A stretch of 64,000 nucleotides of DNA from a bacterium (GTDB lineage: Bacteria > UBA10199 > JADFYH01). The position numbers and the translations under genes are program-made. The DNA lies in NCBI GenBank assembly GCA_046346885.1, contig JAXMHI010000003.1, positions 93 through 64,092 of the forward strand. Reading direction: 5' to 3'. The notes beneath the pieces were generated by a model. That model searched no databases, was not told where the DNA came from, and saw nothing but the letters and a program-made list of their open reading frames with translations. The number at the start of each line of letters is the position of its first letter. Within the stretch, counting starts at the first letter, position 1. Positions 1 to 64,000 of the stretch are shown here, piece after piece.

Positions 1-267
1 GGAAGCGAGCCGCCATAGTGGGGTGCTTCGGGCGAGGGGAGCGAGCGAGAGAACTCCGATTCGCCCCAAGCGAAAGGCGATTCCGCCGAGCATCATGCAT
101 GCGACGGATCTTAAATCGGTCGTTTCTTGGATGAACTCGCTGGTGAAACGGTCGAACTCCGCTTGGGTGGAAGAAACCCGTGAAGTTTCCGCGAGGGAGA
201 GGTGGGAGCATCTCGCAAGAAGCGGCGAGTTTGAGTCTAAAAAAACGTTCTGGGTGTCGAGTGGCAT
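1..267 (-). CDS. First 89 codons of family copy P1 (repeated N-terminal module); the gene runs off the window start
   Basis: My translation from the ATG at 267 gives MPLDTQNVFLDSNSPLLARCSHLSLAETSRVSSTQAEFDRFTSEFIQETTDLRSVACMMLGGIAFRLGRIGVLSLA. It aligns with the N-termini of 401..6010, 19332..23138 and 57337..59319. It is missing from the ORF track because it has no stop inside the window. Confidence 0.6.
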   Translation of the reverse strand, partial: MPLDTQNVFLDSNSPLLARCSHLSLAETSRVSSTQAEFDRFTSEFIQETTDLRSVACMMLGGIAFRLGRIGVLSLAPLARSTPLWRLAS

Positions 268-400
268 TCCACGGATCACCCCTGTGCCCGGCCTTCGGGT
301 GACGCAAAATGAAAAACGGTTATAGAAGCGTTTTCGGGGATTTTGAAGGAAGGTTGTGCGAAATTCCCTCGAGGAAAAGGCGACCGATTCACCGAAGAGA

Positions 401-3400
401 TCAGTGGGGCAATCTGCGGCCGAATAAATCGGCGAGCAAATCGTTAAAGTGGTCGTCGTGATTCACTTCCATCCGCTCCAATTGAGGAAGGAGTGCCTGG
501 CGGTGTTCGAGGTAGAAAATGGCTAAGGATTGCAACCCTTGCCTCGCGTTCTTTTGATACAATTCAATCTCCTTATTCATGTTAGGGAGATCCAATAAGT
601 CTGCTTTTTTGAGGAGTTGCAAGGTTAGAAGCAGGCTGAAATAAAGCGAATTTTCGCTTCGGCCACGGAAGCCGGGGGCATCGCGATAGCGATTTTCGAA
701 CATTTGAAGCGCTCCCATGGGTATTCTTTCAATCTCGGGTAATGAGGCGAGAATGGCCGGATAATTCAAGCCGTTTAAGAATTTTCTCCTTTCCCCTTGA
801 TAGGCGGCGATCAATCGGTTTCGAAAGGCCGGCAAGAGCAGGCTCGGAGAAACCCCCAAATACATTAAGCGCCCGCACAGGGGGTAATAGGCGCGGCTGA
901 ATTGGGAAGCGGCGTGCTTTTGGTCTTTGGTCGCCATGATGAGCTGCATCAAAGAAATTGAAAAATACACCATGAACGACGTTTGTTTTCTAGTTCGCAG
1001 GTCGTCTTCCGTGGGAGAGGGTTTTCTCCAGAGTTCGATCAGGTATGCCCTTTCGTTTTTGATATCCTCCTCCGAGCTGGGTTGAAAATGGGGGAGTTCC
1101 CACAGATCTCCTAAAATTCTCTCGTCTTCCCGCCAAGACTCTTCGAGGTAAGGCATGTCGCGGAGGGGCGTGTTCCAGACTCCGCTCCTGTTCTTGAGGT
1201 AAAAGGTGAGGATGCGATGGGAGAGGCCCGCGGGATTTTCCCCGGCGGGCACGGTAAAGAGCATTTGTAGGAAAGCGTTTCTCGCAGGGTGGCCTTCCTC
1301 CAATCTTAAGAGACGATGGGCCGCTTTTACCGTGGTTTCCATGCCCGGAATGCGCAGGGTGGGCACGTTTTGCAAGAAATCCGGCAAAAGAGGTCCTCGG
1401 TCGTTCATCCCTCGGATTTCGGGGAAGGCGGAAAGCAAGGCTTGCAGTTTTTCGGGAGAGGCGGAGAGAGATCTTAAATATTCTCCTCGCGCCTTCTCAT
1501 ATATCCTCGTCAGCTCCCGGGTCCTTTGGTGGAGGTAGTGGGGCAGGCTCACCCCTTGCGCGGCGGCCAGGCCCGCATCCCATAGTTCACGGAAGATCGC
1601 GGGAACGTCTCGGGGGGCGCCCTGATCTCGGGTTAAGAGATTGACGGGAAGATAGCTCAATTTTAAAAAGAGATAGCTCAGTTGAGGCAACTCGATTTCC
1701 GCGAAGCCCCGGAAGCGCTCCAGTAGGATAGGAATTCCCTTTTCGATTTGGGCATCCGTCCGCTGAAAGTCCAACTCGGGCATCTCCCGCTCCACTTTTT
1801 CGCGCAGGGCGGGGAGGGGGCGGGATAAATCGAGTGGGGCCTGTTCGGCGTCGGAAAAGGAAATTTCAGGCGAAGCTAAGATGGCCTCGCGGTGTTTCAA
1901 ATAAATTTCGGTTTGTCTTTCAAAAAGGGGAATCAGCAGGTCTTCTATTTCCTGTCGACATTTTTGGACATCCTCCGCGAACGGGGCGGGTTTGCCTTCC
2001 ACGAAACCCCTGGCGTCGAACTTCTCGCTGATCAGATCTAGAAATGATTTTCCCGACATGTCCTTTTCCGTCATGTGTTGCCGGGCGGCCCTCACCAACT
2101 CCTTTTCCGCCTCCCGAGGGATCTCTCTTCGGGTGATGAAGCGGTTCATCGCTCTTGCCGCTTTCGCGCCTTGCAAGGGAGGACCGTCTCCGCGGATTTC
2201 CGGGAGAGCTCCCAAGCGATCGAATAGAGAAGCGGGAAGCGACGGGGGATTTTCGACGGGGAAAACTTCCGTGTTAGGGGCGACGGCCTCCGCAATGGCG
2301 ACGGGGGCCTCGCCCTCTTCGGAGGAGGCTTGAGCTTCGCTGACGGTTTCCCACGACTCGATGGCCTCTAAAATCCGCTCCGATAAGAGCCTTTCCGGAC
2401 GGTGGAGGAAGTGATCGAAAAATCGCTCCAAATCCCGCAGGCGAAGGACCACTGCGTGCGAATCGGTCAAGTCTTTCTGGTCTACTCGCGCGCAATCGGA
2501 AAAATCCTTCCAAAACTGGGCCGTTTCCCGGTGGGTGACGGCCGCATCGACGGCGAGCGTGAAATTTTCCTCCAAGCTTCGGTATCGGTGCGAAAAATGG
2601 TTCAAGAGCTCTTGATAGATCACCTCGTAACCCTTGGCCACGTCTTCCCGGATGGAATCGTACGGGGCGAAGCGGTCGCCGACCGTCCGCAGGATGAGGG
2701 CTCTCAGCGGAAGGGGTTCCGGTCGGAAGAGGTGCGAGAAGGTGTGCTCCCGAAAAATTCGCTGAAGATCCCGTCCCAATTGCGCGGAGTCGTGAAAGCC
2801 GCTGTGGTAACGATGAAGGGAGACGAATTCGGGGATGAGCCACGAAAGGGCTTCCATGCTGCGTTCGTGGAGGTGGATTTGGTTCACCAGAACCCGGAGC
2901 AAATCCAAAGCGTAGGGTGAGTCTTCCGCGACGATCTGAAGTTCGGACAATCGTTCTTGGGCTTCCCGCAGGGAATGTTCAATTTGGGCCGGGGCGGGGC
3001 GTTCCCCCGTTTCCAATGTTTTCAGCAGAGGAGGCAGCGCGGCATACAGGAGCGGTTCGAAGAGCGTCCCTTCCGCTTCCGGAAATTGTCTTAAGTATTC
3101 TCCGATTCGGCCTTGCACCCAACGCTCCAAGCCTTGCGGCAAGAAAGGATCCGAGTCGTTTGTCCTTCTCGCCTCCAATCCGTAGATGCGGAGGACGGGA
3201 TTTCGAGAGTTGTATTCGGTGATCCTTTGATCGAGCTGTCGAAGAACGTTTTCCCTTTCGAAGTGGGGAAAAGACGGGAGCCTCTCTTCTAATATTTGAT
3301 GAATCAGCGCTGCGTCGTTCACCAATCCTCCCCGGGTGGTAAAGGGGTGGAGGCGGTAAAATTGATGGAGGTAATGGGCGAAGACCGCGTCGGAGAAGCC

Positions 3401-6010
3401 CTCGAGGCTTAAAGGAGCGGCTTGTCCGTTCTCGCCGGTGGGAAGCCCCACCCGTCTCATGAATTTCAAGAGCGGTGCGCGGAGAGCGGAAGGTTCGAAA
3501 TTCGAGGTGGGAGGAAGGTTTCGAACGATCGCCTCGTCTAACTTCTCCCCTTCGAAGCGAAGAAAGGGATGGCGCACATTCGCGAAATAATGCTCGAAGG
3601 CGGAGATGAACGGTACTGTCCGTTCGCCTAAGTTTTCCTCGCCGGCGAAGAAGGCCAGGTCCCGCCTCCAGTTTACGGATGCATGCGCGGGGAGGGCCGG
3701 TTCCGAATTTCCCCGGGTGAGGCGGTGGAAGAGCAGGCGCGAAGAGGGGTCGATGACCGGCGCGCTCCAAGAGGCGCCTTCCCGCTCCATTCGTTCGAAA
3801 CGTTGCCAGGTTTCCGGAGAGGGCAACGGGAGACCGTGGGAATTGAGGAAGCTTTCCATCAGGTTTCGGTGAAATTTTGGATGGGTTCCCCCGGGCAATA
3901 GCAGGTAACGCTCCGTCATGAGGGAGCGGAGGATCCTCAGCCGGACGATTTCCTGGAATTGGGCCGGCGAAAATTCACCCGAACGGGAGGCCAAGTCTCC
4001 CAAGACGACGGTTGCGCGAATTTCCGCCGAAAGAGGGTCGGCGGGCGCGAAGAGGACGCCGAGCGGTTGGGAGGAAGTGGGCGAGATGCCCTCGTAGCGG
4101 ATGGTTTGGTTTTTCAGCCGGATTTCTCCGCGGGTGCGGGCGTGCACGTAGGTCGCCTCGAAAAAACGAAAAAATTCCCGGTAAAAATTCTGCATCGCCC
4201 GCACGCGGTGGGGGGAAACCCAGGCGGGGTTTTGCCGAAGGTTCGCGAGGAGGGAGGCGTGTTCCGCGTGAGACTTTCGAAACTCTTCCAGCCGCCCCGA
4301 TAAATTTTCCCGCGTGATTTCCCCGGAAGGGAGCGGGATCTCTTCCATGCCCGTAAGCTCGAATTCGCGCATTCTTCCGTCCAACAAGCGAAAGGCTTCG
4401 TCCACCGTGCCGTCGACGGCGGAAGCGAAGGGCTCCCGCTCGAAAGGAATGCGGCGCGTGGTATCCAGGGAACGCAACGTTTCGCCGCTAGGTGCCAGGA
4501 CGATGCGGTAGCGGGAAGGTTTTTCGGAGGGTGCGTGAAGGGATTCGCCGTCGGCTCCCACGATGGGCATCGTGGTCTCGAAATAATTCCGGTAGCGCAG
4601 GAAGGTGAGGAAACGGTGTATTTCTTCCCTTTGTTCCCCGTTCGTCGAAAGCGCTTCTGCCAAGCGATCCAAGTTTTCCAAGTGCATTTTTCTCGTCCGG
4701 CCCTGCCGGTATTCGGACGCGGTGTTTTCGCTCACTTTCCAGGAGCGCGCCAAATCTCCGTCGGTGGCCCTTTCCGTCGCTTGCAGGCGTCCGCGAAGGA
4801 GGGTTTCAAGATTGAGATGGGCGTAATCGAGCTCCTTCATTTCTTGGGGAAAGCGAAGAATGAGGTCGCCGTTTTCGTCCGGTTCGAAACCTCGGAATTG
4901 TTCAGGGTGGGTGAGGCGAAGCGCGTCGAAGGGGTCGATCTCGAAACCCCGCGATCCGCCGTTAAGATAGCGGAGTACGCCTAAGAGAAGGTGGAGATCG
5001 CCGGGAACGTGCGGCCGTTCCCCTTCCTTTCCTTTGGAACCCCAATGGAAAATCGTGGCGCCGGTGACACCCAAATCCGCCGCGCTCAACTCTCCGCGGG
5101 TGATTTCGAGGCGGGTTAAGTATTCGCCCCAGCGCTCGCCGGGAAGTGGGATTTCGGGCCTCACTGGTGTTTTCGTAGACGCTTCCGAAAGAGGGCGGGG
5201 AAGGGCGTTGTTTTCTTGGGTCGGGTCTTTGATGGAGCTCATCCAGACCTGCGAGGGGGCGTTCACAACTTCAGAAGGGTTTTCATGAGTGGAAGAAATC
5301 TCAAGGGAGCCGGTTGCGGGTTGAAACCCTTCTTGTGGCCCTTCCAAAGAACGTAGGGGGAGGGGGGCTTCCGGCGTTTCCAACCCGGATTCGAAGGCAT
5401 GGATCCCCGGCATCACGAAATGGGCGAAACCCATTCCCACTCCCAACTGAAGATTGGTGGCCTCCGCGTGAAGGAATTGTTGCGCCAGTGTGCCCTCGGG
5501 TGCGGGGCCGAGCCCAAGCCTCGCCGTGAGATGATTGCCCGCCACCATCGCGGTATCTTGAAAGAGATGTTGTGCGATCACGTTTTGTCCCACCGCCGCG
5601 GCGCCGCCGATTTTGAGGAGGCCGAAGTTGAGGAATGAGGCGCGCCATCGATGCCAAAAACCCCCTTCTCCAGTCGAGGGAGTAGATTCCGGACGTAAAA
5701 TTCCATTCATCGCTTCAAACACCGTCACTTCGTTCGCCAATCCGATCGTATTGGCAAGCAAACGGAGGGGCAATCTTTGAGATCCTAAAATGGACATTGC
5801 TCCCATGCGCCCCAAACGGTACGCCACTCCCCCGGCCATCATGGCGGCCATCGAGCGCCAATCGGTGGCTTCCTGCACGAAATGGCTCACGAGGCCGTCC
5901 ATTTGCGCTTGCGCGGAAAAGAGGCGGGATTCTTGCGCGAGGGAAGTTTGGGAAAAGCGGAGAAGAAGCGTCTCGGAAGCGGAGAAAGAAAGTGAAGTGC
6001 CGGCAGTCAT
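401..6010 (-). CDS. 1869-aa protein, family copy P2: N-terminal module (aa 1-215), Pro/Ser linker, two XRE-like HTH motifs, then about 1400 aa of unrecognised sequence
   Basis: A single uninterrupted 5.6-kb ORF with an ATG start. N-module blocks include WRSMAAMMAGGVAYRLGRMG, WHRWRASFLNFGLLKIGG, GQNVIAQHLFQDTAMVAG and PEGTLAQQFLHAEATNLQL. HTH-like segments are ELSAADLGVTGATIFHWGSKG and GDLARSWKVSENTASEYRQG. Confidence 0.85.
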   Translation of the reverse strand: MTAGTSLSFSASETLLLRFSQTSLAQESRLFSAQAQMDGLVSHFVQEATDWRSMAAMMAGGVAYRLGRMGAMSILGSQRLPLRLLANTIGLANEVTVFEAMNGILRPESTPSTGEGGFWHRWRASFLNFGLLKIGGAAAVGQNVIAQHLFQDTAMVAGNHLTARLGLGPAPEGTLAQQFLHAEATNLQLGVGMGFAHFVMPGIHAFESGLETPEAPLPLRSLEGPQEGFQPATGSLEISSTHENPSEVVNAPSQVWMSSIKDPTQENNALPRPLSEASTKTPVRPEIPLPGERWGEYLTRLEITRGELSAADLGVTGATIFHWGSKGKEGERPHVPGDLHLLLGVLRYLNGGSRGFEIDPFDALRLTHPEQFRGFEPDENGDLILRFPQEMKELDYAHLNLETLLRGRLQATERATDGDLARSWKVSENTASEYRQGRTRKMHLENLDRLAEALSTNGEQREEIHRFLTFLRYRNYFETTMPIVGADGESLHAPSEKPSRYRIVLAPSGETLRSLDTTRRIPFEREPFASAVDGTVDEAFRLLDGRMREFELTGMEEIPLPSGEITRENLSGRLEEFRKSHAEHASLLANLRQNPAWVSPHRVRAMQNFYREFFRFFEATYVHARTRGEIRLKNQTIRYEGISPTSSQPLGVLFAPADPLSAEIRATVVLGDLASRSGEFSPAQFQEIVRLRILRSLMTERYLLLPGGTHPKFHRNLMESFLNSHGLPLPSPETWQRFERMEREGASWSAPVIDPSSRLLFHRLTRGNSEPALPAHASVNWRRDLAFFAGEENLGERTVPFISAFEHYFANVRHPFLRFEGEKLDEAIVRNLPPTSNFEPSALRAPLLKFMRRVGLPTGENGQAAPLSLEGFSDAVFAHYLHQFYRLHPFTTRGGLVNDAALIHQILEERLPSFPHFERENVLRQLDQRITEYNSRNPVLRIYGLEARRTNDSDPFLPQGLERWVQGRIGEYLRQFPEAEGTLFEPLLYAALPPLLKTLETGERPAPAQIEHSLREAQERLSELQIVAEDSPYALDLLRVLVNQIHLHERSMEALSWLIPEFVSLHRYHSGFHDSAQLGRDLQRIFREHTFSHLFRPEPLPLRALILRTVGDRFAPYDSIREDVAKGYEVIYQELLNHFSHRYRSLEENFTLAVDAAVTHRETAQFWKDFSDCARVDQKDLTDSHAVVLRLRDLERFFDHFLHRPERLLSERILEAIESWETVSEAQASSEEGEAPVAIAEAVAPNTEVFPVENPPSLPASLFDRLGALPEIRGDGPPLQGAKAARAMNRFITRREIPREAEKELVRAARQHMTEKDMSGKSFLDLISEKFDARGFVEGKPAPFAEDVQKCRQEIEDLLIPLFERQTEIYLKHREAILASPEISFSDAEQAPLDLSRPLPALREKVEREMPELDFQRTDAQIEKGIPILLERFRGFAEIELPQLSYLFLKLSYLPVNLLTRDQGAPRDVPAIFRELWDAGLAAAQGVSLPHYLHQRTRELTRIYEKARGEYLRSLSASPEKLQALLSAFPEIRGMNDRGPLLPDFLQNVPTLRIPGMETTVKAAHRLLRLEEGHPARNAFLQMLFTVPAGENPAGLSHRILTFYLKNRSGVWNTPLRDMPYLEESWREDERILGDLWELPHFQPSSEEDIKNERAYLIELWRKPSPTEDDLRTRKQTSFMVYFSISLMQLIMATKDQKHAASQFSRAYYPLCGRLMYLGVSPSLLLPAFRNRLIAAYQGERRKFLNGLNYPAILASLPEIERIPMGALQMFENRYRDAPGFRGRSENSLYFSLLLTLQLLKKADLLDLPNMNKEIELYQKNARQGLQSLAIFYLEHRQALLPQLERMEVNHDDHFNDLLADLFGRRLPH

Positions 6011-6135
6011 GCGAAGTTCGACCGTGTGCCCCGGCGGTTCGTGATTTTTTAATATTCGTAAGAGATTTCGCTCATTTTCGCAACCTCCCGCACAAAGTTG
6101 CGTTTAAAAAATAACTGTTTTAGAAAAGGGGCCTT

Positions 6136-6879
6136 ATGAAAAAAATCATCCTTTTGGGTTTGTTTCTTTCCCTCTCTTTCTCGGCTTTTTCTAAAGACAA
6201 AAAATCTCAAGAGATAACCCCGGAAACGGGCGGCGTTCCCGGACAAATCGGCGTGTCCGGCAACGGATATACGATCTATTTCGAAGGCGGAGTAATCGCG
6301 GAATGGTTTGGTTCGAAGATCACTTTGAAGGATGCAAAGAAGTCCCTTCCCGTCAATTTAAAGGAATCCGTCGAAGGACCCGGCGCAAAGGAAAGTTTGG
6401 GCGGCCAGATCATCGAACAAGATTTGGGCGGTACGCGTAAGAAGAAGGCGCCGCTCGCTTATAAAAACCCAAAAGTGCGCGAGATCAAACTGGCCACCGG
6501 CGGGGATCCGCTCAAGAGCTCCGGCATGCAGCCGAGCAAGGTGAGCGAAGAGAAAACACCGGAAGGGGGAACGGTTACCACCTCCGATTATCCCGACGGT
6601 TCGAAGAACGTCGTTTACGCCTCCCCGAATTTAAAAGAGGAAAATTCTTACGATAAACAAGGCACCCTCGTGTGGCGGAATATGGAGGGCGAAGACAAGG
6701 GCCTGCGCTACAAGAAAACCCAGTGGGAAGAGGGCAGCCTCATCCGCGAATTTTCCAACGTCGAGGGCACACTTTCGATGGTTTTCGACGCCCAGCGGGA
6801 TCTATACACCTTCACCTTCTTGAATTCGAAGCAGGAGACGGTGAAGGAAATCGTTTGCCGGAAGGGGGAGTGCGAGTGA
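6136..6879 (+). CDS. Secreted hypothetical protein (247 aa)
   Basis: ATG start with an upstream AAAGGGG. N-terminal signal peptide MKKIILLGLFLSLSFSAFS. I recognise no domain. Confidence 0.7.
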   Translation: MKKIILLGLFLSLSFSAFSKDKKSQEITPETGGVPGQIGVSGNGYTIYFEGGVIAEWFGSKITLKDAKKSLPVNLKESVEGPGAKESLGGQIIEQDLGGTRKKKAPLAYKNPKVREIKLATGGDPLKSSGMQPSKVSEEKTPEGGTVTTSDYPDGSKNVVYASPNLKEENSYDKQGTLVWRNMEGEDKGLRYKKTQWEEGSLIREFSNVEGTLSMVFDAQRDLYTFTFLNSKQETVKEIVCRKGECE

Positions 6880-6889
6880 TTTACGGGGG

Positions 6890-7840
6890 TTAATCCCGAA
6901 AGCTCTTCATGTACTTTTCGAACGACTCCTCCCCATCGAAGAGAGTCTTTGTGGATTGGAAAAATTCCGAGGGACGAACCGTCAGCACGGAGCACGGGCT
7001 GTAGCGTACGATTTGTTCGGCTACGCTTCCCATCACCAGATGCTTAAGGCCCGTTCGTCCGTGCGTGGCGAGTACGACGAGATCGATTTGGTTTTGGCGG
7101 ACCGCCTCCTGGATTTCCACCACCGGGCTTCCCAGGCGGACTTCCGGATGATGGGAAAGAGTGACCGCTTTTCCCCATTGGGAAAGCCTTTCCCGTGCCT
7201 GCTTTTTCAGTTCGTCTTCGAGAGAGGGTTTCGTCTCCAAGGCGACGAGGTCGAAGGCGTAGAGATCGCGAAGATCGACTACATGCAACAGGAAGAGCTC
7301 CGCTCCGAAATGGGAGCCGTATTCCATTGCCAGCTTCAAGGCGTCACGGCTGTAATCGGAAAAGTCGACGGGGACTAGGATTTTCTTGGGCAGGGTCGCT
7401 CCCGAGCCGCGGCAGACCCACACGGGCACGCCCGCTTGACGGATCACCTTTTCCGCCACGCTCCCCAATAAGACGTGTTTCAAACCAGTGATTCCCTTGG
7501 TGCCCATGACGATCAAATCGGCCCCTTCCTTTTCGGCGGCCAACAGGATCTCGACGGGGGCTTTTCCCCTTTTCACCACGGCTTCAAAATGAATTTTGGA
7601 GCGCTGCGCTTCGGGAACGAGCGAATGGATTTCCTCGTGAATCTTCTGTTTCAGGCGCGATTGCAGGTCTTTGGGAAGGACGATCAGTTTCAGCACCTCG
7701 TCGTCGGGGGTTCTTTCGATGACCGTGAGGATGAGCAGGCTCGCCTCGTGTTTCAGGGCCAATTGCAAGGCCGTATCGAGGGCCGGGCGGCTGTTTTCGG
7801 AAAAATCATAAGGAACCAGTATTTTTTTCGGGGTATTCAC
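6890..7840 (-). CDS. Tandem universal stress protein (two UspA domains)
   Basis: Two Usp-like halves, each with the pattern ILVP(Y/V)DFS ... DLIVMGT.G..G....LGSVAE.V.R...CPVL. Confidence 0.85.
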   Translation of the reverse strand: MNTPKKILVPYDFSENSRPALDTALQLALKHEASLLILTVIERTPDDEVLKLIVLPKDLQSRLKQKIHEEIHSLVPEAQRSKIHFEAVVKRGKAPVEILLAAEKEGADLIVMGTKGITGLKHVLLGSVAEKVIRQAGVPVWVCRGSGATLPKKILVPVDFSDYSRDALKLAMEYGSHFGAELFLLHVVDLRDLYAFDLVALETKPSLEDELKKQARERLSQWGKAVTLSHHPEVRLGSPVVEIQEAVRQNQIDLVVLATHGRTGLKHLVMGSVAEQIVRYSPCSVLTVRPSEFFQSTKTLFDGEESFEKYMKSFRD

Positions 7841-7930
7841 GCGGCCTCCTTTTTTCTCGTCAAAAGATGGAGGTTAATTTATATCTTAATTTCTTGCTTT
7901 TCAGAATCTCAAAAAGAAGAGGAGAACAAC

Positions 7931-8257
7931 ATGAGAAAAGTCATATTTTTGTGTTTGCTTGCCGCTTTTTCCGCCGCGGGTTGCTCGCGGAAAGCCACGG
8001 ATGAAAACGTCACCGCCAAAGTGGCTGAGGCGCTCTGCGCGAAAATGAAAGAATGCTCCCCTCAAGCGGCCATGCCGGGAGATACTTGCACCAATATGCT
8101 TAAGGTTTCCCTCTTAAAACCCCTTCAGGCCCACGGCAAAAGCGGAAAAGTGACCGAAAAGGAATTAAATGCCTGCGTGACGGAGGTGAAAGGCTTCAAC
8201 TGCCAAACCTTTTCGGGCCTAACCAACCCCGTGGCTTGTAGTTTCTTCAAGGAATAG
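7931..8257 (+). CDS. Small Cys-rich lipoprotein (108 aa)
   Basis: Internal ATG of ORF 7475..8257. MRKVIFLCLLAAFSAAGC carries a lipobox, and GAGGAG lies upstream. The 5' part of the tracked ORF is antisense to the usp gene. Confidence 0.65.
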   Translation: MRKVIFLCLLAAFSAAGCSRKATDENVTAKVAEALCAKMKECSPQAAMPGDTCTNMLKVSLLKPLQAHGKSGKVTEKELNACVTEVKGFNCQTFSGLTNPVACSFFKE

Positions 8258-8726
8258 TCGCTACGCAAGGCGGGAAGGTTCCGCCGCAAGGTACGGCGAT
8301 GGCGGTCGTTTGGCTGAACTCCGCTCCCACCACTTGCCGAAGGCCGATGATGTCGTTGGGTTGAACGACGTCCACCCTTAAATTGTTGAAGGAGCCGTCT
8401 GGATTTACGGGCACCTCGGCCGTGAAGGTTTGGGCGAGGGCCGGCCTCAAGAAGATCTTTTTCCAAAGCGAACAAGTCGTGTGATTGCAGTTGTTAGCCT
8501 GGACGGCGGCTCCCGATTGGACGGGCGTGGGAATGGCGCCCGGAGCGCCGTTGATGGTGACGGCTCCCGTGGAATCGGGCGGGGAAGCGGTCATTAGGTT
8601 GGCGACGGGCGCGGGAATCGAGGCGGGAGGCGCCGCTCCTCCTCCGCAACCGCTTAACGAGAATACATGACTTAAGAGGAGTAAGAAAAACGAAATGAAT
8701 AAAAAGACGCGCGTTTTCTTCATCAT
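8247..8726 (-). CDS. Lipoprotein, hypothetical (159 aa)
   Basis: Signal peptide plus lipobox: MMKKTRVFLFISFFLLLLSHVFSLSGC. Confidence 0.65.
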   Translation of the reverse strand: MMKKTRVFLFISFFLLLLSHVFSLSGCGGGAAPPASIPAPVANLMTASPPDSTGAVTINGAPGAIPTPVQSGAAVQANNCNHTTCSLWKKIFLRPALAQTFTAEVPVNPDGSFNNLRVDVVQPNDIIGLRQVVGAEFSQTTAIAVPCGGTFPPCVATIP

Positions 8727-8784
8727 GACCGACCTCGTTTCAACACCATGTTAAACTGATTAAATTCCAACACCAAACATAAAA

Positions 8785-8820
8785 TGAAGAAAAGGTCCCT
8801 GTCTTGTCGACAGGGACCTT
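8785..8820 (-). terminator. Rho-independent terminator after 8844..10334
   Basis: 10-bp stem GGTCCCTGTC/GACAGGGACC with loop TTGTC, followed on the minus strand by TTTTCTTCATTTT. Confidence 0.6.
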
Positions 8821-8843
8821 AAAGAAGGGATTCGCTATTTCAC

Positions 8844-10334
8844 CTAAGACAGGGAGCGCCCGGTCTTATGACGGTAGAGGAAGAATCCCAGGACCGACAT
8901 GAAAATACCGAAGAGAAGAGTCAAGCCTCTGGCCGACACCGGATTTCCGGCATTCAGAGAACAGCCGCCGCTGCTGCTCATTCCGTCGAAGGGATTTCCA
9001 GGAATCGTCTTTCTGGCCGCGATGGTGAGGGGGGATTGCTCGAGATCGATTCCCAGCCAAGATCCTCCTTGCGGAGTCAGTTCCGTGGCTGATTTTCTCA
9101 AAAGCTCCGCCAGGTTTAGAGAGCCCGAGGAACCAAAAAGCGCGATTTCATGGCTGTTGTCGCCGAAAAAGGCGTCCCATTTCGCGATTTCGACGCCGTA
9201 GTCGGGAGTGGAGGGCGAGTAGACGCCCGAGGCTTTCATCAGTCGGCTTACGAGGTCCACTTCCTCGGGGGGCAGGCAGGCCTTTCCCTCTGTTCCGCAA
9301 TCGGAGATGAATTTATTGAAGCGGTCTAGCGTCAAGTTGGGGAAAGCCGCATTTTGTCCCACGAGCGCCGGGTAGTTGATCGCTTCGATTTTTTGCTGAG
9401 CGGATTGGAAGGACTGAATGCCTTGCTGCAAAAGATTTTCCGCTTCGGTGATCTTGTTCTGATCCGCTCCGGGCAGGCTTCGTTCCTTTTCGAATGCTTG
9501 ATAGGCCTTTTCGACGGCGACTTCAAGATTCGATCCGGCCTGCCCGATGCCGTCCACGGGAGATTGCAGAGCCGTGTTTTGCAAGACATCCGAGAATGCG
9601 ACGAGGTTTGATGGAAAGGTGTTAAGTTCCGTTTTCAGGTCGCTGACGGCATTCAAAACTTCTTGATCTCGTCCCGCGGAATAGGCGGCCGCGCCCCTCG
9701 CAAACCCGATGAACATCCGAACTTCCTGCGACAAGAATTGAAGGGACTTGTCTCCCATGTCGCCCGCTGCATGGAAATCGTCCACCGTCATAGTTTGGCC
9801 GCTTCCGATGGAGACCAATTCCGGGATGAGCTGGTTCACCTCGTCGTCGGTGGCGGGGACGTAGATCGGGCCGTTGCCCACGTTCATGGCGCTGACGTCG
9901 CAAACGGGATCCCAACACCAGGAAATCAACCAGTCCGCGCCTTGTCCGATGAGTGTTCCGGCGGTAGCTCCGGCAAGGACCGCCGCGGCGACTCCGGAAA
10001 CGGTGGTGGCGGTGGCCAGCGTGGCTTCCGCCGCCGTGACGGCTGCGGCCGCCGATTCCATAGCCGCGACGGTCTCCGCCGTGGTTGCGGCGGCGGCGTT
10101 CGCAGCGGCGAAGGCCGCTTGGGCCGTCGCCAAGTCTTGTTTAGCCGCAGCGAGAGCTGCCGCCGCGGTGGCGACGGCGGCAGCAGCCGTTTTTGCCGCA
10201 TCCGCGAGGTAAGCCGTGTAGCTTTTGGCTTCATTCCAAAGACCGTCGGCCTTTGACGTGGCCACGCTTCCGAGGCTCGTATAAAGAATGAGCGCCGTTG
10301 CCACGGCTTTTCGAATTTTTGATTGAATGGACAT
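8844..10334 (-). CDS. Secreted Ala-rich protein (496 aa) with a C-terminal sorting-signal-like tail
   Basis: Signal peptide, then about 100 aa of poly-Ala/Thr coil. The C-terminus SSSGGCSLNAGNPVSARGLTLLFGIFMSVLGFFLYRHKTGRSLS is Gly-Gly-Cys, a TM helix and a basic cluster. GGAGG RBS present. Confidence 0.8.
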   Translation of the reverse strand: MSIQSKIRKAVATALILYTSLGSVATSKADGLWNEAKSYTAYLADAAKTAAAAVATAAAALAAAKQDLATAQAAFAAANAAAATTAETVAAMESAAAAVTAAEATLATATTVSGVAAAVLAGATAGTLIGQGADWLISWCWDPVCDVSAMNVGNGPIYVPATDDEVNQLIPELVSIGSGQTMTVDDFHAAGDMGDKSLQFLSQEVRMFIGFARGAAAYSAGRDQEVLNAVSDLKTELNTFPSNLVAFSDVLQNTALQSPVDGIGQAGSNLEVAVEKAYQAFEKERSLPGADQNKITEAENLLQQGIQSFQSAQQKIEAINYPALVGQNAAFPNLTLDRFNKFISDCGTEGKACLPPEEVDLVSRLMKASGVYSPSTPDYGVEIAKWDAFFGDNSHEIALFGSSGSLNLAELLRKSATELTPQGGSWLGIDLEQSPLTIAARKTIPGNPFDGMSSSGGCSLNAGNPVSARGLTLLFGIFMSVLGFFLYRHKTGRSLS

Positions 10335-10384
10335 AAGCTCCTCCTGATAATGGGTTAGTGTTTATAGGATTAAAAGGAGGGGGT

Positions 10385-10400
10385 TGCAGGCCGAATGCCA
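10385..10400 (-). promoter_or_regulatory. sigma54 (-24/-12) promoter for 8844..10334
   Basis: The minus strand reads TGGCATtcggcCTGCA. GG-to-GC spacing matches the consensus TGGCAC-N5-TTGCW exactly. It lies about 50 nt upstream of the ATG at 10334. Confidence 0.65.
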
Positions 10401-10549
10401 GTAAATCTAATTAATTGATATTAGTTATATTTTTAAAATTAAGAATAAATTTAAATTAAAAATAAACGTTTATTTTTTATAAAATACATTTATTGAATTT
10501 AAATTTGAATGCGATTTACTTTTAAAAATGTTCATTTAAAATTCCTTCT

Positions 10550-13500
10550 ATGAGTCCCGTCACGGGTCAAATCGACAACCGCTATTCTGTTATCCGCATG
10601 TTGGGTGAAGGGTTCACGGGAGAAGTATATTTAGTGGAGTCTTCGGAAGGCCGTTTCGCGCTGAAACTTCTCAAGCCCTTTTCCGATCGGCGTCTCGAGG
10701 AAAGCATCATCCGTGCTTTTAAATTCGAGTTCGGTTTTTTGAAGGATTTGAGACACCCGAACGTGGTCCGTATCCAAGATTTCGGGTTCGACGATACGCT
10801 AAGACGGTTTTACTTTACCGAAGAATATCTCGACGGGAAGCCGCTCAACGATTTTTGCAAGGGCGCCTCCCCCGAGCTGATCGGAAACCTTTTCATCCAA
10901 TCGATCGAGGGACTCCAAGCAATTCATCGGGCCCATATTCTTCACGGCGACCTTAAAGGCAGCAATCTTCTGGTGATCGAAGAGGAAGGCGGTCCGGTTA
11001 TCAAGATCATCGACTTGGGCCTTTCCGATCCCCGTTTTCCCTTTACCGCCGGTACGCCCTCGACGATGGCGCCGGAGAAGATTTTGAAAGACCACGTGGA
11101 CGAGCGCTCCGATCTTTATTCGTTGGGAGTGGTCTTCTACCAGATCTTCACCGGATCAAATCCCTTCATCGGGAAAAACGTGAAGGAGACTTACCAAGCC
11201 CATCTCGCTCTGAGACCGCCCAAGATCACCTTGAAAAATCCCCAGGTACCTTCTTATTGGAACGAGATTTTCGACTGCCTGCTCGAGAAGAACCCCGCCC
11301 ACCGCTACCGGGACGCGGGCGCGCTGCTCGAGGCTATCGACTTCGCCAAGCCGCAAAAAGCGGGGAAGAAAAAAGTAAAGCCCTGGCGGCCCGAGCGTTG
11401 GGTGGGGCGCGAAAAGATCGTTGAGGAAGTGAGCGGGAAGCTGAAGGCGTTCTTCGAGAAAAAAAACGGCCCCGCGAAGGTTTTATTGCTCTTGGGCGAG
11501 AAAGGGGTGGGGAAAAGCCGCATCGTACAGGAAGTGAAGTATCTTTTCCAAATGGAGAAAGTGGAAGTGTTCGAGTCGAAACCGGGCAGCCTCTTTCCCC
11601 CGTCTTCGGAAGAGCCTCTTCTATGGGTGGTCGACGAGGGATCGCGTTTTTCGCCGGAGGAGCGGTCGCAGATATTAATCAAGATGGAAAAAAATTCCCC
11701 GTCTTGGGCGGCGCTTCTCTCCCTTTTGCCGGAGGAGGGGGAAGATCTCCTTTCCGACTTCGAGAAAAAGGGGGTCGAGGTTTCCAGCGTCACCGTTCGC
11801 CCCTTCACGCGCGAGGACTTAAACGAGTTTTTGAAGGAGCTCACCGACGTGAAGGAGGTTCCCGATCCGTTCTTGGACGGCTTGTGGGAGAAGACTCACG
11901 GCAATCCCCGTCTGGTGATCGGCCTGCTTGAACACTTGGTCGCGGACAAACGGCTGGTCGACGCCCGCGGCCATTGGAACCTTTCCATTTTCAAGGAGGG
12001 CGGCTTCGATCTGAGACCCTTGCCCTTGGACCTCTCCGAGATCGACCAAGCTTTGGTCATCTTGCCTGCGGGCGATCACAAGAATCGCACCGAATTGTGG
12101 ATCAAGCGCAGCGAAGAGCTCCTTAAAAAGAATTTGATCGACGAAGCGAGCGAGTCGTTAAAAAAAGCGGAAGAGGAAACCCAAAAGGTTCAGGACCTCT
12201 CCCAAAAACTCCACTTCCGCTCGCGCATCTACGAGAAGGAGGGGTGGAAGCTCATCCGCGAAGGCCACTTCGACGAGGCCCACAACCGCATGGAGCGGGC
12301 CCTCGCCCTCTTGGAAGAAAGCACGGTGATGGACGAGGTGCTTGAAATCCGCCTCCATAATTTCGTTGCTTGGCTCTATTGCCAGGAGGGAAAGTTCGAC
12401 GAGGCCATCACGCTCTTCGAGGAACAGCAGCGTCGTGCGGAAAAACTTCCCCCTGCCGAACAGCAGCGCGTCCTCAATAACGAATTGGGGCAGGCGTATT
12501 TGATGAAAGGGGATCTGAAGCGGGCGATTTTCTTCCTCGAGGCGGCCTTCGATTTTTACGAGAAGGTCGGCGACTTGCCCAGCCGCATGAAGGGGCTCTA
12601 CAACTTGGCGGAAGCGCACGCGCAGGCCAAAGATTATTCCAGGGCGATCCAGTATTATCTGAAAGCCGCCGAGATGTCGCGATTCCACCGCAACTTCGAG
12701 CTTTTGCTGCGTGCCTACAATGGCTTGGGGAAAACTTTCCACCTTCAAGGGAACTACAACGAGGGCTTGAGTTATTACGAGCGCGCCTTGGAACTTGCCC
12801 GCTATCTCGAAGATTATTTGAGCGCCGCGGCCATCGCGCAAAACATCGGTTCCATCCAGTCGGAGCGTGGGGATTTCGAACCCGCCGATGCCCACTTCGA
12901 GCTTTCGCTCAAGATGCTGCGCAAGCTTTCCCAATTGAACGCCCACGCCAAATACCTCATCTGCCGAGCTTTGCTGGAGAAGGGCGATCTCTACCGCAAG
13001 CAGAAGAAATTCAAGGACGCGGAAGAGCTGATCCGCGACGCTTTCCAGCTCACCCAACAGGAAAGCTCCCTCGCTTCGTTCCGTTTCTGGGTGCTCTACA
13101 CCCAGTCGCAGTTGGAAAGAGACCAAGGGAATTTCGAGAAACTCAAAGACCTCATGGCCGAGCTGATGCCTCTGGCCGACGACGGCGAGAAGCGGGATCG
13201 TTGCCGCGAGTTGCTGCAGGACAAAACGATGACGCCGGTAGTGGCCCCTGCAGAAATCCATCGCACCCGCGCCGAAGCCATTCCCGCCTCACCTTCCCGT
13301 TCGGGGGCCTTGGAGGCCTTGATTCGGGTGGCGCGCTGGCTCGCCTCCGAAAAGGATCCCGAGCGGCTCTTGCCCCTCATCATCCGCCAGGCAACCGAGC
13401 TTTCCGGGGCGGAGGCGAGGTCGTGCTCTTGGAAGACGCGGGAGGCAAGATGGTCCCGCGCGCGAGCGTAAATTTGAGTTTGAACGAAACGCTCGCCCAG

Positions 13501-15079
13501 ATGAGCCAGAAGATGGCCGCTCAGGTTCTGGCTACGGGAGAGGTATTGCAGACGGGCAATGCCCAGCAAGACGACCGTTTCCGCATTTACGAATCCGTGG
13601 TGGATTTGGGGCTTCAATCGATTCTCGCCCTGCCCATCCGCAGCGAAAATCGGGTGATGGGCGTTCTCTCCCTGGTGCACCGCCACCGGATGAACGCATT
13701 TCAGGACGTCTCTCTCGAGCTCATGCTCGCCTTCGCCGACCAGGCGGGGATTGCGCTCGAGAACGCCCGTTTGGTGAAGAGCTTGGAAGAGGCGCAAGGT
13801 CGCCTGTCTAGGGATCTCCAACAAACCCAAGAAGAGCTGGATGAGGTCCGCCGGAATATTTCCGGGGCCGAGGTGCTCAAGCGTTTCATCGGCGAGAAGC
13901 TCATCAGCGGAAACAAGGCGATGGGCGAGTTGTTCAGCGTGGTGGAACGTCTGCGCGACACCGATCTTTCCGTGTTGCTTCATGGCGAATCGGGGACGGG
14001 CAAAGAACTTATCGCCCGCTCCCTCCACCGCAAGTCGCGGCGCGCTGCGAAGCCGTTCGTGGCGGTGAACTGCGCGGCCTTGCCGGCCAACCTCATCGAA
14101 AGCGAGCTCTTCGGTTACCGGGCCGGCGCCTTTACCGGGGCCACGCGAGACAAGAAAGGGCTCATCGAGGCGGCCCACGAAGGCACCCTCTTTCTCGACG
14201 AGATCGCCGAACTCGAATTGCCCCTGCAAGCCAAGCTGCTGCGCGTGCTCGAAGAGCGGGAGGTGACGCGCTTGGGGGACGTGAAACCCGTTGCCGTCGA
14301 TTTTCGCCTCATTTCCGCTTCGCACCGGAACTTGAAGGAAGAGATCGTCCTGCAGAAATTCCGCGAGGATCTTTTTTACCGCATCTGTGAGATCGAGCTA
14401 AAATTCCGCCGCTGCGCGAGAAAGGAAGATATCCCGCTGTTGGCTCAGGCCTTCATCGACGAATATCTCGGCAAAGAAGGGGGCGCAAAGAGAAGAAGGA
14501 GGAGGAGGAGAGGTGCGTTTAAGGAGGGATCTCTTAAAGCTTCTCATCGATTATTCTTGGCCCGGCAACTGAGGGAGTTGGAAAATGTGATTCGCGTCGC
14601 CACGGCGCTGCGCAAAGGGAGCATTTTGCACACCGAAGACGTTCCCGAAAGCGTGCGGGCTTCGTGGGGCGATGCGAAGAAAAAGGCATCGGCGATCTCC
14701 CCGCCGGAACCCCTCGCGACTTTTCCCCAAACGCCTCTCCTTCCACTTTGTTCGACCCGAAAAAAAGTTGGCAAGAAATGGAGACGGTGGCCCTCGCCAA
14801 ATCCCTCCTCCATTTTGGTTTCGACGTGAAAAAAGCCTCGGAGGCCTTAGGCTGCGCGGTTTCGAAGCTCTATCAGCGGATGCGGGAGTACGGGCTCGAA
14901 AAGCGGAAAGATGAATTTCAAACCCATCCTTTCATTTATTCTCCCAAGAGAGCTTCTTTGGAAACCCTCAAGCGGCAAGTGTTTGCGGGGCTTTAAAATA
15001 TTGTGAGAACAGCCCCTATCAAGCCGCCCGCCTTTTGAAAGTGAGTCCGGGGATGGTGTATCAGTGGATGCGTTCTTAA
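10550..15079 (+). pseudogene. Ser/Thr kinase - P-loop NTPase - TPR - GAF - sigma54 AAA+ - HTH regulator (EBP1), broken by at least 5 frameshifts (sequence error or pseudogene)
   Basis: Parts lie in ORFs 10550..13471, 13201..14829 and 14664..14996, plus an untracked tail ending LKYCENSPYQAARLLKVSPGMVYQWMRS* at 15079. It is collinear with intact paralog 46612..51369. Motifs: HGDLK, GEKGVGKS, GESGTGKE, GAFTGA (14125..14142), and DYSWPGN/RELENV split by a frame change. Confidence 0.8.
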
Positions 15080-15091
15080 CTTTCCTGGACC

Positions 15092-15105
15092 TTTACAATT
15101 TGTAT
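15092..15105. promoter_or_regulatory. Candidate activator (UAS) palindrome TTTACAATTTGTAT
   Basis: ACA-N3-TGT core about 93 nt upstream of the sigma54 -24 element at 15191. Same core as boxes 15421, 51407 and 56502. Confidence 0.35.
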
Positions 15106-15190
15106 CCTTAAAGGTTACAACCCGCGCGATAAAAGTAATTCATCCCCGCCTTATTTTTAAAAACCTAAATATTTTCAATGAGTTAATTTT

Positions 15191-15206
15191 TGGCATTTCC
15201 ATTGCT
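15191..15206 (+). promoter_or_regulatory. sigma54 (-24/-12) promoter
   Basis: TGGCATttccaTTGCT, with exact consensus spacing. Confidence 0.65.
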
Positions 15207-15215
15207 TTTAAGAAG

Positions 15216-15398
15216 GGGTGCACACGCAAAGTCATGGGGATGACTTTGGATGGAAAAAACTGGCCTGGGGAAAATATAGAAGGATGGCAAAAGAATTGAG
15301 AAGTTTCTGGCCCGAGAAAGGCTCGGACAGAAAAAAACAACCTAAGCCCTCCTCACTGAAAACGGCCTTTGTCAAAAGCAAAGGCCGTTTTGTTTTTT
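15216..15398 (+). ncRNA. Candidate sigma54-dependent small RNA (about 180 nt), or a very small ORF transcript
   Basis: Bounded by the sigma54 promoter at 15191 and an intrinsic terminator at 15359..15398. Internal hairpins are AAGTCAT-GGGG-ATGACTT and CCGAG-AAAGG-CTCGG. An unpaired CCCTCCTCA lies just before the terminator. No convincing RBS-plus-ORF is present. Confidence 0.4.
15359..15398 (+). terminator. Rho-independent terminator
   Basis: 13-bp stem AAAACGGCCTTTG/CAAAGGCCGTTTT with loop TCAAAAG, followed by a TTTTGTTTTTT tail. Confidence 0.75.
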
Positions 15399-15420
15399 GG
15401 ATTATCTTGTGCACTCGAAT

Positions 15421-15434
15421 TATACATTTTGTAA
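15421..15434. promoter_or_regulatory. Candidate activator (UAS) palindrome TATACATTTTGTAA
   Basis: ACATTTTGT core about 72 nt upstream of the sigma54 -24 element at 15499. Confidence 0.35.
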
Positions 15435-15498
15435 ATAGATTGTGCGTTATGGAATCTAATAATTTTAATAAATCGAATAAAATCAATAAGTTAAAATT

Positions 15499-15514
15499 TG
15501 GCATCCATGTTGCT
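15499..15514 (+). promoter_or_regulatory. sigma54 (-24/-12) promoter for 15563..16000
   Basis: TGGCATccatgTTGCT with exact consensus spacing, about 50 nt upstream of the ATG. Confidence 0.65.
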
Positions 15515-15562
15515 TTATAGAAAAGTGTCTCCACATGAGACAAGAAAGAGAAGGAGAAAATT

Positions 15563-16000
15563 ATGGCGACGAAAACGATGGGTTTAAGCTTTCATGACGG
15601 TAAATGTTACGCGCAGCAATTCGTGGATAATGGAAAAGGCGGAAAAGATTATCGTGAAGTGGAATGGGATTTAGCGAAGGGCAAGCCGGTGGTGCATACG
15701 CCGGAGAAAAAATCGGCGGAGATGGCGAAGGCCAAGGGCGGACTTTCCACTCTCGTGGGCGGCGGAAAACCCGCGACCACCCCTAAGAAGAATCTTTTCG
15801 ATCCTAAGCACCATAAACCGCAGTTCGCTTCGCCGACTTTCATGGCGGACGTGAAGGCGAATGCGACTCCCAACAAAAAGGGCAAGGTGGATGCTCCCGT
15901 GGTGAAACCGCTCACGGCCCCCGAAGTGACGCCCACCCCGATGACGAGATACGCGCTCGCCCACGGCACCTCGATCGGCTACGCGAAGAAGTCTGCTTAA
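15563..16000 (+). CDS. Lys/Pro-rich hypothetical protein (145 aa), no signal peptide
   Basis: ATG with an AAGGAG RBS 7 nt upstream. A terminator follows the ORF. I recognise no domain. Confidence 0.7.
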   Translation: MATKTMGLSFHDGKCYAQQFVDNGKGGKDYREVEWDLAKGKPVVHTPEKKSAEMAKAKGGLSTLVGGGKPATTPKKNLFDPKHHKPQFASPTFMADVKANATPNKKGKVDAPVVKPLTAPEVTPTPMTRYALAHGTSIGYAKKSA

Positions 16001-16042
16001 TTTTTGAATGGTCAGGTAGCGGCAAGGAAACTTGCTAAGAAG

Positions 16043-16082
16043 ACCCCGCGCAATCGTATGGTTCGCGGGGTTTTGCTTTTTT
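16043..16082 (+). terminator. Rho-independent terminator
   Basis: Stem CCCCGCG/CGCGGGG followed by TTTTGCTTTTTT. Confidence 0.6.
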
Positions 16083-16695
16083 ATTCCATGAGGACCGGGA
16101 GCAAATGAGGATCTATGCCTTCGGCGGTGAGGATTTTAAAGGTGGTGTCGAAGGCGTAAGGGATTTTCCAGAGGGCTCGATCGAAGATTTCCGGGTAAAG
16201 CTTCTTGAACCCCATCAAATAAAACCCTCCTTCTTGCGTGGGGCCGAATACGGCGTCTTCGTCTTTTAAAATCTCGAAGGCCTGCATGAAATGAGGTCGG
16301 CCGATGGAGGGCCGGTGGGAGGCGCCGAGCACGACCCTCTCGTAACGTTCGAACATGGTTTTGAAGATGTTTTCGAGCCGGTTGCCGAGAAAATCCCCTC
16401 GCTGAGGGGAAAGGCGAGGACTGAAAGCCATTTTCTTGTACTCCGCGACGGGGTAACGCGGGTCATAGAAGGCCAAGGCTTCATATTCTTTTCCGACGGG
16501 CCGGCAGCCGAGGAATGTTTTGCTCGCTTGTTCGAAAAAATGGGCAATGGCCTCTTCATTTCCTTCGCGCGTGGAGGAGCGGCGGTTCCAAGGGCCGTGA
16601 AGGGGCGAGGGGAGGAAAAGGGCCAAGCCGCATTCCTTCTTTTTCTTATGCGAAGAGGGGAGTGGCTTCTTTTTTTTGTGGGCGTGGTTTTTCAA
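16081..16695 (-). CDS. DUF2064-like (putative glycosyltransferase-fold) protein; start uncertain (TTG at 16695 assumed)
   Basis: The 3' third of tracked ORF 16081..17370. The C-terminal GPTQEGGFYLMGFKKLYPEIFDRALW...AFDTT resembles my recollection of the DUF2064 pattern (DGGYyLlGl...lF..i.Ws...v...T). The upstream part of that ORF is out of frame and overlaps dedA. Confidence 0.45.
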   Translation of the reverse strand: MKNHAHKKKKPLPSSHKKKKECGLALFLPSPLHGPWNRRSSTREGNEEAIAHFFEQASKTFLGCRPVGKEYEALAFYDPRYPVAEYKKMAFSPRLSPQRGDFLGNRLENIFKTMFERYERVVLGASHRPSIGRPHFMQAFEILKDEDAVFGPTQEGGFYLMGFKKLYPEIFDRALWKIPYAFDTTFKILTAEGIDPHLLPVLME

Positions 16696-17339
16696 TTTTC
16701 TTCCTTTTCGACGGGAATCTCGAAGTCTTCTTCCTTCGGTTCGGGGGCTTTTTGCCGCAAGCGGCTGATGACTTTGAAGCCGATGAAGAGAAAAAAGAGA
16801 GCCGCGATCACCCAAATGCCGTGTTCCACCCGCTTCACCCACACGATCAGTTGATCCAATTCTCCCCCGAAATGGTAGGCCAAATAGGTGAGGAGCGGGA
16901 TGGAGAGCAACGCGGCCGCTCCGTCGAAAAGGGCCATTTTTGAGAAGGGGATCTTGAAGGCTCCGGCGCTCAAGAAGATCGGCGCCCTGAGCCCCACCAA
17001 AAAGCGCGCGAAAAAAAGCGTGCGGCTCCCGTATTGATGGAAATAGTGGTTGATGGCCTTCACCCGCTTGGGCGTGAAAAGCCAGGTGAGGCGCCGGTGG
17101 GCGATGATATCCGAGCCGTAGCGCCGGCCGATTCCGTAGAGCAAGAAGTCGCCGATCATGGCTCCCGCGTAAAGAACGATCAGGGTAGGCAAGAAACGGG
17201 TTTCCCCTAAATAGGCCAGGTAGCCGCCGGTGATGATGACCAGGTCTTCCGGCAGGGGAAGGCCCGCGCCGCAAAGCAGGAGAATGACAAAAAGCCCTTG
17301 ATAATGATAGTCCCCGATGTGTTGAAGGATGGTCTCCAT
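16692..17339 (-). CDS. dedA: DedA/SNARE-associated family membrane protein
   Basis: 215 aa and multi-pass hydrophobic. Contains the DedA-type motif GLPLPEDLVIITGGYLA. Confidence 0.8.
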   Translation of the reverse strand: METILQHIGDYHYQGLFVILLLCGAGLPLPEDLVIITGGYLAYLGETRFLPTLIVLYAGAMIGDFLLYGIGRRYGSDIIAHRRLTWLFTPKRVKAINHYFHQYGSRTLFFARFLVGLRAPIFLSAGAFKIPFSKMALFDGAAALLSIPLLTYLAYHFGGELDQLIVWVKRVEHGIWVIAALFFLFIGFKVISRLRQKAPEPKEEDFEIPVEKEEN

Positions 17340-17373
17340 GGAGCGGAGAAAAGCATAGCAGCTCGTTCATAAA

Positions 17374-18420
17374 ATGTTTACACGAGATTTTTCATTCGAG
17401 TACCCGCAAGAATTGGTCGCCCAAGAGGGCCTCGCCGAGCGCGACGCCTCGCGCATGATGGCGCTCGACCGAGGCCGTCAAACCATTGCCCATCGGGTGT
17501 TTCGCGACTTACCTTCTTACTTCAATAAAGGCGACCTGCTTTTGCTCAACAACACCAAAGTCCTGCCCGCCCGGCTGTGGGGAAGGAAAAAGTCCGGCGG
17601 AAAGGTGGAGATCTTGCTCATCCGCCCTTGGCGAGGGCAGGCGTGGGAGTGTTGGGTCCGCTCTCTCAAGGGTTTGCAAGACGGAAGCGAGATTTTATTT
17701 TCAAGAAACGGCGCCGACTTCGCCGCCCGATTGCGTTTCGAGCCGGAAGAGAACCTAAAGACGATCGAGTTTCCTCCCGACGTTCCGGTTCTCGATTTCA
17801 TGCGCGAGCAAGGGGCGGCCCCTCTCCCGCCTTACATTAAGCGTCCGGAACCCCGAGTCGGCGACCGCGAACGCTATCAAACCGTCTTTGCCGAAAAAGA
17901 AGGGGCGATCGCCGCGCCGACCGCGTCGCTCCATTTTACGCCCCGAATCTTGAAAGAGCTTTCCGAGAAGGGAGTGGAAATTCGATATCTCACCCTTCAC
18001 GTGGGCATCGGCACCTTCCAGCCGGTCACCTCGGAAAATGTGGAGGATCACCGGATGCAGGAAGAGTTTTACGAGATTTCCGAAGAAACGGCGGAGGCCG
18101 TTCGGTGGGCAAAACGGGAAGGCCGCCCGGTGACGGCCGTCGGGACCACTTGCGTGAGGGCGGTAGAGTCTTATTTTCAAGATCCTTCCGTCGTTCCACC
18201 ATCGCCGGGGACGCTTCTCTCCACGCGGCTTTTTATCCATCCCGGCTATTCTTTCCAAATCGTCGACCGCTTTCTCACCAATTTCCACCAGCCGGAATCG
18301 ACTCCCCTTTTCTTGACGAGCGCCTTCGCGGGAAAAGAATTCCTCTTCCGCGCCTACGCGGAAGCGATCCGAGAGAAGTATCGCCTCTTCAGCTACGGCG
18401 ACTGCATGTGGATTTTCTGA
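17374..18420 (+). CDS. queA: S-adenosylmethionine:tRNA ribosyltransferase-isomerase
   Basis: 348 aa. FDFxYPxELIAQ-like N-terminus, VLPARL, PLPPYI and HFTP motifs, typical length. Confidence 0.9.
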   Translation: MFTRDFSFEYPQELVAQEGLAERDASRMMALDRGRQTIAHRVFRDLPSYFNKGDLLLLNNTKVLPARLWGRKKSGGKVEILLIRPWRGQAWECWVRSLKGLQDGSEILFSRNGADFAARLRFEPEENLKTIEFPPDVPVLDFMREQGAAPLPPYIKRPEPRVGDRERYQTVFAEKEGAIAAPTASLHFTPRILKELSEKGVEIRYLTLHVGIGTFQPVTSENVEDHRMQEEFYEISEETAEAVRWAKREGRPVTAVGTTCVRAVESYFQDPSVVPPSPGTLLSTRLFIHPGYSFQIVDRFLTNFHQPESTPLFLTSAFAGKEFLFRAYAEAIREKYRLFSYGDCMWIF

Positions 18421-18450
18421 AAATAAAAAAGGCCCCTTGCGGGGCCTTCT
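18421..18450. terminator. Bidirectional hairpin terminator between queA and 18504..19016
   Basis: AGGCCCC-TTGC-GGGGCCT, flanked by an A-run upstream and a T-containing tail downstream. On the minus strand it reads as stem plus TTTTTTATTTT. Confidence 0.6.
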
Positions 18451-18503
18451 AAAACTTTTCTCTTTTTTCCTGACCTTCTAAAGAGGGGTTTTAAACAACG
18501 TCG

Positions 18504-19016
18504 TTACATCTGCGGATCGGAAAGCGTCGCTTTCAAGGTCTTGAGCATTTGCGGATCGGAAAGCACCGTCTGCAAGGCCTTGATCATTTGGGGATCGGAA
18601 GCGGCCATCGTCTTCACCACGTTGTACATCTTCTCGTCGGCGAGCAGGGTGTTCACCGCGGTATCCTTGTCCATCTGGGGATCCGAAGAAGCGAACTCTT
18701 CTCCCTTGATCATCTGGGGATCGGAGGCCGTCAACATTTGAGGATCGGACGCGACGAGCATTTGAGGATCGGAAGAAACGGCGTTGGCCTTGATCATTTG
18801 GGGATCCGATTCCACCGTCTTTTCCAAGGGCAACATCTGAGGATCGGAATAAGCCCGCACCGCCTTATTCATTTGGGGATCCGAAAAGAATTGATTGAGC
18901 GCGCCGTAGAGAGTCGGTTTCGCCGCCCGAACCGTCGCTTGTCCTGAGAAGGCTTTTCCTTGGGCTCCCACCGTCGCAACCACTAAAGCTACTGCAACTA
19001 ACCACTTCCTGACCAT
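18504..19016 (-). CDS. Secreted repeat protein with 10 copies of the pentapeptide SDPQM (170 aa from the internal ATG)
   Basis: Signal peptide MVRKWLVAVALVVATVGAQG. An AAAAGGAGAAG RBS precedes the ATG at 19016. SDPQM recurs 10 times and the protein ends exactly in ...LSDPQM*. Confidence 0.8.
   Translation of the reverse strand: MVRKWLVAVALVVATVGAQGKAFSGQATVRAAKPTLYGALNQFFSDPQMNKAVRAYSDPQMLPLEKTVESDPQMIKANAVSSDPQMLVASDPQMLTASDPQMIKGEEFASSDPQMDKDTAVNTLLADEKMYNVVKTMAASDPQMIKALQTVLSDPQMLKTLKATLSDPQM
18507..18884 (-). repeat. Coding repeat: 15-nt unit TC(N)GATCC(N)CA(R)ATG, 10 copies, irregularly spaced
   Basis: On the plus strand, CAT(C/T)TG(C/A/G)GGATC(C/G)GA recurs 10 times between 18507 and 18884. 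Confidence 0.85.
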
Positions 19017-19069
19017 TTTACTTCTCCTTTTAACAAGGGTTATCAAAATCAACTGCTCCCCATTGCATA

Positions 19070-19085
19070 AGCAAATAATTTGCCA
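19070..19085 (-). promoter_or_regulatory. sigma54 (-24/-12) promoter for the SDPQM repeat gene
   Basis: The minus strand reads TGGCAAattatTTGCT with exact consensus spacing, about 55 nt upstream of the ATG at 19016. Confidence 0.65.
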
Positions 19086-19331
19086 AAACTTTTATTTTTA
19101 AAAAATGATATATTTTAATTAGTTATGAGTTTTTTGGAGAAAAGGGAAAGGGGAGTGAGTTCCCCATGGTAGGAGGGCAAGATTTGTTCCAAAATGTTAA
19201 TAAATAAATAATATTATATAGTTAAGTTGTTTTTTGTTCACAATTGAGCAAAAATGAAAATGATGGGCATACACCCCATTTTGAGATATCTTTTTGTAAA
19301 AAGTGAAAGATTTAAAGAGGTTGAGAGAGGA

Positions 19332-22300
19332 TTAGGGAGGAGGAAACTCAATCACCAAACGAAAGGTTCCATTGTATTCATCGGCCACATCCATATGGAC
19401 GTAAGTTCGAGAACAAGGGAGGGGTTGATTGCCTGAGGGAGTTCTCACGGATGCACCGGACATGACGATCGCATCGTTTTCCGCCACCGTGGAAGTAAAC
19501 TCACGCACGTTTCCAATCAAATCCAGTAGTCTTTGAATCCGGCCCTGCGCGTCCCGATATCCAAAAATGGAAAAGTCTCGGTAAAGGTCGGGGCCTAAAG
19601 GATGGGTGCCGATGGGGTGGGAATGGGTTCCTTTATCTAGATCGGCGTGTACCAGACGCGAAGCGAAGAAAGTTCTGCGGTAACGGTAACCCCATGGGAA
19701 GGACCAATCGAAGGTGTTGCGGGCGGCGATCTCTTTTTGTTCCGCAGAGACGATCTTGTAATTCCGTCGGTCGCGCACCGACCTCCAGTATCGATAAGCG
19801 TCCGCCGCTCGGTACGGAATTGCATGAATGGGTTGATTGTTCAAGATGGGGTCGCCACGGAGCGAGGGATGACTCGTGGGATCCGCAAGAGTAAAGATAC
19901 GATTTTGACCTTCTCCTTCGGACCGGATCCTCCAGTGGAACCGGGCGCCTTCGAACGCGGTTGCGAGAACCGATTCCCAGTCGGGGTTTTCGGGAAGGTT
20001 CCGGGGAGAGATCCGAGGTTGATCCCGCGGGATCAAATTTCTCAGCCGTTCAATGTGTCGGAAGGCCTCTTCGAATCGCCCTTGTCCGACCAGATGATTG
20101 ATTCCCCTCAATTGGCTTTCGATGAAGAGGCGGTATTCCCCCACGGTGATGGGATTGGAAATGGCGAAGGTGTTGAAGGAATGGGGGCGTTCCGGAAAAC
20201 TGATGACGAGGGCGGGGTCGTCGAAGCGATAGATATTATGTCCGATGACGCCTTTTCCGCCATGAACGAGTGAGAAGCCTTCGGGAACCGGCGGGGTCAA
20301 GCGCAGGTTCAAGTTTAGGGAACCCCGAGTGGCCGAACCCCGGTTTAAGATTCCTTGTCGAACTTGCGGAAGTGTGATGCGCAGAGGATAACGCATAAAC
20401 GCATAATCGGGATGCGATAGCTCGAGCACGTAGTACCCTGCCGGCAAGTTGAGTCGGTCTTGAATGTCGCTTAAGTTTCCTTCCAGAAGGGGAGCCCCTT
20501 CCCGGAAATAATCTTTTTCATATTCTTCGATGGGAATCACCCGCGCTTGGACATTTTCAGGGGTCATTTGGGGGTTTAAGTGGTCGGATATTTTTAATTG
20601 AACGCGGATTTGTCCTTCCAGCGCGTCCTTCATGCTGGTGGTGCGCTCGTTTTCCGTCGCCACGTCGTATTCGCGGATACGGTCGATGAGGGTTTGGCGC
20701 ACCTCGTCGGGCATCGTGTTGTCGGCATTGACGAGCCTCATCCAAGAGAGTTCGGCGATCATCTTTCTCGCCTCGGGCACGGGATCGGAATCGGTCAAGC
20801 GTCTGAGTTCCTGCACCGCGCTTTCCACCGCCTGGTCGAAGGCCGCCGGAATGTTCTTGAGGGCGTACAGAGGATCCAACATGCGTTTTTCCAAGTCTTC
20901 AGTGATCGGACGGTCGGTGCGATATTCACTCCAAGCGGCGTGAAGTTCTTGTTCCAGAGACCTGCGTCTTTCCAGCAGGCGGCGGATACGGATCATTTCG
21001 GCGCGGCCCCAAACAAGCAAAAGCGCCTCGCGTAATTTGCCGGCCGATTCAAAGCGTCGGGTCGGATCCGGGTCTAAGGCCCTTCGGCAGACTTCCTCGA
21101 TTTTATCGTAAAGTTCGAGTGGGTAGTCTCCCTGTATGACGTCCCGAAAGGCCGGGGGCTGCAGGAAGAAGTCGGGATGGGTGGAGAAGAAGCGTGCCTG
21201 TGACCCGTTTCTCCCATGGGTAAACGGGTTCTGCCCCGTTATCATTTCATACAGGATGGCACCCAAGGCGAAAACGTCGATGGAGCGCGGGTTTTCAATT
21301 TTCCGGTTTAGAAACCTCTCGGGGGCGATATAGCCTGGTGTTCCAAAAGAGACGCCCACCAGGGTAATGTCCTTTTCAAGGCGGTGAAAAAGTTCCGGAG
21401 AAACTTCTGGTCGGGGTTCGGCGGGAAGTTCCTCGAACGCTTTAGCCAAGCCCCAATCGACGATCCGGACCTCGCCGGTATCGGTGATACGGATATTGCC
21501 GGGCTTCAAGTCGCGGTGGACGATGCCGTCTCGGTGGGCGGATTCGATCCCCTCGCAAATGCGTAGAAAGATGTCGAGCTTCCTTTGGGCGCTGAGCGTC
21601 GACATCACGTCCGAGAGGTCGTTGCCGGGCAGGTATTCCATCACAGGAACGGTACGGCCATTGGGGAGCGTGATGAAGTCGTAGATCACGACCACGTGCC
21701 GTCGATCCATATTGGCGGTAATTTTTACCTCGTTGCGAAAACGAGCGTCCACTTCCACCGTATCTTTTTGGCTGCGATCCCGTTCGGGGCGCGGCACTTT
21801 GATCACCGCCAGACGCTCCAATTGCAGGTCTCTTACCTTGATCACGTGTCCGTAGCCGCCGGAGCCTAGATAATCCAATACTTGGTAGCGGCCTTCCAAC
21901 TCCATTCCCACTTGCAAGCCGGTTTCTTCCGGAGGAAGTCGCGTGACCAAGGATTGGGCTTCTTTTCGAGTGTCATGGTCGACGTCGGTCGGGTCTTGGG
22001 GGGCTTCCGGAGCTGGAGAAGGGGCCGCTTTTTGCCGAGGAACGGGAACGGCCACTCGTGTTTGGGCTTCTTGGGGGTCTTTGGCCGGGGAAGCAGCGGG
22101 GGAAGGAGGAGGAATTTCCGGGCGTTGTTCCACGACTTCCGCCGCCGGAGCGTCTAACGTGGTTGCGAGTTTCGGATCGGCGGGAGGAGTCGCCGGACGA
22201 GGGGGTGAGGGAGGAGAGTCCTTCCCCGCCAATTCGGGCGGACCGCCGACCATCGTAGTGGTGGCGGGTGCGTCGCGATTCGTGGGGAAACCGCTGTCCG

Positions 22301-23138
22301 CGGGTCCGTCGGGCTTATCCTTGTCATGGATGGAGGACATGGCGACGATGAGAGGACCCTTTTCCGGAAAAACTCGGTCTCCGCTTCTTCGTCCTTCGAG
22401 GTTCCCCCTCTGTCCGGTGGCGAGAGCCCAGGGAGCTCCTTCGCCTTCCGAATCGAAAAAGGAACTTCTTCCTTCCGTTTGGGGCGTTCGAAGGGTGAGT
22501 TCCAAGCCCCGTTCCAAGGCGGGAAGCCCCGGCGCGAAGGTGTGCACCAGGCTCATGCCGAAACTTAATTGCAAATTGGTGATTTCCGCGTGGAGAAATT
22601 GCTGGGCGAGCGTGCCTTCGGGCCCCGGAGAAATTCCCAACGCCGCGGTGGCGTGGTGGCCCAGCACCATGCCGGTGTCTTGCACGAAATGTTGAAGGAT
22701 GACGTTTTGGCCTTCGGCCAAGTGGCCGGCGAATTTCAAGGTTCCGAAACTGACGAACGAGTTGGCGAGCCCCTCGCGAAATCCGCCCCGGCCGTTCCAA
22801 CGCCAAAGATTGGGGTTGGAGGCGCCTTCGCCCGATAGGCCGAGCAGCGAGCGGTGGCTGGTTTCAAAGGCCAATACTTCGGCGCTTAATCCGATTCCGT
22901 AGGAAGCGGTTTGAATGAGGGACGCGGCTTGCCCCGCCCGGGAGGCCAAGGCCATCGTGCCGATTCGACCGAAACGGTAGGCAAGCCCGCCTATAGACAT
23001 GGCGGCCAAGCTTCTCCAATCGCTCGCCTGCTCCAAGAAGCCGCTGACCAAGCCATCCACTTGAGATTGGGCGGAACTCGGCTCCGCATAAGAGGCCAGC
23101 GTGTGAGAAGACAGCCTACTAAGAACCGTTTCCGTCAT
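19332..23138 (-). CDS. Family copy P3: N-terminal module, about 190-aa Pro-rich linker, Hanks Ser/Thr kinase, middle region, C-terminal FGE/SUMF1-like domain (1268 aa from the internal ATG)
   Basis: The start is moved to MTETVLSRL (ATG at 23138) by alignment with the other copies. Kinase motifs are GSGGYGHV, AVIKV, HRDLKPGN, DWGLA and GTPGYIAPE. The C-terminal HAIPYRAADAYRYW...FPWG...HPIG...GNVREF resembles FGE-sulfatase domains. Confidence 0.85.
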   Translation of the reverse strand: MTETVLSRLSSHTLASYAEPSSAQSQVDGLVSGFLEQASDWRSLAAMSIGGLAYRFGRIGTMALASRAGQAASLIQTASYGIGLSAEVLAFETSHRSLLGLSGEGASNPNLWRWNGRGGFREGLANSFVSFGTLKFAGHLAEGQNVILQHFVQDTGMVLGHHATAALGISPGPEGTLAQQFLHAEITNLQLSFGMSLVHTFAPGLPALERGLELTLRTPQTEGRSSFFDSEGEGAPWALATGQRGNLEGRRSGDRVFPEKGPLIVAMSSIHDKDKPDGPADSGFPTNRDAPATTTMVGGPPELAGKDSPPSPPRPATPPADPKLATTLDAPAAEVVEQRPEIPPPSPAASPAKDPQEAQTRVAVPVPRQKAAPSPAPEAPQDPTDVDHDTRKEAQSLVTRLPPEETGLQVGMELEGRYQVLDYLGSGGYGHVIKVRDLQLERLAVIKVPRPERDRSQKDTVEVDARFRNEVKITANMDRRHVVVIYDFITLPNGRTVPVMEYLPGNDLSDVMSTLSAQRKLDIFLRICEGIESAHRDGIVHRDLKPGNIRITDTGEVRIVDWGLAKAFEELPAEPRPEVSPELFHRLEKDITLVGVSFGTPGYIAPERFLNRKIENPRSIDVFALGAILYEMITGQNPFTHGRNGSQARFFSTHPDFFLQPPAFRDVIQGDYPLELYDKIEEVCRRALDPDPTRRFESAGKLREALLLVWGRAEMIRIRRLLERRRSLEQELHAAWSEYRTDRPITEDLEKRMLDPLYALKNIPAAFDQAVESAVQELRRLTDSDPVPEARKMIAELSWMRLVNADNTMPDEVRQTLIDRIREYDVATENERTTSMKDALEGQIRVQLKISDHLNPQMTPENVQARVIPIEEYEKDYFREGAPLLEGNLSDIQDRLNLPAGYYVLELSHPDYAFMRYPLRITLPQVRQGILNRGSATRGSLNLNLRLTPPVPEGFSLVHGGKGVIGHNIYRFDDPALVISFPERPHSFNTFAISNPITVGEYRLFIESQLRGINHLVGQGRFEEAFRHIERLRNLIPRDQPRISPRNLPENPDWESVLATAFEGARFHWRIRSEGEGQNRIFTLADPTSHPSLRGDPILNNQPIHAIPYRAADAYRYWRSVRDRRNYKIVSAEQKEIAARNTFDWSFPWGYRYRRTFFASRLVHADLDKGTHSHPIGTHPLGPDLYRDFSIFGYRDAQGRIQRLLDLIGNVREFTSTVAENDAIVMSGASVRTPSGNQPLPCSRTYVHMDVADEYNGTFRLVIEFPPP

Positions 23139-23228
23139 AAGAAAAAAAGGGAAATGCCTGAAAAATAAAAAATTATTCGATTGCCCTTCCTCTTCGGCAA
23201 CGCTTAAGAGAAGGTGCGAGGAAATTTT

Positions 23229-24370
<1,142 letters not shown>

Positions 24371-24409
24371 GCTTTTGGCGAAGGAAGGGATTCTTTTGAA
24401 AGGCTTTCC

Positions 24410-24779
24410 ATGACATGGTTTTGCAGGTATCGTGAGTTCTTTCGTTTCAACGGCGTGGGCTCAAGCGCAAGCGGGGCGTCAGGACAACCGGCTTCGATCT
24501 TCCGAGAGCCCCCTCTTTTGATGCTCCCGATCTTCTTGATTTTTACTTCATCATGGTGCGTCCCCAGCAGAAGCAGCAGAAGGAAGAATGAAGATGATCT
24601 GGGAAGCAAAAAGGAGACCCGGTGGTGACCACCTCCGGCATATACGCGCGTGTGGTCGGCGTCACCGATAAAATCCTCACCCACAAATTGCGGATAACAC
24701 GAAAGTTAAGGTCGATCGGGAAGCGGTGAGGGGAGTTGCAACCCCGCGAGCAGTTCTGAAAATAATAACAAATAATTAA
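24410..24779 (+). pseudogene. yajC: Preprotein translocase subunit YajC, spread over at least 4 reading frames
   Basis: YajC-like segments occur in different frames: STAWAQAQAG; ASGQPASIFREPPLLMLPIFLIF; YFIMVRPQQKQQKEE; KKGDPVVTTSGIYARVVGVTDKILT; IADNTKVKVDREAVRGVATPRAVLKIITNN*. The position between tgt and secD is canonical. Confidence 0.7.
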
Positions 24780-24838
24780 GGATTCCTTCTCCCTCTTTAG
24801 GTTGGCGATGCAAGAATGAGAAACTGTCTCTTCCTCAT

Positions 24839-26785
24839 ATGTCTCAATCGTGGCGTTTAAAGGTTTATCTCACCCTTTTCCTCGCATTGCTTTCCATTTA
24901 TGCGTTGGTGCCGACTTTCGGGCGCTTCAACGCGGTCCGGGAAGAAGCGGAGAAGAAAAATACCGGGACTCCTTGGTACATGAGTTGGTTTCCCGAAAAG
25001 GAACTCAACCTGGGCCTCGATCTTCGAGGCGGCATTTATCTCGAACTCGAGGTTTCCGTCGAAGAGGCCATCAATAACCGCCTCGATTTAATGGCGAGCG
25101 AGATCAACCGCTTCCTGAAAGGCGAGAATGTGGAAGGGGCGCAAGCCGACCGTATTCCCAAGACGCGCCGCATTCGAGTGCTGCTGCCGAATTCCTCCGC
25201 GATGGAAAAACTGAAGAATCACGTCGCCGATTTCTATCGGGGAGCCCTGAACGAGGAGCGGGGAGTGGGCGAACTCGTCTACAAGAGCGACGAGAAAGAC
25301 GAGGCGAAACTCCAGGCGTTTTATAACGAGCTTCTCACCGCCTTGAACGGAAAGAACGGCGTGGTCGACGTGGAGCGCTCCAGCGGATCGGATCTTTTCC
25401 GCATCGTGCTTAAATCGGGAGGGGATGCGGCCGAAGTCAAATCACTCGTTTCCTCCAAATTCCCCTCGCTCCATGAGACGACCGATTCGAACAAGGTGAT
25501 TTATCAGGCCGTTGACGCCTACGTGGAAAAATTCCGTGCCGACTCGGTGAAGCAGGCGGTGGAAACCATCCGCAACCGTATCGACCGTTACGGCGTGTCC
25601 GAGCCTTCCATCCGCCAACTGGGCGACAATCGGGTGGCCGTGGAATTGCCCGGCGTCACCGACCCGGACCGCGCCATCAGCATCGTGAAGAAGGCCGGTA
25701 AGCTCGAGTTCAAGATCGTCGACGAGTCGAAAAACGAAGAGGAAGTGAAGACGCTCGTCGCCCAACTCCGCAAAGACGGCAACATCCCCGAAGGTTTCTC
25801 CGAAGAGATCGTGGGCAAGATCAATGAGGCTGCCAAGGGCAAGATTCCTTCCGAAGATGAGATCCTCTTTGAGGTGCAGCGTGATCCCGTCACCGGAAAA
25901 ATAGTGGGAGGCACCCCCTATTTGCTCAAGCGAAAGGCGGAGGTGACCGGCGACATGCTACGCGCCGCCCAGGTGAGCGTGCAGAACAACGAGCCGTACG
26001 TAAGCCTCTCCTTCAATAACACCGGCACCAAGGCCTTCGGCGATTTAACGACCGCGAAAGTGGGAAAGCGCCTGGCGATTATCTTAGACGGAAACGTGAC
26101 GAAGGCGCCCGTCATCAAGGGCCCCATTCCCAACGGAGAGGCGCAAATCACCCTCGGTTTCGGCAACTATCAAGCGTTGATCAAAGAAGCGGAAGACTTG
26201 GTGCTGGTCCTAAGGGAAGGCGCCTTGCCGGCTTCTTTGAAGGAAATCACCAAGACCGTCATCGGCCCTTCCCTCGGGAAATCGGCCATTCATAACGGGC
26301 TCATTGCCGCGCTCATCGCGGGCATCACCGTCGTGGTGTTCATGATCCTTTACTATAAGGCTTCGGGTTTGATCGCCGACTTGGTTTTAGGTCTGAACGT
26401 GCTCCTCATCTTGGGTACGCTTTCTCTTTTCCAAGCGACCCTGACCCTGCCCGGCATCGCGGGTATCGTCTTGACCATGGGAATGGCGCTGGACGCGAAT
26501 ATCCTCATTTTCGAGCGCATCCGGGAAGAACTCAAGAGCGGCAAATCCGTCAAGGCGGCGGTAGACGCCGGTTTCTCCAACGCCTTTAGCGCCGTGGTCG
26601 ATACCCATCTCACCACCTTCCTCTCCGGGATGGTGCTCTACAACTTCGGGACGGGTCCCATCCGCGGTTTCGCCGTGACGCTGATGATCGGGGTGGTGAC
26701 CACGTTGTTTACGGCTTATTGGGTGACTCATTTAATTTACGATTATTTATTGGCGAAGGTGAAGATCCAGAAGGTGAGCATTTAG
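24839..26785 (+). CDS. secD: Protein translocase subunit SecD
   Basis: 648 aa. N-terminal TM helix, large periplasmic domain and C-terminal 5-TM block. LGLDLRGG motif. Synteny with yajC and secF. Confidence 0.92.
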   Translation: MSQSWRLKVYLTLFLALLSIYALVPTFGRFNAVREEAEKKNTGTPWYMSWFPEKELNLGLDLRGGIYLELEVSVEEAINNRLDLMASEINRFLKGENVEGAQADRIPKTRRIRVLLPNSSAMEKLKNHVADFYRGALNEERGVGELVYKSDEKDEAKLQAFYNELLTALNGKNGVVDVERSSGSDLFRIVLKSGGDAAEVKSLVSSKFPSLHETTDSNKVIYQAVDAYVEKFRADSVKQAVETIRNRIDRYGVSEPSIRQLGDNRVAVELPGVTDPDRAISIVKKAGKLEFKIVDESKNEEEVKTLVAQLRKDGNIPEGFSEEIVGKINEAAKGKIPSEDEILFEVQRDPVTGKIVGGTPYLLKRKAEVTGDMLRAAQVSVQNNEPYVSLSFNNTGTKAFGDLTTAKVGKRLAIILDGNVTKAPVIKGPIPNGEAQITLGFGNYQALIKEAEDLVLVLREGALPASLKEITKTVIGPSLGKSAIHNGLIAALIAGITVVVFMILYYKASGLIADLVLGLNVLLILGTLSLFQATLTLPGIAGIVLTMGMALDANILIFERIREELKSGKSVKAAVDAGFSNAFSAVVDTHLTTFLSGMVLYNFGTGPIRGFAVTLMIGVVTTLFTAYWVTHLIYDYLLAKVKIQKVSI

Positions 26786-26791
26786 AAGATT

Positions 26792-27709
26792 ATGCAAGTT
26801 ACACAAAAAGAAATTCCTTTCATGCAGAATCAGATGTTCTTGATCATCCTCTCGATTTTTCTGACGGTCGGGTCGCTGGTGTTCATCACGATACACGGCC
26901 TTAATTTCGGAATCGATTTCAAGGGTGGGATCAAGCTGCAATATAAGTTCAGCAAACCGGTGGAAAGCGGGCAAATCCAAGAGGCGGTGGAGAAGACGCT
27001 GCATGAGAAGGCCGTCGCCCAGCAGTTTGGCGACCCGACTCAGAACATGTTCGGCGTCGAGATCTTGAAGCCCAGCAAGGAGATCGCCGGCTTTTCACAA
27101 GAAGTCACCAAAGCCCTCGATTCCCAATTGGGGGCGGGTACGGCTACCCTCGTTAAAGAAGAGGCGGTGGGCCCTAAGGCGGGACAAGAGCTCAGGCGCA
27201 AGGGAGAGCTAGCGGTCATCGTCGCCTGGGTCTTGATCTTGATTTACTTGGGATATCGTTTCGATTTCTATTTTTCTCCCGGCGCCATCTTGGCCCTCAT
27301 TCACGATATCATCATCGTTTTGGGAGCTTTCGCCGTTACGGGAAGGGAGATCAACTTGACGGTGGTCGCTGCGTTTCTCACGATTATCGGTTATTCCGTC
27401 AATGATACGATCATCGTGTACGACCGCATCCGCGAAAATACGCGGAAGTACAAGTCGCTGCTTCTTTCCGACTTGGTGAACAAAAGCATTAATGAAACTT
27501 TGTCGCGCACCATCGTCACTTCCCTCGTGGTATTTTTCGTCGTCTTGGTGCTTTTCCTCAAAGGAGAAGGGGATATCCGCGATTTCGCGTTCGCCATGAT
27601 CGTGGGCGTGATCACCGGCACTTATTCCTCCATCTTCATCGCTTGTCCTTGTTACATCTTCTTGAAGAAGCACGGCCATCGTATCGGCCTTACCTCGGCC
27701 TCGACTTAA
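26792..27709 (+). CDS. secF: Protein translocase subunit SecF
   Basis: 305 aa. GIDFKGG motif and a SecF-type C-terminal TM bundle (YSVNDTIVVYDRIREN). Confidence 0.92.
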   Translation: MQVTQKEIPFMQNQMFLIILSIFLTVGSLVFITIHGLNFGIDFKGGIKLQYKFSKPVESGQIQEAVEKTLHEKAVAQQFGDPTQNMFGVEILKPSKEIAGFSQEVTKALDSQLGAGTATLVKEEAVGPKAGQELRRKGELAVIVAWVLILIYLGYRFDFYFSPGAILALIHDIIIVLGAFAVTGREINLTVVAAFLTIIGYSVNDTIIVYDRIRENTRKYKSLLLSDLVNKSINETLSRTIVTSLVVFFVVLVLFLKGEGDIRDFAFAMIVGVITGTYSSIFIACPCYIFLKKHGHRIGLTSAST

Positions 27710-27716
27710 ACAAGAG

Positions 27717-29450
27717 GTGCGTACGCATCCGATCAAACGCTGGCAGCTTTATCCCTCTCAAGAGCCAATTTCCCGTTCGCTTGCCGAGGCGCTTCGCCTT
27801 CCCCCTTTGTTGGGTCAGATTTTGGCCAATCGCGGATTCACCGATTTGGAGGCCGCCCACCGATTTCTTAATCCCCGCCTGGAAGATCTCGCCAATCCCT
27901 TTCTCATGAAGGACATGGAGAAGGCGGTCGTTCGCTTGGAGAAGGCCTTGGTCGAGAAGGAGCCCCTCACGATTTATGGGGATTATGACGTGGATGGAAC
28001 CACCGGTTCCTCCCTCCTTTATCTTTTTCTGCGCGAGCTGAAGGCCAACGTGGAAGTATACATCCCTCACCGCATTCAAGAGGGGTACGGCCTCAACATG
28101 CAGGCCCTCGAAAAATTGCGGGATCAAGGGCGGCGCTTGGTGGTCACCGTCGACAATGGCATTAGTTCGGTGAACGAGGCGGAGCGGGCCCGAACCTTGG
28201 GTTTAGACCTCATCATCATCGACCATCATCAAGTGCCCCCGAAGACGCCGTTCGCCGTCGCGATCTTAAACCCCAAACAGGAAGATTGCTCCCATCCCGG
28301 CAAGGAGCTGGCCGGGGTCGGCGTTGCCTTCCAGCTGGCCTTGGCTTTGCGGAATCACTTGCGGAAAAAGGGGTTTTTTCAAAATTTCCCCGAACCCAAT
28401 CTTAAGCGCTATTTAGACCTCGTCGCACTCGGGACCATCGCCGACTTGGTACCGCTCACCGGTCAAAATAGGATCTTGGTCAAAATGGGGCTCGATATTT
28501 TATCCGACAGCCAAAACCCGGGCGTTATGGCCTTGAAGGAAGTGGCCGGTGTGAAAGGCCCCGTTACGCCGGGACAGGTGGGATTTCGGCTTGGTCCCCG
28601 CATCAATGCCGCCGGCCGCTTGGATTCCGCCAAGGTGGGCTTCGAGATGCTCACTTGCCTAGATGAAAGCCTGGCGAGGGGGTTCGCGGCAAAGCTCGAT
28701 CAAGCGAACCGGGAGCGGCAAGCCTTGGAAGAGACCATTGTTAAACAGGCTTGCGAGCAAGTGGAGTCGCAAGGCATTCCCCAAAAGAAGCGCTCCATCT
28801 TCGTTTTCGATCCCGCGTGGCACGTGGGCGTCATCGGCATCGTTGCGAGCCGGTTGGTGGATCGATATTATTTGCCGACGATGGTGGGAACTCTCGAAGA
28901 AGGTAAAATTCGCTGCTCGGCCCGTTCCATTTCGGGCCTCGACCTTTACCAAACCTTGCAAGAGTGCGGGGAGTATCTCGAGAAGTTTGGGGGGCACCGT
29001 CAGGCGGCGGGACTCACCCTTCTGCATGCCAAGCGGGAGGAGTTTTGGGAGGCCTTCGATCGGAGCGTTCGGGCGAGGCTTACCGAGGAGCAATTCATTC
29101 CCCAAGTGAAAGTGGATGCGGCGATCGATCCGGAAGTCATCGAAGAGAGATTTGTCGAGGCTTTGGAGAGGCTTGCCCCTTTCGGGATGGGCAACCCAGA
29201 GCCTATTTTTTGGGGAAAGAACTTAAAGATTTCTAATCAGCAAAGGGTGGGAAGCGACCATCTCAAACTCACCTTTCGCACGCCCAAGCGTTTTTTGGAT
29301 GCCATTGGATTTGGGATGGGAAGCGCCGAATTTTCGTCCCCCGAATCGTTGGAGTGTGTCTTTTCCTGCCAGTTCAATGAGTGGAAGGGAGAAAGAAAAA
29401 TTCAACTCCGACTTATTGATTTTCCTCGTGTTTTTTCTCCTCTCCTTTGA
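27717..29450 (+). CDS. recJ: Single-stranded-DNA-specific exonuclease RecJ
   Basis: 577 aa with a GTG start. DHH motifs GDYDVDGTTG, DNGI and IIIDHH, plus the DHHA1 region. Confidence 0.9.
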   Translation: MRTHPIKRWQLYPSQEPISRSLAEALRLPPLLGQILANRGFTDLEAAHRFLNPRLEDLANPFLMKDMEKAVVRLEKALVEKEPLTIYGDYDVDGTTGSSLLYLFLRELKANVEVYIPHRIQEGYGLNMQALEKLRDQGRRLVVTVDNGISSVNEAERARTLGLDLIIIDHHQVPPKTPFAVAILNPKQEDCSHPGKELAGVGVAFQLALALRNHLRKKGFFQNFPEPNLKRYLDLVALGTIADLVPLTGQNRILVKMGLDILSDSQNPGVMALKEVAGVKGPVTPGQVGFRLGPRINAAGRLDSAKVGFEMLTCLDESLARGFAAKLDQANRERQALEETIVKQACEQVESQGIPQKKRSIFVFDPAWHVGVIGIVASRLVDRYYLPTMVGTLEEGKIRCSARSISGLDLYQTLQECGEYLEKFGGHRQAAGLTLLHAKREEFWEAFDRSVRARLTEEQFIPQVKVDAAIDPEVIEERFVEALERLAPFGMGNPEPIFWGKNLKISNQQRVGSDHLKLTFRTPKRFLDAIGFGMGSAEFSSPESLECVFSCQFNEWKGERKIQLRLIDFPRVFSPLL

Positions 29451-29564
29451 AAAATAAAAAATAACGCAATGCGCAAAAAAGAGGGTTGACATGAGTTGAC
29501 GCGACGTGTTACCCCTTTTTACGAAATCGATTTGTTTTTGTTTTTTCGAAAGGAGGGATCGGTA

Positions 29565-30104
29565 ATGCCATCCAAAAATTCCAAAAAAAGTCAGGGTAGA
29601 AAAAAAGACTTTTTGAAGAGCCGTTTAGATAAGATCAACACGGTCCTCAATCGAGTCGAAGGGGAAGTGGAATCTTTAGTCAAGCGTCTTGTACGCCAGG
29701 GAGAGCGGTCCAGTCGCGATCTTCGACGTCAGTTCGACGAAGTCCTTAAAAAAATCAAAAAAAACGACCTTTACACCAAAGCCCAAGAAAAAACCGGAGA
29801 CTTGGAACGCGAGTTCCGTCGCTTGGCTGACGATGTCGTCAGCAAAGTGAAAGGTCTCGAAATCGGGCCGAGCGGCTTCACCGCGAAAAAGTTGATCAAA
29901 GACGCCCGCAAGAGCCTGGATGGTTTCGTGAACTTGGTGGAGAAGAGCGATTTACTTTCTCTTGCCAAGAACAAGGCCGAGTCCACCCGAAATGAAATTC
30001 TCTCTTTCTTCAGCATCCCTTCCCAAACGGACGTGGAGAAGTTGGAGAAAAAGATCCAAAGTTTGGAAAAGCGCTTAGTGAATTTATCTTCGCGGGCCGC
30101 TTAA
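29565..30104 (+). CDS. Phasin-like coiled-coil protein (PHA granule-associated family); assignment tentative
   Basis: Internal ATG at 29565 with an AAAGGAGGGA RBS. Lys-rich helical protein. The C-terminal IPSQTDVEKLEKKIQSLEKRL matches the phasin-family tail as I remember it. Confidence 0.5.
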   Translation: MPSKNSKKSQGRKKDFLKSRLDKINTVLNRVEGEVESLVKRLVRQGERSSRDLRRQFDEVLKKIKKNDLYTKAQEKTGDLEREFRRLADDVVSKVKGLEIGPSGFTAKKLIKDARKSLDGFVNLVEKSDLLSLAKNKAESTRNEILSFFSIPSQTDVEKLEKKIQSLEKRLVNLSSRAA

Positions 30105-30175
30105 ATCTTTTTTAACAAGCTTACCTCCCTCGAAAAAGGGCTAGCTCCGAAAGGGGCGGCCCTTTTTGTTTTTTT

Positions 30176-30278
30176 GTTCGCCTTCGGGGATGCGTTTATA
30201 CTGCGTTGCCCTCCCTGCGACGTACTTTCAGTACGCCTCAGTCGGGCGCCTTGTTTAAACGCATCCCCGAAGGCGAAC
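30176..30278. repeat. Perfect 23-bp inverted repeat enclosing 57 nt; structured element of unknown nature
   Basis: GTTCGCCTTCGGGGATGCGTTTA (30176..30198) is the exact reverse complement of 30256..30278. The interior contains the hairpin CGTAC-TTTCA-GTACG. Confidence 0.8.
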
Positions 30279-30387
30279 GCCATTTGGGGAGGAGATTGAA
30301 AAGCATACTCTGCATTGCAGTTGGCAGCTTTTTTTGCCAGTAACCTTCCCATTGATTTCCATTTTGTACTTAAGTTAGTGAATTAAT

Positions 30388-31089
30388 ATGGCGAAAGAAC
30401 GGGCGATTGCGATTTTATCCGGGGGATTAGACTCCTCCGTCAGCCTTCTCAAGGCCTTAAAGGTTTATGAGGTGATTTTGGCGCTTACTTTCGATTATGG
30501 GCAACGGGCGGCGGCGCGTGAGATGAAGGCGGCAGAAGATTTTTGCGTGAGGGAGAAGATTCCCTTCGAAGTGTTGCATCTGCCCTGGTTGGCGAAATTG
30601 ACGAATACCTCGCTTGTCAATCGGGGCAAAGAAATTCCCAAGATTCCCCTCCTTGATTTGGACAACCCCGCGGTGGCTTCGGCGTCGGCCCATGCGGTTT
30701 GGGTGCCCAACCGAAACGGTTTGTTTCTCAATGTGGCCGCCTGCTTTGCCGACCGCTACGGCGCGAAGGTGTTGATTACCGGTTTTAATGAGGAAGAAGC
30801 GGCGACCTTTCCTGACAACTCCGCCGCCTTCACCGAAGCGGTCTCAAAGAGTCTCTTCTATTCCACCGAGGTGAAAACCCGAGTGGAGTCATTTACCCAG
30901 AACATGACGAAGGACCAAATCGTGAAAGAAGCCCTCGAGCTGAAACTCCCGCTGGAGAATCTTTGGAGTTGTTACGAAGGCGGAGAGAGGCCCTGCGGCA
31001 CTTGCGAATCTTGCTTACGTACGCGGCGGGCCTTCCAAAACAACGGGGTTTGGGAGACAATGAAGGGGCGCTTCCTCCACCACGGGTGA
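30388..31089 (+). CDS. queC: 7-cyano-7-deazaguanine synthase
   Basis: 233 aa. SGGLDSS PP-loop and the C-terminal CGTCESCLRTRRAF zinc motif. Confidence 0.92.
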   Translation: MAKERAIAILSGGLDSSVSLLKALKVYEVILALTFDYGQRAAAREMKAAEDFCVREKIPFEVLHLPWLAKLTNTSLVNRGKEIPKIPLLDLDNPAVASASAHAVWVPNRNGLFLNVAACFADRYGAKVLITGFNEEEAATFPDNSAAFTEAVSKSLFYSTEVKTRVESFTQNMTKDQIVKEALELKLPLENLWSCYEGGERPCGTCESCLRTRRAFQNNGVWETMKGRFLHHG

Positions 31090-31092
31090 AAG

Positions 31093-31659
31093 ATGTATTC
31101 CCTCACGACGAAATTCATTGAGAAAGAGATTCCCTATACGGGGGCGGAGCTTCGTTCCCATTTCATCTACGACTGCTTCGATCTTTTGGGCGATGCGGCG
31201 GTCGCATTCCTCGGCCCTTGCCGGGTTGATTTGGGACGGATGGTCGACTTGGAGGATGTGAAGCGCAAAAGCCCCATCTATTCCGAAAAAATGGTGCATT
31301 TCCTCGCTGAATTTTTCGGAATGGATTTGAGCCGTCTCGTGCTGCTTCAACGCCTTTGGGTCGCGCTCGTTTTTGAGGAACTCACAAAACGGAAAGTTGG
31401 AAAAGACCTCCGTCGAATCGGCGATGACCTTTACGACGGAAAGGAAAAACTCTCCGTCTCCATCGCTACGCTCACCCCCGTTTCCGGCGTCATCCATTTG
31501 GGCGTCAATATTTCTTCCCGCAACACGCCGGTGCCCACGCGAGGGCTGCAAGATTACGGCATTGATCCCGTCGATTTTTCCCAAGCCATCCTCAAGGCCT
31601 TCGCCTTCGAGGCGGAGTCCTCCGCGCGCGCGACTTGGAAGGTGAGGGGGGTACCGTGA
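31093..31659 (+). CDS. Uncharacterised 188-aa protein embedded in the que operon (possibly DUF366/COG2029-like; from memory, unverified)
   Basis: Starts 3 nt after the queC stop. Its stop overlaps the likely GTG start of queE (GTGA). It lacks the QueD CxxxHGH signature. Confidence 0.7.
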   Translation: MYSLTTKFIEKEIPYTGAELRSHFIYDCFDLLGDAAVAFLGPCRVDLGRMVDLEDVKRKSPIYSEKMVHFLAEFFGMDLSRLVLLQRLWVALVFEELTKRKVGKDLRRIGDDLYDGKEKLSVSIATLTPVSGVIHLGVNISSRNTPVPTRGLQDYGIDPVDFSQAILKAFAFEAESSARATWKVRGVP

Positions 31660-32402
31660 CCGAAGCCGCTCGGGCGAAGTTGGTCGAAATTTTCTCCTCT
31701 TTGCAGGGGGAAGGCACCCGCGTCGGGGAACGCATGAGTTTCGTCCGCTTCGAGGCCTGCGACCTCAAGTGCCGCTGGTGCGACACTCCCGAGAGTTTTT
31801 CGCCTCACGCGAAGTTTCGCGTCGAAGAGGTTCCCTTCTCGGGCGAGTGGCGGGAATATTCCAATCCGGTATCGGGAAAAGAAATCGAGAAATGGCTTTC
31901 CCTCTTTTCCGACACGTGGGTGAGTCTCACCGGCGGTGAACCGCTGCAACAGGTGGAATTCTTGGAAGAGTGGCTCCCGAGCGCTTCGAAAAAAAGCGAT
32001 TTTCTGCTGGAAACGAACGGCGTTTTGCCGGAAGCCCTTCGGCGGGTTCTTCCGTATGTGCGGCTGGTGAGCATGGATATGAAGCTGCCGAGTTCCGCGA
32101 AAACCGGCGAATTTTGGAAGGAGCACGAAGAGTTTCTAAGAATCGCCGTGAAAGCGCCAGAATGCAGCGTCAAATTGGTCGTTACTGAAGAAACGCTGGA
32201 AGAAGAGTTCGAAAGGGCGTTAAACTTGGTGAAAAAGGTGGAGGAAACGATCCCCGTCATTCTGCAACCGGCCTCCGCCACGAAATCGTTCAAGGGAGGT
32301 TTGAGTTTAAGCCGATTGGGGAGGTTTTCGGAAATTGCGCGGTCCGCTTTGAAAGGCGTACGGGTCATTCCGCAAACCCACAAGATGTTGGGAGTTTCGT
32401 GA
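31656..32402 (+). CDS. queE: 7-carboxy-7-deazaguanine synthase (radical SAM)
   Basis: EIFSSLQGEGTRVGERMSFVRFEACDLKCRWCDT (CX3CX2C). I prefer the GTG at 31656, which overlaps the upstream stop; the tracked ORF starts at 31635. Confidence 0.88.
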   Translation: MTEAARAKLVEIFSSLQGEGTRVGERMSFVRFEACDLKCRWCDTPESFSPHAKFRVEEVPFSGEWREYSNPVSGKEIEKWLSLFSDTWVSLTGGEPLQQVEFLEEWLPSASKKSDFLLETNGVLPEALRRVLPYVRLVSMDMKLPSSAKTGEFWKEHEEFLRIAVKAPECSVKLVVTEETLEEEFERALNLVKKVEETIPVILQPASATKSFKGGLSLSRLGRFSEIARSALKGVRVIPQTHKMLGVS

Positions 32403-33553
32403 TGCAAACGAGGGAGAAATATGAAGCTTTGGAGGGGCAATTCTTGGCGCCCTACGCCAGTACCTCGGGGCGCTCGGAGGGCAGGATCCATCCGGAAGAA
32501 GAGCACCCGCTCCGCAGCCGCTTCCAACGCGATCGCGACCGAATCATCCACAGCAAGGCCTTTCGCCGCTTGGAATATAAAACCCAGGTGTTCGTTAACC
32601 ATGAGGGCGACCACTACCGCACCCGCTTAACCCACAGCATCGAGGCCTCACAAATTTCCCGTTCGGTCGCCCGCATGCTCCGCTTGAACGAAGACTTGGC
32701 GGAGGCGATCGCTCTTTCCCACGACCTGGGCCATCCTCCCTTCGGCCATTCGGGAGAAGCGGTGATCAATTCCCTCATGGAGGGACACGGGGGGTTCGAG
32801 CATAACCGTCAATCCTTCCGCATCGTCACCTTCCTCGAACATTCCTATGCCGAGTTCCACGGCTTGAATTTAAGTTATGAAGTGCTCGAAGGCATCTGCA
32901 AGCACACCAAATCGTATGAGCTGCCCGACGGTAATCTCTTCGAGAGAAAGGGATGCTTCAGTTTGGAGGCGCAAGTCGTGAACTTGGCCGACGAGATCGC
33001 GTACAACAATCACGACCTAGACGACGGGTTGCGATCCCAAATGATTACCCTTCAACAACTGCGCGACGTGGAAATTTGGCAGGAGCTCTACGAGGAAGCG
33101 GAACATCGTTTGAAAGATTTCCCCGAGGCCTTCAAGGCCCAGGCGACGGTGAAGGCGCTCATCAACTTTTTGGTGACCCATTTGGTGGAAGAGGCGGAAA
33201 AGAAGATCAAGAGCCAGAAGATTCACACCTACGAAGACGTGAAGGAGCGCGGAGACGGAGTCATCTCTTTCAGTCCGGAGGTGCGCAAGAAGACTTCGGA
33301 GTTGAAGAAATTTCTCTTCGCCAACCTCTACCGCCATTACCGCGTGGAGCGCATGGCCGATAAGGGCAACCGCATCCTCAGAGACCTCTTCCACACGTAT
33401 GAGCACAACCCTCGCATTTTACCGCCGGAAGTGTATAAGAAGACGGAAGAGGAAGATCCCCATCGGGTGATCTGCGATTACGTGGCCGGCATGACCGACC
33501 GATTCGCCCTCGAGGAACACGATAAATTGTTCAACCCCCATTCCAAGGTTTAA
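32399..33553 (+). CDS. dgt: dGTP triphosphohydrolase-like HD-domain protein
   Basis: 384 aa. RLTHSIE...HDLGHPPFGH HD motif. The start overlaps the queE stop (GTGATG). Confidence 0.85.
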   Translation: MMQTREKYEALEGQFLAPYASTSGRSEGRIHPEEEHPLRSRFQRDRDRIIHSKAFRRLEYKTQVFVNHEGDHYRTRLTHSIEASQISRSVARMLRLNEDLAEAIALSHDLGHPPFGHSGEAVINSLMEGHGGFEHNRQSFRIVTFLEHSYAEFHGLNLSYEVLEGICKHTKSYELPDGNLFERKGCFSLEAQVVNLADEIAYNNHDLDDGLRSQMITLQQLRDVEIWQELYEEAEHRLKDFPEAFKAQATVKALINFLVTHLVEEAEKKIKSQKIHTYEDVKERGDGVISFSPEVRKKTSELKKFLFANLYRHYRVERMADKGNRILRDLFHTYEHNPRILPPEVYKKTEEEDPHRVICDYVAGMTDRFALEEHDKLFNPHSKV

Positions 33554-33565
33554 GGAAAGGCCTCT

Positions 33566-33814
33566 ATGAAAGACCAAAACGTCGAAGTGTTGCTCAACAC
33601 GCCCCTATTATCGACCGCCACCCGCGAGGAAATCCGCTCCCGCCCCATCCTCGACAATATACTGAAGCTCAACGGCAAGATTGTTCAAGAATACGAGGCC
33701 GGCGTCTTGATGACGGTGAAGAGCATCGGATCCGAGAAGGGGACGGATAAAAACCCGCCTTTTTCACAGGTTTTCGTCCCTTTCCATAAGGTGGACCACA
33801 TCATTTTCGTTTGA
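33566..33814 (+). CDS. Hypothetical protein (82 aa)
   Basis: ATG ORF with an AAGGAAAGG upstream. No recognisable motif. Confidence 0.45.
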   Translation: MKDQNVEVLLNTPLLSTATREEIRSRPILDNILKLNGKIVQEYEAGVLMTVKSIGSEKGTDKNPPFSQVFVPFHKVDHIIFV

Positions 33815-33824
33815 TGTAAGAAGA

Positions 33825-36614
<2,790 letters not shown>

Positions 36615-36650
36615 GATGAGGTCCTTCGAATGAATGGTGAATGAGGTCTG

Positions 36651-37091
36651 TTATTTCGCCTTCGCCAATAAAGATTCGTAGCCCACTCCCTCTCCGTTTT
36701 CCGTATTGGCGGGGAATCCATGTTGCGCCCAGCCGGCGACGGCTTCCCCCGTCATGGGGTCCCTGCCGCCGCCCCAGCCGCCCTGCATGTTGAAAAGATT
36801 TTGAAATCCCAGCTGGGCCAGCGCCTCGCAGGCCTTTTGGGAGCGCCCTCCCGCCATGCACCCGACGATGAGGGTTTTATCCTTCGGTAAGACGGCGGCG
36901 GCCACCTTGGCGAAGTCGGGGTTGGGGGTCATTTGTTGGTTTTCGTTCAAGTGAAGGAGGGGAATATTCAAGGCCCGAACGGGATGCCCCCGGACGAATT
37001 CGGGGACGGAGCGGACGTCGACGTAAATGACTTCGTGGTCTTGATCGAGCATTTCTTTCGCTTTATCGGGCCGAATTTGTTCAATGGCCAT
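36651..37091 (-). CDS. Rhodanese-domain sulfurtransferase
   Basis: 146 aa with the active-site loop CMAGGRS. Confidence 0.8.
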   Translation of the reverse strand: MAIEQIRPDKAKEMLDQDHEVIYVDVRSVPEFVRGHPVRALNIPLLHLNENQQMTPNPDFAKVAAAVLPKDKTLIVGCMAGGRSQKACEALAQLGFQNLFNMQGGWGGGRDPMTGEAVAGWAQHGFPANTENGEGVGYESLLAKAK

Positions 37092-37301
37092 GATCTCTCC
37101 TCTTTTCTCTCATAGTTAACGTAAGCTTTCCCGGGAGGCAACATGCAATTTAGGCGAATGGCCGGGGTTCGAGGCGGCCAAAGTTCTCAAAAACGCCGGA
37201 TTTGCAATGTGGACAAAATCCTTTTATGATAGATAAATTGAATATAGCGCCTGATGCAAGGCCTCTCCCGTCCCGGGAGGAACTCCAAAAGAAAGAAATC
37301 C

Positions 37302-38357
37302 ATGGACTTGAAAAAAATCACGAATACCAACGTGGGCGGTTATTACCTGCTCCCTTCCCCCAACGAGATCGAAAAGGCCATGCCGCCCTCCGAAACCTCC
37401 TTAACGACCGTTTTCGAGGGGCGAAAGGACATCGAGAAGATTTTGGACGGAAAAGACAAGCGGCTCTTCGTCGTGATCGGTCCTTGTTCCATCCATGATC
37501 CCAAGGCGGCCTATGAATACGCGGAAAAATTGAAAAAAATCGCCGACCGGGTGAAAGAGCACCTTCTCTTGGTGATGCGGGTTTATTTCGAAAAACCGAG
37601 GACGACCGTCGGTTGGAAGGGGCTCATCAACGACCCCCACATGGACGACTCCTTCAAGATCGAGGAAGGCATCAAGCTCGCCCGCAAGGTGCTGTTGCAT
37701 ATTACGGGAATGGGTTTGCCAACGGCCACGGAAGCGCTCGATCCCATCACCCCTCAATATCTCTCCGAGTTGATTTGCTGGTCGGCGATCGGCGCGAGGA
37801 CCACCGAATCGCAAACCCACCGGGAAATGGCGAGCGGCCTTTCCACGCCGGTGGGATTCAAGAACGGCACCGACGGCAACATTCAGGTGGCGATCAACGC
37901 CATGAAATCGGCGTTGAGCTCCCACCATTTTTTGGGCATCGATGCGGACGGGCGCATCTCCGTGTTCAAGACCCGCGGCAATGCATACAGCCACGTGGTA
38001 TTGCGGGGCGGCAACAGCCAGCCTAACTACGATCCCGAAAGCGTGAAGAAGTGCGAGGAGGCCTTGGAGAAAGAGGGTCTTCGCAAAAAGATCATGATCG
38101 ACTGCAGCCACGGCAATTCCAACAAGGACCATCGCCGCCAGCCGGCCGTTTTCGAGTCGGTGATCGAACAGGTAGTGAAGGGCAACGAATCGATCGTCGG
38201 GATGATGGTGGAAAGCAACCTCGAAGAGGGCAATCAATCCATTCCCCAAGACCTCTCCCAACTCAAATACGGCGTTTCGGTAACCGACAAGTGCATCGAT
38301 TGGAAGACGACGGAAGAGATGCTCTTGAAGGGATGCGAAATGCTCAAGAAAAGGTAA
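37302..38357 (+). CDS. 3-deoxy-7-phosphoheptulonate (DAHP) synthase, class I
   Basis: RLFVVIGPCSIHD, KPRTTVGWKGLINDP and IDCSHGNS. I chose the internal ATG at 37302 because it gives the usual distance of about 58 aa to the GPCS motif. Confidence 0.9.
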   Translation: MDLKKITNTNVGGYYLLPSPNEIEKAMPPSETSLTTVFEGRKDIEKILDGKDKRLFVVIGPCSIHDPKAAYEYAEKLKKIADRVKEHLLLVMRVYFEKPRTTVGWKGLINDPHMDDSFKIEEGIKLARKVLLHITGMGLPTATEALDPITPQYLSELICWSAIGARTTESQTHREMASGLSTPVGFKNGTDGNIQVAINAMKSALSSHHFLGIDADGRISVFKTRGNAYSHVVLRGGNSQPNYDPESVKKCEEALEKEGLRKKIMIDCSHGNSNKDHRRQPAVFESVIEQVVKGNESIVGMMVESNLEEGNQSIPQDLSQLKYGVSVTDKCIDWKTTEEMLLKGCEMLKKR

Positions 38358-38360
38358 ACC

Positions 38361-38699
38361 ATGCAACCCCGCTCCGTAACCCGTGATGGAAATTGCGTCC
38401 GAATCGTGTGGGAAGACGGGCACGAAAGCGTCTACGAACTGCACTATCTGCGCCGAAAATGCCCCTGCGTGATGTGCAAGAACGCTCCGCAGCGCAGCCC
38501 CGACGGGGGCGTGGAGCTCCCCAGCTTTCAGGCGGGTCCGCCGCTCGACTTGGTCAAGAGCGAGCCCGTGGGCCGCTATGCCATTCAGTTCGCCTTCAAC
38601 GACGGCCACGACACGGGCATTTATTCCTTCGACCATCTCCGTAAGGTCTGCCCCTGCCCCGATTGCGCGCCGACGCAGGTGAATATTCCCTCTACTTAG
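38361..38699 (+). CDS. DUF971 family protein
   Basis: 112 aa with the pattern VRIVWEDGHESVYELHYLRRKCPCVMC...GRYAIQFAFNDGHDTGIYSFDHLR. Confidence 0.75.
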   Translation: MQPRSVTRDGNCVRIVWEDGHESVYELHYLRRKCPCVMCKNAPQRSPDGGVELPSFQAGPPLDLVKSEPVGRYAIQFAFNDGHDTGIYSFDHLRKVCPCPDCAPTQVNIPST

Positions 38700-39225
38700 A
38701 AAATTGTTCCGAGTGTTGCCGGTGGGTCTGCCAGTTTTGCGAATAGACTTTGGCGAGCTGTGGATCCCTCAGGATGAGCACGTTTTCGGCGTTTTTCTCT
38801 TGGGCCGCTTTGGTGAAGTTGAAGGAGCCGGTGATGACCGTTTTTCCATCCACGATCACGACTTTATTGTGGGCCGTCTGATGATTCCCGTCGAGATAAA
38901 GGGGAATCCCCGCTTCGAGGAGGATTTTGCTTTGGGTAAATTCTTTTAAGAAATTATCGCGGTCGAGGATCACCTCCACCCGCACCCCGCGCTTTTGAGC
39001 GGCCGCTAAGGCTTTCGCGATGGGATAAGAGGTAAAGGAGAAGGCCTGCATTTGGAGGGTTTCCTTCGCTTGATCGATCTCCCGGTCGATTTGCGAGGTG
39101 CAATTGTTATCGGGGGTAAAGCAGGCGACGGCGGGGTCTTGTGCTAGGCATGCGGCGAAGGGCAGGCCGAAAGGAAAGACGCAACAAAGAAGGGCAAAAT
39201 AGGCGATGCGAAACATGTTCGGCAT
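38692..39225 (-). CDS. Secreted phospholipase D-family nuclease (Nuc-like)
   Basis: Signal peptide plus a single HKD motif, HNKVVIVDGKTVITGSFNFT. Confidence 0.85.
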   Translation of the reverse strand: MPNMFRIAYFALLCCVFPFGLPFAACLAQDPAVACFTPDNNCTSQIDREIDQAKETLQMQAFSFTSYPIAKALAAAQKRGVRVEVILDRDNFLKEFTQSKILLEAGIPLYLDGNHQTAHNKVVIVDGKTVITGSFNFTKAAQEKNAENVLILRDPQLAKVYSQNWQTHRQHSEQFSK

Positions 39226-39322
39226 CGTAGCATAAAATCTTACTTATACTTCGTAAAATTACCCATCGTTTACCGTTTAGTCTTTTTGAAGATCTACAAG
39301 AAGAGGTTCTGAAGCATCGGTT

Positions 39323-39601
39323 TTATTTCATGATGAGGGGGAGGCAAGGTTCCGCCTCTTTCATCATATCGTCTTGGCTGGCCTTCGCCAAATCAACGAG
39401 GCTGGGATATTTTTTCTCGAGATTTTGTTCGTAGCAGCTGCAATATGATTTCAGCTTCGTTGCGTCCAGATTTCCGGATTTCGAGGATTCCGTCACGCAA
39501 CCGTTGACCAAATGATCCCGGTCTCCCTGACTCCAACCCTTCTTTCCAGAACAGCCCATGGTTAAAAGAATCAGCGCCGGTACGATCCACATTGATTTCA
39601 T
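39323..39601 (-). CDS. Small lipoprotein (92 aa)
   Basis: Internal ATG at 39601. MKSMWIVPALILLTMGC carries a lipobox. Confidence 0.6.
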   Translation of the reverse strand: MKSMWIVPALILLTMGCSGKKGWSQGDRDHLVNGCVTESSKSGNLDATKLKSYCSCYEQNLEKKYPSLVDLAKASQDDMMKEAEPCLPLIMK

Positions 39602-39666
39602 AAATCCCCCCTGATCCAAATGGGTTCAATTTGCGGTGAGAATAGGAGTTTGCTTCGCCCGTTTTT

Positions 39667-40599
39667 TTATTTCTGCCCACCGCATTCCGATGAATCCGAA
39701 AGCGGCGTCAGATCAATGTAGATTTTTCCCGAGCCGGTACGCGAACCGACGGGAGAGTGGCCTGTAGCGCTTCCCATGGTGGCAATTCTCGGTTTGTCCG
39801 TATCGATGCCTTCGATTTGGTAGGAACCACCCCCCTCTGCCGTCACTGACATTCCGGCAGCAGACACGTTAAAGGTTCCAGCGTTGGTGGAAGACGGAGT
39901 AAAATTGAATTTGTAACCGATGATCGAGCCATTCACCGTGAAGGGTTTTTCCAGGTCGCAAATAGTCCCAGAGAAAACCATATCCGCGACTTTTCCACTT
40001 GCTTGGTATCCACAGCGTAAACTCGCTATAGCGGTGCGCAACGCCTTGATCTGCGCACCGTAGGCTTCGACTTCCTCCATTGCCCGATCGGCGCCATGCA
40101 TATCTTCATAAGGTAGAAAGCCTATTTTTTGACAAAAGTTGATATGCGTTTTTTCATGCGCCCGAATCGCCTCCGCTATTCCGGGGCATTCGGCGCCATC
40201 GGTGGCAGCCGCCAATGCCGCGATTGAGGATGGAGACATGCGGCAAAGCTCCTCGACGGTATACTTGTTCGCCGAAGCCGAGGCATCATAGAGATCGCGT
40301 CCCGAGGGGATATAATCCACCTGCCCCGGTCCTTTATTGCCAGGAACCGCTTCGAGGCCATGGCGCGCATCCCCGTCGGCAAATTTCTGCAGAGCGATGG
40401 TCGACGCACCTTTGCCCAGCTTGCGAAGTTCATTCGCCTGGTTGCGGAAAGCCTCCTGCAGCTTCATCGCGTTGCGCAACTCGGCCTGTAGGGACTTAAG
40501 ACTTCCGCAATCGCATTTGTCTTTGCCCTTGGCTGTGGCCGTGGACGGTAATGCCACGAAGGTCACCGCCAACAGGAGAATTGAAGTGGTGAGTTTCAT
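39667..40599 (-). CDS. Secreted hypothetical protein (310 aa) containing an HEKTH (HExxH) motif
   Basis: Signal peptide MKLTTSILLLAVTFVALPSTATA. HEKTH lies at 40144..40158. No other protease-family features are recognised. Confidence 0.7.
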   Translation of the reverse strand: MKLTTSILLLAVTFVALPSTATAKGKDKCDCGSLKSLQAELRNAMKLQEAFRNQANELRKLGKGASTIALQKFADGDARHGLEAVPGNKGPGQVDYIPSGRDLYDASASANKYTVEELCRMSPSSIAALAAATDGAECPGIAEAIRAHEKTHINFCQKIGFLPYEDMHGADRAMEEVEAYGAQIKALRTAIASLRCGYQASGKVADMVFSGTICDLEKPFTVNGSIIGYKFNFTPSSTNAGTFNVSAAGMSVTAEGGGSYQIEGIDTDKPRIATMGSATGHSPVGSRTGSGKIYIDLTPLSDSSECGGQK

Positions 40600-40614
40600 T
40601 TCTGAACTACAGGT

Positions 40615-41451
40615 TTAATTGATCGCCCCGACGCCTTGCAGCACCTGCTTCGCCAGCGCCTTGCTGTCCGCCAGGGTCTGAGGGTTTTTGGCCAAGTTGC
40701 CGATCATTGCGCCGGTTAATACGGAGCTCTCGTAGAGTTCCTGCTTCTTAGCGGCCGGGAGGGCACGGAAGCTGGGAGACCCCGCCAGGATATCATTGAC
40801 GTCGTAGATGAATTTCTCCATCACCGTATCCGATATATCTTTCCCGGTGTGTACCTGAGCACTCACGCCGATCATAAATCCGATCGCATAGGCGACGTTA
40901 TTTTTCCGCCCTTCCTTCTCGAAGGCATCCATCATCCCGTTGAAGGTCTGCAGCAGTTGCGCCTGATTTTCCTGCGGTCCCTTTGCCGCATAGACCGCGG
41001 GCAGCACCCGCTGTTGCCCCGAAAAATCGCTGGCGCTAATCGGGAAATGCTGGGGAGGCGCGGCCGACATAGGCGCAGAGGGAGAATTGGGGGGTGAGGC
41101 CGGCGTAGGAGCCGGGCGGTAATTGGGATTATTATACTCAGGCTTGCTGGAATAGGAAGGCGCGGTGCTCATCGGTCGATCCGGCATGCCATGCTGATAT
41201 TGCTCAAAAAGGTTTGTATTGGAAGCGCGACCCCGCTGCGAAGGCAGCGTCCCGAGCAGCTGACTCTGAGTGAGTCTCCGCTGCATGCTGAACATAATGG
41301 AGGAGTCGAGGGTGGCCGACATCGGATTGTTGAAACTATTTCCGGTAAACGGACTCGTCCAGGTATTCTGCGCTGACACCGGCATGACGCCCAAAACCGA
41401 AACCAATAGAAAACCGATGGCCCCGTTGCGGATGCATGAAACTTTTTTCAT
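40615..41451 (-). CDS. Secreted hypothetical protein (278 aa), Pro-rich centre
   Basis: Signal peptide ending VSAQ. It lies 15 nt upstream of the next gene, so a likely operon. Confidence 0.7.
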   Translation of the reverse strand: MKKVSCIRNGAIGFLLVSVLGVMPVSAQNTWTSPFTGNSFNNPMSATLDSSIMFSMQRRLTQSQLLGTLPSQRGRASNTNLFEQYQHGMPDRPMSTAPSYSSKPEYNNPNYRPAPTPASPPNSPSAPMSAAPPQHFPISASDFSGQQRVLPAVYAAKGPQENQAQLLQTFNGMMDAFEKEGRKNNVAYAIGFMIGVSAQVHTGKDISDTVMEKFIYDVNDILAGSPSFRALPAAKKQELYESSVLTGAMIGNLAKNPQTLADSKALAKQVLQGVGAIN

Positions 41452-41654
41452 AGCATGCCCTCCCTCTAAACCTTAGATTAATAACACATTTTAAACGAGA
41501 ATGAAAGAAATGGAAGAAGAAGGTTCGCACCCGGGGGCAGCGAGGTTTTCTGGAAAAGATACTCTCGAACCGCGTCTTTGATTCTCCACCTGTCCGATAG
41601 GAAATGAAAAAGCCATTCCGGATATTCTCCGAAATGGCCTTCTTGTCCAACTGA

Positions 41655-41727
41655 CTCCGGCTGCTGGACTCGAACCAGCGACCTAGCGGTTAACAGCCGC
41701 TTGCTCTACCGACTGAGCTAAGCCGGA
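41655..41727 (-). tRNA. tRNA-Asn (anticodon GTT)
   Basis: 73-nt cloverleaf folded by hand. Acceptor TCCGGCT/AGCCGGA, D stem GCTC/GAGC, anticodon stem AGCGG/CCGCT with loop CTGTTAA, T stem GCTGG/CCAGC with loop TTCGAGT. CCA is not encoded. Confidence 0.93.
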
Positions 41728-41759
41728 ATAAAAAAGAACGGCTTATGATGATAAGCCGT
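41728..41759 (-). terminator. Rho-independent terminator after the outer-membrane protein gene
   Basis: ACGGCTTAT-CATC-ATAAGCCGT on the minus strand, followed by TCTTTTTTAT. Confidence 0.6.
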
Positions 41760-41816
41760 CCGAAAACGGATCGGAAGTACTAAATTTCTAATTCCAAGTC
41801 AACGGAAGCTTCATCC

Positions 41817-43508
41817 CTAAAACTCGAACATGAGCGTCGAGCGAAGGGCGAAGGCCGGGTTGGCCTTGTCAAAAATGATCGGGTTTATGGGGTTGCCGGT
41901 GAGGGTGGTGTTGCCCAAGTCGTCATTTTTGATGTCGAAGACGCCGCCGGGGAGGAAGAAGGCGCCGGTTAAGTTCCAGAAGACGTGATCCAAGAACTTG
42001 GCCTCGACGATGAGGTCGGTTTCAAGTCCGTACCACTTGCTGTTGTTGACCACCCGGGGAAGCGTCGGCACGCCGGTGATCTCCGCGAAGTTCAAATCCA
42101 AGGCGCGGGAAGGGGCCCAAGCGGTGACGACGTGGGCGCCAACCTTGATCCATTGCGCTTGAGGAATTACGCGCGAGAGGTCGAATTTATGCTTGTAGGT
42201 GGCGCCGATATAAACCGCGTTGTTCACGAAGTTGGAGGTGATCGGTTTGTTGCCCAGCTTGGTTTGGCCGTTCACCTGAATCGCGGGGGAAGTGCCCAGG
42301 GGCTCTTGGAAGAGGAGTAGGCCGACGTGATAGTCGGGCCTGAAGCCGAACTGGGTGATGCGGTTGGAGAGCGGAGAAGAATCGCCTTGGGCGAAACCGG
42401 AGATGAACTTCCATTCTTCGTTGCCGTGGTTGCCTTCCACCTCCATGGCGCCCATGTTCACCGAAAGATCGTTGGATCCTTTCAAGCAAACGGGGTTGGG
42501 GAGGGGGTTTTGGAAGCCGGCGGGAACTTGCACCGCGTCGATGCAGACGCCCGTGCCGATCTTTCCGCCGAGGTAAACGTATTCCGCCTGAATCTTGATG
42601 GGGTCATGTTCCCACTTCACGTAACCATCGATGTAGAAGGCCGCCGTGTTGCCGTCGTTGCCCGCGGGAATCCGGTTGCCGCTCGCGTCCAACGCGGTGG
42701 TGGTCGTTCCCTTCGTGCCGCCGCGCAAACGCAAGCCGGCATAGGTGCCGACTTCCAAGTGGGGGCGTTGATAGAGCAAGGCTTGGGTGAACTGATAGGT
42801 GTCGTGGGCGGCGCCGGTGACGGGGCCTTCCAGCAGGTTGATGGCCGGCACGCCCGAGTTTTGGAAGGCGAAGTCGACCAAGGTGGCGAAGGCCAGGTTG
42901 GAGCCATTTTTAAAGTCCCATTTGCCGATGTAGAGGAAGCGGTCGAAGGTGTCTCCGAAGAGGCTGTCCCAATCGTTTCCGTCATTCTGGAAGATGCCTA
43001 AGCCCCAATGGGAAGGCTGACGGCCCAAGCGGAATTTCCCGATGGGAGTGAGCAAGTCGACATACAAGCGGCGAAGGTTTACGTTTCCGCCGCCGCCGGT
43101 GACGATGTCACCGCCCCGGCCGCCCGTCACGCCGAAGGCGCCGTTGGCGCCGGGAAGGCTTAAGGTACCGGTAATGGGGTTAAAGACGTTCAGCTGACGC
43201 GTGTCGTTGCTGCCGAACATGACGTCATCCAAGAAATCGATTTGGGCTTGGAAGGAGATGTTGTCGCTCACCTTCAGGGCGGGATCCAAGCGGAAGCGTT
43301 GGATACCGTAGAAGAGGGTGCCGAAGCGGTTGTTGTCGCCTTGCAGCCCTTGGCTGATGTTGGAGCCCTTCTGCAAATCCAGATTGTGCGAAGCTTCTAG
43401 GCGGAGTCGGTAGTAACCGTGGGCCGAGAAATCGAGGGCAAAAGAGGAAGCGGGCCCGAATAAGGAAGCCAGTGCTGCAAGCGAAATAAGGAACTTCTTC
43501 ATCAACAA
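41817..43508 (-). CDS. Outer-membrane beta-barrel (porin-like) protein
   Basis: Signal peptide, alternating beta-strand pattern, and a C-terminal ...LRSTLMFEF ending in aromatic Phe. Confidence 0.75.
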   Translation of the reverse strand: MLMKKFLISLAALASLFGPASSFALDFSAHGYYRLRLEASHNLDLQKGSNISQGLQGDNNRFGTLFYGIQRFRLDPALKVSDNISFQAQIDFLDDVMFGSNDTRQLNVFNPITGTLSLPGANGAFGVTGGRGGDIVTGGGGNVNLRRLYVDLLTPIGKFRLGRQPSHWGLGIFQNDGNDWDSLFGDTFDRFLYIGKWDFKNGSNLAFATLVDFAFQNSGVPAINLLEGPVTGAAHDTYQFTQALLYQRPHLEVGTYAGLRLRGGTKGTTTTALDASGNRIPAGNDGNTAAFYIDGYVKWEHDPIKIQAEYVYLGGKIGTGVCIDAVQVPAGFQNPLPNPVCLKGSNDLSVNMGAMEVEGNHGNEEWKFISGFAQGDSSPLSNRITQFGFRPDYHVGLLLFQEPLGTSPAIQVNGQTKLGNKPITSNFVNNAVYIGATYKHKFDLSRVIPQAQWIKVGAHVVTAWAPSRALDLNFAEITGVPTLPRVVNNSKWYGLETDLIVEAKFLDHVFWNLTGAFFLPGGVFDIKNDDLGNTTLTGNPINPIIFDKANPAFALRSTLMFEF

Positions 43509-43640
43509 CCTCCACTCGTCGTTTGAAAGGCCTTTACGATGCTTTAAAAATTTTTATGAATCTTAAGGGCTAGGTAAAAATTAAATCCTTTTGTAACGGG
43601 AAAACCTAGGGGTGTCAATGAGTTATTGGTAGAACTTCAA

Positions 43641-43684
43641 TAAAAAAGGCGTCCGTCTTTCGATAGAGACGGACGCCTTTTGGT
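43641..43684 (-). terminator. Rho-independent terminator after groEL
   Basis: 11-bp stem GGCGTCCGTCT/AGACGGACGCC, followed on the minus strand by TTTTTTATT. Confidence 0.75.
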
Positions 43685-43716
43685 TTTGGATACTTCCGTG
43701 GCTGAAGGGGGACGGT

Positions 43717-45712
<1,996 letters not shown>

Positions 45713-45982
45713 AGGGCATCTCCTCCTTAAAGGAATTTTCACTATTTTGGGTTAATAACCGGTTTTATTTTTGTCAGAGATAAAGGTTAACTCGGCGGAA
45801 CTTAAAGGCTTTCAATTGGTTGATAGATCTAACTTTGATTCTTTAAGGTCGATCGGAATTCAAGTTACGAATCGCTCCAACACCGAGCCGAGGGTGATAT
45901 AAACATTTGCTAGGGCTTGTCAAGAGGGCTTGTGGGGCAAAAAAACGGCTTTTTTTGAGGTGATAATGGGGGTGAAAGGGGG

Positions 45983-46255
45983 CTAAAACTTCCGTTTCTG
46001 GGCTTCTTCCTCGTAATATTTTTTATATAAAATTTCCCACTCGCGGGATCCTTCCGGAACGCCCCGTTTTAAAGAAACGATCTTCTGCCGAACCGCATCG
46101 TCGATTTGGTCGTCGGTCTGAAGATAGTGGAGAACGGTCTGCTTGATCACCTTTAAGGCTTCGTCTTCGTCGGAATAATCAAGCAAGTCGTCTTTATAAA
46201 GACCGTCGCAGACCAAATGGCAGAGATGCGAAATTCTTTCTTCGGAGAGTTTCAT
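45983..46255 (-). CDS. DUF507 family protein
   Basis: 90 aa (MKLSEERISHLCHLV...); paralogous to the adjacent gene. Confidence 0.65.
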   Translation of the reverse strand: MKLSEERISHLCHLVCDGLYKDDLLDYSDEDEALKVIKQTVLHYLQTDDQIDDAVRQKIVSLKRGVPEGSREWEILYKKYYEEEAQKRKF

Positions 46256-46262
46256 ATCTTTA

Positions 46263-46544
46263 TTATACGATGAAATTCTTTTCCTTCACGATCTGCTTTT
46301 TAATCATCTGAAACACTTTTTGCCGGTCCATCTGACCGCTGGCGATTTGGGCCTGGTATTGTTCCATGAGCTTGCGTACTTGCTCGTCGATCTTGTCTTC
46401 TTCGAGCATGTTTTTGGTGACGATCTCGCCGATGCGCGAAAGGATTTTTTCCTCCGGCACCTTGAAGGTGGCGAGTTTTTTCGCCTGCAGGGCGCTCACC
46501 ACGAGACGGGAAATTTTGTCGATTTGTTCTTTCTTAAGGCGCAT
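46263..46544 (-). CDS. DUF507 family protein
   Basis: Internal ATG at 46544 (MRLKKEQIDKISRLVV...). The tracked longer ORF would overlap the upstream regulator gene. Confidence 0.65.
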   Translation of the reverse strand: MRLKKEQIDKISRLVVSALQAKKLATFKVPEEKILSRIGEIVTKNMLEEDKIDEQVRKLMEQYQAQIASGQMDRQKVFQMIKKQIVKEKNFIV

Positions 46545-46611
46545 GGGTGATAGGCATCCTGCCTTGTTTGAAGAGGGCTGGCAAGAAGGATTGTCGACGT
46601 TTTGATGGTTC

Positions 46612-49600
46612 CTATTTTTTTCCCATTCTTTCCTCAATATAAGCTTTCATCTCCATTCGACTCGTGGGCACACCGTGTTTTGTCATCTGGGTATAGAGAT
46701 AGCGTCGAGAAATTCCTAAATTTTTGGCGGCGAACCCCTTGTGATAACCGTTGTCGTAAAGGGCTTTGAGCAGCAGGCGTTTTTCTTCCGGCAAAGCGGA
46801 GGAGGGAGCGGTGATGAAGGGGGTTTTTTCTTCCTTCTTGGGGACACCAAACGGAACTTTCGCGCCTCCCCCGAAAAGCACCTTCTTGAAATGGAAAGAC
46901 TTGGGGATGATCTTACCCTTCTGGTGAAAGAGGGAAGCGGTGCGCAGCGTATTTTCCAACTCCCTTACGTTCCCCGGCCAGGGGTAATCCATTAAAAGTT
47001 CGAAGGACTCCGGCGCCATCTCGTAGGGTTCGCGTTTTTCTTCCTTCGCCGACTTCTTCAAGAAATGTTGGGCGAGCAGGGGAAGGTCTTCCAGCCGTTC
47101 CCGCAAGGGGGGCAAAACGACCGTTACGCCGTTTAAACGGTAAAATAAATCCTCCCGAAATTTTTTCTCGGCGATGAGGGCCTGCAGGTCTTGGTTGGAA
47201 GCGGAAACCACGCGCACATCCACCCGGATCACCTCATTGGAGCCGAGCGGACGGATTTCCCCCTCTTGAAGGAAGCGCAAGAGCTTGGCCTGCATGGCCC
47301 CGCTCATGTCGGCGATTTCGTCCAAAAAAATCGTGCCGCCGTTCGCGTATTCGAGGAGTCCTTTCTTGTCGCGGTCCGCATGGGTAAAGGAGCCGCGTTT
47401 GTGGCCGAAGAGCTCCGATTCCAAAAGGGTCTCGGGCAAGGCCGAGCAGTTCTCGCTGACGAAGGGTTTTTTCGCCCGGGAACTGTTGAAGTGCAGCACC
47501 CGAGCGATCATCTCTTTTCCCGTGCCCGATTCTCCGTAGATCCAAACGGGCACCTTCGTTTCGATGAGCCGGTCCACCAGCGACAGCACTTCGAGCATGG
47601 CGGGCGATTGGCCGACGATGTCTTTATATTGATGGATGAGTTTCTGCCGCTGGTCCTCCACTTCCCGTTTCAGGGCGATCATCTCGGAGGCCTGCACTTC
47701 CACGGCCCGGCTTAAACTTTCGTTGGCCTTTTCCAGTTCTTCGATCATCTGGGCTTTTTGAAGACCCAAGGCCGCCTGATCGGCGAACATTTGAAGGAGA
47801 TTCAAGTCGGCTCCCCGAAAAAGCCCCGTTTCGTAGCGGTGGTCCAAATACAAGGCGCCGAGGATTCCTTTCGTGCCTTTCAGCGGAAGGGCGAGGATCG
47901 ATTTCAACTCCAGTTGATGCACGCTGGGCGCCGCTTCGAAGCGCCGGTCTTGCAAGGCGTTGTCGGTCACCACCGCCTCGCCCGTCTTCATCGCCTCGCG
48001 GACGGAGGATAAGCTCAACGTGAAATCCTGGCTTTCCAGAAGCTCCTTCGCCACGTTGCGGGCCGCTTTCACCTCGAAACCGGGGAGGGGCCCCCGCGAA
48101 TTTTCGCTTCGGATCACGAGAAACCCCCGTTCGGCGTTCGAAAGTCCCATTGCAGCGTCCATGAGGCGGATTAAGACCTCGTCTAAGTTTGTGGAGCTTA
48201 AGATTTCTCTCGTGAGAGCGGTAAGCTTTTGCAAGGCGTCCATGTTTTTTCTCCCGGAGCTCCCCATTGAAAGAGGGGACGACGTTTTCTCCGTTCCTAA
48301 AATATATTTCTGGTAATCCGCCCGTTCCTCGAAAGAGATTTTAAAGGGATCGGGAAGAGTTTGGTAAGTTTCCGTTAAAAGGGTTTGAAGGGTAGGGGAG
48401 TCTTTTTCCAAAAAAGCCCTCAAAAGTCGTTGCTCCAAGTCCCAAGGTTCGGCGGGTCTCTTTTCGTCGAAGGAAAAAGGAATCCGGGGAAGGCGGGAGA
48501 GAAAATCGTCTCCTTCCTTGATGAGGTCTATTTGAAACCTTATTTCCTTTCGCCGTTGCGTAAAGGCCGGATCTTCCGTTTTTTGCGCCAAGGCTTCGCT
48601 GAAAGCTTGTTCCGATCTTTTGAAGCGCCCTATCGAGGCTTCCGCCAAGGCCAGTTGGAGAAGATTCAACCCCCTTTCGAAGGCATTTCCCAAGAAGGCG
48701 AAGATCTCACGGGCCTTCTCCAATTCCTCCAAGGCTAAATGGAAATTCGCCCTGCGGCAGGCCATGACTCCGATGTTTTGATGGACGCGGGCCAGCGAAA
48801 CGTCGTCCCGGTGTTCGAAAGCGACCTGCAGAGCCCGGGCGTAGGCATGGTCCATCGCCTCCATTTTTCCCAACTTTAAAGCTAAGTTTCCGCGTTCGAG
48901 GGCGATCGAAAAAAGACCCTTATGATTTTGAAGCGATTGAAAGATTTTTTCAGAGGTCTCCAGAAAACCTAAGGCGCCTTCCCAGTCTTTCCTCTGAACC
49001 GCCAAAAGGGCCTCGTATTGCAGTACCTCCGCTTGGGGCGCGCTTTCTTCAGGAAGAAGTGCGAGGGCCGCGGCGAAATGTTCTTGAGCGGATGAAAGCG
49101 CCTCGTTCTCCAGATCCAAACGTCCGAGTAAGGCATGGGCGCGGGCGAGAAAAGGGCGGTGGGATTCGCTTTGAGGGGCTCCCGCCTTCAAACACTCTTC
49201 CCATCGTCGCCGGGCTTCTTTCCCGTTTCCCATATTTTGGTGAAGTACACCGGTAATTTGCCAATACTTTATCGGGTTGAGCCTCAAAGGATCCGTGGGA
49301 AATTTCTCGAACCACTGTTCCAAAGTATTTAAGGCCTGCGAAAAAAGTCCGAGCCGACCATAGGCGTTGGCGATGAGGCGCAAGAGCATTTCCTGACCCG
49401 TCCACTCCTCGGTGAGGGAAAAACACTTTTCATAGAGTGCGATGGCGGAAGGATCTTCCTCGCGGAGGGTGTAAACATCGCCCGCCCGCAATGCCCAAGA
49501 GAGCCGCTGGGGATGATGCGGAACTCGTACGGCGTGATGGGCCAAGGCCAGACAAAGATCGGGAGGGAGATCTTGATTCGCCGGGATTTCTTTTTCCAGA

Positions 49601-51369
49601 AGGCGGAGCCACGCTTCGTGCGGAACCTCCGGGGGAACGGGGGAGCTTTGCAAGACCCTTTCCGCCTGAGGGGGGTGGGCGAAGCAATAGACTTCGCGTT
49701 CTCCCTCAAAATCCGTCCGGATGAAGCTTAAATGGCGAAGGGCTTGTAGCTTTTCACGGAGTTCCGCCGGCTTAAGACCCGTGAGGATCAGTAATTCTTC
49801 GAAAGCGGCACCCTGGAATGCGGCGGCCAAGAAGGCGAGGATCTTTTTTTCTTTCTCGCCCTGCCGACTCCACCGGTCCTCAAAGAGCTCTTCCGAAGTC
49901 TTGGAGAGGCCGATTCGTCGCAGCTCTGAGACGGTAAAGCGTTTCTTTTTTAAAATTCCGGAAAGTTGAATTCCGCGCGCCAGATCCGTGATCACCTGCG
50001 GATTTCCTTGGGAAAGCGCTTGGAGTTCTTGAAGTGCTTCGGGCGGGAACTCGCGGTTCAAAAGAGCCTTGAAGAGCAGGCCGGTGTTTCGAACGTCGAG
50101 ATTTTCGAGCTTGAGGTCGAGGACATGGGGCTGCCTCGCCAAATATAAGAAAGAACCCAACTGCGTAGGCTCTATTTTTTCGTCGTTGTATTCTAAGACG
50201 ACGGAGCCGGAAGGTTTCGAAGAGGAACGCAGAAACCGATACAGTTCTTCCCGATGGCTGGGTTTTAAGGTTTCGGCGGATGGAATCATGCGGACTTCCC
50301 CCTCCGCAAAACCTTCCAGGATTTCTTTCTTCGCGTGAGGGGGATGTTTCGTGGCCCGGGTTCCTTGAAGCGAAAGTTGGAAAAATAGCTCGCGCAAGAA
50401 ACGGCTTTTTCCCGTCCCCGTCAAACCGTGGAGCAACACGATGGCCCGCTGATTTTCCAGCCTTGTTTTTTGAAGGAAGTTGAAGAAATCCTCCCACTTT
50501 TTCTCCACTCCGAACATTTGAAAGGAATGGAGGACGTTTGCCTTGCTTTCCTCTTCGTTTTCCTCCTTCTCTTGCCGCAACGCCTCCCGGGCGTCCTTTG
50601 CCGATTGAAGACGTGAGGAAAGATCCGGTGCGATCATCCGTTCCACCACTCGAGCGGCTGTGGGAGACAGAGGGGGGCATAATTTTTTAAGGCTTTGGAC
50701 CTCGGAAGAGAACAAACCCTTTAGGTCTTTCGCGTCGCCGCGGGGGTGTCGCCCGGTAAAGGCTTGGTAGAAAACGGTGCCCAACGAGAAAAGATCGCTC
50801 GCCGGCAAACGCTCGCCGTCCATCGCTTCGGGGGCCATATAGGGAAGGGTTCCCCGGGGTTGGGAGGGAAGAGGGGAGGTGAAATGGTGCGAGACGGTGG
50901 CCAAGCCGAAATCCACCAATTTGAGACGCCCCTTTTCATCGATCAAGAGGTTCCCGGGTTTCAAATCCCCGTGAAGAACGCCTTGTCCGTGAAGATATTC
51001 CAGCGCATCCAAGGCTTCTTCCAGCCAGCGAACCATCGTTCGGGGCTCCGCGGAGGAAGCCGCGTCCAAGATCGGAGCTCCGGGTATGTACTCCATCCAA
51101 AAGCTCGGTTTTTTTTCCCTTGAGGAAGAAGGTTCCAACCCCTTCATCTCTTCACTTGTTTTCGAGAACCCCATGATTTCCACAAGCCCCGGATGTTTGA
51201 GTTTGGAAAGAAGATGAACCTCGCCCTCGAACAAAGGGAGCAGGGTGGGGGAAGAATTTTCTAAAATTTTTAAGGCGAAGACTTTTCCTTGCCCATCATA
51301 AGCCCGATAGACGGAACCCATGGCCCCCGACCCAACCAGTCGGTCCACTGTGAGAATGTCTTGAGACAT
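46612..51369 (-). CDS. Intact 1585-aa fusion regulator (EBP2): Ser/Thr kinase, P-loop NTPase, TPR-like repeats, GAF, sigma54-interaction AAA+ domain, Fis-type HTH
   Basis: Kinase motifs GSGAMGSV, FALKIL, HGDLKPGN, DFGLA and GTLPYMAPE. Walker A GLTGTGKS. GAF region. AAA+ motifs GESGTGKE, GSFTHA (47377..47394), IFLDEI and WPGNVRELEN. HTH FAAKNLGISRRYLYTQM. Confidence 0.9.
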   Translation of the reverse strand: MSQDILTVDRLVGSGAMGSVYRAYDGQGKVFALKILENSSPTLLPLFEGEVHLLSKLKHPGLVEIMGFSKTSEEMKGLEPSSSREKKPSFWMEYIPGAPILDAASSAEPRTMVRWLEEALDALEYLHGQGVLHGDLKPGNLLIDEKGRLKLVDFGLATVSHHFTSPLPSQPRGTLPYMAPEAMDGERLPASDLFSLGTVFYQAFTGRHPRGDAKDLKGLFSSEVQSLKKLCPPLSPTAARVVERMIAPDLSSRLQSAKDAREALRQEKEENEEESKANVLHSFQMFGVEKKWEDFFNFLQKTRLENQRAIVLLHGLTGTGKSRFLRELFFQLSLQGTRATKHPPHAKKEILEGFAEGEVRMIPSAETLKPSHREELYRFLRSSSKPSGSVVLEYNDEKIEPTQLGSFLYLARQPHVLDLKLENLDVRNTGLLFKALLNREFPPEALQELQALSQGNPQVITDLARGIQLSGILKKKRFTVSELRRIGLSKTSEELFEDRWSRQGEKEKKILAFLAAAFQGAAFEELLILTGLKPAELREKLQALRHLSFIRTDFEGEREVYCFAHPPQAERVLQSSPVPPEVPHEAWLRLLEKEIPANQDLPPDLCLALAHHAVRVPHHPQRLSWALRAGDVYTLREEDPSAIALYEKCFSLTEEWTGQEMLLRLIANAYGRLGLFSQALNTLEQWFEKFPTDPLRLNPIKYWQITGVLHQNMGNGKEARRRWEECLKAGAPQSESHRPFLARAHALLGRLDLENEALSSAQEHFAAALALLPEESAPQAEVLQYEALLAVQRKDWEGALGFLETSEKIFQSLQNHKGLFSIALERGNLALKLGKMEAMDHAYARALQVAFEHRDDVSLARVHQNIGVMACRRANFHLALEELEKAREIFAFLGNAFERGLNLLQLALAEASIGRFKRSEQAFSEALAQKTEDPAFTQRRKEIRFQIDLIKEGDDFLSRLPRIPFSFDEKRPAEPWDLEQRLLRAFLEKDSPTLQTLLTETYQTLPDPFKISFEERADYQKYILGTEKTSSPLSMGSSGRKNMDALQKLTALTREILSSTNLDEVLIRLMDAAMGLSNAERGFLVIRSENSRGPLPGFEVKAARNVAKELLESQDFTLSLSSVREAMKTGEAVVTDNALQDRRFEAAPSVHQLELKSILALPLKGTKGILGALYLDHRYETGLFRGADLNLLQMFADQAALGLQKAQMIEELEKANESLSRAVEVQASEMIALKREVEDQRQKLIHQYKDIVGQSPAMLEVLSLVDRLIETKVPVWIYGESGTGKEMIARVLHFNSSRAKKPFVSENCSALPETLLESELFGHKRGSFTHADRDKKGLLEYANGGTIFLDEIADMSGAMQAKLLRFLQEGEIRPLGSNEVIRVDVRVVSASNQDLQALIAEKKFREDLFYRLNGVTVVLPPLRERLEDLPLLAQHFLKKSAKEEKREPYEMAPESFELLMDYPWPGNVRELENTLRTASLFHQKGKIIPKSFHFKKVLFGGGAKVPFGVPKKEEKTPFITAPSSALPEEKRLLLKALYDNGYHKGFAAKNLGISRRYLYTQMTKHGVPTSRMEMKAYIEERMGKK

Positions 51370-51406
51370 GGGGTTATTTTAGTGGGAATAGGATAGGGAG
51401 TCCATC

Positions 51407-51422
51407 ATTCACATTTTGTGAT
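51407..51422. promoter_or_regulatory. Palindromic box ATTCACATTTTGTGAT upstream of EBP2 (candidate operator or autoregulatory site)
   Basis: TCACA-N3-TGTGA, 38-53 nt upstream of the ATG at 51369. The same 16-mer occurs at 56502..56517. Confidence 0.4.
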
Positions 51423-51468
51423 CTAATGGCCGAGTGGTGATTTTAACTATATGAAATATATTATTTAT

Positions 51469-52962
51469 TTAAGGTATTAAGAGAGGTTCCGAGAAAATTA
51501 GAGCCCGAACGAAGAGTTGAGATTTCATCGCGCAGTCGATATCTTCATTCGACAATTCCATGGCGCCGTCGGGACCGATTTTCTGAAGGGCTAGTTGGCA
51601 TCGCGAACGGTCCGAGTCTTCTTTGCCCAAGTTCAAAAATTCAAGTTCGGGATCGTGGAGAAGAAAAACAAAGAGCCCTTTTTTAATCGAGAGATTGGGG
51701 AAGGAAATGTTTTTTTCCGAACGAGGGTCGGAGGCGGGGTCGAGGGGGAATTCCCAAACCTTTGCGGGGCCGAATCCCCTGTCTTTGAGGGCGCCGGCGG
51801 GAAGCGACAATAAAGAGTTCATCGCGCTATAGAGATGGTCTTGCCGTGAAAGGCTTCTTGCCTCCAATGCCGGCGCTTTCTCGAAATAGACGACGCGCAT
51901 TTTAAGAATTTTTCCCGCTTCCACGGGTCGGTATTCGTCGACCTCTTTTTGCTCGTTCCAAAAAACTTTCTTGAGCAAGGCCTCCGAAAATTTCGCATTG
52001 GAAGGGTTGAAGGGCAAGACCACGTCGCCGTCCTTGAATGCGCCGTCTCCGACGAAACTAACGAGATAGGGGATTCGGTCCGATCCCGCCTTTCCCACAT
52101 CGGGAATGGAACCTAGAATGCCGCCTTGCCCGTTATGGGCCACTTCTCCGGGGCCGACCTCTTTTTTCATCATCCGGACGCTGCTGGTCCCTCCGCCGGC
52201 ACCTCCGACGTTGGAGGAGACCCCGCCGCCTGCGCCGGGCGAGACCGTCGCGTTGGAACCGCCGCTCGGCGTTCCGCTTGCGCCTTTGTCTTTTCCGCCT
52301 TGCGCGTTCGTCGCGTTTTCTTTTCCGGAATCCGGTTGAACCTTTAGAGACACCGAAACTCCCGAGTTCACGACGGGAGAAACGGCCGGAATTCCCGAGG
52401 ATTTGTTTAAAACTTGCACTTCCGCCTTCTGTGGATTGACGGGCGTGGGAGTCGCCGCGGAGTGGACGGGTGCCGTCGAAGGAGGTGAATTATTTTGGGA
52501 AGTCAGGAGGAGATTGGAGCCCTTTACCGGTTCTTGAGAAGTAAGGGGCGTTTCTCCCGCTCCTCCTATTTGCAAAGGAGGCGCCCCATTTTTAAGGGCG
52601 ATCACCTCGTTGTCGGCTGAAGGTTGAACATTATTTGTCTGATAACGGAGAGGGACCGTGGGAACCTTATATAAAACGGTGGGGGGTGGCCGATCCGAGC
52701 TGGAAGGGGTTGGCGCATCGAGGGGGGCGGAAGAATCCTCTTTTTTGATTTCTAATGGAGAGGCCTTCGTTTTCTTTTCTTCCAATAAAACCGTTTTAGA
52801 TTTTCGCGGAGTTTCCAACGAGGTTTTAATCGCTTGGGTCGCCGGAAGGGATTTGTTGGAAGGAGGGGTTTCCCCTTGAGAAGGGGACTTCTGCCCGCAA
52901 CCTACCACCAGGCAGGCGGCCAAAAGAGAAACCGAAAAAAAAGTGAAAAACCTTCGAAACAT
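51469..52962 (-). CDS. Lipoprotein with a long Pro/Ser/Gly-rich low-complexity region (497 aa)
   Basis: Internal ATG at 52962. MFRRFFTFFSVSLLAACLVVGC carries a lipobox. Confidence 0.7.
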   Translation of the reverse strand: MFRRFFTFFSVSLLAACLVVGCGQKSPSQGETPPSNKSLPATQAIKTSLETPRKSKTVLLEEKKTKASPLEIKKEDSSAPLDAPTPSSSDRPPPTVLYKVPTVPLRYQTNNVQPSADNEVIALKNGAPPLQIGGAGETPLTSQEPVKGSNLLLTSQNNSPPSTAPVHSAATPTPVNPQKAEVQVLNKSSGIPAVSPVVNSGVSVSLKVQPDSGKENATNAQGGKDKGASGTPSGGSNATVSPGAGGGVSSNVGGAGGGTSSVRMMKKEVGPGEVAHNGQGGILGSIPDVGKAGSDRIPYLVSFVGDGAFKDGDVVLPFNPSNAKFSEALLKKVFWNEQKEVDEYRPVEAGKILKMRVVYFEKAPALEARSLSRQDHLYSAMNSLLSLPAGALKDRGFGPAKVWEFPLDPASDPRSEKNISFPNLSIKKGLFVFLLHDPELEFLNLGKEDSDRSRCQLALQKIGPDGAMELSNEDIDCAMKSQLFVRALIFSEPLLIP

Positions 52963-53043
52963 GTCCCCCCTTTTTAACTTATTATACCGTGTTTCACCCA
53001 TCTCTATTATCCGTTTTTTGTCGCATCAAGTTTCGTTTTTTAA

Positions 53044-53080
53044 AGAAAAACTCAATCCCCCTCCCAGCACGGGAGGGGGA
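53044..53080 (-). terminator. Hairpin terminator after 53102..54901
   Basis: TCCCCCTCCC-loop-GGGAGGGGGA, with a T-rich tract downstream on the minus strand. Confidence 0.5.
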
Positions 53081-53101
53081 AGTCGCTGATGCGGGAGATC
53101 C

Positions 53102-54901
53102 CTATTCCACCTCAACCTTGGGATCGGGATCCTCGTGCCACACTTCTTGGCGTTCGGGGAGATTCGGAAAGTCCGCGCCCAGCACGTACTTCGTCTCCGA
53201 CCAAGCTTTCTTTGCGGAATTATTCACCTGGCTGGGTAAGGCCCCCTTGATCTTGATTTTCTTGGCATCCCCCGTGATGAAATAAGTGACCGTCTTTTTG
53301 GGGTCGCCGTTTTTCAAGACTTCCACCTTGTAACGCCCCTTTTCATCCTTTGTTACGTTCACCACGTCTCGAAAACTCGACGCAAAAATCGTAACTTCTC
53401 CGGAGGTGAAAATGTCGTGTTCCCGTACGGTGAGGGGGTCGTCGAAATAGGTGTGGAGGCTGACGTTCGTTGAATCCTGGCCGTTCGAGCCGTCATAGAT
53501 GGCCACGTCGTTTTCCAAGGCGTCCGGGATATTATCGTCCTTTGATTGAGGATTGACCGGCGCATCGGGACCTCCTGCTCCCTTACCGTTCGAATCTCCT
53601 ACGACATCCACCTTCGTGGCGCCCGGTTTCGAAGGATCGAGCTCATGGGAGGGATTCGATTTTTCCGGCGCCGGAACACCGGTAGGAGGCGTCGTCGAAG
53701 GTGCCGTCGATCCTGCTCCTGCGGGAGCGGAAGGAGAAGTGGCGGAGGTTCCGAAGACGGCTTTTTTAGCGACCGCATCGGGTGCACGCCCTTTCCCGGA
53801 AAGAGAAGGGGGGGTGCCTTTCGAAAGGTTGCCGAAATCGATTCGGCTTTTGTCGCCGGCGAAGTGGAGTTTTTTCACTAAGGCACCGTCGATGTCGATC
53901 GTTTCCTTTACCTTGTTGTTTTTGTAATCCTCGTCGTTCGCGTACACCTTCAACACATATTTCGAGGGAGGACCTTTCTCGTAATCCATCCGGAAATATT
54001 CGTCGTTCGACGTGGGGGTGATCGTCACCTCGCCGTTCGCCTTCACGCGGGTTTTTTTGCCGCTGCCGCTCGGAACGGGGGAGATGTCGAAATCTTTACC
54101 GTCATACACGCGGGTGTTTCCTTCCATTTTAGTGGGAGGATCTCCTTGCGGAGTTGTGGCGGATGTCTCGTCCGTCAAGTTTCCGAAATTCACTTTTTGG
54201 GAGAGAGGGCTTGAAGCGAGAGCCGTATCTGGGGTGAAGGGCTTTGAGTCTCCATCCGGCGTGAGAATCCGAATGTTGCTCGTCTCCTTGAAATCATGCT
54301 TTACGAATACGCGGCGACTGCCGTCGGGCAGGTTCACCGTGATTTTCAGCATCTTGGCGGGGGCGGGGAGAGAATCGTCCGCCAAAAGCTCCAACTGGCC
54401 GTTCGCATGAAAGGGAATGCGCAGGGTGAGATCGTCTTGAAAGAAATCTTTCTCGCGCGAATCGCCGTCGTGAAGTCGTACGGTCACGTCGGCGCCGTCG
54501 GTCCCGTCGTATTTTATCCGGGTGTTATCGCCCCAAATCACTTCTCCCGTTTGGTCCATCGGAGCATTTCCCATTCCGAGACCGCCCCCCATAAGACCTC
54601 CCAGGGGATCCCAAGAGGAAGAATCGTCGCCCATTTGCTGAAGATACTGATGGGCCGTGGCGAGATAAGAGTCGATCGTGGCCAAAGCTTGGGGGTCATT
54701 CAAGTGGGTCTGTCGGTAAGAGAGCAGCATCGCCTCGTAGCGGTGCATGTATTGGATGTACGCTTGGGTGGAGTCCCCCGAGCCGTACGAGGCATCGTAG
54801 CGGCCGTAAGAAGGTGCTGTGCCTGCGTATCCGGCGGTGTCGTAAGGATTCATTCCATAATCGGGAGCTGGATTCGAAACGGATGCTGAAACGGAACTCA
54901 T
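53102..54901 (-). CDS. Hypothetical 599-aa protein with no signal peptide and three apparent 85-aa beta-rich repeats
   Basis: AGGAGG RBS. The modules start IKYDGTDG, RVYDGKDF and AIYDGSNG. Each is followed by (A/S)xG(Q/E)(L/V)x(L/I) and a Lys-rich strand pair. Confidence 0.75.
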   Translation of the reverse strand: MSSVSASVSNPAPDYGMNPYDTAGYAGTAPSYGRYDASYGSGDSTQAYIQYMHRYEAMLLSYRQTHLNDPQALATIDSYLATAHQYLQQMGDDSSSWDPLGGLMGGGLGMGNAPMDQTGEVIWGDNTRIKYDGTDGADVTVRLHDGDSREKDFFQDDLTLRIPFHANGQLELLADDSLPAPAKMLKITVNLPDGSRRVFVKHDFKETSNIRILTPDGDSKPFTPDTALASSPLSQKVNFGNLTDETSATTPQGDPPTKMEGNTRVYDGKDFDISPVPSGSGKKTRVKANGEVTITPTSNDEYFRMDYEKGPPSKYVLKVYANDEDYKNNKVKETIDIDGALVKKLHFAGDKSRIDFGNLSKGTPPSLSGKGRAPDAVAKKAVFGTSATSPSAPAGAGSTAPSTTPPTGVPAPEKSNPSHELDPSKPGATKVDVVGDSNGKGAGGPDAPVNPQSKDDNIPDALENDVAIYDGSNGQDSTNVSLHTYFDDPLTVREHDIFTSGEVTIFASSFRDVVNVTKDEKGRYKVEVLKNGDPKKTVTYFITGDAKKIKIKGALPSQVNNSAKKAWSETKYVLGADFPNLPERQEVWHEDPDPKVEVE

Positions 54902-54940
54902 GATTTTATCCTCCTAAAATTTAGTTGATCCTTCGGGAGT

Positions 54941-54976
54941 CTTTAAAAACGTCCCGCGAAAATTCGCGGGACGTTT
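54941..54976 (-). terminator. Hairpin between 55002..56336 and 53102..54901 (terminator or attenuator)
   Basis: AAACGTCCCGCG-AATTTT-CGCGGGACGTTT followed by TTTAAAG on the minus strand. Confidence 0.55.
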
Positions 54977-55001
54977 CAGGGTAAGGGTGGGTTTAAGGTT
55001 T

Positions 55002-56336
55002 TTAAAAAAGATCCTTGATGTCTTTCCAAGCCTCTTTCGCCGCGTCTTTGGCGACGCTGATCATGGCGCCGTCTTGAGCTCCCTCATAGGCGCCGACGGG
55101 GCCGCCCAGGACGAAGCCGGTGACGGCGCCTTCCCAGCCGGCGTCAACGGCCGCGGATACGGTTTTTTTGAAAGTGCTTCGGTTGTCGTCATCTTCCGTC
55201 GGGTATTTGGCTTCGTTCATCCAGGAAGGTTTGTCGACTCCATGCGGAATCACCGCCTTGGGCAACTCCGTTTGCGGCCAGCCCGGCTCCTTGCTGAATT
55301 GGATTTGTCCCGTGGAGTTATTGACGACGTTGGAAGAGGATTGCCCCATCGTCACCACGCCCGGGTTGTTGTCGTCCGCCGTCGCCTTTGTGCCGTACAG
55401 GACCGTGAGAATTTTGGCCGTCTCTCCCGCCAACTGCGAACGGGCGTTCATTAGGGCCTTTCCGGCAGGGCCCTTGCCTTGGGTTTCGTCGTAGAGTTTT
55501 TTGAAGGAGGGACACACTTCCTTTTCCGGATCGTCGCTCTTTGCCTTGTCGTTGTATTTTTCACATTCGTCCTTGAGCTTGCCGGTCGCTTCGTCAAACT
55601 TCGCCGAGGCCGATTTCACTTCGTCCCTCATCTGCGTCAAGTTTTCGAAGGCGGGATCGTTTAAAAGCGCCGCCACTTGGGCATTGGGAGGTTGGGGGAG
55701 ATTCGCAGGGTCGAGATCGTATTTCTTGAAAAGGTCGACGATTTCTTCGTGAGAAAGGCCCGTCGTTTCTTCCATTTTTTTAACCGTCGAAGGTTTTGTG
55801 TTCGCGGCGTTTACTTTTTCTTGGAAGGTCTTGAATTGTTCCTGCACGTCCTTTCGGTTCGGATGGAGCTCCATCTGGTGAAGAAGCTTTCGCCCCTCCG
55901 ATTGAAAAGCCTCTTTCTCTTCTTCGTCCAAGTTTTTCATGCCTTCGATCTCTGAGATAAACTGTTCGGCGCTGTCTTGAAAAACACCGTCACGCTCCCC
56001 GCTTTCCAGGCTCTCCGCTTGGAGCGCATAAATTTTCCCCGCCAAGGCTTGGGGTAGAGGACCTTTTTGGTGGCCGATCTCCGCCAGAAGTTTCGGGACT
56101 TCGCGATTTTGAGGGGCTGAAGATTGAAGATCCTTCAATAAACTTCTTGCGTCTTCGTAGGTGAGAGGTACGGTGCCTCCGATTTTTTTCGAATCGCCTT
56201 GCGAATATCGGTCTTGCGAATCTCCGTCCTCAATATCGTTCAAGAAGTCTCCGTCTAACTCCCCAATATCCTCCATTTCCCAGTCGTCGTTTTGGGGTTG
56301 TGATCGGTATTGATTTCCATTCACGGCATTCGTCAT
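55002..56336 (-). CDS. Hypothetical acidic 444-aa protein, no signal peptide, Gly-zipper-like C-terminus
   Basis: Internal ATG at 56336 with a GGAGAGG RBS. The N-terminus is Asp/Glu-rich. The C-terminus is AVDAGWEGAVTGFVLGGPVGAYEGAQDGAM. Confidence 0.75.
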   Translation of the reverse strand: MTNAVNGNQYRSQPQNDDWEMEDIGELDGDFLNDIEDGDSQDRYSQGDSKKIGGTVPLTYEDARSLLKDLQSSAPQNREVPKLLAEIGHQKGPLPQALAGKIYALQAESLESGERDGVFQDSAEQFISEIEGMKNLDEEEKEAFQSEGRKLLHQMELHPNRKDVQEQFKTFQEKVNAANTKPSTVKKMEETTGLSHEEIVDLFKKYDLDPANLPQPPNAQVAALLNDPAFENLTQMRDEVKSASAKFDEATGKLKDECEKYNDKAKSDDPEKEVCPSFKKLYDETQGKGPAGKALMNARSQLAGETAKILTVLYGTKATADDNNPGVVTMGQSSSNVVNNSTGQIQFSKEPGWPQTELPKAVIPHGVDKPSWMNEAKYPTEDDDNRSTFKKTVSAAVDAGWEGAVTGFVLGGPVGAYEGAQDGAMISVAKDAAKEAWKDIKDLF

Positions 56337-56390
56337 ATTCCTCTCCTTTTTTAAACATCGGCCCACTAGCGGGCTTTCGAGAGAAATAAA

Positions 56391-56406
56391 AGCAAGCGGA
56401 ATGCCA
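56391..56406 (-). promoter_or_regulatory. sigma54 (-24/-12) promoter for 55002..56336 (and possibly 53102..54901)
   Basis: The minus strand reads TGGCATtccgcTTGCT with exact consensus spacing, about 55 nt upstream of the ATG at 56336. Confidence 0.7.
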
Positions 56407-56501
56407 TTATTTAATTATTTGAAATTATTATATTTTTTAAATTTTAGAAAAAAAAGAGGAAATGGTGAATTGAGTACAATGGGAAGTTATTTGATCTGAT
56501 A

Positions 56502-56517
56502 ATTCACATTTTGTGAT
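56502..56517. promoter_or_regulatory. Candidate UAS palindrome ATTCACATTTTGTGAT
   Basis: TCACA-N3-TGTGA centred about 105 nt upstream of the sigma54 -24 element at 56391..56406. It overlaps the last codons of the PHP gene. Confidence 0.45.
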
Positions 56518-57358
56518 TTTGTCGATGGGCAGCGTTTCGAAGCTTTTCCAAGGCTTCTACCGGCATCGGCAAGCTGCCTAAGGCCGAATTTTTTTCTCCC
56601 TTCAGCCCGTGAAAGTCCGATCCGCCCGTTACGAGGAGGCCGTTTTCTTTAGCCCAATAGGCGAAGGCTTGCATTTGGGATTTTTTGTGGTTGGGGTGGT
56701 AAGCCTCGATGGCGGGTAATCCCTCGTTCTTGAGAAGATCCGGAATCGATTTGTTGCGCAGTAAGCCGGGATGGGCGAGAGAAGCAATGCCGCCGCAATT
56801 TTTAATTTTTTGAAGGACGGAAGAAGCCTCCGGAAAGGCACGCGGCACGTAACCGGAGTTGCCGGGCGAAAGGTAAAGGCGGAACGCCTCCTTCATGTTA
56901 GGCGCGTAGCCTAAGCGAACCAATGCCTGGGCCACGTGGGGACGGCCCGGCGTACGGGTGTCGATTAAAGTCGCTTCCACGTCCTTTTTTTCGATCAACA
57001 CGCCGTGCTCGTTCAGCCGGGCGATCATCGCATCGAGGCGCGTCAATCGGTCTCTCCTTTGTTCTTCGAGAAAATTTAAAAATTCGGCGTTACGCCAATC
57101 GATGAAATAGGCGAGCAGGTGAACTTCTTCTTCCCCCCATCGGGAGGAGATCTCGATGCCGGGGATCCATTCAATGCCCGCTTCTTCGCAGAAGAGTTGA
57201 ATTTGCGGAAGACCTTCCACGGTGTCGTGGTCGGTGACGCTTAAGACGTCGACTTTTCTTTTTTTCGCCAAAGAAACCAATTTTTCAGGGGACAGGCGCC
57301 CGTCGGAGAAGCTCGTGTGGCTATGAAGGTCGATTTTCACAAGGCTTCGGTTCTCCAA
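56504..57358 (-). CDS. PHP-domain metal-dependent phosphoesterase (TrpH/YciV-like)
   Basis: IDLHSHTSFSDG, VLSVTDHDT and GGSDFHG motifs. Confidence 0.85.
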   Translation of the reverse strand: MENRSLVKIDLHSHTSFSDGRLSPEKLVSLAKKRKVDVLSVTDHDTVEGLPQIQLFCEEAGIEWIPGIEISSRWGEEEVHLLAYFIDWRNAEFLNFLEEQRRDRLTRLDAMIARLNEHGVLIEKKDVEATLIDTRTPGRPHVAQALVRLGYAPNMKEAFRLYLSPGNSGYVPRAFPEASSVLQKIKNCGGIASLAHPGLLRNKSIPDLLKNEGLPAIEAYHPNHKKSQMQAFAYWAKENGLLVTGGSDFHGLKGEKNSALGSLPMPVEALEKLRNAAHRQNHKM

Positions 57359-59319
57359 TTAATTTTATTGCCTTGCCAGAAGAAAACAAGCCGTTGCCCA
57401 CGGCGCCGGGTCTGCGGATCCGTCGCGTTCGGCATTTCAATGATGATGTTCTTTCCTTGGGGCAGGGGGTGCCGCGAACTTTGAAGCCACTTGGCATAAT
57501 TTTCGGGGTGGAGATGGGAGCCCGTGTAAATGACGGGGTTCCATTGGTTGTTTTCCAGTCTTTTCTGCATGTGTTCGAAGACTTGTATGACGGTGGAAGC
57601 GGGAGCAACCTCTTCTTGTGCGGGCGACGGAGGAGGGACGGGTGGCCGTGCTCCAGGGCCGGCATCTGGGGCCGGTGTTCGAATTTCTATTTTCGCTCGA
57701 TTCACTTGAATGGTGGATCGGTCAGCTTGCGTCCTTTCGAAGAGAAAGGCGGTGTTGGGTCCGATCAGCGCGACACAAAGGACGACGTTTGCTGGAATGC
57801 TGTTATTTTGCAAAAAACGGGTCACATCGATGCGGATTTGAACAATTTGTTGATTCTCCAAGTTGGAACCGGAAGAGGCATGGGCCACTACCACCGGAGA
57901 GCCAGGATTTTCCCGAAGGTGTTCCTCAAAAGCCCGAAGAATGACTTGGGTTGCGGTCGACGAGGTACTGATGACGGCCTTAAGCTGGGTATGGGGAGGC
58001 ACTCCTTCGATTTGTGCGGTGGTGCCGTCTTTCAGCTCGACGGAAAAGACGGGAGTTCCGGGTTGTGACGGGCCTTGAATCGTGGAGAGCGATTGCCGGG
58101 TTTTAGCCAACCAAGCGGCGCTCGTGTCGGCATCGAGTCCGGTGCTTTCGAAAGGGATGATGGTCATGCCTATTTCTGATCTTCGCGGAGAGAGAGCATA
58201 GGCTGTTTTACGGGCTCTGAAAGCGAGACCAATCACGGTTCCTTCAGGAAGGCGGCCGCTTTTTTGTTGTTCAGCGAGCATTCTGCGAATCCCGTCGGTG
58301 AGTGACTGTCTTTCCGCCGCATTACAATTCTCCATCTTGAAATGGATCAGCATGGGGCGTTGGGAGCGGCTCTTTAAACCTTGTTCGACCCGTGCGTGCA
58401 GGCTCTGGATAGCCTCTTGCGAGTCCTCCTCCAACGTAAGGATTTCCGCGTTTCTGAAGATGTCTTGATAGTAGCGGGATCCCCCCCCGGCGGGGTTTTC
58501 AGAGGACATGGCCACTATGAAAGGCTTTTGCGGTTCTAAGGTGTCGTGGGGAAGAAAAGGGATCGCCTCCGTATCCGGGCGGGACGACGCGCCTGCGAAA
58601 GCCCTTTCCGGTCCGGTGAATTCGGAGAGAGCAAAAGAGTGAGGGGGAACTCCGAAAGGTTGGCGACCGTGAGTTTGTAGGGAGAGATCGAGGTTTCGTT
58701 CTAAGAGTTCCATTGTCGGGGCCGCGGTTCCGACCAATCCCATTCCCGCCGCCAGTTGTAGGTTCGTCACTTCCGCGTGAAGCAGTTGTTCCGCGAGGCT
58801 CCCCTCCGGAGCCGGCGTCCATCCGAGCTGCCCCGTCGCTTGATGGCCGGCGACCATCGCCGCATCTTGAAACGCGTGTCGCACCAGCACGTTTTGGCCG
58901 GCCGCGAAGGCTCCGCCCATTTTCAGAAGGCCGAATTGGACGAACGAGGTGCGCCAACGCTCCCAGTAGGAACGCCCGGCCCGCGACTGTTCGGGCGACA
59001 ATAAATCGTTCACCCCTTGAAAGGCCGTCACTTCGGAGGCCAGTCCGATTCCATAAGAAGCGACCTGGAGCAGGGGCGCCGCTTGTTGAGCCCTCGACGC
59101 CAAAGCCAAGACGCCCAGGCGCCCGAAGCGGTAGAAGAGAGAACCGGTCGCCATGGCGGCCAACGTTCGAAAGTTGCCCGCCTCCTCCGTAAAGCTCGAA
59201 ACCGCCGAATCCACTTGTCTTTGAAATGCAGACAAAGGTTCGCTTTGGGACAGTTCGAAATTGGAGAATCGATGAAGAACGCTCGAAGACAAATCGGAGT
59301 TCATGGAATTAAAATACAT
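57337..59319 (-). CDS. Family copy P4: N-terminal module plus an unrecognised 440-aa C-terminal region (660 aa)
   Basis: FRTLAAMATGSLFYRFGRLG, WERWRTSFVQFGLLKMGG, GQNVLVRHAFQDAAMVAG and PEGSLAEQLLHAEVTNLQL. The 3' end overlaps the PHP gene start by 22 nt. Confidence 0.85.
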   Translation of the reverse strand: MYFNSMNSDLSSSVLHRFSNFELSQSEPLSAFQRQVDSAVSSFTEEAGNFRTLAAMATGSLFYRFGRLGVLALASRAQQAAPLLQVASYGIGLASEVTAFQGVNDLLSPEQSRAGRSYWERWRTSFVQFGLLKMGGAFAAGQNVLVRHAFQDAAMVAGHQATGQLGWTPAPEGSLAEQLLHAEVTNLQLAAGMGLVGTAAPTMELLERNLDLSLQTHGRQPFGVPPHSFALSEFTGPERAFAGASSRPDTEAIPFLPHDTLEPQKPFIVAMSSENPAGGGSRYYQDIFRNAEILTLEEDSQEAIQSLHARVEQGLKSRSQRPMLIHFKMENCNAAERQSLTDGIRRMLAEQQKSGRLPEGTVIGLAFRARKTAYALSPRRSEIGMTIIPFESTGLDADTSAAWLAKTRQSLSTIQGPSQPGTPVFSVELKDGTTAQIEGVPPHTQLKAVISTSSTATQVILRAFEEHLRENPGSPVVVAHASSGSNLENQQIVQIRIDVTRFLQNNSIPANVVLCVALIGPNTAFLFERTQADRSTIQVNRAKIEIRTPAPDAGPGARPPVPPPSPAQEEVAPASTVIQVFEHMQKRLENNQWNPVIYTGSHLHPENYAKWLQSSRHPLPQGKNIIIEMPNATDPQTRRRGQRLVFFWQGNKINWRTEAL

Positions 59320-59440
59320 AATTCACCGTTATCCGTGTGCCTTGCTTTTTAAGTTGGAAAAAGATTGAGGTAAGGCTCGGTCGTCCGAAAGCGAAGTTGC
59401 GGATTATTTTTACGGCGAAACCGAGAGCTTTTTTCGTTCC

Positions 59441-60928
59441 CTAGACTCCGGTCAGTAAACGACAGAGGGTTCTTACCATAATCCCCGTTCCCCCCTTGGG
59501 GGCATAGGCCCAGGGTTTATTGGCCCAACTGGGGCCGGCGATATCGATGTGGGCCCAGGGGATGTCGTCGACGAATTCCTGCAGGAAAAGGCCGCCGTTG
59601 ATGGTGCCGCCGTACGGGCCTCCGATGTTCTGGATGTCGGCGACGCTGCTTTTCATCTCTTCTTTATAATCCTCCACCAAAGGAAGTTCCCAAAGGTTCT
59701 CGCCCGCCTTTTTGCCCGTATCGATCATTTTTTGGATGAGCTCGGGATTGTTTCCCAAGATGGCGGAATAAAGATCGCCCAAAGCCACCAAACAGGCGCC
59801 GGTTAAGGTGGCGAGGTTGATCATCCAGTCGGGCTTTTGTTTGGCCGCGTAGGCCAGGGCATCGGCCAGAATGAGGCGGCCTTCGGCGTCGGTGTTGAGC
59901 ACTTCCACCGTTTTTCCGTTGTGCATCTTCAACACGTCGCCCGGGCGCATGGCGCCGCCGCCCGGCATATTTTCCGCGGAAGGGATGTAGGCGCGCACCT
60001 CCACCTTCGGCTTCAAGGCTTTCAGGGTTTTCATCACGCCGAGCAGCGTCGCCGCGGCGCTCATGTCGTCCTTCATCGTCTCCATGCTCTTGGCGGGCTT
60101 GAGCGACAAGCCGCCGGAATCGAAGGTGACTCCCTTGCCCACCAGCGCGATCCTTTTCTTCGGTTTGCCGGAAGGCCGGTACACCATCTCGATCAGCACT
60201 GGGGGAAAACGGGAACCCTTGCCCACTCCCAAAATGCCTCCCATGCCCATCCGTTTTAGGTCGGAGATTTTGAAGACGCGTGTGCGGATTCCGGGGATTT
60301 TTTGCGCCTCGCGGGCCAAGAACTCGGGCGGCTTGTCGGCCGCCGGTGTGTTGATGAGGTCCCGCGTATAGTTGGTGGCTTGGGAAACGATTTGGCCGAC
60401 GGAGATCCCCTTGGTGAGGGCGGCTTTTTCGGAGGAAGAAGCGGTGGTGAGAAGAACCTGGCTTAAGGTGGCGCCGTTTTCCTTTTTCGATTTGTAACGG
60501 GTGAAACGATAAGTGCCGAGTACGAAGCCTTCGGTCAGCGCCTGGGCGATCTCTTCCGGAGAACTTAAGTCCTTGCAGGTTTCCGGAGCGTTGAACACCA
60601 CCTTTTTCGCCTTAAGACCTTCCGCCGCCTGGGCCAATTTGCCGGCCGCTTTTCTTAAAAATTCCAAATTGAATTTTTTGGATTCGCCCAGACCGACGAT
60701 GAATACGTAAGGCGCCTTGATTTTATGGTGGGTGTGGAAAACCTTGATCTCGCCCGCTTTGCCTTTAAACTCCTCCTTCTTCAAGGTTTGCGAGACGATG
60801 CCGGCGAGGAGTTTGTCGAGGCGGTCTAAGCTCGAGTTTTTCTCGATTTTACCGTTTAAAAGGCCTAAGGCCAAAATGTCGGAGGGGATTTTTTCGGGTT
60901 TATCGGAGGTGCAGGTGATTTGAAGCAT
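59441..60928 (-). CDS. pepA: Leucyl aminopeptidase (M17)
   Basis: 495 aa. VGKGVTFDSGG and NTDAEGRLILADAL motifs. Confidence 0.93.
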   Translation of the reverse strand: MLQITCTSDKPEKIPSDILALGLLNGKIEKNSSLDRLDKLLAGIVSQTLKKEEFKGKAGEIKVFHTHHKIKAPYVFIVGLGESKKFNLEFLRKAAGKLAQAAEGLKAKKVVFNAPETCKDLSSPEEIAQALTEGFVLGTYRFTRYKSKKENGATLSQVLLTTASSSEKAALTKGISVGQIVSQATNYTRDLINTPAADKPPEFLAREAQKIPGIRTRVFKISDLKRMGMGGILGVGKGSRFPPVLIEMVYRPSGKPKKRIALVGKGVTFDSGGLSLKPAKSMETMKDDMSAAATLLGVMKTLKALKPKVEVRAYIPSAENMPGGGAMRPGDVLKMHNGKTVEVLNTDAEGRLILADALAYAAKQKPDWMINLATLTGACLVALGDLYSAILGNNPELIQKMIDTGKKAGENLWELPLVEDYKEEMKSSVADIQNIGGPYGGTINGGLFLQEFVDDIPWAHIDIAGPSWANKPWAYAPKGGTGIMVRTLCRLLTGV

Positions 60929-61025
60929 TTTGGTTTTCCTCGCTTTGGTAATAGGATAATGAATTTGCCTGACGCGAAGAAAAAACTATAACAAGGGAGT
61001 TTCTTATTTCAAAGGGGAAATTCCG

Positions 61026-61835
61026 ATGGGAAAAGTCTTAAAAAAGAGGCTCTTTCACTGCCTGAATTGGGTCCGTGAGGGAGCGGTCGCCGAGATCCGC
61101 TTGAATCGCCCGGAGGCGCTGAACGCCTTTAACGTCGAATTGGCCGAAGAATTGGGCCGGGCTTTGAACCGGGCGGCAAAAGAGAAAGAGGTGCGCGCCG
61201 TCGTGATTCGGGGAGAGGGCCGCGCTTTTTCGGCGGGCGGGGATTTGAAGATGTTCCACCGCATGCTTCCCCGCGCGGACCGAGGTTTCCATAAAATCAG
61301 CGCCTTGCTTCACTCGGCCGTCAAGACGATCCGCACGATGCCCAAACCGGTGATCGCCGGCGTTCACGGCCCCGCCTTCGCGGCGGCCTTCGGGCTCACC
61401 CTCGCCTGCGATCTGATTTTGGCCTCCGAATCGTCTACCTTTTCCGCTTCCTACATCAATGTGGCCCTGACTCCCAACGGCAGTGCGACGCTTTACTTGC
61501 CGCGTCTCGTCGGATGCCACCGGGCCTCCGAATTGTTTTTTACGGGACGGGTGCTGACGGCGAAGGAAGCCTTGCAATGGGGGATTGTGAACCGGGTCGT
61601 GAAAGACGGGAAATTCGAAAAAGCCCTTTCGGATTGGGCCCGCGATTTGGCATCCCGCCCGACTTTGAGTATCGGCCGCACGAAAGAATTGCTCAACCGC
61701 TCGTTAAGCCTTCCCATCGTCTCCCATCTGGAAGCGGAGAAGAATGCGATCGCCTGGTCCTCCACCACCCCCGATTTTACGGAAGGGGTGAGTGCTTTCG
61801 TAAAGAAACGAAAGCCGCAATTCAAGGGGCGTTAA
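61026..61835 (+). CDS. Enoyl-CoA hydratase/isomerase family protein
   Basis: 269 aa. Crotonase-fold motifs FSAGGDLK and the GPAFAAAFGL oxyanion-hole region. Confidence 0.88.
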   Translation: MGKVLKKRLFHCLNWVREGAVAEIRLNRPEALNAFNVELAEELGRALNRAAKEKEVRAVVIRGEGRAFSAGGDLKMFHRMLPRADRGFHKISALLHSAVKTIRTMPKPVIAGVHGPAFAAAFGLTLACDLILASESSTFSASYINVALTPNGSATLYLPRLVGCHRASELFFTGRVLTAKEALQWGIVNRVVKDGKFEKALSDWARDLASRPTLSIGRTKELLNRSLSLPIVSHLEAEKNAIAWSSTTPDFTEGVSAFVKKRKPQFKGR

Positions 61836-61856
61836 AAACGGAAATTCGCGTACGTT

Positions 61857-62120
61857 TTACCGGAAGTACGCAAATAAACTCGAAATGAAGCCTTGATTTT
61901 GAGAGGCGGTTAATTCACGAAAACGATTCAAAACGTCCTCTCGGCTGGTTCCGCAAGGGGCGACCACGTCGTAGCTGATGCCGAGTTCTTCGTTTTCTCC
62001 GTAGATGTGGCGGGGTTCTCCGCAAATGCTGGGATCGAAGTCGTCTGAATGGTCGTTTTGGGAATGGTTTTGAACGGGCGGGATGTTATTGCGATCGTTC
62101 TGTGCAATGGCGGCGGCCAT
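61857..62120 (-). CDS. Hypothetical small protein (87 aa)
   Basis: ATG preceded by GAGGAGG at ideal spacing. No recognisable motif. Confidence 0.5.
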   Translation of the reverse strand: MAAAIAQNDRNNIPPVQNHSQNDHSDDFDPSICGEPRHIYGENEELGISYDVVAPCGTSREDVLNRFRELTASQNQGFISSLFAYFR

Positions 62121-62297
62121 AATTCCTCCTCAAGAGATTTTGTCTCTCTCCAACCAACAAGCTTTATCGGCAGTCTCGGCGAAAAGTTGCGGACCGGGAC
62201 TAAGAAAATTGCCTGATTCGAAACGACCGCAACTTCTTAAAATGTGATCCGATATGGCTTTTCGAGGCGGGCTTAGATTTTACCTAGGGGCATAGGT

Positions 62298-63689
62298 ATG
62301 AAATCTAATCCCGCCTTTTATTTTGGGGTCGGCGAAAATTCGGAAAACATTCTCACGCGGTCCTCTAACCTTTCCCAAGCTCCTTCCTTTACGGCGGCTC
62401 AAGAAGGAGCCGATCGAGCGGTTTCTTCTTTTTTGGAAGGCGCGACGGCAGATCCTGACGTTGTTCGCCGATGTCATGGGCGGCCTTGCCTACCGATTCG
62501 GCCGAATCGGTACCCTACTACTCACTTCATTTCAGGAACCGAAGCGGTCTTTTTCCTTTTGGTTCGGGGCGGTTCTTGCCTGGCAGGATTCGGGACTGAA
62601 TCCATGGTTTTCGCAGGGTGCAGCAGGCGTTGAAAAAGCGGAAGGCAAAACTCCCGTCTTAAGCTTTTCACAAGTGGGCTCACGCTGCGCTCACTTTTGG
62701 CTCCTCTTAAAATCCTACCCGCCTTATTTCAGGAGCAAATTTTTCCCCTTCGCCATCTTCTCGCCGATGTCGGCATGATTGCGGGAAGCCATTTGGCATA
62801 CAGTTGAGGCAGGGAGAAACCGAGGAGAGATTGTTTCAGCATTTTTCCTGGCGGGAACGATGAATTGGCAGATGAAGGCGGGCTTGAGGTTTCTATACGG
62901 CGCCGCGCGGTTCGTCGCGTTTGAAGCCGCTTTGGATCTTGAGATCCGTTCGAGGGAATTAAATTTGCCGGTCGGCAAAAGGGCTTTCCGTACTTTTCTT
63001 CGCGGTGAAACAAGGAGCGTTTGAAATTCGCCTACTACCTTTTAAATGTCGGCGGAAGGAGAGGAGGCGGTTCTGGGAAAAAAAGCGGGGGCGGGATTGA
63101 AAAAAATTCCCGCTCCATCAACCCCGATGAATATTCGGAAACCATCTTGAAACTTGCAGCACTGGAACATTGGGAGACCAATCCCGAAGGGAAAATCGAG
63201 ACTCGTTCGTTTGAGGGGATGCTTTCCTCCGATTGCTTGAGCGCCGTCTACACCTCGGGGCCCGGCATTTACCTCTCCAGTTGCGGCGTTCGAATTCCCA
63301 TTCGCGATTTCCAGGCCTTCTGGGACGCCGCCCACTCCCGTGCTTCCGCCCCCAAGACCTTCCAAGAACTGAAAGGATACTATTTCATGGCGGAAATTGG
63401 GAACGAGAGGATCAGGCGTTCCGCTCCCATTTCAGGAACAGGCGGAAGACACATCCATCGGAGAGCGGTCGAAGAATACCGACGGGGAGACGCGGAAGCC
63501 GCCGTCCGGTGGTTGAAAGGAGAGTTGAAACCCTTCGTCGGTAATATTTACGGGGATTCGTTGAATTCCTTCGCCCCTTGGGTTGCCTTTGGTTTGGGAT
63601 TAGACCTTATTCTTGACCCCCGAGTGGCCCATGCGGCGGCGCTGGTTTCGGAGCATTCCTTTCTCCTTCCCTTTTACCCCTCGGGCTGA
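62298..63689 (+). pseudogene. Family copy P5: N-terminal module scattered over at least 4 frames, followed by an open 222-codon C-terminal part
   Basis: Module blocks occur in different frames: RAVSSFLEGATA (frame of 62298), LFADVMGGLAYRFGRIGTLLL (frame of 62323), ADVGMIAGSHLAYS (untracked frame), LFQHF / FLAGTMNWQMKAGL. ORF 63021..63689 continues as the cargo region. Confidence 0.6.
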
Positions 63690-64000
63690 CGACGCTCGCT
63701 TTGGGAGGATGTTTCATTGGGCGGCCGGGAAAATAAAGATGCTGTCTAGGGATGCGATCGGGAGAAGAGAAACCCTTAGTTGCCGAAATTAGCAGCCCTA
63801 TCGGACCTCCGTTCAGCGAATCTTAGGGAACGAACGAGGATCCACTGCTTCAAAGTGGTTCCAATCCCGGGTATCACGGGAACGGGATCCTTAAGAAAAT
63901 CGTCTTGAATCGGCGGGTAACCGTCGAAGGATTTGAATCCGGGTTCGGAAATTGGGCCTGCTTTCATCAACGGTAAGTTAGAGGTCCATCCGAATCACCG

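Follow-up and report, generated by a model that had tools for sequence, protein, structure and literature searches.

A previously undescribed 215-residue helical head, carried by dozens of unrelated bacterial proteins, as a possible protein-sorting tag

Introduction

PE and PPE proteins, the type VII secretion substrates of mycobacteria, begin with an N-terminal head of 110–180 residues. This head is their sorting determinant (reviews: PMC12209268, PMC11395111). N-terminal trafficking domains, including LXG, MIX, RIX and prePAAR-TMD, have been described for polymorphic toxins and for T6SS and T7SS effectors (Zhang et al. 2012; PMC3482391).

Here, we characterize a 64,000-nt stretch of DNA (the window) in which five loci have a common N-terminal module of about 215 residues, the head, at the positions where the original prediction placed them. 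Four are genes and one is a pseudogene. The bearer of the module is an uncultured bacterium of soil and wastewater. The head is previously undescribed, and it looks like the label of a hitherto undescribed protein-sorting route, attached to dozens of unrelated proteins.

Results

Four genes and one pseudogene carry the same module

The P2 gene (401..6010, minus strand; U1F57_02935) encodes 1869 residues that comprise a head, a tether and a lineage-specific cargo of about 1,600 residues. Its N-terminal box, TLLLRFS (residues 14–20; 5951..5971), is followed on the same strand by a helical head running from QAQMD to FESGLE (residues 34–211; 5378..5911), the linker box PSQVWMSS (residues 252–259; 5234..5257) and the cargo (residues 275–1869; 404..5188). 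The HTH motifs first read in this cargo are reduced to a weak, sub-threshold HTH_26 match (4643–4756, minus strand; E = 0.0035), with strong HTH_31 and HTH_3 matches present in a relative from L002. A word-index search of 5.8 billion proteins yielded three homologues of the P2 cargo, all three bearing the head, and further head-bearing homologues were found in L061, L064 and P0066.

P1 (1..267, minus strand) is truncated by the window edge and retains the N-terminal 89 residues of a family member, with the N-terminal box PLLARCS (205–225) and the head start (151–165) on that strand; the source MAG lists it as U1F57_02930, a 119-residue protein annotated as "partial". The 133-nt spacer between P2 and P1 contains a GGGCACA element (283..289, minus strand) 15 nt upstream of the P1 ATG. 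A GGGGCACAC element (6024..6031, minus strand) is located 14 nt upstream of the P2 ATG, and a GGCACAC element (59335..59341, minus strand) is located 16 nt upstream of the P4 ATG.

P3 (19332..23138, minus strand) encodes 1268 residues. Its longest open reading frame begins at a TTG at 23240; the family's N-terminal box favours the predicted start, the ATG at 23138. On the same strand follow the N-terminal box (23109–23129), the head (22500–23069), the linker box PLIVAMSS (22332–22355), a Pro-rich tether of about 150 residues (21888–22331), a protein kinase (21051–21887; Pkinase, E = 3e-39) and an FGE-sulfatase-like domain (19479–20270). The kinase and Pro-rich linker are as predicted, while the FGE-like domain is weak here (E = 0.003); in a Pfam scan of 60 family members, two have it at E = 1e-7 or better. 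According to BLAST, the P3 cargo is common to two other members, P0046 and P0076.

P4 (57337..59319, minus strand; 660 residues) has its N-terminal box at 59263–59283, its head at 58687–59223, the linker box PFIVAMSS at 58501–58524 and its cargo at 57340–58467, all on the minus strand. As anticipated, the cargo is of no recognised family, having neither a Pfam match nor a relative among the 181 sampled cargos. The degenerate P5 (62277..63689, plus strand) is a frameshifted pseudogene whose profile-matched head is split into four fragments in differing reading frames (62277–63021; profile positions 6–91, 45–80, 129–162 and 169–218), with a Gly-rich linker and cargo remnant forming one open reading frame downstream (63021–63689).

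The head belongs to no named family and is predicted to fold independently

The P2, P3 and P4 heads have pairwise identities of 44–50% across some 215 residues. BLASTP between heads gives E = 1e-49 to 9e-56, and E = 5e-16 for P1 against P2. Smith–Waterman head scores lie 25–78 standard deviations above 200 shuffled controls (z = 25–78), confirming that the similarity is significant. The four conserved blocks originally proposed need amending at block 2 (WxRWRxSF), which is present in P2 and P4 and absent from P3. The module was correctly placed outside named domain families: it matched no Pfam or NCBIfam model at E ≤ 0.1, nothing in PADLOC and, in a profile search, no PDB sequence at E ≤ 10.

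Two AlphaFold models have a pLDDT of 90–97 across residues 31–210 and below 55 over the next 80 residues. The head is predicted from these models to fold independently into a compact bundle, made up of six or seven long helices that are rich in Gly/Ala and low in charge. Foldseek comparison of the two head models with the PDB found no structural neighbour (best E between 0.83 and 1.2; TM ≤ 0.3).

The head has a GRAVY of +0.16 and 13.6% charged residues, compared to −0.39 and 26% for the cargo. In the seven heads profiled, including P2, P3 and P4, the maximum 19-residue Kyte–Doolittle hydropathy is 0.9–1.1. Of 143 family proteins, only five contain a window above 1.8, and in each of these it lies outside the head. 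The hydrophobic lobes noted at first are consequently not transmembrane elements, and the family does not match classical membrane-anchored signalling proteins, which have transmembrane helices. A maximum of about 1.1 also excludes both a bilobed domain of the Inc type and a membrane anchor of the classical kind. A semi-hydrophobic head without a transmembrane segment would suit an interface or a membrane surface.

Conserved boxes flank the head

Ahead of the head, the Ser-rich leader contains a conserved N-terminal box, [ST]-[VLI]-L-x-R-[FL]-S. It has no signal peptide, as originally proposed, but it is not featureless. In comparison with a Tat signal, in which the motif S/T-R-R-x-F-L-K precedes an h-region and an AxA site, twin arginines are present in only 4 of 143 N-terminal boxes, and a polar Ser-rich stretch follows, with no h-region.

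Between head and cargo is a disordered tether of 50–200 residues, poorly conserved apart from a second box, P-x-[IVL]-[LVF]-x-M-S-x3-G-x-G-G, about 50 residues past the module in P2, P3 and P4. The expectation that nothing is shared past about residue 215 therefore holds for the unrelated cargos but not for the tether. In the AlphaFold models, neither box is docked on the head. Double-glycine leader peptides of C39-peptidase/PCAT substrates are short, end in GG and occur next to a C39 ABC transporter. Here, the tether box has the ending G-x-G-G and the "leader" would be about 280 residues long; the scanned ORFs of the window and of the related loci's neighbourhoods include no gene for a C39 peptidase or an ABC transporter.

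One head precedes many unrelated cargos

We scanned 1.84 billion representatives in full with HMMER and found 962 relatives of the head. Among the best 150 of the 962, the head is N-terminal in every protein (starting at residues 1–57), while protein lengths range from 236 to 3930 residues. The 181 sampled members fall into 94 unrelated cargo clusters, so that the relatives do not share one C-terminal architecture. The predicted arrangement, in which the head stays constant and the cargo varies, thus has strong support far beyond the window.

Recognised cargos include Pkinase, HATPase_c/PAS, GGDEF, sigma-70 with amine oxidase, helicase, aminotransferase, malic enzyme, HPr, a PAS-histidine kinase with receiver, HEAT repeats and many repeat proteins, together with a 3930-residue type I FAS, a multidomain acetyl-CoA carboxylase (ACC; ACC_central) and an AAA-type protein whose VWA-like C-terminus was read by eye. 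The Pfam scans of cargo covered 60 members at E ≤ 1e-5 and 5 further members at E ≤ 1e-6; the latter five yielded no families other than those of FAS, ACC, aminotransferase and malic enzyme.

Heads evolve together rather than with their cargo

Between heads on cargo of one type, identity averages 0.53; across cargo types, it averages 0.49. Of 124 nearest-neighbour heads, just 37 have a cargo in common. P0046 (kinase-FGE) and P0056 have heads with 91% identity over 219 residues and nothing similar beyond, the similarity ending exactly at the last helix of the module. Other pairs with swapped C-termini reach 78–92% head identity, and heads with 91–96% identity are found on unrelated cargos. Genomes hold many paralogues, in head-to-tail tandem arrays and with pseudogenes among them. 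These alignments show that heads have been exchanged or homogenised independently of their cargo. Heads evolving as a cohort, and not with the cargo, is what a shared partner predicts.

Tagged proteins avoid cysteine

Head-bearing proteins, cargo included, are about four-fold depleted in cysteine as a whole set (0.21% compared to 0.76% in the same genome, P = 5e-5; 0.21% compared to 0.78% in other genomes). The family mean is 0.17%, 22 of 109 proteins have no cysteine at all and the tagged FAS has 5 in 3930 residues. Lysine is three-fold depleted in this genome (2.3% compared to 6.9%), with arginine compensating. In this genome, the third-position GC content (GC3) of family genes is lower, not higher, indicating that the bias acts at the amino-acid level. 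A four-fold cysteine depletion is as export would predict, though another cause, so far unthought of, might be conceived.

Neighbouring genes are ordinary

We surveyed about 35 window ORFs and 71 related loci with 10-kb flanks, and scanned 10 neighbour ORFs from five of these loci. Downstream (3′) of P2, P3 and P4 are P1, a HEAT-like ORF and a PHP-domain gene, respectively. Across the window and the 71 loci, the only neighbour families that recur are generic regulators of the kinase and sigma-54 kinds and an SDR found three times, and no conserved downstream immunity-like gene was seen. The predicted absence of secretion-system genes from the window holds for the 35 or so ORFs scanned and extends to the 10 neighbour ORFs, including T3SS apparatus genes and an ESX (type VII) locus. 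The scanned neighbours are ordinary housekeeping genes, with no VgrG, PAAR or Eag gene and no gene for a partner, receptor or machinery among them.

Discussion

We put it at an even chance that the 215-residue head is a lineage-specific protein-sorting ("address") tag. The build of these proteins, in which an N-terminal box, a self-folding helical head and a disordered tether with its own box would precede almost any protein, suggests a recognition or targeting device. One partner could read all the heads in a cell; candidates are a receptor, a machine for translocation, the surface of a membrane and the heads themselves. Heterogeneous cargo would thereby be gathered at a probable common destination with a chemistry unlike that of the bulk cytosol, and the tether box could provide a further docking site or be where processing occurs. 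The destination would be either outside the producer's cytoplasm or at an internal site or membrane face. We infer roughly equal prospects for these two branches of the sorting-tag reading.

On the first branch, the proteins would be non-classical secretion substrates or effectors, with the head as the export domain of an unrecognised route that follows a PE/PPE- or LXG-like logic, and with cargo delivered outside or into a prey or host cell, where ATP and cofactors exist. We regard this as possible, though well short of probable. The whole proteins' cysteine poverty and the arginine-for-lysine shift in this genome fit such export, as do a low-charge, Ala/Gly-rich helical head without a signal peptide, a multi-copy family with tandem arrays, pseudogenes and homogenised heads, and a conserved tether box that could serve as a cleavage site. 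Eukaryote-type FAS I and ACC_central, kinases and HEAT repeats also resemble "eukaryote-like" effector sets. However, much of the cargo is sensible only in a bacterial cytoplasm (sigma-70, PAS-histidine kinase with receiver, GGDEF, HPr), and a FAS I of 3930 residues is implausible as a secreted substrate. The 60 members scanned contain no nuclease, lipase, peptidase or pore-former cargo, no secretion-system gene lies among the ORFs scanned, and type III substrates are reported to have only a weak cysteine bias (PMC3589343).

On the second branch, the head would dock on other heads, on the inner membrane face or on a scaffold, either cytoskeletal or polar, collecting signalling and lipid-synthesis enzymes in one hub inside the producer; we hold this tentatively as well. 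Its cargo is of cytoplasmic type, and a transmembrane-like segment is rare in the family. Kinases, histidine kinases and GGDEF proteins are normally anchored by transmembrane segments, and here they occur without them. Long flexible tethers, a semi-hydrophobic head surface and the co-evolution of heads as a cohort are consistent with docking. By itself, however, an internal scaffold does not account for the avoidance of cysteine by every tagged protein (and of lysine in this genome), and no scaffold gene was found among the neighbours scanned.

The head could instead be a new sensor or regulatory input domain that binds a ligand or cofactor and controls the attached output, as PAS, GAF and globin-coupled sensors do, which we consider improbable. 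Many polar residues are conserved inside its helices (E87, N145, H150, Q180, E185 and Q190). Output domains of signal transduction (PAS/HK, GGDEF, Ser/Thr kinase, sigma-70, HTH and receiver) make up about three-quarters of the cargo that Pfam recognises, a prevalence that fits a sensor domain too and counts against a sorting tag. But a disordered, poorly conserved tether of 50–200 residues is incompatible with the rigid helical coupling of sensors, and the cargo also includes FAS I, ACC, helicases, the AAA-type/VWA-like protein and many repeat proteins. Sensing predicts neither the homogenisation of heads nor the cysteine depletion of the cargo, and the Foldseek and PDB profile searches found no structural or sequence likeness to PAS, GAF, globin-coupled or 4HB folds.

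The original analogies with polymorphic toxins, type III effectors or Inc-like proteins, favoured by constant heads that reassort onto unrelated variable tails and by a Ser-rich N-terminus, are very hard to sustain, considering that the 60 members scanned at E ≤ 1e-5 hold no toxin domain (nuclease, deaminase, peptidase or pore-former), that no downstream immunity gene recurs, that a conserved N-terminal box is atypical of type III signals, that a bilobed transmembrane domain is lacking at a hydropathy of only about 1.1, and that Foldseek matches to IncA, Bcl-2 and ClyA-type folds are at chance (E > 0.8, TM ≤ 0.3).

The sorting-tag reading can be set against the known systems. PE/PPE proteins are similar in being a multi-copy family with an all-helical, Ala/Gly-rich, Lys-poor N-terminal head, a linker and variable C-termini, a few of them enzymes, and in having genes that are often adjacent. 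They differ in sequence, as the Pfam PE (PF00934) and PPE (PF00823) models do not match our head. The present head is predicted to be self-contained, unlike a hairpin that pairs with a partner, and its cargo is mainly cytoplasmic enzymes and regulators instead of repeats. By one marker gene, the head carriers are most similar to MAGs labelled "Deltaproteobacteria", which are not known for ESX systems.

In the LXG, MIX, RIX and prePAAR-TMD proteins, too, a constant N-terminal region of about 100–250 residues sets the delivery route while C-termini are swapped by recombination, and the near-identical heads of P0046 and P0056 with their swapped C-termini recall polymorphic toxins. The N-terminal helices of prePAAR effectors are also Gly-rich and moderately hydrophobic. 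However, the head matches no Pfam, NCBIfam or PADLOC model for a signal peptide, TPS, PAAR, VgrG, LXG, WXG or MIX, its cargos are not toxins, and the neighbourhoods scanned contain no immunity genes. Chlamydial Inc proteins and type III substrates are likewise lineage-specific and multi-copy, with a Ser-rich N-terminus and no Sec signal, but Inc proteins are defined by a bilobed transmembrane domain of 40–60 residues that this family lacks, and the IncA structure matches the head only at chance level (Foldseek E = 1.2).

PEP-CTERM/exosortase, GlyGly-CTERM/rhombosortase, the T9SS CTD and Tat resemble the head in that one tag marks dozens of unrelated proteins per genome and is confined to lineages that own its reader. 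Those tags are short peptides, a C-terminal β-sandwich of 80 residues or sequences accompanied by a Sec/Tat signal, whereas the present head is a folded N-terminal domain of 215 residues with no signal peptide.

Heads and cargo in the window

We found that the head, a common N-terminal helical domain of about 215 aa, opens the minus-strand reading frames of P2 (401-6010), P3 (19332-23138) and P4 (57337-59319), and that the N-terminal fragment P1 (1-267, minus strand), whose 89 residues leave the window, aligns with these heads. All four reading frames are located where the original prediction had placed them. P1 is identical to NCBI protein MFO1518610.1 (U1F57_02930), and P2 is U1F57_02935. 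The heads of P2, P3 and P4 share 44-50% identity across their first ~215 residues, with head-versus-head BLASTP E-values of 1e-49 to 9e-56 (5e-16 for P1 versus P2). In local alignment, the head scores exceed those of 200 shuffles by 25-78 standard deviations; the family is not a chance alignment. The degenerate fifth copy that had been proposed does exist, as a plus-strand pseudogene (P5, 62277-63689) in which four head-profile fragments in different frames (62277-63021) are followed by a Gly-rich linker and a cargo ORF that runs to 63689.

Past the head, P2, P3 and P4 have no common sequence, in agreement with the original prediction. The predicted kinase of P3 was recovered (Pkinase, E 3e-39) together with a weak FGE-sulfatase-like domain, the cargo of P4 again belongs to no family, and the HTH motifs assigned to P2 were reduced to a sub-threshold match. 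In a Pfam survey of 60 members, cargo was recognisable in about 30%: PAS in four members; GGDEF, Pkinase and HATPase_c in three each; sigma-70 region 2 with amine oxidase and FGE-sulfatase in two each; and a ResIII/DEAD helicase, an aminotransferase, a receiver, HPr, a malic enzyme and a metallophosphatase in one each. No toxin domain was seen in the cargo of these 60 members. The head is also fused N-terminally to two giants from other metagenomes: P0159, a fungal/CMN-type type I fatty-acid synthase (FAS) of 3930 aa, and P0063, a multidomain acetyl-CoA carboxylase (ACC) with an ACC_central region. Eukaryote- or actinomycete-type type I FAS, with Fas1/Fas-alpha domains, and multidomain ACC are present in this uncultured bacterial lineage.

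BLAST clustering divided 181 cargo regions into 94 unrelated clusters, with 57 singletons, which bears out a constant head with variable cargo. Certain pairings are kept across genomes, including the P2-type cargo, which has six members and whose homologues, as far as found, all carry the head. Despite such pairings, the diversity of the cargo is clearly at odds with one shared C-terminal architecture, the outcome that the original prediction had named as refuting variable cargo.

Family size and distribution

When 1.84 billion cluster representatives were scanned exhaustively with the head profile in HMMER, 962 proteins scored E <= 1e-3, of which 467 reached E <= 1e-30. The family, about 1000 clusters when grouped at 50% identity, is absent from Pfam and NCBIfam. 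A word-index homology search with the head profile had recovered just 27 proteins, with P2-P4 not among them; this undercount is due to the word index. Among the best 150 of the 962 relatives, the module starts at residues 1-57 and total protein length ranges from 236 to 3930 aa. The sole clear exception seen to the N-terminal position is P0295, a 2199-aa P2-type homologue from an NCBI MAG with a divergent head at residues 134-346, which may reflect a mis-called start.

Across the 185,579 species representatives of GTDB, the head was picked up in two MAGs only, both labelled 'uncultured Pseudomonadota'. The closest named relatives of the window's QueA are from 'Deltaproteobacteria bacterium' MAGs (58-59% identity). 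JGI metagenomes supplied 66 head loci, about 40 of them from one metagenome, Ga0066388; judging by their sample ids, the source metagenomes are probably from soil. Head-to-tail arrays of two or three family genes are very frequent, P2-P1 being the example in the window. The viral contigs of IMG/VR and the plasmids of PLSDB yielded no relatives, and we rejected a mobile-element origin for that reason.

Anatomy of the head

The Ser-rich first 20-30 residues contain an N-terminal box, [ST]-[VLI]-L-x-R-[FL]-S. In two AlphaFold models (P3, with 29 input sequences, and P4, with 66), the helical module spans residues ~31-210 with a pLDDT of 90-97 and is predicted to fold into six long helices and several short ones. 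About 50 disordered residues past the module lies the tether box, P-x-[IVL]-[LVF]-x-M-S-x-x-[ED]-G-x-G-G, whose Met is kept in 62 of 66 aligned members; a crude regular expression picked up the motif in 77 of 128. In neither model was this box predicted to dock onto the head. An internal duplication was likewise rejected (hhalign of the N-terminal half versus the C-terminal half, probability 0.4%).

The composition of the head is unusual among cytosolic domains, with a GRAVY of +0.16, 13.6% charged residues and 40% Gly, Ala, Ser and Thr, whereas the cargo has a GRAVY of -0.39 and 26% charged residues. None of seven profiled heads contains a transmembrane segment (maximum 19-aa hydropathy ~1.1), and this hydropathy is too low for a transmembrane or Inc-like head. 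A Tat signal was also rejected.

The head defines an undescribed domain family: in the libraries searched, it has no relative by sequence or by structure. Pfam, NCBIfam and PADLOC contained no match to it, in agreement with the original failure to place it in a named domain family, and a profile search of all PDB sequences gave no match at E <= 10. Foldseek searches of PDB with both models reached a best E of 0.8-1.2 with TM <= 0.3, and of BFVD with one model a best E of 0.15; IncA, Bcl-2, ClyA/MakE and globins were matched at chance level only. PADLOC matches only the generic kinase domain of P3, and a role in anti-phage defence was rejected. No prior account of the head surfaced in searches of the full-text literature, and NCBI records name four members, each as a 'hypothetical protein'. 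Without a detectable neighbour among solved or viral predicted structures, the head is a good target for structure determination.

Head evolution independent of cargo

Heads of one cargo type have a mean identity of 0.53, against 0.49 for heads of different types, and only 37 of 124 nearest-neighbour heads share cargo, with identical duplicates still among those counted. Heads that are 78-96% identical carry unrelated cargo. In particular, P0046, a kinase-FGE member, matches P0056 at 91% identity across 219 aa; their similarity stops exactly past the last helix (ERGLDLSI), and their N-box regions are less alike. Because heads do not track their cargo and this similarity ends with the last helix, the sequences indicate that the helical module is exchanged or homogenised as one unit, which would be expected if every head in a cell must fit one partner.

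Depletion of cysteine

P2-P4 contain 8 Cys in 3797 residues (0.21%), compared to 108 in 14,181 (0.76%) for thirty-two other genes of the source genome (odds ratio 0.28, p = 5e-5). In 109 family proteins of more than 500 aa, Cys averages 0.17%, with 22 of them having none, and the giants are similarly poor in it (5 Cys in the 3930 aa of the FAS, 4 in the 2504 aa of the ACC). In other genomes, the cargo has 0.21% Cys versus 0.78% in other ORFs. In the source genome, Lys is three-fold lower in the family (2.3% versus 6.9%) and Arg is higher; outside it, the Lys effect is weak (0.82-fold). Compared to their neighbours in the source genome, family genes have lower GC3 and higher GC1/2. Consequently, the Lys/Arg bias acts at the amino-acid level, and GC drift was rejected as its cause. 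A Cys bias in type III effectors is weakly supported by a paper on type III signals (PMC3589343). The Cys purge of the head-bearing proteins is a quantitative, testable signature that could reveal other hidden sub-proteomes.

Genomic context

The neighbours in the window are ordinary: queuosine genes, SecDF, RecJ, aconitase, leucyl aminopeptidase, Usp and regulators. Ten neighbour ORFs scanned at five related loci (L002-L005, L015) include an SDR, QueG, GTP cyclohydrolase I, an aminotransferase and TPR proteins. In the window and the related loci, no conserved machinery gene or recurring neighbour family was found beside the family genes; ORFs that seemed to recur as neighbours proved to be shadow ORFs lying over the heads, and the true neighbours were housekeeping genes.

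The start codons of P1, P2 and P4, but not that of P3, are preceded at a distance of 14-16 nt by a short element, GGGCACAC. The (G)GGCACA(C) matches are at 283-289, 6024-6031 and 59335-59341 on the minus strand, and GGCACAC or GGGCACA occurs only seven times in the 64 kb. The element is also present at L003, L004, L010, L051, L061, L063 and L065, and a GGCAC[AC] match falls in the 40 nt before 12 of 66 family genes, compared to 2 of 173 control ORFs (Fisher p = 5e-6). The distance between element and ATG ranges from 1 to 19 nt, with one more match at 37 nt; thus, the element is not a simple Shine-Dalgarno sequence and may be a family-specific operator or translation element.

P3 lies inside a scattered queuosine set of QueA, TGT, QueC, DUF366 and a radical-SAM gene (17374-18420, 23214-24047, 30388-32402). 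In an unrelated MAG (L002, 13126-14740), QueG and GTP cyclohydrolase I come immediately after a family gene whose cargo differs, and this proximity may be due to chance or to conserved synteny. Immediately downstream of P4, also on the minus strand (51469-57358), are three Pfam-less proteins of 510, 599 and 454 aa, the second without any cysteine, and a PHP-domain protein whose gene overlaps the P4 stop by 22 nt. P4 and these genes may form one operon; no homologues of the run were found next to family genes elsewhere.

Other genes in the window include giant fused regulators. A 1585-aa protein (46612-51369, minus strand) joins a Ser/Thr kinase, AAA_16/STAND-like, TPR, GAF, sigma-54 activator and HTH_8 domains, and a kinase-TPR protein (10550-13471, plus strand) precedes a GAF-sigma-54 activator (13201-14829, plus strand). 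Such kinase-TPR and kinase-GAF-sigma-54-activator giants are typical of Myxococcota-like signalling. A 556-aa Cpn60/TCP-1 chaperonin with a relatively low score (43717-45387, minus strand; Pfam E 6e-83) may be a divergent GroEL paralogue. Long ORFs of 367 aa (plus strand) and 411 aa (minus strand) overlap at 37254-38636; the latter is rich in R, A, G and H, has no Pfam family and looks like a shadow ORF. A Lys-rich (13.9%) 202-aa protein (29496-30104, plus strand) has a borderline match to phasin, a PHA-granule protein, which hints that the source organism may make storage granules.

Discussion

We see about an even chance that the head is a sorting tag, through which a common partner would bring heterogeneous proteins to one destination chemically unlike the bulk cytosol. 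This reading draws on a folded head at the extreme N-terminus of every member examined, apart from the clear exception P0295, on a flexible tether with one conserved short motif placed before any kind of cargo, and on many paralogues per genome, cohort evolution of the heads and a compositional purge of the whole set. We hold somewhat more tentatively that the head marks clients of an undescribed sorting system, whether an export or injection route or an intracellular compartment or hub, for which a subset of the proteome would have been purged of Cys.

Export is a possible destination: the proteins are depleted in Cys and Lys, the helical head carries little charge and the genes show the dynamics of a multigene family, all of which speak for it. 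It is about equally possible that the destination is an internal hub or membrane face, since the sigma factor, histidine kinases, GGDEF proteins, HPr, FAS and ACC depend on a bacterial cytoplasm and transmembrane segments are almost absent from the members. In the internal version, a folded N-terminal tag would address dozens of cytoplasmic enzymes to a new compartment or hub that maintains a redox or acylation chemistry of its own. Delivery into another cell's cytoplasm would reconcile both sets of evidence and would be unprecedented for such cargo. A soil bacterium would then deliver an arsenal of regulators and metabolic enzymes (a sigma factor, XRE-type HTH proteins, kinases, GGDEF proteins, helicases, FAS and ACC) into another cell to take it over.

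A sensor domain would account for the signalling outputs enriched in the cargo, but we consider it improbable because the tethers are long and disordered, metabolic giants are among the cargo, and neither head homogenisation nor the Cys purge would be explained.

If the head is a sorting tag, the family provides a ready client list for a targeting pathway not known in bacteria, with hundreds of proteins lineage-wide and dozens per genome. The list itself is odd (type I FAS, multidomain ACC, sigma factors, second-messenger enzymes), which would imply a new form of cell-to-cell delivery or internal organisation. The head is in addition a candidate portable targeting module.

The constant-head, variable-cargo architecture of the original prediction stands, while its analogies to polymorphic toxins and Inc proteins failed their defining tests; these two and the analogy to T3SS substrates are very improbable. 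Judged from sequence, the system behind the head appears to be new, and its export version would, by analogy, operate in the manner of PE/PPE or LXG heads.

Follow-up and report, generated by a model that had tools for sequence, protein, structure and literature searches.

Sigma-54 sites in the window

The locus, a 64-kb stretch of bacterial DNA referred to here as the window, raises the question of whether five nearly identical TGGCAC-N5-TTGCW sequences are sigma-54 promoters and whether these form one local regulon under two neighbouring sigma-54 activators (EBPs), as the original prediction proposed. The best explanation, with a probability of roughly 80%, is that they are genuine RpoN promoters accompanied by two neighbouring EBPs, with two promoter-activator pairs, an sRNA and two further sigma-54 targets. 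All five sites were present as predicted, with exact coordinates and strands, and are as follows, with their predicted transcription start sites (TSS):

10385..10400, minus strand: sigma-54 promoter P10385 (TGGCATTCGGCCTGCA), predicted TSS ~10374, 5' UTR ~40 nt
15191..15206, plus strand: sigma-54 promoter P15191 (TGGCATTTCCATTGCT), predicted TSS ~15217
15499..15514, plus strand: sigma-54 promoter P15499 (TGGCATCCATGTTGCT), predicted TSS ~15525, 5' UTR ~38 nt
19070..19085, minus strand: sigma-54 promoter P19070 (TGGCAAATTATTTGCT), predicted TSS ~19059, 5' UTR ~43 nt
56391..56406, minus strand: sigma-54 promoter P56391 (TGGCATTCCGCTTGCT), predicted TSS ~56380, 5' UTR ~44 nt

The GG and GC dinucleotides were exactly 10 nt apart in every site, and both this GG-N10-GC spacing and the TGGCAY-N5-TTGCW consensus are those of canonical RpoN/NtrC-NifA promoters. 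A search of the window for TGGCA-N7-TGCW returned these five matches and no more, with 0.37 expected from 100 dinucleotide shuffles, none of which reached five. All five were located in the intergenic DNA, which makes up 7.7% of the window, and each faced either a gene or a short transcript with a terminator, so the predicted intergenic position and orientation held for every site. Scoring with a sigma-54 matrix, which was an approximation of the published consensus, showed that the five sites were the top five matches of the window at 13.6-16.4 bits, whereas the best match in coding DNA reached 10.7 bits and equally good coding matches were absent. In the related loci, pooled over 228 kb, 17 of the 20 matches of at least 13 bits were intergenic compared to 7.7% of intergenic DNA (binomial P ~1e-16). 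For the four gene-driving sites, the 16-mer was separated from the ATG by 50 nt (10334), 48 nt (15563), 53 nt (19016) and 54 nt (56336), near enough to the 50-55 nt originally given, and a GGAG-type RBS preceded each of the four start codons. The 5' UTRs predicted for these genes (38-44 nt) agreed with the earlier estimate of about 40 nt. Intrinsic terminators bounded the promoter-driven units.

The matches could instead reflect chance, the base composition of AT-rich intergenic DNA or a repeated element present in several copies, and the intergenic DNA is indeed AT-rich (42% GC compared to 54% overall) and the motif partly T-rich. This is exceedingly improbable. Shuffling of the intergenic DNA alone (4,980 nt, GC 42%) gave 0.034 expected matches and never five in 2000 shuffles, the flanking sequences of the five sites were unrelated to one another, and the GG/GC spacing and the position were kept across species while the surroundings diverged. 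Being far above chance, solely intergenic, correctly oriented and conserved where testable, the five sites are predicted to be genuine RpoN (sigma-54) -24/-12 promoters. As throughout the class, the closed complex at these promoters would stay inert until an upstream-bound hexameric AAA+ EBP remodels it with ATP. No Sigma54 (rpoN) domain was found among the proteins of the 64-kb window; since the EBPs are intact with GAFTGA, rpoN is presumed to be present in the genome.

Two kinase-fused activators

Both predicted sigma-54 activators were found next to the targets and were confirmed as kinase-fused EBPs:

10550..15079, plus strand: activator 1 (EBP1, ~1,510 aa) with Pkinase, AAA_16/STAND, TPR, GAF, Sigma54_activat (GAFTGA) and AAA_lid_14
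46612..51369, minus strand: activator 2 (EBP2, 1,585 aa, intact) with Pkinase, STAND, TPR, GAF, Sigma54_activat and HTH_8

The Sigma54_activat domain (PF00158) was identified with E = 2e-67 in EBP1 and 1.5e-69 in EBP2, and Walker A and B motifs (GESGTGKE and DEIA) were visible in the AAA+ domain of the activators. The GAFTGA loop was present in EBP1 and all of its orthologues. In EBP2 the loop was GSFTHA and in its clade GAFTHA, with F and T kept and H in place of the second G, so the GAFTHA/GSFTHA clade departs from the canonical loop. HTH_8 (PF02954) was detected in EBP2 with E = 5.6e-5, while the C-terminus of EBP1 showed two Fis-type HTH-like segments when read by eye, and its orthologues carry PF02954. 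The activators therefore have the same Sigma54_activat AAA+ domain with GAFTGA (EBP1) and Fis-type HTH (HTH_8 in EBP2) as NtrC/NifA-family EBPs, and NifA (PDB 9qq6) aligned with their C-terminal half of GAF, AAA+ and HTH over ~500 residues. However, where that family has a receiver or simple sensor domain, these proteins carry an N-terminal extension of about 1,000 residues with a Ser/Thr kinase, a STAND NTPase and TPR. The N-terminal ~950 residues of both proteins share Pkinase, AAA_16 and TPR_MalT/TPR_12 with STAND Ser/Thr kinases of the PknK/MalT kind, in which the output is a LuxR-type or other sigma-70-class DNA-binding domain, whereas here it is a sigma-54 AAA+ domain with GAF and HTH. 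One partial relative bears the NCBI name 'serine/threonine-protein kinase PknK'. In these one-component proteins of about 1,500 aa, the kinase, STAND, TPR and GAF parts may set when the AAA+ ring can assemble.

EBP1 had been described as a single ORF over 10550..15079, which the window sequence does not bear out: the frame breaks at ~13418, runs into a stop at 13471 and undergoes five or more further shifts before 15079, and the NCBI annotation consists of a 973-aa N-terminal fragment only. The breaks and the truncated annotation would fit a decaying pseudogene whose neighbouring promoters are orphaned relics. This is very unlikely. In L008, which is an independent assembly from this organism, EBP1 is one open frame with complete GAF, Sigma54_activat (E = 3.5e-69) and AAA_lid_14 domains. 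Over 10.5 kb the identity between the two assemblies was 99.8%, and the 15 differences (12 indels and 3 substitutions) were all confined to 13418-14989. In addition, the frame-corrected EBP1 keeps all catalytic motifs. With the intact L008 copy, the pseudogene reading is refuted in practice, and the frameshift is judged from the compared sequences to be an assembly artefact of a gene that is intact in the organism.

P10385 and activator 1

The unit divergent from EBP1 comprises the following features:

10515..10528, minus strand: candidate UAS for activator 1, TTTTTAAAAGTAAA, centred ~-147 from the predicted P10385 TSS
8844..10334, minus strand: target 1, an Ala-rich protein (496 aa) that has a signal peptide and carries GGCS, a TM helix and a basic tail at its C-terminus
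8792..8820, minus strand: intrinsic terminator after target 1, with a 12-bp stem and a T-rich tail
8247..8726, minus strand: lipoprotein-like gene of 159 aa, conserved as second gene in the divergent unit

In every activator 1 orthologue (six other species-level loci; L002, L003, L005, L006, L007 and L012), a -24/-12 element precedes the divergent gene by 44-52 nt and shares its CTGCW -12 box with P10385. Neither the spacer sequence around this element nor the first gene was constant between loci. Among the five sites, conservation at orthologous positions was found for P10385 only. Target 1 had no match in Pfam, NCBIfam or PDB. Two homologues were present in L002 (46% and 42% identity), both behind sigma-54-type sites, and homologues of the 159-aa gene occupied the same position in L002, L003, L005 and L007.

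A TTTT-N1-2-AAAA motif was found at -135 to -162 in six of the seven orthologous regions and was matched by 0 of 2000 shuffles, in a test defined post hoc after the sequences had been viewed; when k-mers were searched without bias in the AT-rich EBP1 intergenic regions, the result was not significant. In distinct related loci, each copy of AAAAGTAAA was followed 84-123 nt downstream by a sigma-54 site of the same strand. The divergent layout in every orthologue and the positionally conserved upstream motif support a link between P10385 and activator 1, which would drive the divergent promoter from the candidate upstream element TTTTNAAAAGTAAA at ~-147. The output would be the secreted Ala-rich protein and perhaps also the conserved 159-aa lipoprotein.

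P56391 and activator 2

The region of the second activator contains the following features:

56504..56516, no strand: palindrome TCACAAAATGTGA, candidate enhancer for activator 2, centred ~-130 from the P56391 TSS
55002..56336, minus strand: P56391 target, a largely helical 444-aa protein from a rare, uncharacterised family, without signal peptide
51409..51421, no strand: second TCACAAAATGTGA copy, candidate autoregulatory site, 40 nt before the start codon of activator 2

Just two exact copies of TCACAAAATGTGA were found in the window, sharing the 16-mer ATCACAAAATGTGAAT, and they were the only paired TGTGAW inverted repeats in the 64 kb. Occurrence of an exact 16-mer in the upstream regions of both P56391 and EBP2 by chance is very unlikely. 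In L011, two 17-bit promoters lie beside the EBP2 orthologue, and at enhancer distance from them are six TGTGAW direct repeats, spaced by 11 nt, together with two inverted pairs. The half-site layout differed, with TCACA-N3-TGTGA in the window compared to direct repeats or TGTGAA-N9-TTCACA in L011, and the EBP2 orthologue of L016 had no adjacent sigma-54 site. Together, the exact shared palindromic element of 16 nt and the TGTGA arrays at enhancer distance in L011 support a link between P56391 and activator 2. Activator 2 would thus drive the 444-aa protein from the palindrome at ~-130 and would bind the second copy before its own gene, a putative autoregulation. As in canonical NtrC/NifA-family systems, the candidate upstream elements of the two pairs are found at ~-130 to -150, inside the range of ~-80 to -200 expected for EBP-bound activator sequences.

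The family of the 444-aa protein comprised 50 representative clusters in 1.84 billion proteins. No sequence match was found in Pfam or PDB, and the AF2 model (pLDDT 81) had no PDB fold match. A terminator-like hairpin, read by eye, follows the gene at ~54950-54975.

P15191 and a candidate sRNA

The P15191 unit begins 112 nt past the EBP1 stop codon and would yield the following transcript:

15217..15399, plus strand: candidate sigma-54-dependent sRNA, ~180 nt, ending in a terminator and U-run

The intrinsic terminator at 15359-15391 has a 14-bp stem, as would fit the candidate sRNA originally proposed behind 15191, and a C-rich stretch, CCCUCCUCA, immediately precedes it. The predicted fold had -58.8 kcal/mol (z = -3.35 compared to shuffles). 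An EBP gene beside a sigma-54-dependent sRNA gene is known from LuxO-Qrr of Vibrio. The EBP gene pxrR of Myxococcus xanthus likewise has an adjacent sigma-54-dependent sRNA gene, pxr (PMC5684412), and the arrangement here is similar, with the EBP1 gene followed by a predicted sigma-54 promoter and a short terminator-ended transcript (window 15191-15399). The candidate resembled neither Pxr nor Qrr in sequence or structure, and matched no Rfam family at gathering thresholds or, over 15100-15560, at E ≤ 1. The system also differs from pxr in that the RNA is a prediction and had no conserved counterpart in the related loci examined, and pxrR is a two-component response regulator compared to the kinase-fusion EBP here.

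The transcript could instead be a leader or tandem promoter with a regulated terminator for the 145-aa gene downstream, or the mRNA of a 21-aa peptide (15235-15300), rather than a trans-acting sRNA. P15191 and P15499 do form a same-strand tandem, with 308 nt between them, in front of one gene, the transcript contains a 21-codon ATG ORF, and the lack of an Rfam family and of a homologue in the related loci gives no covariation support for an RNA function. However, the terminator is strong, and the second full-strength promoter after it makes read-through unnecessary. The small ORF has no Shine-Dalgarno sequence while all other driven genes have GGAG, and the fold is more stable than shuffles. 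Sigma-54-driven short terminated RNAs are also found beside EBP2 orthologues, where they are conserved upstream of the gene in L009 and L010. The leader or peptide reading is thus unlikely, and P15191 most likely yields a regulatory sRNA of ~180 nt, as with pxr directly downstream of pxrR.

P15499, P19070 and the extent of the regulon

The remaining two promoters are associated with the following features:

15563..16000, plus strand: P15499 target, a 145-aa Lys-rich ORFan, without signal peptide
18504..19016, minus strand: P19070 target, a 170-aa secreted SDPQM-repeat protein with a signal peptide
19176..19191, minus strand: weaker sigma-54-like site TGGAACAAATCTTGCC, 12.2 bits, 106 nt upstream of P19070, a sixth site

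Both genes are expected to be sigma-54 dependent. The 145-aa protein matched solely itself among 5.8 billion clustered proteins and had no match in Pfam or NCBIfam. The SDPQM-repeat protein had sub-threshold matches only in Pfam and none in NCBIfam, and its gene is followed by a terminator at 18427-18450. P15191 and P15499 sit in a non-syntenic ORFan region, and P19070 and P56391 had no orthologous counterpart for comparison. No shared enhancer was found upstream of P15191, P15499 and P19070.

The single local regulon originally proposed is therefore only partly supported: P10385 goes with activator 1 and P56391 with activator 2, while P15191, P15499 and P19070 have no assignable activator. 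The description of the targets as secreted likewise suits the 496-aa and SDPQM-repeat proteins, which have signal peptides, but not the 145-aa and 444-aa proteins, in which none was seen by eye. It is nearly an even question whether the sigma-54 promoters, though real, form no local regulon, with P15191, P15499, P19070 and possibly P56391 under activators from elsewhere in the genome and near the kinase-EBPs only by coincidence; the balance leans somewhat against it. The genome probably encodes many EBPs, and relatives formerly placed in Deltaproteobacteria are rich in them (PMC12316311). No upstream element ties P15191, P15499 or P19070 to either activator, none of the orthologous loci shows synteny downstream of EBP1, the 145-aa gene lacks relatives, and further sigma-54 sites occur in related loci at several kb from the nearest EBP (L002 1874, L005 6808 and 23473, L016 4130). 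On the other hand, the divergent EBP1-promoter layout is kept in every orthologue, the exact 16-mer joins P56391 to the EBP2 upstream region, and four strong promoters lie within 8.7 kb around one EBP.

Relation to known regulators

Overall, the sites and the kinase-fused activators are a sound but ordinary kind of regulatory module. The targets differ from those of canonical sigma-54 systems (nitrogen, flagellar and stress genes) in being lineage-specific proteins. The kinase-EBP fusion is already annotated in databases (JGI names), and a fusion of a kinase with a sigma-54 activator has reportedly been noted for Sorangium cellulosum. A literature search found no experimental paper on a kinase-STAND-sigma-54-activator fusion. 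It is conceivable, though doubtful, that the kinase-STAND-TPR-GAF-AAA+-HTH proteins are an uncharacterised class of giant one-component regulators, in which a sigma-54 activator is gated directly by a Ser/Thr kinase of eukaryotic type and by a STAND NTPase acting as a switch, with 'private' promoters and clade-specific enhancer motifs and loop. If so, each giant regulator would pair with 'private' sigma-54 promoters for fast-evolving secreted or ORFan proteins and small RNAs, and the clades would differ in enhancer motif (TTTTGAAAAGTAAA compared to TGTGA repeats), one of them with a re-wired GAFTHA sigma-54 contact loop.

Myxobacterial EBP networks (Nla proteins and EBP cascades) show crosstalk with Ser/Thr kinases (PMC4880591). 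They share with this locus many sigma-54 promoters before non-housekeeping genes and EBPs that regulate their own or other EBP genes, which here would be the putative autoregulation of activator 2. In Myxococcus, however, kinases and EBPs are separate proteins as far as described (PMC4880591), whereas here they are fused in one polypeptide. Finally, relatives carry the label 'Deltaproteobacteria bacterium'.

Sigma-54 promoters in the window

A pattern search for TGGCA-N7-TGCW found exactly five matches in the window, and these were the five sites listed in the original prediction, with no further match. Dinucleotide-preserving shuffles of the whole window gave a chance expectation of 0.37 matches and never reached five. 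Because the intergenic DNA is AT-rich (42% GC), its 4,980 bases were also shuffled separately, which resulted in an expectation of 0.034; none of the 2000 trials gave more than 1 match, compared to the five observed. The sites were also the five top scores of the 64 kb (13.6-16.4 bits) with a sigma-54 weight matrix that only approximates the published consensus and whose scores are therefore indicative. With the same matrix, the highest-scoring match within coding DNA reached 10.7 bits. No coding match was thus as good as the five sites, which meets the challenge set with the original prediction that such matches in coding regions would refute it.

Sigma-54 elements of the window. Promoters are named by the window coordinate of the 16-mer; predicted starts assume that the C of GC is at -12.
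10385, minus strand: P10385, 50 nt from 16-mer to ATG at 10334 (496-aa Ala-rich protein), predicted start ~10374
15191, plus strand: P15191, short transcript, predicted start ~15217
15499, plus strand: P15499, 48 nt from 16-mer to ATG at 15563 (145-aa protein), predicted start ~15525
19070, minus strand: P19070, 53 nt from 16-mer to ATG at 19016 (SDPQM repeat protein, 170 aa), predicted start ~19059
56391, minus strand: P56391, 54 nt from 16-mer to ATG at 56336 (444-aa protein), predicted start ~56380
19176-19191, minus strand: sixth, weaker sigma-54-like element TGGAACAAATCTTGCC, intergenic, 12.2 bits, 106 nt upstream of P19070

A GGAG-type ribosome-binding site preceded each of the four start codons, and the predicted leaders of the four genes were 38-44 nt. 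Terminator-like hairpins were found 3' of the 496-aa, SDPQM and 599-aa genes and, by eye, of the 444-aa gene, so most of the units look monocistronic. The sixth element may represent a chance match or a second promoter in tandem. When the window was pooled with nine distinct related loci (228 kb, 7.7% intergenic), 17 of the 20 strong matches (≥13 bits) were intergenic (binomial P ~1e-16).

The two kinase-fused activators

The following two genes were proposed as sigma-54 activators (enhancer-binding proteins, EBPs) fused to kinases.

10550..15079, plus strand: activator 1 (EBP1), ~1,510 aa
46612..51369, minus strand: activator 2 (EBP2), 1,585 aa

Their Pfam domain content confirmed this assignment. 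The EBP1 region showed Pkinase, AAA_16 (STAND-type P-loop), many TPRs including TPR_MalT, GAF and Sigma54_activat (E = 2e-67), and EBP2 showed the same architecture with an additional HTH_8. The C-terminal 500 residues of EBP2 aligned with NifA, and its AAA+ core aligned with the structures of NtrC1, ZraR, PspF, FleQ and LuxO. The loop of EBP1 is the canonical GAFTGA while that of EBP2 is GSFTHA (residues about 1310-1320, window 47410-47445). Of the collected kinase-EBPs, 79 showed a loop motif, which was GAFTGA in 39 and GAFTHA or GSFTHA in 34; the latter variant is, on this census, a feature of the EBP2 clade (including P0123-P0135). The glycine loop, lysine, HGD and D(F/L)G were seen by eye to be retained in both kinase domains, and both kinases are therefore probably active.

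Neither the promoters nor the AAA+, GAF and HTH modules depart from what is ordinary for the sigma-54/EBP system. The kinase-STAND-TPR N-terminus of both activators resembles PknK/MalT-type STAND kinases. The fusion is already recognised in database annotation (JGI names) and is reportedly mentioned in the Sorangium genome paper; a literature search found no experimental description of kinase-EBP fusions. The family (~1,500 aa) is widespread in uncultured 'delta-like' bacteria. It is possible, with a probability of roughly three in ten, that such giant activators with fused kinases make up a signalling class that has gone unstudied, characterised by promoters of their own, enhancers that differ between clades and, in GAFTHA, a re-wired loop.

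A further large protein of 1,302 aa with a central Ser/Thr kinase domain is encoded directly upstream of the SDPQM gene (19332-23240, minus strand), so that the window encodes three large kinase proteins. Its C-terminal region had a weak, sub-threshold FGE-sulfatase-like match.

Frame breaks in activator 1

Activator 1 had been described as one ORF spanning 10550..15079. Its identity as an activator stood; the coordinates conceal an assembly problem, as in the window the reading frame is lost at about 13418, followed by five or more further shifts. Its orthologues are intact at 1,505-1,521 aa. The pseudogene explanation was rejected after comparison with L008, a contig of the Logan assembly of run SRR26348421, in which the organism was assembled independently. 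L008 was 99.8% identical to window 11013-21528 and carried EBP1 as a single open frame with complete GAF, Sigma54_activat and AAA_lid_14. All 15 differences between the two assemblies (12 indels and 3 substitutions) were within 13418-14989, with none in the other ~8.9 kb compared. The intact copy and the confinement of the differences indicate that the organism has an intact EBP1. From this comparison of assemblies we conclude that the 13418-14989 indels represent a local assembly or polishing error in the AAA+ part of the gene. Mis-polishing is a plausible cause since the AAA+ domain probably has many paralogues. As a result of the error, the NCBI annotation holds only a 973-aa 'tetratricopeptide repeat protein' (P0001), and the apparent pseudogene is a caution for annotating this MAG.

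Protein domain searches found no rpoN within the window; from the two intact GAFTGA-type activators and the conserved promoters, we infer that the organism has it.

Two other places with an irregular frame were observed. In the TGT (tRNA-guanine transglycosylase) gene at 23214-24340, tblastn with the intact 382-aa TGT of a related locus (L005) showed a frame change near 24011-24017, which is probably another assembly indel. A 'frameshift' in DUF507 (45983-46637) was rejected as the junction has a TAATAA double stop followed by a new ATG; the two adjacent ORFs each match one half of the Pfam model and look like two real adjacent genes.

Conservation of the promoter divergent from activator 1

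EBP1 orthologues with 50-64% identity were compared together with their flanks in six loci (L002, L003, L005, L006, L007 and L012); L004, L013 and L015 duplicated L003, L005 and L012, respectively. A metagenome scan with the EBP1 alignment gave four loci, of which one duplicated L005 and two were from one species. A scan of genome contigs for close relatives via QueA returned only a 43%-identical Terracidiphilus locus, and neither QueA nor the 973-aa fragment had an exact sequence match.

A GG-N10-GC element was present 44-52 nt before the start codon of the gene divergent from EBP1 in every orthologous locus. Spacer sequences differed between the loci, whereas GG, GC and an unusual C at -14 were retained.

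The -24/-12 element of the gene divergent from EBP1
Window (P10385): TGGCATTCGGCCTGCA
L003: TGGCACTAACCCTGCA
L002: TGGCCTCCAACCTGCA
L005: TGGCGCGATTCCTGCT
L006: TGGCACCTTTTCTGCA
L007: TGGTCTGATTTCTGCA
L012: TGGACCCAAAACTGCA

In the window and L002, the first divergent gene encodes a member of an Ala-rich 'DWLISWCWDPVCD' family; in L003, L005, L006 and L007, it encodes a member of an unrelated Gly/Pro-run, Cys-rich, lipoprotein-like family of ~550 aa. The second divergent gene, encoding a ~150-aa lipoprotein, is conserved. As the first gene varies and the promoter stays, the conserved unit is a predicted module of kinase-EBP, divergent sigma-54 promoter and secreted protein. Overall, the excess over shuffles, the intergenic siting and the conserved P10385 element bear out the reading of the five sites as sigma-54 promoters.

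Candidate enhancers

The 13-nt palindrome TCACAAAATGTGA had exactly two copies in the window, both inside the common 16-mer ATCACAAAATGTGAAT. One was centred ~130 nt upstream of the predicted P56391 start and the other preceded the start codon of EBP2 by 40 nt, and paired TGTGAW half-sites occurred in the 64 kb only at these two copies. In locus L011, which encodes a 40% identical EBP2 orthologue, the divergent promoter beside the gene scored 16.8 bits and was preceded by six direct TGTGAW repeats (9817-9880, spacing 11/14/11/11/11 nt, ~-107 to -170). Two inverted TGTGAA pairs (18747-18797) were located at enhancer distance before a second promoter of 17.4 bits, so that the repeats and pairs account for ten of the 28 TGTGAW copies of the locus. 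From the palindrome pair and these arrays, we infer that TGTGA half-sites are a candidate recognition element of the EBP2 clade, that P56391 is a putative EBP2 target and that EBP2 may bind upstream of its own gene.

For EBP1, an unbiased k-mer search of six intergenic regions showed no shared enhancer distinguishable from shuffles in this AT-rich DNA. Six of seven orthologous EBP1 regions had a TTTT-N1-2-AAAA motif between -135 and -162 relative to the predicted start. In 4 of 2000 shuffles, the motif turned up in as many sequences irrespective of position, and in 0 of 2000 it did so within the positional window; this test was defined post hoc. The longer form TTTTNAAAAGTAAA was common to the window, L003 and L012. 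In distinct related loci (~165 kb), AAAAGTAAA had three copies, each 84-123 nt upstream of a same-strand sigma-54 site, including one at a second promoter in L005. The motif keeps a steady distance to the sigma-54 element but lies 20 to 87 nt from the activator ATG, and a role as candidate enhancer fits this better than a role as part of the activator's own promoter.

Neither motif was found at enhancer distance from P15191, P15499 or P19070, apart from one TGTGAA half-site, located at -178 of P19070. Among 10-mers common to the upstream regions of the five window promoters, the EBP2 palindrome was the only convincing match. The proposal that all five promoters form one local regulon was hence an overreach, although the proposed pairings of P10385 with EBP1 and of P56391 with EBP2 are supported.

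The promoters themselves are textbook and their value is in the context. The outcome is a comparatively supported sigma-54 promoter set with two candidate enhancer motifs for kinase-fused activators. With EBP1-P10385 and EBP2-P56391, there are two concrete sets of promoter, activator and candidate enhancer that could be rebuilt in a heterologous host, where they could probe how a Ser/Thr kinase and STAND module controls a sigma-54 AAA+ ring.

In addition, an AT-rich block (AAATAAATAATAT ... ATATAGTTAA) was common to 19205-19235, upstream of the SDPQM promoter region, and 51440-51470, upstream of EBP2, with spacing differing by 3 nt. At 19213-19240 it overlaps the best sigma-70-like promoter of that region.

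Predicted small RNAs

A 14-bp GC-rich hairpin followed by a U-run at 15359-15391 would end the P15191 unit at ~180 nt. The 15217-15399 segment folded at -58.8 kcal/mol (z = -3.35 compared to shuffles) into a 5' hairpin, internal stems and the terminator. Just before the terminator, C-rich CCCUCCUCA could, speculatively, pair with GGAGG ribosome-binding sites. The candidate small RNA matched no Rfam family and had no homologue in any fetched related locus. It is less likely that P15191 serves the 145-aa gene, through a leader or as a tandem promoter, or that its transcript is the mRNA of a 21-codon ORF; no ORF with a ribosome-binding site was found behind the 15191 site.

The small RNA reading places EBP1, P15191 and the short RNA in an arrangement like that of pxrR-pxr of Myxococcus xanthus, in which an EBP gene is followed by a sigma-54 promoter and a short terminated RNA (PMC5684412); the arrangement here is predicted from sequence. 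Sigma-54 promoters of 17 bits were also located just upstream of EBP2 orthologues in two different MAGs (L009 874-970 and L010 7402-7496). Each is followed by a predicted ~70-nt RNA, conserved between the two, in which a C-rich stretch is single-stranded and the terminator shows two compensatory base-pair changes, and then by a sigma-70-like activator promoter (TTGACY...CATAAA). This RNA had no counterpart in the window. Together with the P15191 unit, it indicates that sigma-54-driven candidate small RNAs recur beside kinase-EBPs in this lineage.

Target proteins

The searches run assigned a function to none of the targets, and there is no classical sigma-54 target in the set. The homologue search found nothing for the 145-aa protein, an ORFan that is also encoded in L008. 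The SDPQM protein is predicted to be secreted and is repetitive. The 444-aa protein (55002-56336) belongs to a rare family of ~50 representative clusters in 1.84 billion proteins. It reached the threshold of no Pfam or NCBIfam family and had no match by sequence in the PDB. Its AF2 model was confident (pLDDT 81) and showed a long helical bundle with a small beta unit, for which a Foldseek search of the PDB gave no match (best E = 2). One member of this family carries a LysM domain. The targets comprise a surface protein with a tag, an ORFan, a repetitive protein, a helical protein of a rare family and a candidate small RNA, which suggests that sigma-54 serves accessory and fast-evolving functions in this lineage.

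In the 496-aa protein, a signal peptide and an Ala-rich segment are combined with a C-terminus (8844-8990) made up of GGCS, a TM helix and a basic tail. The same tail was found on paralogues in L002 (2616-4124 and 197-1768) and on an unrelated L005 protein (22752-23429), all behind sigma-54-type sites. The recurrent tag on these otherwise different secreted proteins consists of SGGCS/T, one TM helix and an Arg/Lys tail; it matched no NCBIfam sorting-signal model and resembles MYXO-CTERM or GlyGly-CTERM sorting signals. A rhomboid protease is also encoded in L005 (18360-19523).

Follow-up and report, generated by a model that had tools for sequence, protein, structure and literature searches.

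The question raised by this locus is whether the 484 nt between the stop codon of a sigma-54 activator gene (15077-15079) and the next ATG (15563) contain a gene for a small regulatory RNA (sRNA). This was proposed in a sequence-only reading of the window, by which we mean the whole stretch of 64,000 nucleotides, on the grounds that a sigma-54 promoter (here called P1) is followed by a strong intrinsic terminator with no credible open reading frame (ORF) in between. Our analysis agrees with that reading as far as the promoter, the terminator and the non-coding status are concerned, but not with respect to a freely accessible anti-Shine-Dalgarno seed and a structured RNA body. Judged from the sequence, the chances appear about even that P1 gives rise to a discrete non-coding RNA which depends on sigma-54; that this RNA would be a trans-acting regulator is a tentative proposal which we would sooner expect to fail than to hold. 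The features on which P1 and its transcript depend are the following.

10550..15079, + strand: gene of about 1510 aa for a kinase/STAND-TPR/GAF/sigma-54 activator (AAA+) fusion, from Pfam matches and orthologues
15094..15104, no strand: palindrome TACAATTTGTA, candidate UAS (enhancer) of P1, located about 118 nt before the deduced start
15173..15185, + strand: IHF-like box TTTCAATGAGTTA (motif WWTCAANNNNTTR), which begins 18 nt before the -24 element of P1
15191-15206, + strand: sigma-54 promoter P1, TGGCAT-N5-TTGCT (TGGCATTTCCATTGCT), an exact match to the consensus
15359..15398, + strand: intrinsic terminator with a 14-bp stem, a 5-nt loop and the U-tract UUUUGUUUUUU, from a terminator scan

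The promoter which had been read at 15191..15206 holds up well, since it agrees exactly with the -24/-12 consensus. Exact TGGCAY-N5-TTGCW matches are rare, three being found in the window vs 0.06 expected from shuffling. The element is intergenic and correctly oriented, and the genome contains rpoN (C24:32158-32634). From the usual spacing to the GC of the -12 element (15204-15205) the start site should be located at about 15216-15218, in a run of G. The palindrome upstream has the form TACAWTTTGTA, which is present in exactly two copies in the window (0.02 expected) and in exactly two copies in the whole 2.76-Mb assembly, one upstream of P1 (about -118) and one upstream of P2 (about -98), a second sigma-54 promoter further downstream in the spacer. 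The core of the palindrome, ACAWWWTGT, has 18 copies genome-wide; four of them are found 75-108 nt upstream of sigma-54 promoter-like sites vs 0.06 expected, which is an enrichment of about 70-fold, and among these four are a copy on contig C1 and the one at the promoter 56391(-), which is next to the second gene for a kinase activator. As far as can be seen from the sequence, P1 has a candidate enhancer upstream together with an adjacent activator gene.

The IHF-like motif WWTCAANNNNTTR is found at most 60 nt upstream of 15 of the 54 sigma-54 promoter-like sites, where 0.25 would be expected, and the offset of the box is fixed at 17-19 nt for P1, P2, 56391(-) and three other promoters. The genome has four genes of the HU/IHF family. 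P1 and P2 are near-identical over the region from -45 to +5. Among the approximately 50 further sigma-54 promoter-like sites of the genome most are followed by GGAGG or AGGAG and an ATG within 25-80 nt, and at most of the sites with a nearby ORF this Shine-Dalgarno (SD) sequence is located 3-9 nt before the ATG; no such pair follows P1. Several independent features argue for P1 being a real promoter.

The activator gene upstream codes for a Ser/Thr kinase with Fis-type HTH motifs at the C-terminus, with Pfam matches to Pkinase, TPR, GAF, Sigma54_activat and HTH_8. In this assembly indels in the interval 13418-14988 interrupt the gene, which is split into the ORFs 10550-13471, 13201-14829 and 14664-14996 plus a last frame that ends at 15079; the full-length orthologues are single proteins of 1505-1521 aa with 50-64% identity. 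A comparison was made with the 10.5-kb contig L156 of a Logan assembly, which is independent of the present one. Its identity to the window is 99.67%, the 21 positions at which the two differ are all located within 13418-14988, and in L156 the activator is one open frame which ends at window position 15079. The cluster of frameshifts is therefore a local assembly defect or a strain variant and does not indicate a dead regulator. The locus is likewise obtained by assembly of run SRR26348421. In addition an intact paralogue of the kinase activator is found at 46612-51369. The gap between the activator stop codon and the P1 palindrome is 15 nt, and the unit is indeed situated where it had been placed, between the activator stop (15079) and a second sigma-54 unit. 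The fusion activator is presumed to drive both P1 and P2.

At the other end of the unit the hairpin of the terminator (15359-15391) has 14 pairs, six of which are G-C, and a 5-nt loop, and is followed by GTTTTTTGG. It is as strong as described before, with a stem of 14 bp where 13 bp had been counted, and resembles the approximately 390 perfect-stem terminators of the genome. An RNA running from the P1 start to the U-tract would have a length of about 175-183 nt. Between the activator stop (15079) and 15359 no terminator was found on the + strand, therefore the 15359-15398 hairpin must be the end of the activator mRNA as well. It is unlikely that the hairpin exists solely to serve this purpose, because it is located 280 nt past the activator stop codon, while the median distance from long-ORF stops in this genome is 32 nt with a quartile of 25 (394 perfect-stem terminators). 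sRNAs of the 3'UTR type with their own promoter can share the terminator of the upstream mRNA, as is the case for the DapZ/MicL type. The layout found here is the same, with no terminator between the upstream stop and P1.

The statement that no credible ORF exists between P1 and the terminator is supported by codon usage, by GC3 and by the lack of an SD-start pair. The spacer from the activator stop to the ATG at 15563 has 31-45% G+C and the genome 54%. When 821 long ORFs are used to train a codon log-likelihood, the best-scoring frame of 15217-15358 has a value of -0.045 against 0.33 +/- 0.22 for coding windows of equal length, and GC3 of the same region is 0.49 compared to 0.675 in the long ORFs. 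The two ORFs which had been discussed behave as claimed: the 100-aa GTG ORF (15218-15520) runs through the terminator and P2 (15499-15514), and the 21-codon ORF (15234-15299) has as its sole SD-like sequence the run AAGGGG, which ends at 15218, 15 nt upstream. Both AUGs of the 21-codon ORF are located within a predicted 9-bp hairpin (H1, see below). A further AUG at 15284 abuts the SD-like AGAAGGA, and its frame contains no stop before the terminator.

The Logan assembly is identical base for base over 14989-19000, therefore no hidden indel masks an ORF in the spacer, and the possibility of a hidden frameshifted ORF was rejected. The gene caller used on that assembly makes no call in the spacer. 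For the 100-aa frame an exhaustive search by HMMER gave no real homologue among 1.8 billion representatives; the sole match (E 6e-34) is an artefact of 766 aa, the spurious translation of 12 identical repeats of 63 aa, and a single repeat of the artefact scores 29 bits against the frame, which is insignificant at database scale. A 66-aa TTG ORF on the minus strand (15340-15140) has a perfect SD GAGGAGGG 6 nt upstream, which is the C/U-rich motif described below read on the opposite strand; this ORF was rejected on its negative codon score and because it has neither an upstream promoter nor a gene call. Using these sequence-based tests no translated ORF was found between promoter and terminator, and our conclusion is that the unit from P1 to the terminator would be non-coding.

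The DNA which follows the terminator is organized in much the same way, and it ends in a gene.

15423..15433, no strand: palindrome TACATTTTGTA, candidate enhancer of P2, about 98 nt upstream of the P2 start
15481..15493, + strand: IHF-like box AATCAATAAGTTA, which matches WATCAANNNNTTR perfectly, located 18 nt before P2
15499..15514, + strand: sigma-54 promoter P2, TGGCAT-N5-TTGCT, an exact match to the consensus
15563..16000, + strand: orphan gene of 145 aa, presumably driven by P2, codon score 0.32 and GC3 0.66

After P2 come a 5' hairpin, the SD sequence GAAGGAG and, 48 nt downstream, the ATG. In contrast to the P1 spacer the 145-aa orphan is gene-like both in codon score and in GC3. It has no Pfam match, and no homologue was found in 60 relatives, nor among 5.8 billion proteins apart from the protein itself. 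The best-founded functional statement that can be made about the locus is that the P1 RNA and the 145-aa protein would be co-regulated via the common palindrome.

The putative RNA was then considered as a molecule. Its features, apart from the terminator, are these.

15227..15248, + strand: 5' stem-loop H1, CAAAGUCAU-GGGG-AUGACUUUG, 9 bp, in the MFE and the centroid structure with a pairing probability of about 1
15281..15353, + strand: H2, an extended imperfect stem with an apical hairpin at 15304-15333 (predicted fold)
15347..15355, + strand: C/U-rich stretch CCCUCCUCA, the proposed seed, complementary to SD sequences of the GGAGG type

Two hairpins had been expected, and two are predicted, H1 at 15227-15248 and the apex of H2 at 15304-15333. 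The basal helix of H2 is predicted to form between AGGA.UGG (15281-15288) and GCC.UCCU (15346-15353). Comparable 5' hairpins are found after P2 and after other sigma-54 promoters of the genome; H1 is therefore general to these transcripts and not specific for an sRNA. The fold of the whole RNA has a z of -3.2, which is owed mainly to the terminator. For the RNA body without the terminator the z is -1.44, and 17 of 200 shuffled sequences fold as well, so that this comparison gives no statistical sign of a selected structure.

The seed is the part of the earlier proposal which changes most. The complementarity of CCCUCCUCA to GGAGG is there, but the stretch had been taken to be unpaired, and it is predicted to be paired: GCCCUCCU would form a helix with the internal AGGAUGGC (15281-15288), most bases of CCCUCCUCA have an unpaired probability of about 0, and the cost of opening it is about 6.3 kcal/mol. 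When the seed was used as a probe against the translation-start regions the mean energy was -14.5 kcal/mol vs -11.1 kcal/mol for shuffled versions. No specific target for the seed emerged from this duplex-energy search of about 2800 start regions, in which the top value of -29 is not an outlier when compared to the minima of -21 to -28 for shuffled seeds. For the local genes, including the local sigma-54 targets, the duplex energies of the seed are found within the bulk.

The 4227 models of Rfam 15 give a tRNA as the sole match at gathering level in the window. At E <= 10 the spacer region gives noise matches only, and none of the families of known sigma-54-dependent sRNAs reaches or approaches its gathering score. 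The genome has the RNA body in a single copy, and the body itself contains no repeats. The genes hfq, proQ and csrA were not detected in the assembly, which is 82% complete; on this basis a role of the RNA as a protein sponge is disfavoured. Should the RNA act at all, the lack of a detected chaperone gene argues for a pairing which needs no chaperone.

Conservation was followed in several sets of sequences. In 40 relatives the spacer DNA gives promoter-like fragments only, the nearest genomes compared being other genera of the same family. The pattern of enhancer plus promoter is absent from 93 genomes of the class. A scan of metagenomes gave 120 unrelated matches, none of which is similar to the P1 unit, and a scan of genome contigs with the kinase gave distant TPR proteins only. 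At the loci of the activator orthologues with 59-64% identity a convergent or closely abutting gene is found downstream instead of the P1/P2 spacer, and these loci have no matching promoter or palindrome. As no homologue was found, there are no sequences to align for covariation. The P1/P2 module appears to be a young, lineage-specific insertion, because the spacer, the motif pattern and the 145-aa gene are all absent from the relatives searched.

Such an insertion can be seen in other ways than as an sRNA gene. P1 and the terminator may be a relic, either of a decaying small gene driven by sigma-54 or of a duplicated promoter module, from which an RNA is perhaps made that has no function. In this genome the gene behind a sigma-54 promoter often codes for a very small protein (48-71 aa), and one of the observations which speak against the sRNA reading belongs here: AGAAGGAUGGCA looks like an SD sequence and a start codon from which the spacer is missing, which would fit a decayed small gene. 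Likewise AGAAGGAUGGCAAAAGAA resembles the GAAGGAGAAAAUUAUGGCGACGAAA of P2 minus the distance from SD to AUG. The failure of every search to give a homologue of the unit, its absence from the orthologous activator loci and the RNA body without significant structure are all as expected for a relic. However, the enhancer palindrome, the IHF-like box, the -24/-12 element and the perfect 14-bp terminator are all intact, which is unexpected in decaying DNA; a residual coding signal is absent in every frame, and outside the promoter no similarity to the P2 gene was detected. We regard a relic as unlikely, but as an explanation that has to be reckoned with. Translation of the region as it stands, either of the 21-codon ORF 15234-15299 or of the frame from the AUG at 15284, is very improbable. 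The ORFs are present, and small sigma-54-driven proteins are common in the genome, but the SD is either 15 nt away or abuts the AUG, whereas at most of the sigma-54 promoter-like sites with a nearby ORF GGAGG or AGGAG is 3-9 nt away, and the predicted 9-bp hairpin encloses the two AUGs of the 21-codon ORF. The frame from 15284 meets no stop before the terminator, codon score and GC3 resemble non-coding DNA, a hidden frameshift is excluded by the second assembly, and no gene is called in the spacer.

Two further explanations accept the promoter and the terminator but connect them to the genes on either side. P1 could be an upstream, tandem promoter of the 145-aa gene, with the 15359-15398 hairpin acting as a conditional terminator (attenuator) in a leader. 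Both are on the same strand, the distance from the terminator to the ORF is just 165 nt, P1 and P2 have their regulatory motifs in common, and by eye GAAAGGCUCGG (15316-15326) resembles the 3' arm of the terminator and could compete for its 5' arm. On the other hand P2 has a complete enhancer, IHF-like box and promoter of its own 3' of the terminator, and the perfect 14-bp stem with its long U-tract has a pairing probability of about 1, with no stable alternative predicted; nor was there a match to an Rfam riboswitch or leader family. Taken together this makes a leader improbable. Looking to the other side, the hairpin could simply be the terminator of the activator gene after a long 3'UTR, and P1 a sigma-54 site which is rarely or never activated. 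The activator mRNA has to end at the hairpin anyway, no + strand terminator being found in 15079-15359, and there is a precedent in E. coli, where non-productive sigma-54 binding sites are described as widespread (PMC4591121). Against this stand the usual distance of about 20-35 nt from stop to terminator in this genome, compared to 280 nt here, and the fact that P1 has the genome-unique palindrome and the fixed-offset IHF-like box of P2, which presumably drives a gene. To such a silent site we would give only a small chance.

The explanation we prefer, a sigma-54-dependent RNA made from P1, can be formulated as a model. The model hypothesizes that the upstream kinase-STAND-GAF activator, or its intact paralogue (46612-51369), binds to the palindrome TACAATTTGTA at about -118, and that a bend at the IHF-like box, from -44 to -32, brings the activator to the sigma-54 RNA polymerase on TGGCAT-N5-TTGCT. 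Transcription would start near G15217 and proceed to the U-tract after the 14-bp hairpin (15359-15398). The same signal would fire the twin promoter P2 300 nt downstream, so that the RNA and the orphan 145-aa protein would be produced together. From 5' to 3' the RNA would consist of a protective hairpin, a central domain with weak pairing and the terminator. It would most likely act by an Hfq-independent pairing of the C/U-rich GCCCUCCUCA with G-rich ribosome-binding sites, for which the short internal helix with AGGAUGGC would have to open. The sequence itself shows the promoter, the enhancer-like and IHF-like motifs, the terminator and the lack of a coding signal, and the second assembly shows that it is accurate; in the model we infer that P1 fires, the start site, the identity of the activator, and the trans-acting mechanism as a whole with its targets.

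If sigma-54-driven RNAs of this kind are made at all in this organism, P1 need not be the only source. All sigma-54 promoter-like sites were scanned for a terminator which comes before any ORF with an SD sequence, and at least four other units without an ORF were found: C21:145167(-), C19:238827(-), C7:73497(-) and C12:29064(+). The unit at C21:145167(-) has about 80-90 nt with a 5' hairpin, a strong terminator and a CUCCUCUCUCCUUC stretch which is predicted to be fully unpaired; it is not conserved in 30 relatives. The one at C19:238827(-), about 140 nt, is followed by a second sigma-54 promoter which drives a 65-aa ORF, and has the same tandem layout as P1/P2. Among the five putative units several contain C/U-rich anti-SD stretches, and two are placed in tandem before a small orphan gene driven by sigma-54. 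This recurrence makes the sRNA reading more credible, the other four units being equally predictions from the sequence. One might go further and suggest that the organism makes at least five sigma-54-driven short RNAs, that kinase-fused STAND activators run modules of an RNA plus a protein, and that chaperone-independent riboregulation arises de novo beside activators; as a whole this generalization is quite unlikely to be right.

For an orphan element in a single genome the present value lies in a testable annotation rather than in a discovery. The genome-unique palindrome of P1 and P2 defines a mini-regulon of two promoters, with one RNA and one orphan protein, and it could be rebuilt in E. 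coli in order to study fusion activators.

How does the P1 unit compare with known systems? On paper it is plausibly of the same kind as the known sigma-54 sRNAs which are encoded next to an activator, and it is a homologue of none of them. The nearest parallel in layout is pxr of Myxococcus xanthus, which is located directly downstream of the sigma-54 activator gene nla19 on the same strand and has its own sigma-54 promoter in the spacer; the RNA is predicted to have three stem-loops (PMC5568312). The position of the sRNA after the activator gene and its own sigma-54 promoter are shared with the P1 unit, and the host here likewise belongs to a deltaproteobacteria-like lineage. Pxr differs in being about 108 nt long and conserved across myxobacteria, whereas the P1 RNA would be about 180 nt and is found in one organism only; the two have no similarity in sequence or through Rfam models, and the activator here is a kinase-STAND-GAF fusion and not a response regulator. 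In Pseudomonas aeruginosa a promoter with the RpoN consensus in the ntrC-PA5126 spacer gives the non-coding RNA NrsZ, which depends on NtrC (PMC4253122). The likeness is again that the spacer which directly follows the activator gene contains a sigma-54 promoter. NrsZ, however, yields short repeated units on processing and is a conserved RNA of the pseudomonads, while the P1 unit has neither repeats nor homologues.

Pseudomonas also has the sRNAs CrcZ/CrcY, and crcZ adjoins the activator gene cbrB. CrcZ is made under the control of CbrB, IHF and sigma-N (PMC6296734). The combination of a sigma-54 activator with IHF has its counterpart here in the IHF-like box, and the middle part of the P1 RNA is rich in purines and in A. 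CrcZ acts as a sponge for Hfq/Crc by means of repeated A-rich motifs, whereas in our case no Hfq gene and no repeated motif was found. The Qrr sRNAs are about 100 nt long, Hfq-dependent and highly conserved. In Vibrio qrr1 is sigma-54-dependent and needs enhancer-binding proteins (PMC10162802). As trans-acting sRNAs which depend on sigma-54 and on an activator (LuxO), the Qrr RNAs resemble what is proposed for P1, but there is no Rfam similarity between them and the P1 unit.

With respect to the proposed action the comparison is with the C-rich anti-SD sRNAs of Hfq-independent systems, RsaE/RoxS and LhrC, which expose several C-rich motifs in loops or single strands. The points of likeness are a C/U-rich motif that is complementary to GGAGG and a host genome in which the search for an Hfq gene had no result. 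The difference is that the P1 RNA has a single CCCUCCUCA, which is predicted to be paired and not exposed. The sole Rfam match to LhrC is noise, on the opposite strand and with 19.7 bits against a threshold of 110 bits. If real, the P1 unit would join Pxr, NrsZ, CrcZ and Qrr1, the cases already known, as one more sRNA gene that evolved independently right behind the sigma-54 activator which controls it, and it would do so in a setting of its own, an uncultured lineage in which no known sRNA chaperone gene was found and in which the activator is an unusual kinase-STAND fusion.

The genome holds other places where a sigma-54 promoter or promoter-like site is followed closely by a terminator or a terminator-like stem, comparable to the unit from P1 (15191-15206, +) to the terminator at 15359-15398 which was examined as a candidate sRNA:

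C21:145057-145167, (-), candidate sRNA unit outside the window, sigma-54 promoter TGGCACGGCCATTGCT
C19:238551-238827, (-), second tandem layout, ~174 kb past the window end
C7:73497, (-), and C12:29064, (+), sigma-54 promoter-like sites with an intrinsic terminator ≤60 nt downstream

Downstream of the C21 promoter come a hairpin at the 5' end, the stretch CUCCUCUCUCCUUC, predicted to stay wholly unpaired, and a strong terminator (AAGGCCCCGC...GCGGGGCCTT plus T7). The unit contains no ORF, and conservation was absent among 30 relatives. As a candidate sRNA it is, judged by this modelled structure, cleaner than the P1 unit. The C19 layout has a sigma-54 promoter, then a span of ~140 nt that holds hairpins and a stem resembling a terminator, and further on a second sigma-54 promoter ahead of a 65-aa ORF; as read from the sequence this tandem arrangement mirrors P1 and P2 (15499-15514, +) of the window. 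At the C7 and C12 sites the terminator precedes the next SD-ORF, at +169 to +191, and these sites could give short RNAs or attenuated leaders.

The P2-driven gene (15563-16000) codes for a 145-aa protein rich in Lys, Pro and Ala, with gene-like codon usage and a start without signal-peptide-like character; a homologue was not found in any database searched.

An IHF-like box recurs at a fixed offset from sigma-54 promoters:

15173-15185, 15481-15493, 56409-56421 (-) and others genome-wide, IHF-like box WWTCAANNNNTTR

At six promoters it lies 17-19 nt upstream of the TGG, and genome-wide it is found within 60 nt of 15 of the 54 sigma-54 promoter-like sites, 0.25 being expected. For an IHF site this would be unusually near the -24 element.

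The enhancer-plus-promoter pattern scan matched an unrelated, well-conserved soil-metagenome module (loci L028, L030, L047, L054, L062, L085, L088, L089, L092, L093 and others) which reads GTTGCA...CTCTACAATTTGTAG, 64 nt, TGGCACATTGATTGCTC, and, ~25 nt further downstream, a conserved GGCGGTTCGGATGGGCGGG; the module has the look of a sigma-54 promoter that carries a palindromic enhancer of its own and drives a conserved RNA or leader. The non-coding 100-aa GTG frame (15218-15520) matched P0102, a 766-aa "protein" of the representative library, with an E-value of 6e-34. P0102 consists of twelve identical 63-aa repeats which inflated the E-value, and the match was rejected; summed repeat scores can mimic homology.

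The "frameshift cluster" in the gene of the presumed activator, a kinase-STAND-GAF-sigma-54 fusion (10550-15079, +), is an assembly or strain artefact and not gene decay, because all 21 base differences between the window assembly and L156, an independent Logan contig which matches it at 99.67% identity along 6.4 kb, for the most part 1-3-nt indels, are confined to the 1.6 kb at 13418-14988, and the frame is single and intact in L156. The activator C-terminus was read in L156:2200-2517:

within 14770-15079, first putative Fis-type helix-turn-helix, ...KKASEALGCAVSKLYQRMREYGL...
within 14770-15079, second putative Fis-type helix-turn-helix, ...SPYQAARLLKVSPGMVYQWMRS*

Pfam backing for the pair is weak (HTH_8, E 0.0012; for the second motif a weak HTH_17 match only). 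The protein as read there appears to close with two such motifs in tandem; one is the usual number.

Follow-up and report, generated by a model that had tools for sequence, protein, structure and literature searches.

An SDPQM-repeat protein of a very rare bacterial family is encoded beside a conserved Ser/Thr kinase with an FGE-like domain

Organization of the SDPQM-repeat gene

The SDPQM-repeat gene is located on the minus strand at positions 18504..19016 of the window, which is the 64-kb stretch of DNA analyzed here. It begins with an ATG at 19016, ends with a TAA stop codon at 18504-18506, and encodes a protein of 170 aa. The reading frame, identified from the ORF list and the sequence, is confirmed as a genuine gene, with relatives that are 40-58% identical at the protein level. 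An antisense ORF on the plus strand (18549..18947) is considered a by-product, because its HLGIG/HLRIG units vary at sites where the minus-strand frame changes only synonymously. A Shine-Dalgarno sequence, AAGGAG (19024..19029, minus strand), is positioned 7 nt before the ATG, and its GGAG is invariant in the alignment of related loci. On the 3' side of the gene, a strong intrinsic terminator (18427..18450, minus strand) with a 10-bp stem, six G-C pairs and a T-run is common to the SDPQM gene and the convergent queA.

A probable sigma54 promoter precedes the gene, as the first-pass annotation had proposed. The -24/-12 element, TGGCAA-ATTAT-TTGCT (19070..19085, minus strand), has its GG at 19084/19083 and its GC at 19072/19071, and it differs by one mismatch from the TGGCAC-N5-TTGCW consensus. 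The assignment is reinforced by conservation among the related loci (numbered L001 to L007): despite diverged AT-rich spacers, TTGGCAA...TTGCT does not vary between the window, L001, L002/L004, L003 and L005. The distance from this element to the ATG is likewise held at 67-70 nt in the window, L001, L002, L004 and L005. Taken together, the sigma54-type promoter and the terminator at 18427..18450 indicate that the SDPQM gene is a monocistronic unit. Sigma54 activator domains are encoded in the window at 13201-14829 and 46612-51369.

Further upstream, the dyad TGGGGA-N6-TCCCCT (19149..19166, minus strand) is a candidate activator-binding (enhancer) site, which also scores as a weak terminator-like hairpin. 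Every locus has a dyad of the form TGrGG-N8-CCyyN, which is spaced 79-80 bp from TTGGCAA on the upstream side and shows a compensatory G-C to A-T change in L001. The sigma54 element, the dyad and the Shine-Dalgarno sequence all keep their positions across four lineages. A regulon sharing the upstream palindrome was considered and rejected, as the palindrome is not enriched in the rest of the window. A second hairpin with a T-rich tail (19263..19279, minus strand), either terminator-like or a second dyad, lies just 3' of the stop codon of the upstream kinase gene, and L001, L002 and L005 have a comparable TGGnGA...TCCCCA element after their kinase stop codons.

The repeated pentapeptide and its conservation

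An exact count verified the ten SDPQM copies reported in the first-pass annotation, with the motif Ser at residues 45, 57, 70, 82, 90, 98, 111, 140, 153 and 166, and the protein does close on the motif (...LSDPQM-stop). Across all six frames of the 64-kb window there is no further SDPQM or SDPxM, and shuffling the mature sequence 20,000 times never gave a 5-mer more than three times, which puts ten exact copies far beyond chance. The ten 15-nt copies show only synonymous differences (Ser TCC/TCG, Pro CCC/CCT/CCG, Gln CAA/CAG), with zero non-synonymous changes. The spacers had been described as 2-30 aa long; measured lengths are 3-24 aa, with periods of 8, 12-13 and 29 residues. The [LI]K or [LI]-x-A said to follow the motif is found after seven of the nine internal copies.

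Codon choice within the motif is also uniform at one position. The motif Asp is encoded by GAT in 10 of 10 copies, which gives 13 GATC sites where ~3 are expected. A DNA-level GATC/Dam signal in the repeats was examined and discarded, as GAC is also found in homologues and GAT before Pro is already favored in the genome (27:18).

The six relatives retain S-[D/P]-P-[Q/I/V]-[M/L], and the spacers and the residue after Met change. Positions 1 (Ser) and 3 (Pro) are fixed, position 5 is Met or Leu, and positions 2 and 4 are variable, so that copies may differ even inside one protein (SDPIM, SPPIM, SDPQM, SDPQL). Around this core, Ala or Ser is preferred at -1 of the motif Ser and Pro is fixed at its +2. 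Met is followed by [LI]K in the window and L001 and by G[RKQ] in L002-L007, with Gly in most array copies, and the second residue after Met is enriched in Lys or Arg (K 0.43, R 0.15). Copy number among the relatives ranges from 8 to 12, and periods of 12-13 residues dominate every lineage. Contigs L002 and L004, which are 99.9% identical, differ by a 102-bp indel of three units in the array. The motif forms the C-terminal end in five of the six complete relatives; L007 closes with ...TDSK.

These comparisons show selection on the peptide motif, as first suggested, on the basis of synonymous variation within the gene and of a motif kept in all relatives at 40-58% identity. They also bear on whether the array could be a functionless repeat, made by slippage or low-complexity drift in a dispensable orphan gene. 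The tiny size of the family, its confinement to a single uncultured lineage and its unstable copy number are compatible with such an origin. However, homologues without motif conservation, the refuting outcome named in the first-pass annotation, were not what was found: the motif is retained across ~50%-identical orthologues with synonymous-only variation, so that the repeat is not low-complexity drift, and the promoter, ribosome-binding site, signal peptide and neighboring gene are all conserved. We regard a functionless repeat as extremely improbable.

Rarity of the family

SDPQM-repeat proteins are an undescribed and very rare family of one uncultured lineage, with seven sequences, from about four lineages, among ~15 billion proteins. 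The homologue search returned five clusters in 5.8 billion and three true relatives among 1.84 billion representatives, and one metagenome scan added loci L004 and L005. Candidates P0005-P0009 were rejected as unrelated low-complexity repeats. Zero matches were found in 185,579 GTDB species genomes, either for the SDPQM protein or for the C-terminal region of the neighboring kinase, and plasmid and phage collections contained no relatives. The earlier statement that no described family carries this repeat is upheld by the lack of any convincing Pfam match and of NCBIfam, PDB or literature matches. Nothing specific came from Pfam, NCBIfam or PADLOC, and the literature search retrieved no paper mentioning SDPQM or SDPIM repeats.

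Protein architecture and predicted structure

Residues 1-24 (18945..19016, minus strand) make up a predicted Sec-type signal peptide, in which MVRK is followed by the hydrophobic core WLVAVALVVATVGA and then by A-F-S, with G as the first residue after the likely cleavage site. The prediction agrees with a Kyte-Doolittle 19-residue maximum of 1.62 at residues 6-24 and with a positive N-terminus and small -3/-1 residues in all relatives, which share the pattern A/V/S-x-S/A at the predicted signal-peptidase site. Cleavage after residue 24 would leave 146 aa, one more than the 145 originally given, and a mature protein of about this size, probably exported by the Sec pathway, is the expected product. 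It is not a lipoprotein, because it contains no Cys.

In the mature protein, a short helical segment at the N-terminus is predicted to lead into a flexible array, followed by a small helical region at the C-terminus. Motif copies 1-7 constitute the array (residues 45-115; 18672..18884, minus strand), and the codon table places their 15-nt units at 18870-18884, 18834-18848, 18795-18809, 18759-18773, 18735-18749, 18711-18725 and 18672-18686 on the minus strand. AlphaFold2 renders residues 58-114 as coil, with low confidence. The C-terminal region (residues 116-170; 18507..18671, minus strand) is recognized by its invariant alignment columns and predicted helices. It contains D-x-AVNTLLAD-x-x-MY-x-V-x-KT, and then three units of 13 residues, each opening with SDPQM (18585-18599, 18546-18560 and 18507-18521, minus strand), the last copy being the C-terminus itself. 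In the family alignments, the best-conserved stretches are the non-repeat parts, namely AVNTLLAD..MY.V.KT and the N-terminal helix. Helices are predicted at residues 115-124, 128-140, 142-152 and 155-165, and motif-initiated helices also occur in 36-57, all in a low-confidence AlphaFold2 model (pLDDT 44, pTM 0.18).

This architecture raises the possibility of a helical repeat, in which S-D-P-x-M would act as a helix N-cap (Asp-Pro) with a hydrophobic Met. Such a protein would serve as a small helical scaffold of the periplasm or as a Met-lined holdase resembling STI1/DP, induced through sigma54 under envelope stress, with the kinase as only part of the regulatory input. Predicted helices that start at the motif (residues 115-165 and 36-57 of the low-confidence AlphaFold2 model), spacers with amphipathic i, i+1, i+4, i+7, i+8 patterns, and the dominance of 12-13-residue periods in all lineages are consistent with this explanation. 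Among PDB sequences, the C-terminal region is best matched by designed helical-repeat proteins whose helices are capped by L-S-N-P-E-I (9 weak stretches with a summed E = 1.8e-9), and the Sti1 DP1 structure 2LLV matches the C-terminal profile with E = 0.79. Weak Pfam matches of the protein point the same way (Cohesin_HEAT 7e-5, XPC-binding 0.0056, STI1-HOP_DP 0.91). The likeness to STI1/DP (PF17830), XPC-binding domains and S-[DN]-P caps consists in short, Met-rich amphipathic helices that start with S/N-D-P-x-[M/L].

Unlike STI1 and HEAT repeats, however, the SDPQM protein is bacterial and predicted to be exported, its 8-13-aa units are not helical hairpins, and no STI1 model reaches threshold; the STI1/HOP DP model (PF17830) scores 9.9 bits against a gathering cutoff of 29.1 (E = 0.91). 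The DP domain of STI1/HOP is a compact bundle of ~5 helices, and the low-confidence SDPQM model (pLDDT 44, pTM 0.18) has four short helices at 115-165. HEAT repeats are ~40-residue tandem units of paired antiparallel helices, compared with 13-residue units in the SDPQM protein. Membership in Cohesin_HEAT (PF12765) was rejected, as the match is a lone 26-residue stretch (143-168; 23.6 bits against a cutoff of 21) that reflects a local helix-cap resemblance.

The array itself also fits a helical repeat poorly. Both the Gly that follows most array motifs in L002-L007 and the 3-residue spacers in the window and L001 leave no room for a helix, and nothing follows the last copy. Gly immediately behind Met in one clade argues for more than a helix cap in the array motif. 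In L007, the last two C-terminal copies are degenerate (SNPEL and TDSK, the first toward a generic S-N-P cap) whereas the array is strict, which suggests that the two regions are under different constraints. Conversely, the three C-terminal copies are found at predicted helix starts, like generic S-[DN]-P caps, and part of their conservation may thus be structural. Given the sub-threshold STI1 models and the low model confidence, we consider a helical repeat possible though unlikely.

The composition of the mature protein is relevant to metal binding, another of the roles first proposed, and to redox chemistry. It contains no His, Cys or Trp, and Met accounts for 12 of the 150 residues (8%) that remain after removal of the first 20. 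A periplasmic buffer of the Cu(I)/Ag(I) type, or a sacrificial Met oxidant sink of the kind represented by MrpX, would share several properties with the SDPQM protein. Like PcoE/SilE, the Met-rich insert of CueO, MrpX and ZraP/CpxP/Spy, it is small, predicted to be exported, Met-enriched and apparently under stress-type regulation. Each motif pairs Asp with Met, and the predicted periplasmic location and sigma54 control would be compatible with such a role; E. coli zraP is also sigma54-dependent.

Unlike PcoE/SilE/CopC/CusF and ZraP/CpxP/Spy, the SDPQM protein has no His, no Met clusters and no LTxxQ, and a Pfam match to the LTxxQ (CpxP/Spy/ZraP) family is absent even at E <= 10. The nearest Met pair (M130, M137) is 7 residues apart, MxM and MxxM do not occur, and Pro replaces Asp in the SPPIM copies. 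The strict conservation of Ser and Pro would not be accounted for, and Pfam scans of the window's larger ORFs, and of a small number of ORFs at related loci, detected no cop, cus, pco or msr domains. With neither His, Cys or Trp nor MxM/MxxM, metal binding is the weakest of the three roles suggested in the first-pass annotation, and Met/Asp chemistry as a whole appears highly improbable.

A conserved Ser/Thr kinase with an FGE-like domain

Upstream of the SDPQM gene lies a gene for a multidomain Ser/Thr protein kinase (19332..23138, minus strand). Its start at 23138 (MTETVL...) is assigned by homology, and the longest ORF extends from a TTG at 23240. In 1302-aa numbering, the catalytic domain covers residues 452-730 (21051..21887, minus strand), with HRDLKPGN, DWG and APE motifs and a Pfam Pkinase match of 3.5e-39. 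Residues 985-1302 (19335..20288, minus strand) form a C-terminal FGE-sulfatase-like domain that, taken alone, scores 23.8 bits with PF03781 (cutoff 23.3). PF03781 matches all five members of the kinase family (best 2.2e-9), and PDB profile matches of the domain are to FGE-fold proteins only (ToxD, PvdO, PorK/GldK, SUMF2, CalU17). The active-site Cys pair with which a catalytic FGE binds Cu(I) was sought across the five orthologues; there is no invariant Cys among them, which sets the domain apart from catalytic FGEs and makes it FGE-like only. An AlphaFold2 model of this domain, built from a two-sequence input, was unusable (pLDDT 40).

Kinase orthologues are ~1,200-1,300 aa long and include an additional conserved domain of ~260 aa at the N-terminus, without a match to any family. 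Three orthologues have 19-residue Kyte-Doolittle maxima of 1.1-1.2, and there is no transmembrane segment. A transmembrane kinase with an external FGE-like domain was rejected for this absence of a hydrophobic segment.

The kinase gene also immediately precedes the SDPQM gene, in the same orientation, in L001, L004 and L005, and L002 is 99.9% identical to L004 in this region. It adjoins the SDPQM gene wherever upstream DNA suffices, and all other neighbors differ between loci; the flanking genes of L005 and L002 have no counterparts within the window. In the scans made, relatives of the kinase C-terminal region were found only on metagenome contigs and in a MAG carrying related loci. The adjacency shows that the SDPQM gene and the upstream kinase gene are a conserved two-gene module, with thin synteny statistics (seven members from about four lineages). 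A nearby protease or modifying enzyme had been proposed as something to look for; what was found is the conserved Ser/Thr kinase with its FGE-like domain, and no conserved protease or transporter.

FGE-like domains serve as C-terminal sensor modules of cytoplasmic STAND NTPases (PMC12803255), and cyanobacterial Ser/Thr kinases carry a C-terminal FGE-like domain named DUF323 (PMC2176072). The neighboring kinase resembles these DUF323 kinases, an architecture common in cyanobacteria, in joining a kinase domain to a C-terminal FGE-like module, but differs in its extra ~260-aa N-terminal domain. No motif-repeat partner of the known DUF323 kinases is described in the literature searched.

Proposed coupling of the motif array to the kinase

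With positions 1, 3 and 5 fixed, positions 2 and 4 variable and the spacers drifting, the repeats read as a multivalent docking or ligand array. Our preferred explanation, to which we assign a probability of roughly 35%, is that the SDPQM protein is such an array of short linear motifs, functionally coupled to the upstream kinase. The pentapeptide, which is under purifying selection, behaves like a short linear recognition motif. Among the roles listed in the first-pass annotation, a repeated docking motif fits best and a multi-core precursor is possible.

The prime candidate for a reader of the motif would be the C-terminal FGE-like domain of the kinase. The core recognition motif of FGE is CX[P/A]XR or SXPXR (PMC2459300), and what favors the domain is that the (C/S)-x-P-x-R recognized by canonical FGEs shares the 1-3-5 pattern of the SDPQM motif. 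The likeness of S-x-P-x-M to the sulfatase/FGE motif is a pattern comparison: both are pentapeptides fixed at 1, 3 and 5, with Ser/Cys first and Pro third. FGE substrates present their motif on an unfolded protein that bears a signal peptide, as the SDPQM pre-protein may do beside a kinase with an FGE-sulfatase-like domain. In contrast to (C/S)-x-(P/A)-x-R, position 5 of SDPQM is Met/Leu and not Arg, there is no sulfatase domain, and the motif occurs ten times and not once. The neighboring domain also differs from FGE, in having no conserved Cys pair and in being fused to a kinase. Against the analogy, recognition of C-x-P-x-R is not a property of the majority of FGE-fold proteins (PvdO, PorK/GldK, ToxD, EgtB). 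That the FGE-like domain is a dedicated S-x-P-x-M reader with re-tuned FGE recognition, and the gene pair a new ligand- or substrate-kinase system, is by this analogy conceivable but unlikely.

As the kinase lacks a transmembrane segment, the membrane would separate its FGE-like domain from the mature protein once exported, and contact between kinase and array would need a pre-export or re-import step. The kinase could meet the pre-protein while it is still unfolded, ahead of export, or encounter fragments that have been taken up again. The array may instead have a periplasmic partner, with the kinase controlling expression only.

If the FGE-like domain is the reader, two versions can be envisaged. 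In the first, the kinase would dock on the pre-protein and phosphorylate the ten Ser residues before Sec export, yielding a secreted bacterial poly-phosphoprotein or the opening step of a RiPP-like maturation. In the second, processing of the exported protein would release SDPQM-ending peptides, which the kinase would sense after their uptake.

Modification of the invariant Ser of [A/S]-S-x-P units might itself explain the repeats. The neighboring kinase would phosphorylate this Ser before export, with the FGE-like domain as substrate-recognition element, or the Ser would be O-glycosylated in the periplasm, giving a poly-anionic or glycosylated exported protein. The invariant Ser, the Pro fixed at +2 and the preference for Ala/Ser at -1 are in accord with this, and Ala/Ser/Pro-flanked Ser sites are typical of PglL-type O-glycosylation. 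The adjacent kinase appears active, judging from its HRD, DWG and APE motifs. Kinase domains of class III/IV lanthipeptide synthetases phosphorylate precursor Ser/Thr, but the neighboring kinase has only generic kinase-domain similarity to LanL/LanKC. A Sec-signal RiPP precedent exists in the bufferins, whose Sec-signal-bearing precursors are modified in the cytoplasm (PMC11626156). Modification would nevertheless leave the invariant Met without explanation, the N- and C-terminal regions of the kinase have no lyase or cyclase similarity, and no glycosyltransferase is conserved nearby. Bulky or charged groups may also hinder Sec export, and overall we consider modification improbable as the basis of the repeats.

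A peptide precursor is another explanation. Here the Sec-exported protein would be cut to ...SDPQM peptides for uptake and detection by the cytoplasmic kinase, in a Phr/RRNPP- or PatS-like manner. The Sec signal peptide, repeated conserved cores and variable spacers or flanks are shared with Phr/PapR/AimP, yeast alpha-factor, KEX2-processed repeats and bufferins. As in Phr/PapR/AimP, a gene for a cytoplasmic sensor lies next to it, and the candidate active unit would occupy the very C-terminus, where the motif closes five of the six complete relatives. Variable copy number, the Lys/Arg enrichment two residues past Met (K 0.43, R 0.15) as a candidate cleavage site, and a receptor-like kinase with a domain of peptide-reading type also agree with a precursor.

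Unlike in RRNPP systems, however, the neighboring kinase has no TPR, and there is no TPR receptor (Rap/NprR/PlcR/PrgX/AimR) and no Opp transporter; the genes conserved next to the pair include neither a protease nor an Opp-type importer nor an exporter. Multi-core RiPP precursors differ in having a conserved protease, exporter or modifying-enzyme cluster, and the cores of the SDPQM family are unequal within one protein (SDPIM, SPPIM, SDPQM, SDPQL). The non-repeat parts, unlike those of peptide precursors, are the most conserved and appear structured, three cores are inside predicted helices, and L007 ends in ...TDSK. We find a precursor rather unlikely.

If the preferred explanation is correct, and the array is the ligand or substrate of the kinase, it would be the first concrete partner for FGE-like (DUF323) sensor domains. 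Many bacterial Ser/Thr kinases, as well as caspase-like proteases and STAND NTPases, carry such a fused domain, and ligands for the kinases have hitherto been lacking. The pentapeptide reading that FGE performs on unfolded secretory proteins would then have been re-used for signaling. In the version with uptake, the pair would represent a Gram-negative peptide-signaling circuit with a Ser/Thr kinase receptor and provide the first ligand of the widespread kinase-DUF323 type of protein. The practical limit is that the family comprises only seven sequences, with no cultured host known. Even without the kinase link, the SDPQM proteins are a new predicted exported family with an unusually clean array of short linear motifs, and the locus adds a conserved sigma54 promoter architecture from an uncultured, poorly annotated lineage.

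Identification and conservation of an SDPQM repeat protein

The minus-strand ORF at 18504..19016 (ATG at 19016, TAA at 18504-18506) encodes a real, selected, signal-peptide-bearing repeat protein of 170 residues, which begins with MVRKWLVAVALVVATVGAQGKAFS, continues after a likely signal peptidase site with GQATV and ends in LSDPQM. Its N-terminus has every feature of a Sec signal peptide, including positive residues, a hydrophobic core (Kyte-Doolittle maximum 1.62) and small residues at -3/-1, and lacks a lipobox Cys. As reported in the first-pass annotation, SDPQM occurs ten times (Ser at residues 45, 57, 70, 82, 90, 98, 111, 140, 153 and 166), with the last copy forming the C-terminus. SDPQM/SDPxM is absent from every other frame of the 64-kb window, and when the mature sequence was shuffled 20,000 times, no 5-mer appeared more than three times in any shuffle. 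The spacers vary in length as that annotation described, although over 3-24 residues (periods 8, 12-13 and 29) rather than its slightly wider 2 to 30. The ten 15-nt copies differ only synonymously (Ser TCC/TCG, Pro CCC/CCT/CCG, Gln CAA/CAG), and the HLGIG/HLRIG units of a long antisense ORF (18549..18947, plus strand) are variable, indicating that the minus-strand frame is the one under selection.

The motif Asp is GAT in 10/10 copies (18507-18884, minus strand), and within the 513 bp of the gene GATC appears 13 times where about 3 occurrences are expected. GAT makes up 42% of Asp codons in the genome overall and 60% before Pro, and GAC is found in 5 of the 46 Asp-containing motif copies of homologues. 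This uniformity is probably due to codon-pair bias or to common descent of the copies; the GATC sites could conceivably have a role at the DNA level.

Pfam returned only weak local matches, to Cohesin_HEAT (a 26-residue stretch), XPC-binding (0.0056) and STI1-HOP_DP (0.91); NCBIfam and PADLOC gave no match, and the literature searched contains no mention of the repeat, in agreement with the earlier statement that no such family was known. The family, its motif and its pairing with a kinase bearing an FGE-like domain (FGE, formylglycine-generating enzyme; also DUF323) are undescribed in every resource searched, while exported tandem short-motif proteins, kinase-DUF323 architectures and sigma54-driven small exported proteins are already known as general kinds.

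A word-indexed search of 5.8 billion clusters identified three relatives, and an exhaustive phmmer search of 1.84 billion representatives identified the same relatives and one fragment, its other matches being unrelated low-complexity proteins. Two additional loci, L004 and L005, came from a metagenome scan. A profile search with all members added none, and GTDB species genomes, plasmids and phages contained none. Counting the window, seven members of the family are known, from roughly four lineages; one member is labelled as a deltaproteobacterial MAG. The QueA sequence of the window is absent from a large public gene-position collection; its source lineage is poorly sampled.

All homologues keep the motif, the point on which the first-pass annotation had staked its reading, and functionless drift is very improbable. 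Across members the motif is S-[D/P]-P-[Q/I/V]-[M/L], with Ser, Pro and Met essentially fixed and positions 2 and 4 variable, in 8 to 12 copies separated by unconserved spacers. The Met is followed by L or I then K in the window and the related locus L001, and by Gly then R, K or Q in other members. Fixed positions 1, 3 and 5, free positions 2 and 4, free spacers, variable copy number and irrelevance of the following residues form the pattern of a short linear recognition motif in multivalent display, from which we infer that the repeats may serve recognition. The same array could be a multi-core peptide precursor, as the first-pass annotation also proposed, which is quite unlikely; a modification-site array is slightly less likely again, and metal or redox chemistry by its Met and Asp residues is improbable. 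Over 2,182 bp, related loci L002 and L004 share 99.9% identity, yet they differ by one in-frame 102-bp indel (L002:1322 / L004:1322-1423) of three repeat units within the array, representing either a real repeat-number polymorphism or short-read assembly collapse.

The best-kept non-repeat part, D-x-AVNTLLAD-x-x-MY-x-V-x-KT, is followed by three 13-residue units. The motif (SDPQM, SDPQL or SDPVM) is the very end of five of the six complete C-termini; in homologue L007 the last two copies have decayed to SNPEL and TDSK, and the array copies remain strict. In a low-confidence AlphaFold2 model (pLDDT 44), residues 36-57 and 115-165 are modelled as helical and 58-114 as coil. A PDB profile search with the C-terminal region, which includes the last three copies, matched designed helical-repeat proteins in which L-S-N-P-E-I junctions are helix caps, as well as Sti1 DP1 (E = 0.79). 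In this region the motif resembles a classical Asp-Pro start to a helix, which would suit a structural helical-cap or chaperone-like protein, but in the array Gly or a 3-residue spacer comes next, so that the motif cannot start a helix there; we consider this alternative doubtful.

Promoter and transcription unit

A sigma54-type element, TGGCAA-ATTAT-TTGCT (19085..19070, minus strand), has one mismatch to consensus. The window contains four such matches versus 1.2 expected, and a single match is not significant on its own. TTGGCAA-N5-TTGCT is, however, unchanged across intergenic alignments of related loci amid diverged AT-rich DNA, and lies 67-70 nt upstream of the ATG in the window, L001, L002, L004 and L005. 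A dyad, TGrGG-N8-CCyyN (19149-19166 in the window), is located 79-80 bp upstream of the element in all lineages, and L001 shows a compensatory change there from G-C to A-T; it is a candidate activator-binding site, although the window copy is also picked up as a weak, terminator-like hairpin. The promoter architecture is conserved. Given the invariant element, the fixed dyad and the genes for sigma54 activators within the window, the sigma54 promoter predicted in the first-pass annotation is well supported. A ribosome-binding site (AAGGAG) precedes the ATG by 7 nt, and a strong terminator (18450..18427) closes the unit.

Between the -12 element and the start codon lies an unusually conserved stretch (19017-19069, minus strand, and the corresponding positions in L001-L005): TTGCTnAnGCAAnG, with a TTGC-N4-GCAA palindrome overlapping -12, then TTGnTAA...TTG...AGGAG. 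It may be an operator or leader-RNA element.

Neighboring kinase and predicted function

The gene is convergent with queA (17374-18420) and is preceded on the same strand by a Ser/Thr kinase gene (19332-23138/23240; 1,268-1,302 aa), beyond which lie tgt, secD, secF and recJ. In E. coli, queA and tgt form one cluster with secDF; here the kinase and small gene lie as a pair between queA and tgt. They form a conserved two-gene module: in L001, L004 and L005 the small gene is immediately preceded, on its own strand, by an orthologous kinase gene, L002 shares 99.9% identity with L004 through the kinase-side region, and other neighbors differ between loci. In the window, tgt (23214-24268, plus strand) is split into overlapping ORFs, 23214-24047 and 23942-24268, which match TGT profile positions 2-245 and 244-328, indicating a frameshift due to either sequencing/assembly error or pseudogenization.

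The kinase has an intact catalytic domain, a Pro-rich linker and a C-terminal FGE-sulfatase-like domain (PF03781 in 5/5 orthologues, best 2.2e-9), whose PDB profile matches are all FGE-fold (ToxD, PvdO, PorK/GldK, SUMF2, CalU17). This domain lacks the conserved Cys pair and is therefore not a catalytic FGE. The kinase lacks a membrane-spanning hydrophobic segment, placing it wholly in the cytoplasm, and relatives of its C-terminal region are just as scarce as those of the small protein. Some 260 aa at the N-terminal end of the kinase (residues about 35-290 in the 1302-aa numbering; 22400-23138, minus strand) are conserved but matched no Pfam or NCBIfam family; this region is Gly/Ala-rich and moderately hydrophobic without a clear transmembrane helix, and could represent a novel domain or one peripheral to the membrane.

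On unfolded secretory proteins, founding members of the FGE domain read the pentapeptide (C/S)-x-P-x-R (PMC2459300), the same 1-3-5 pattern as S-x-P-x-M, and FGE-like domains recur as sensor modules of cytoplasmic signaling proteins (PMC12803255, PMC2176072). Together with the recognition-motif pattern, this leads us to favor, tentatively (probability about 0.35), a small protein that would act as a docking or ligand array coupled to the neighboring kinase. Direct reading of the motif by the FGE-like domain is rather unlikely, and a substrate- or peptide-sensing system in which the kinase reads S-x-P-x-M is, if anything, less likely, although such a system, if true, would be highly interesting. 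Against the docking or ligand array, the kinase is cytoplasmic and the small protein is predicted to be exported; this conflict is not fatal, because cytoplasmic handling of Sec precursors before export and re-import of exported peptides both have precedent. Exported peptides are re-imported in RRNPP systems. Bufferins have Sec-signal-bearing precursors that are handled in the cytoplasm ahead of export (PMC11626156).

Other loci in the window

Many large ORFs, one of them 1,869 aa long, matched nothing in Pfam at the thresholds applied; among them are 401-6010, 8844-10334, 41817-43508 and 57337-59319 (minus strand). A 1,585-aa protein (46612-51369, minus strand) carries Ser/Thr kinase, AAA_16, TPR, GAF and sigma54-activator AAA+ domains, fusing kinase and enhancer-binding protein in a single polypeptide. 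An STK-TPR ORF (10550-13471, plus strand) overlaps a GAF-sigma54-activator ORF (13201-14829, plus strand), and together they resemble this same architecture, broken in two by a frameshift or an overlap. The other three sigma54-type -24/-12 matches are at 15191-15206 and 15499-15514 (plus strand), upstream of orphan ORF 15563-16000, which closely follows the activator gene, and at 56391-56406 (minus strand), directly upstream of orphan ORF 55002-56366, which opens a series of ORFs without family matches (53102-54901, 51469-53001) up to the kinase-activator fusion. A kinase/activator accompanied by a sigma54-driven orphan gene may be a recurring arrangement.
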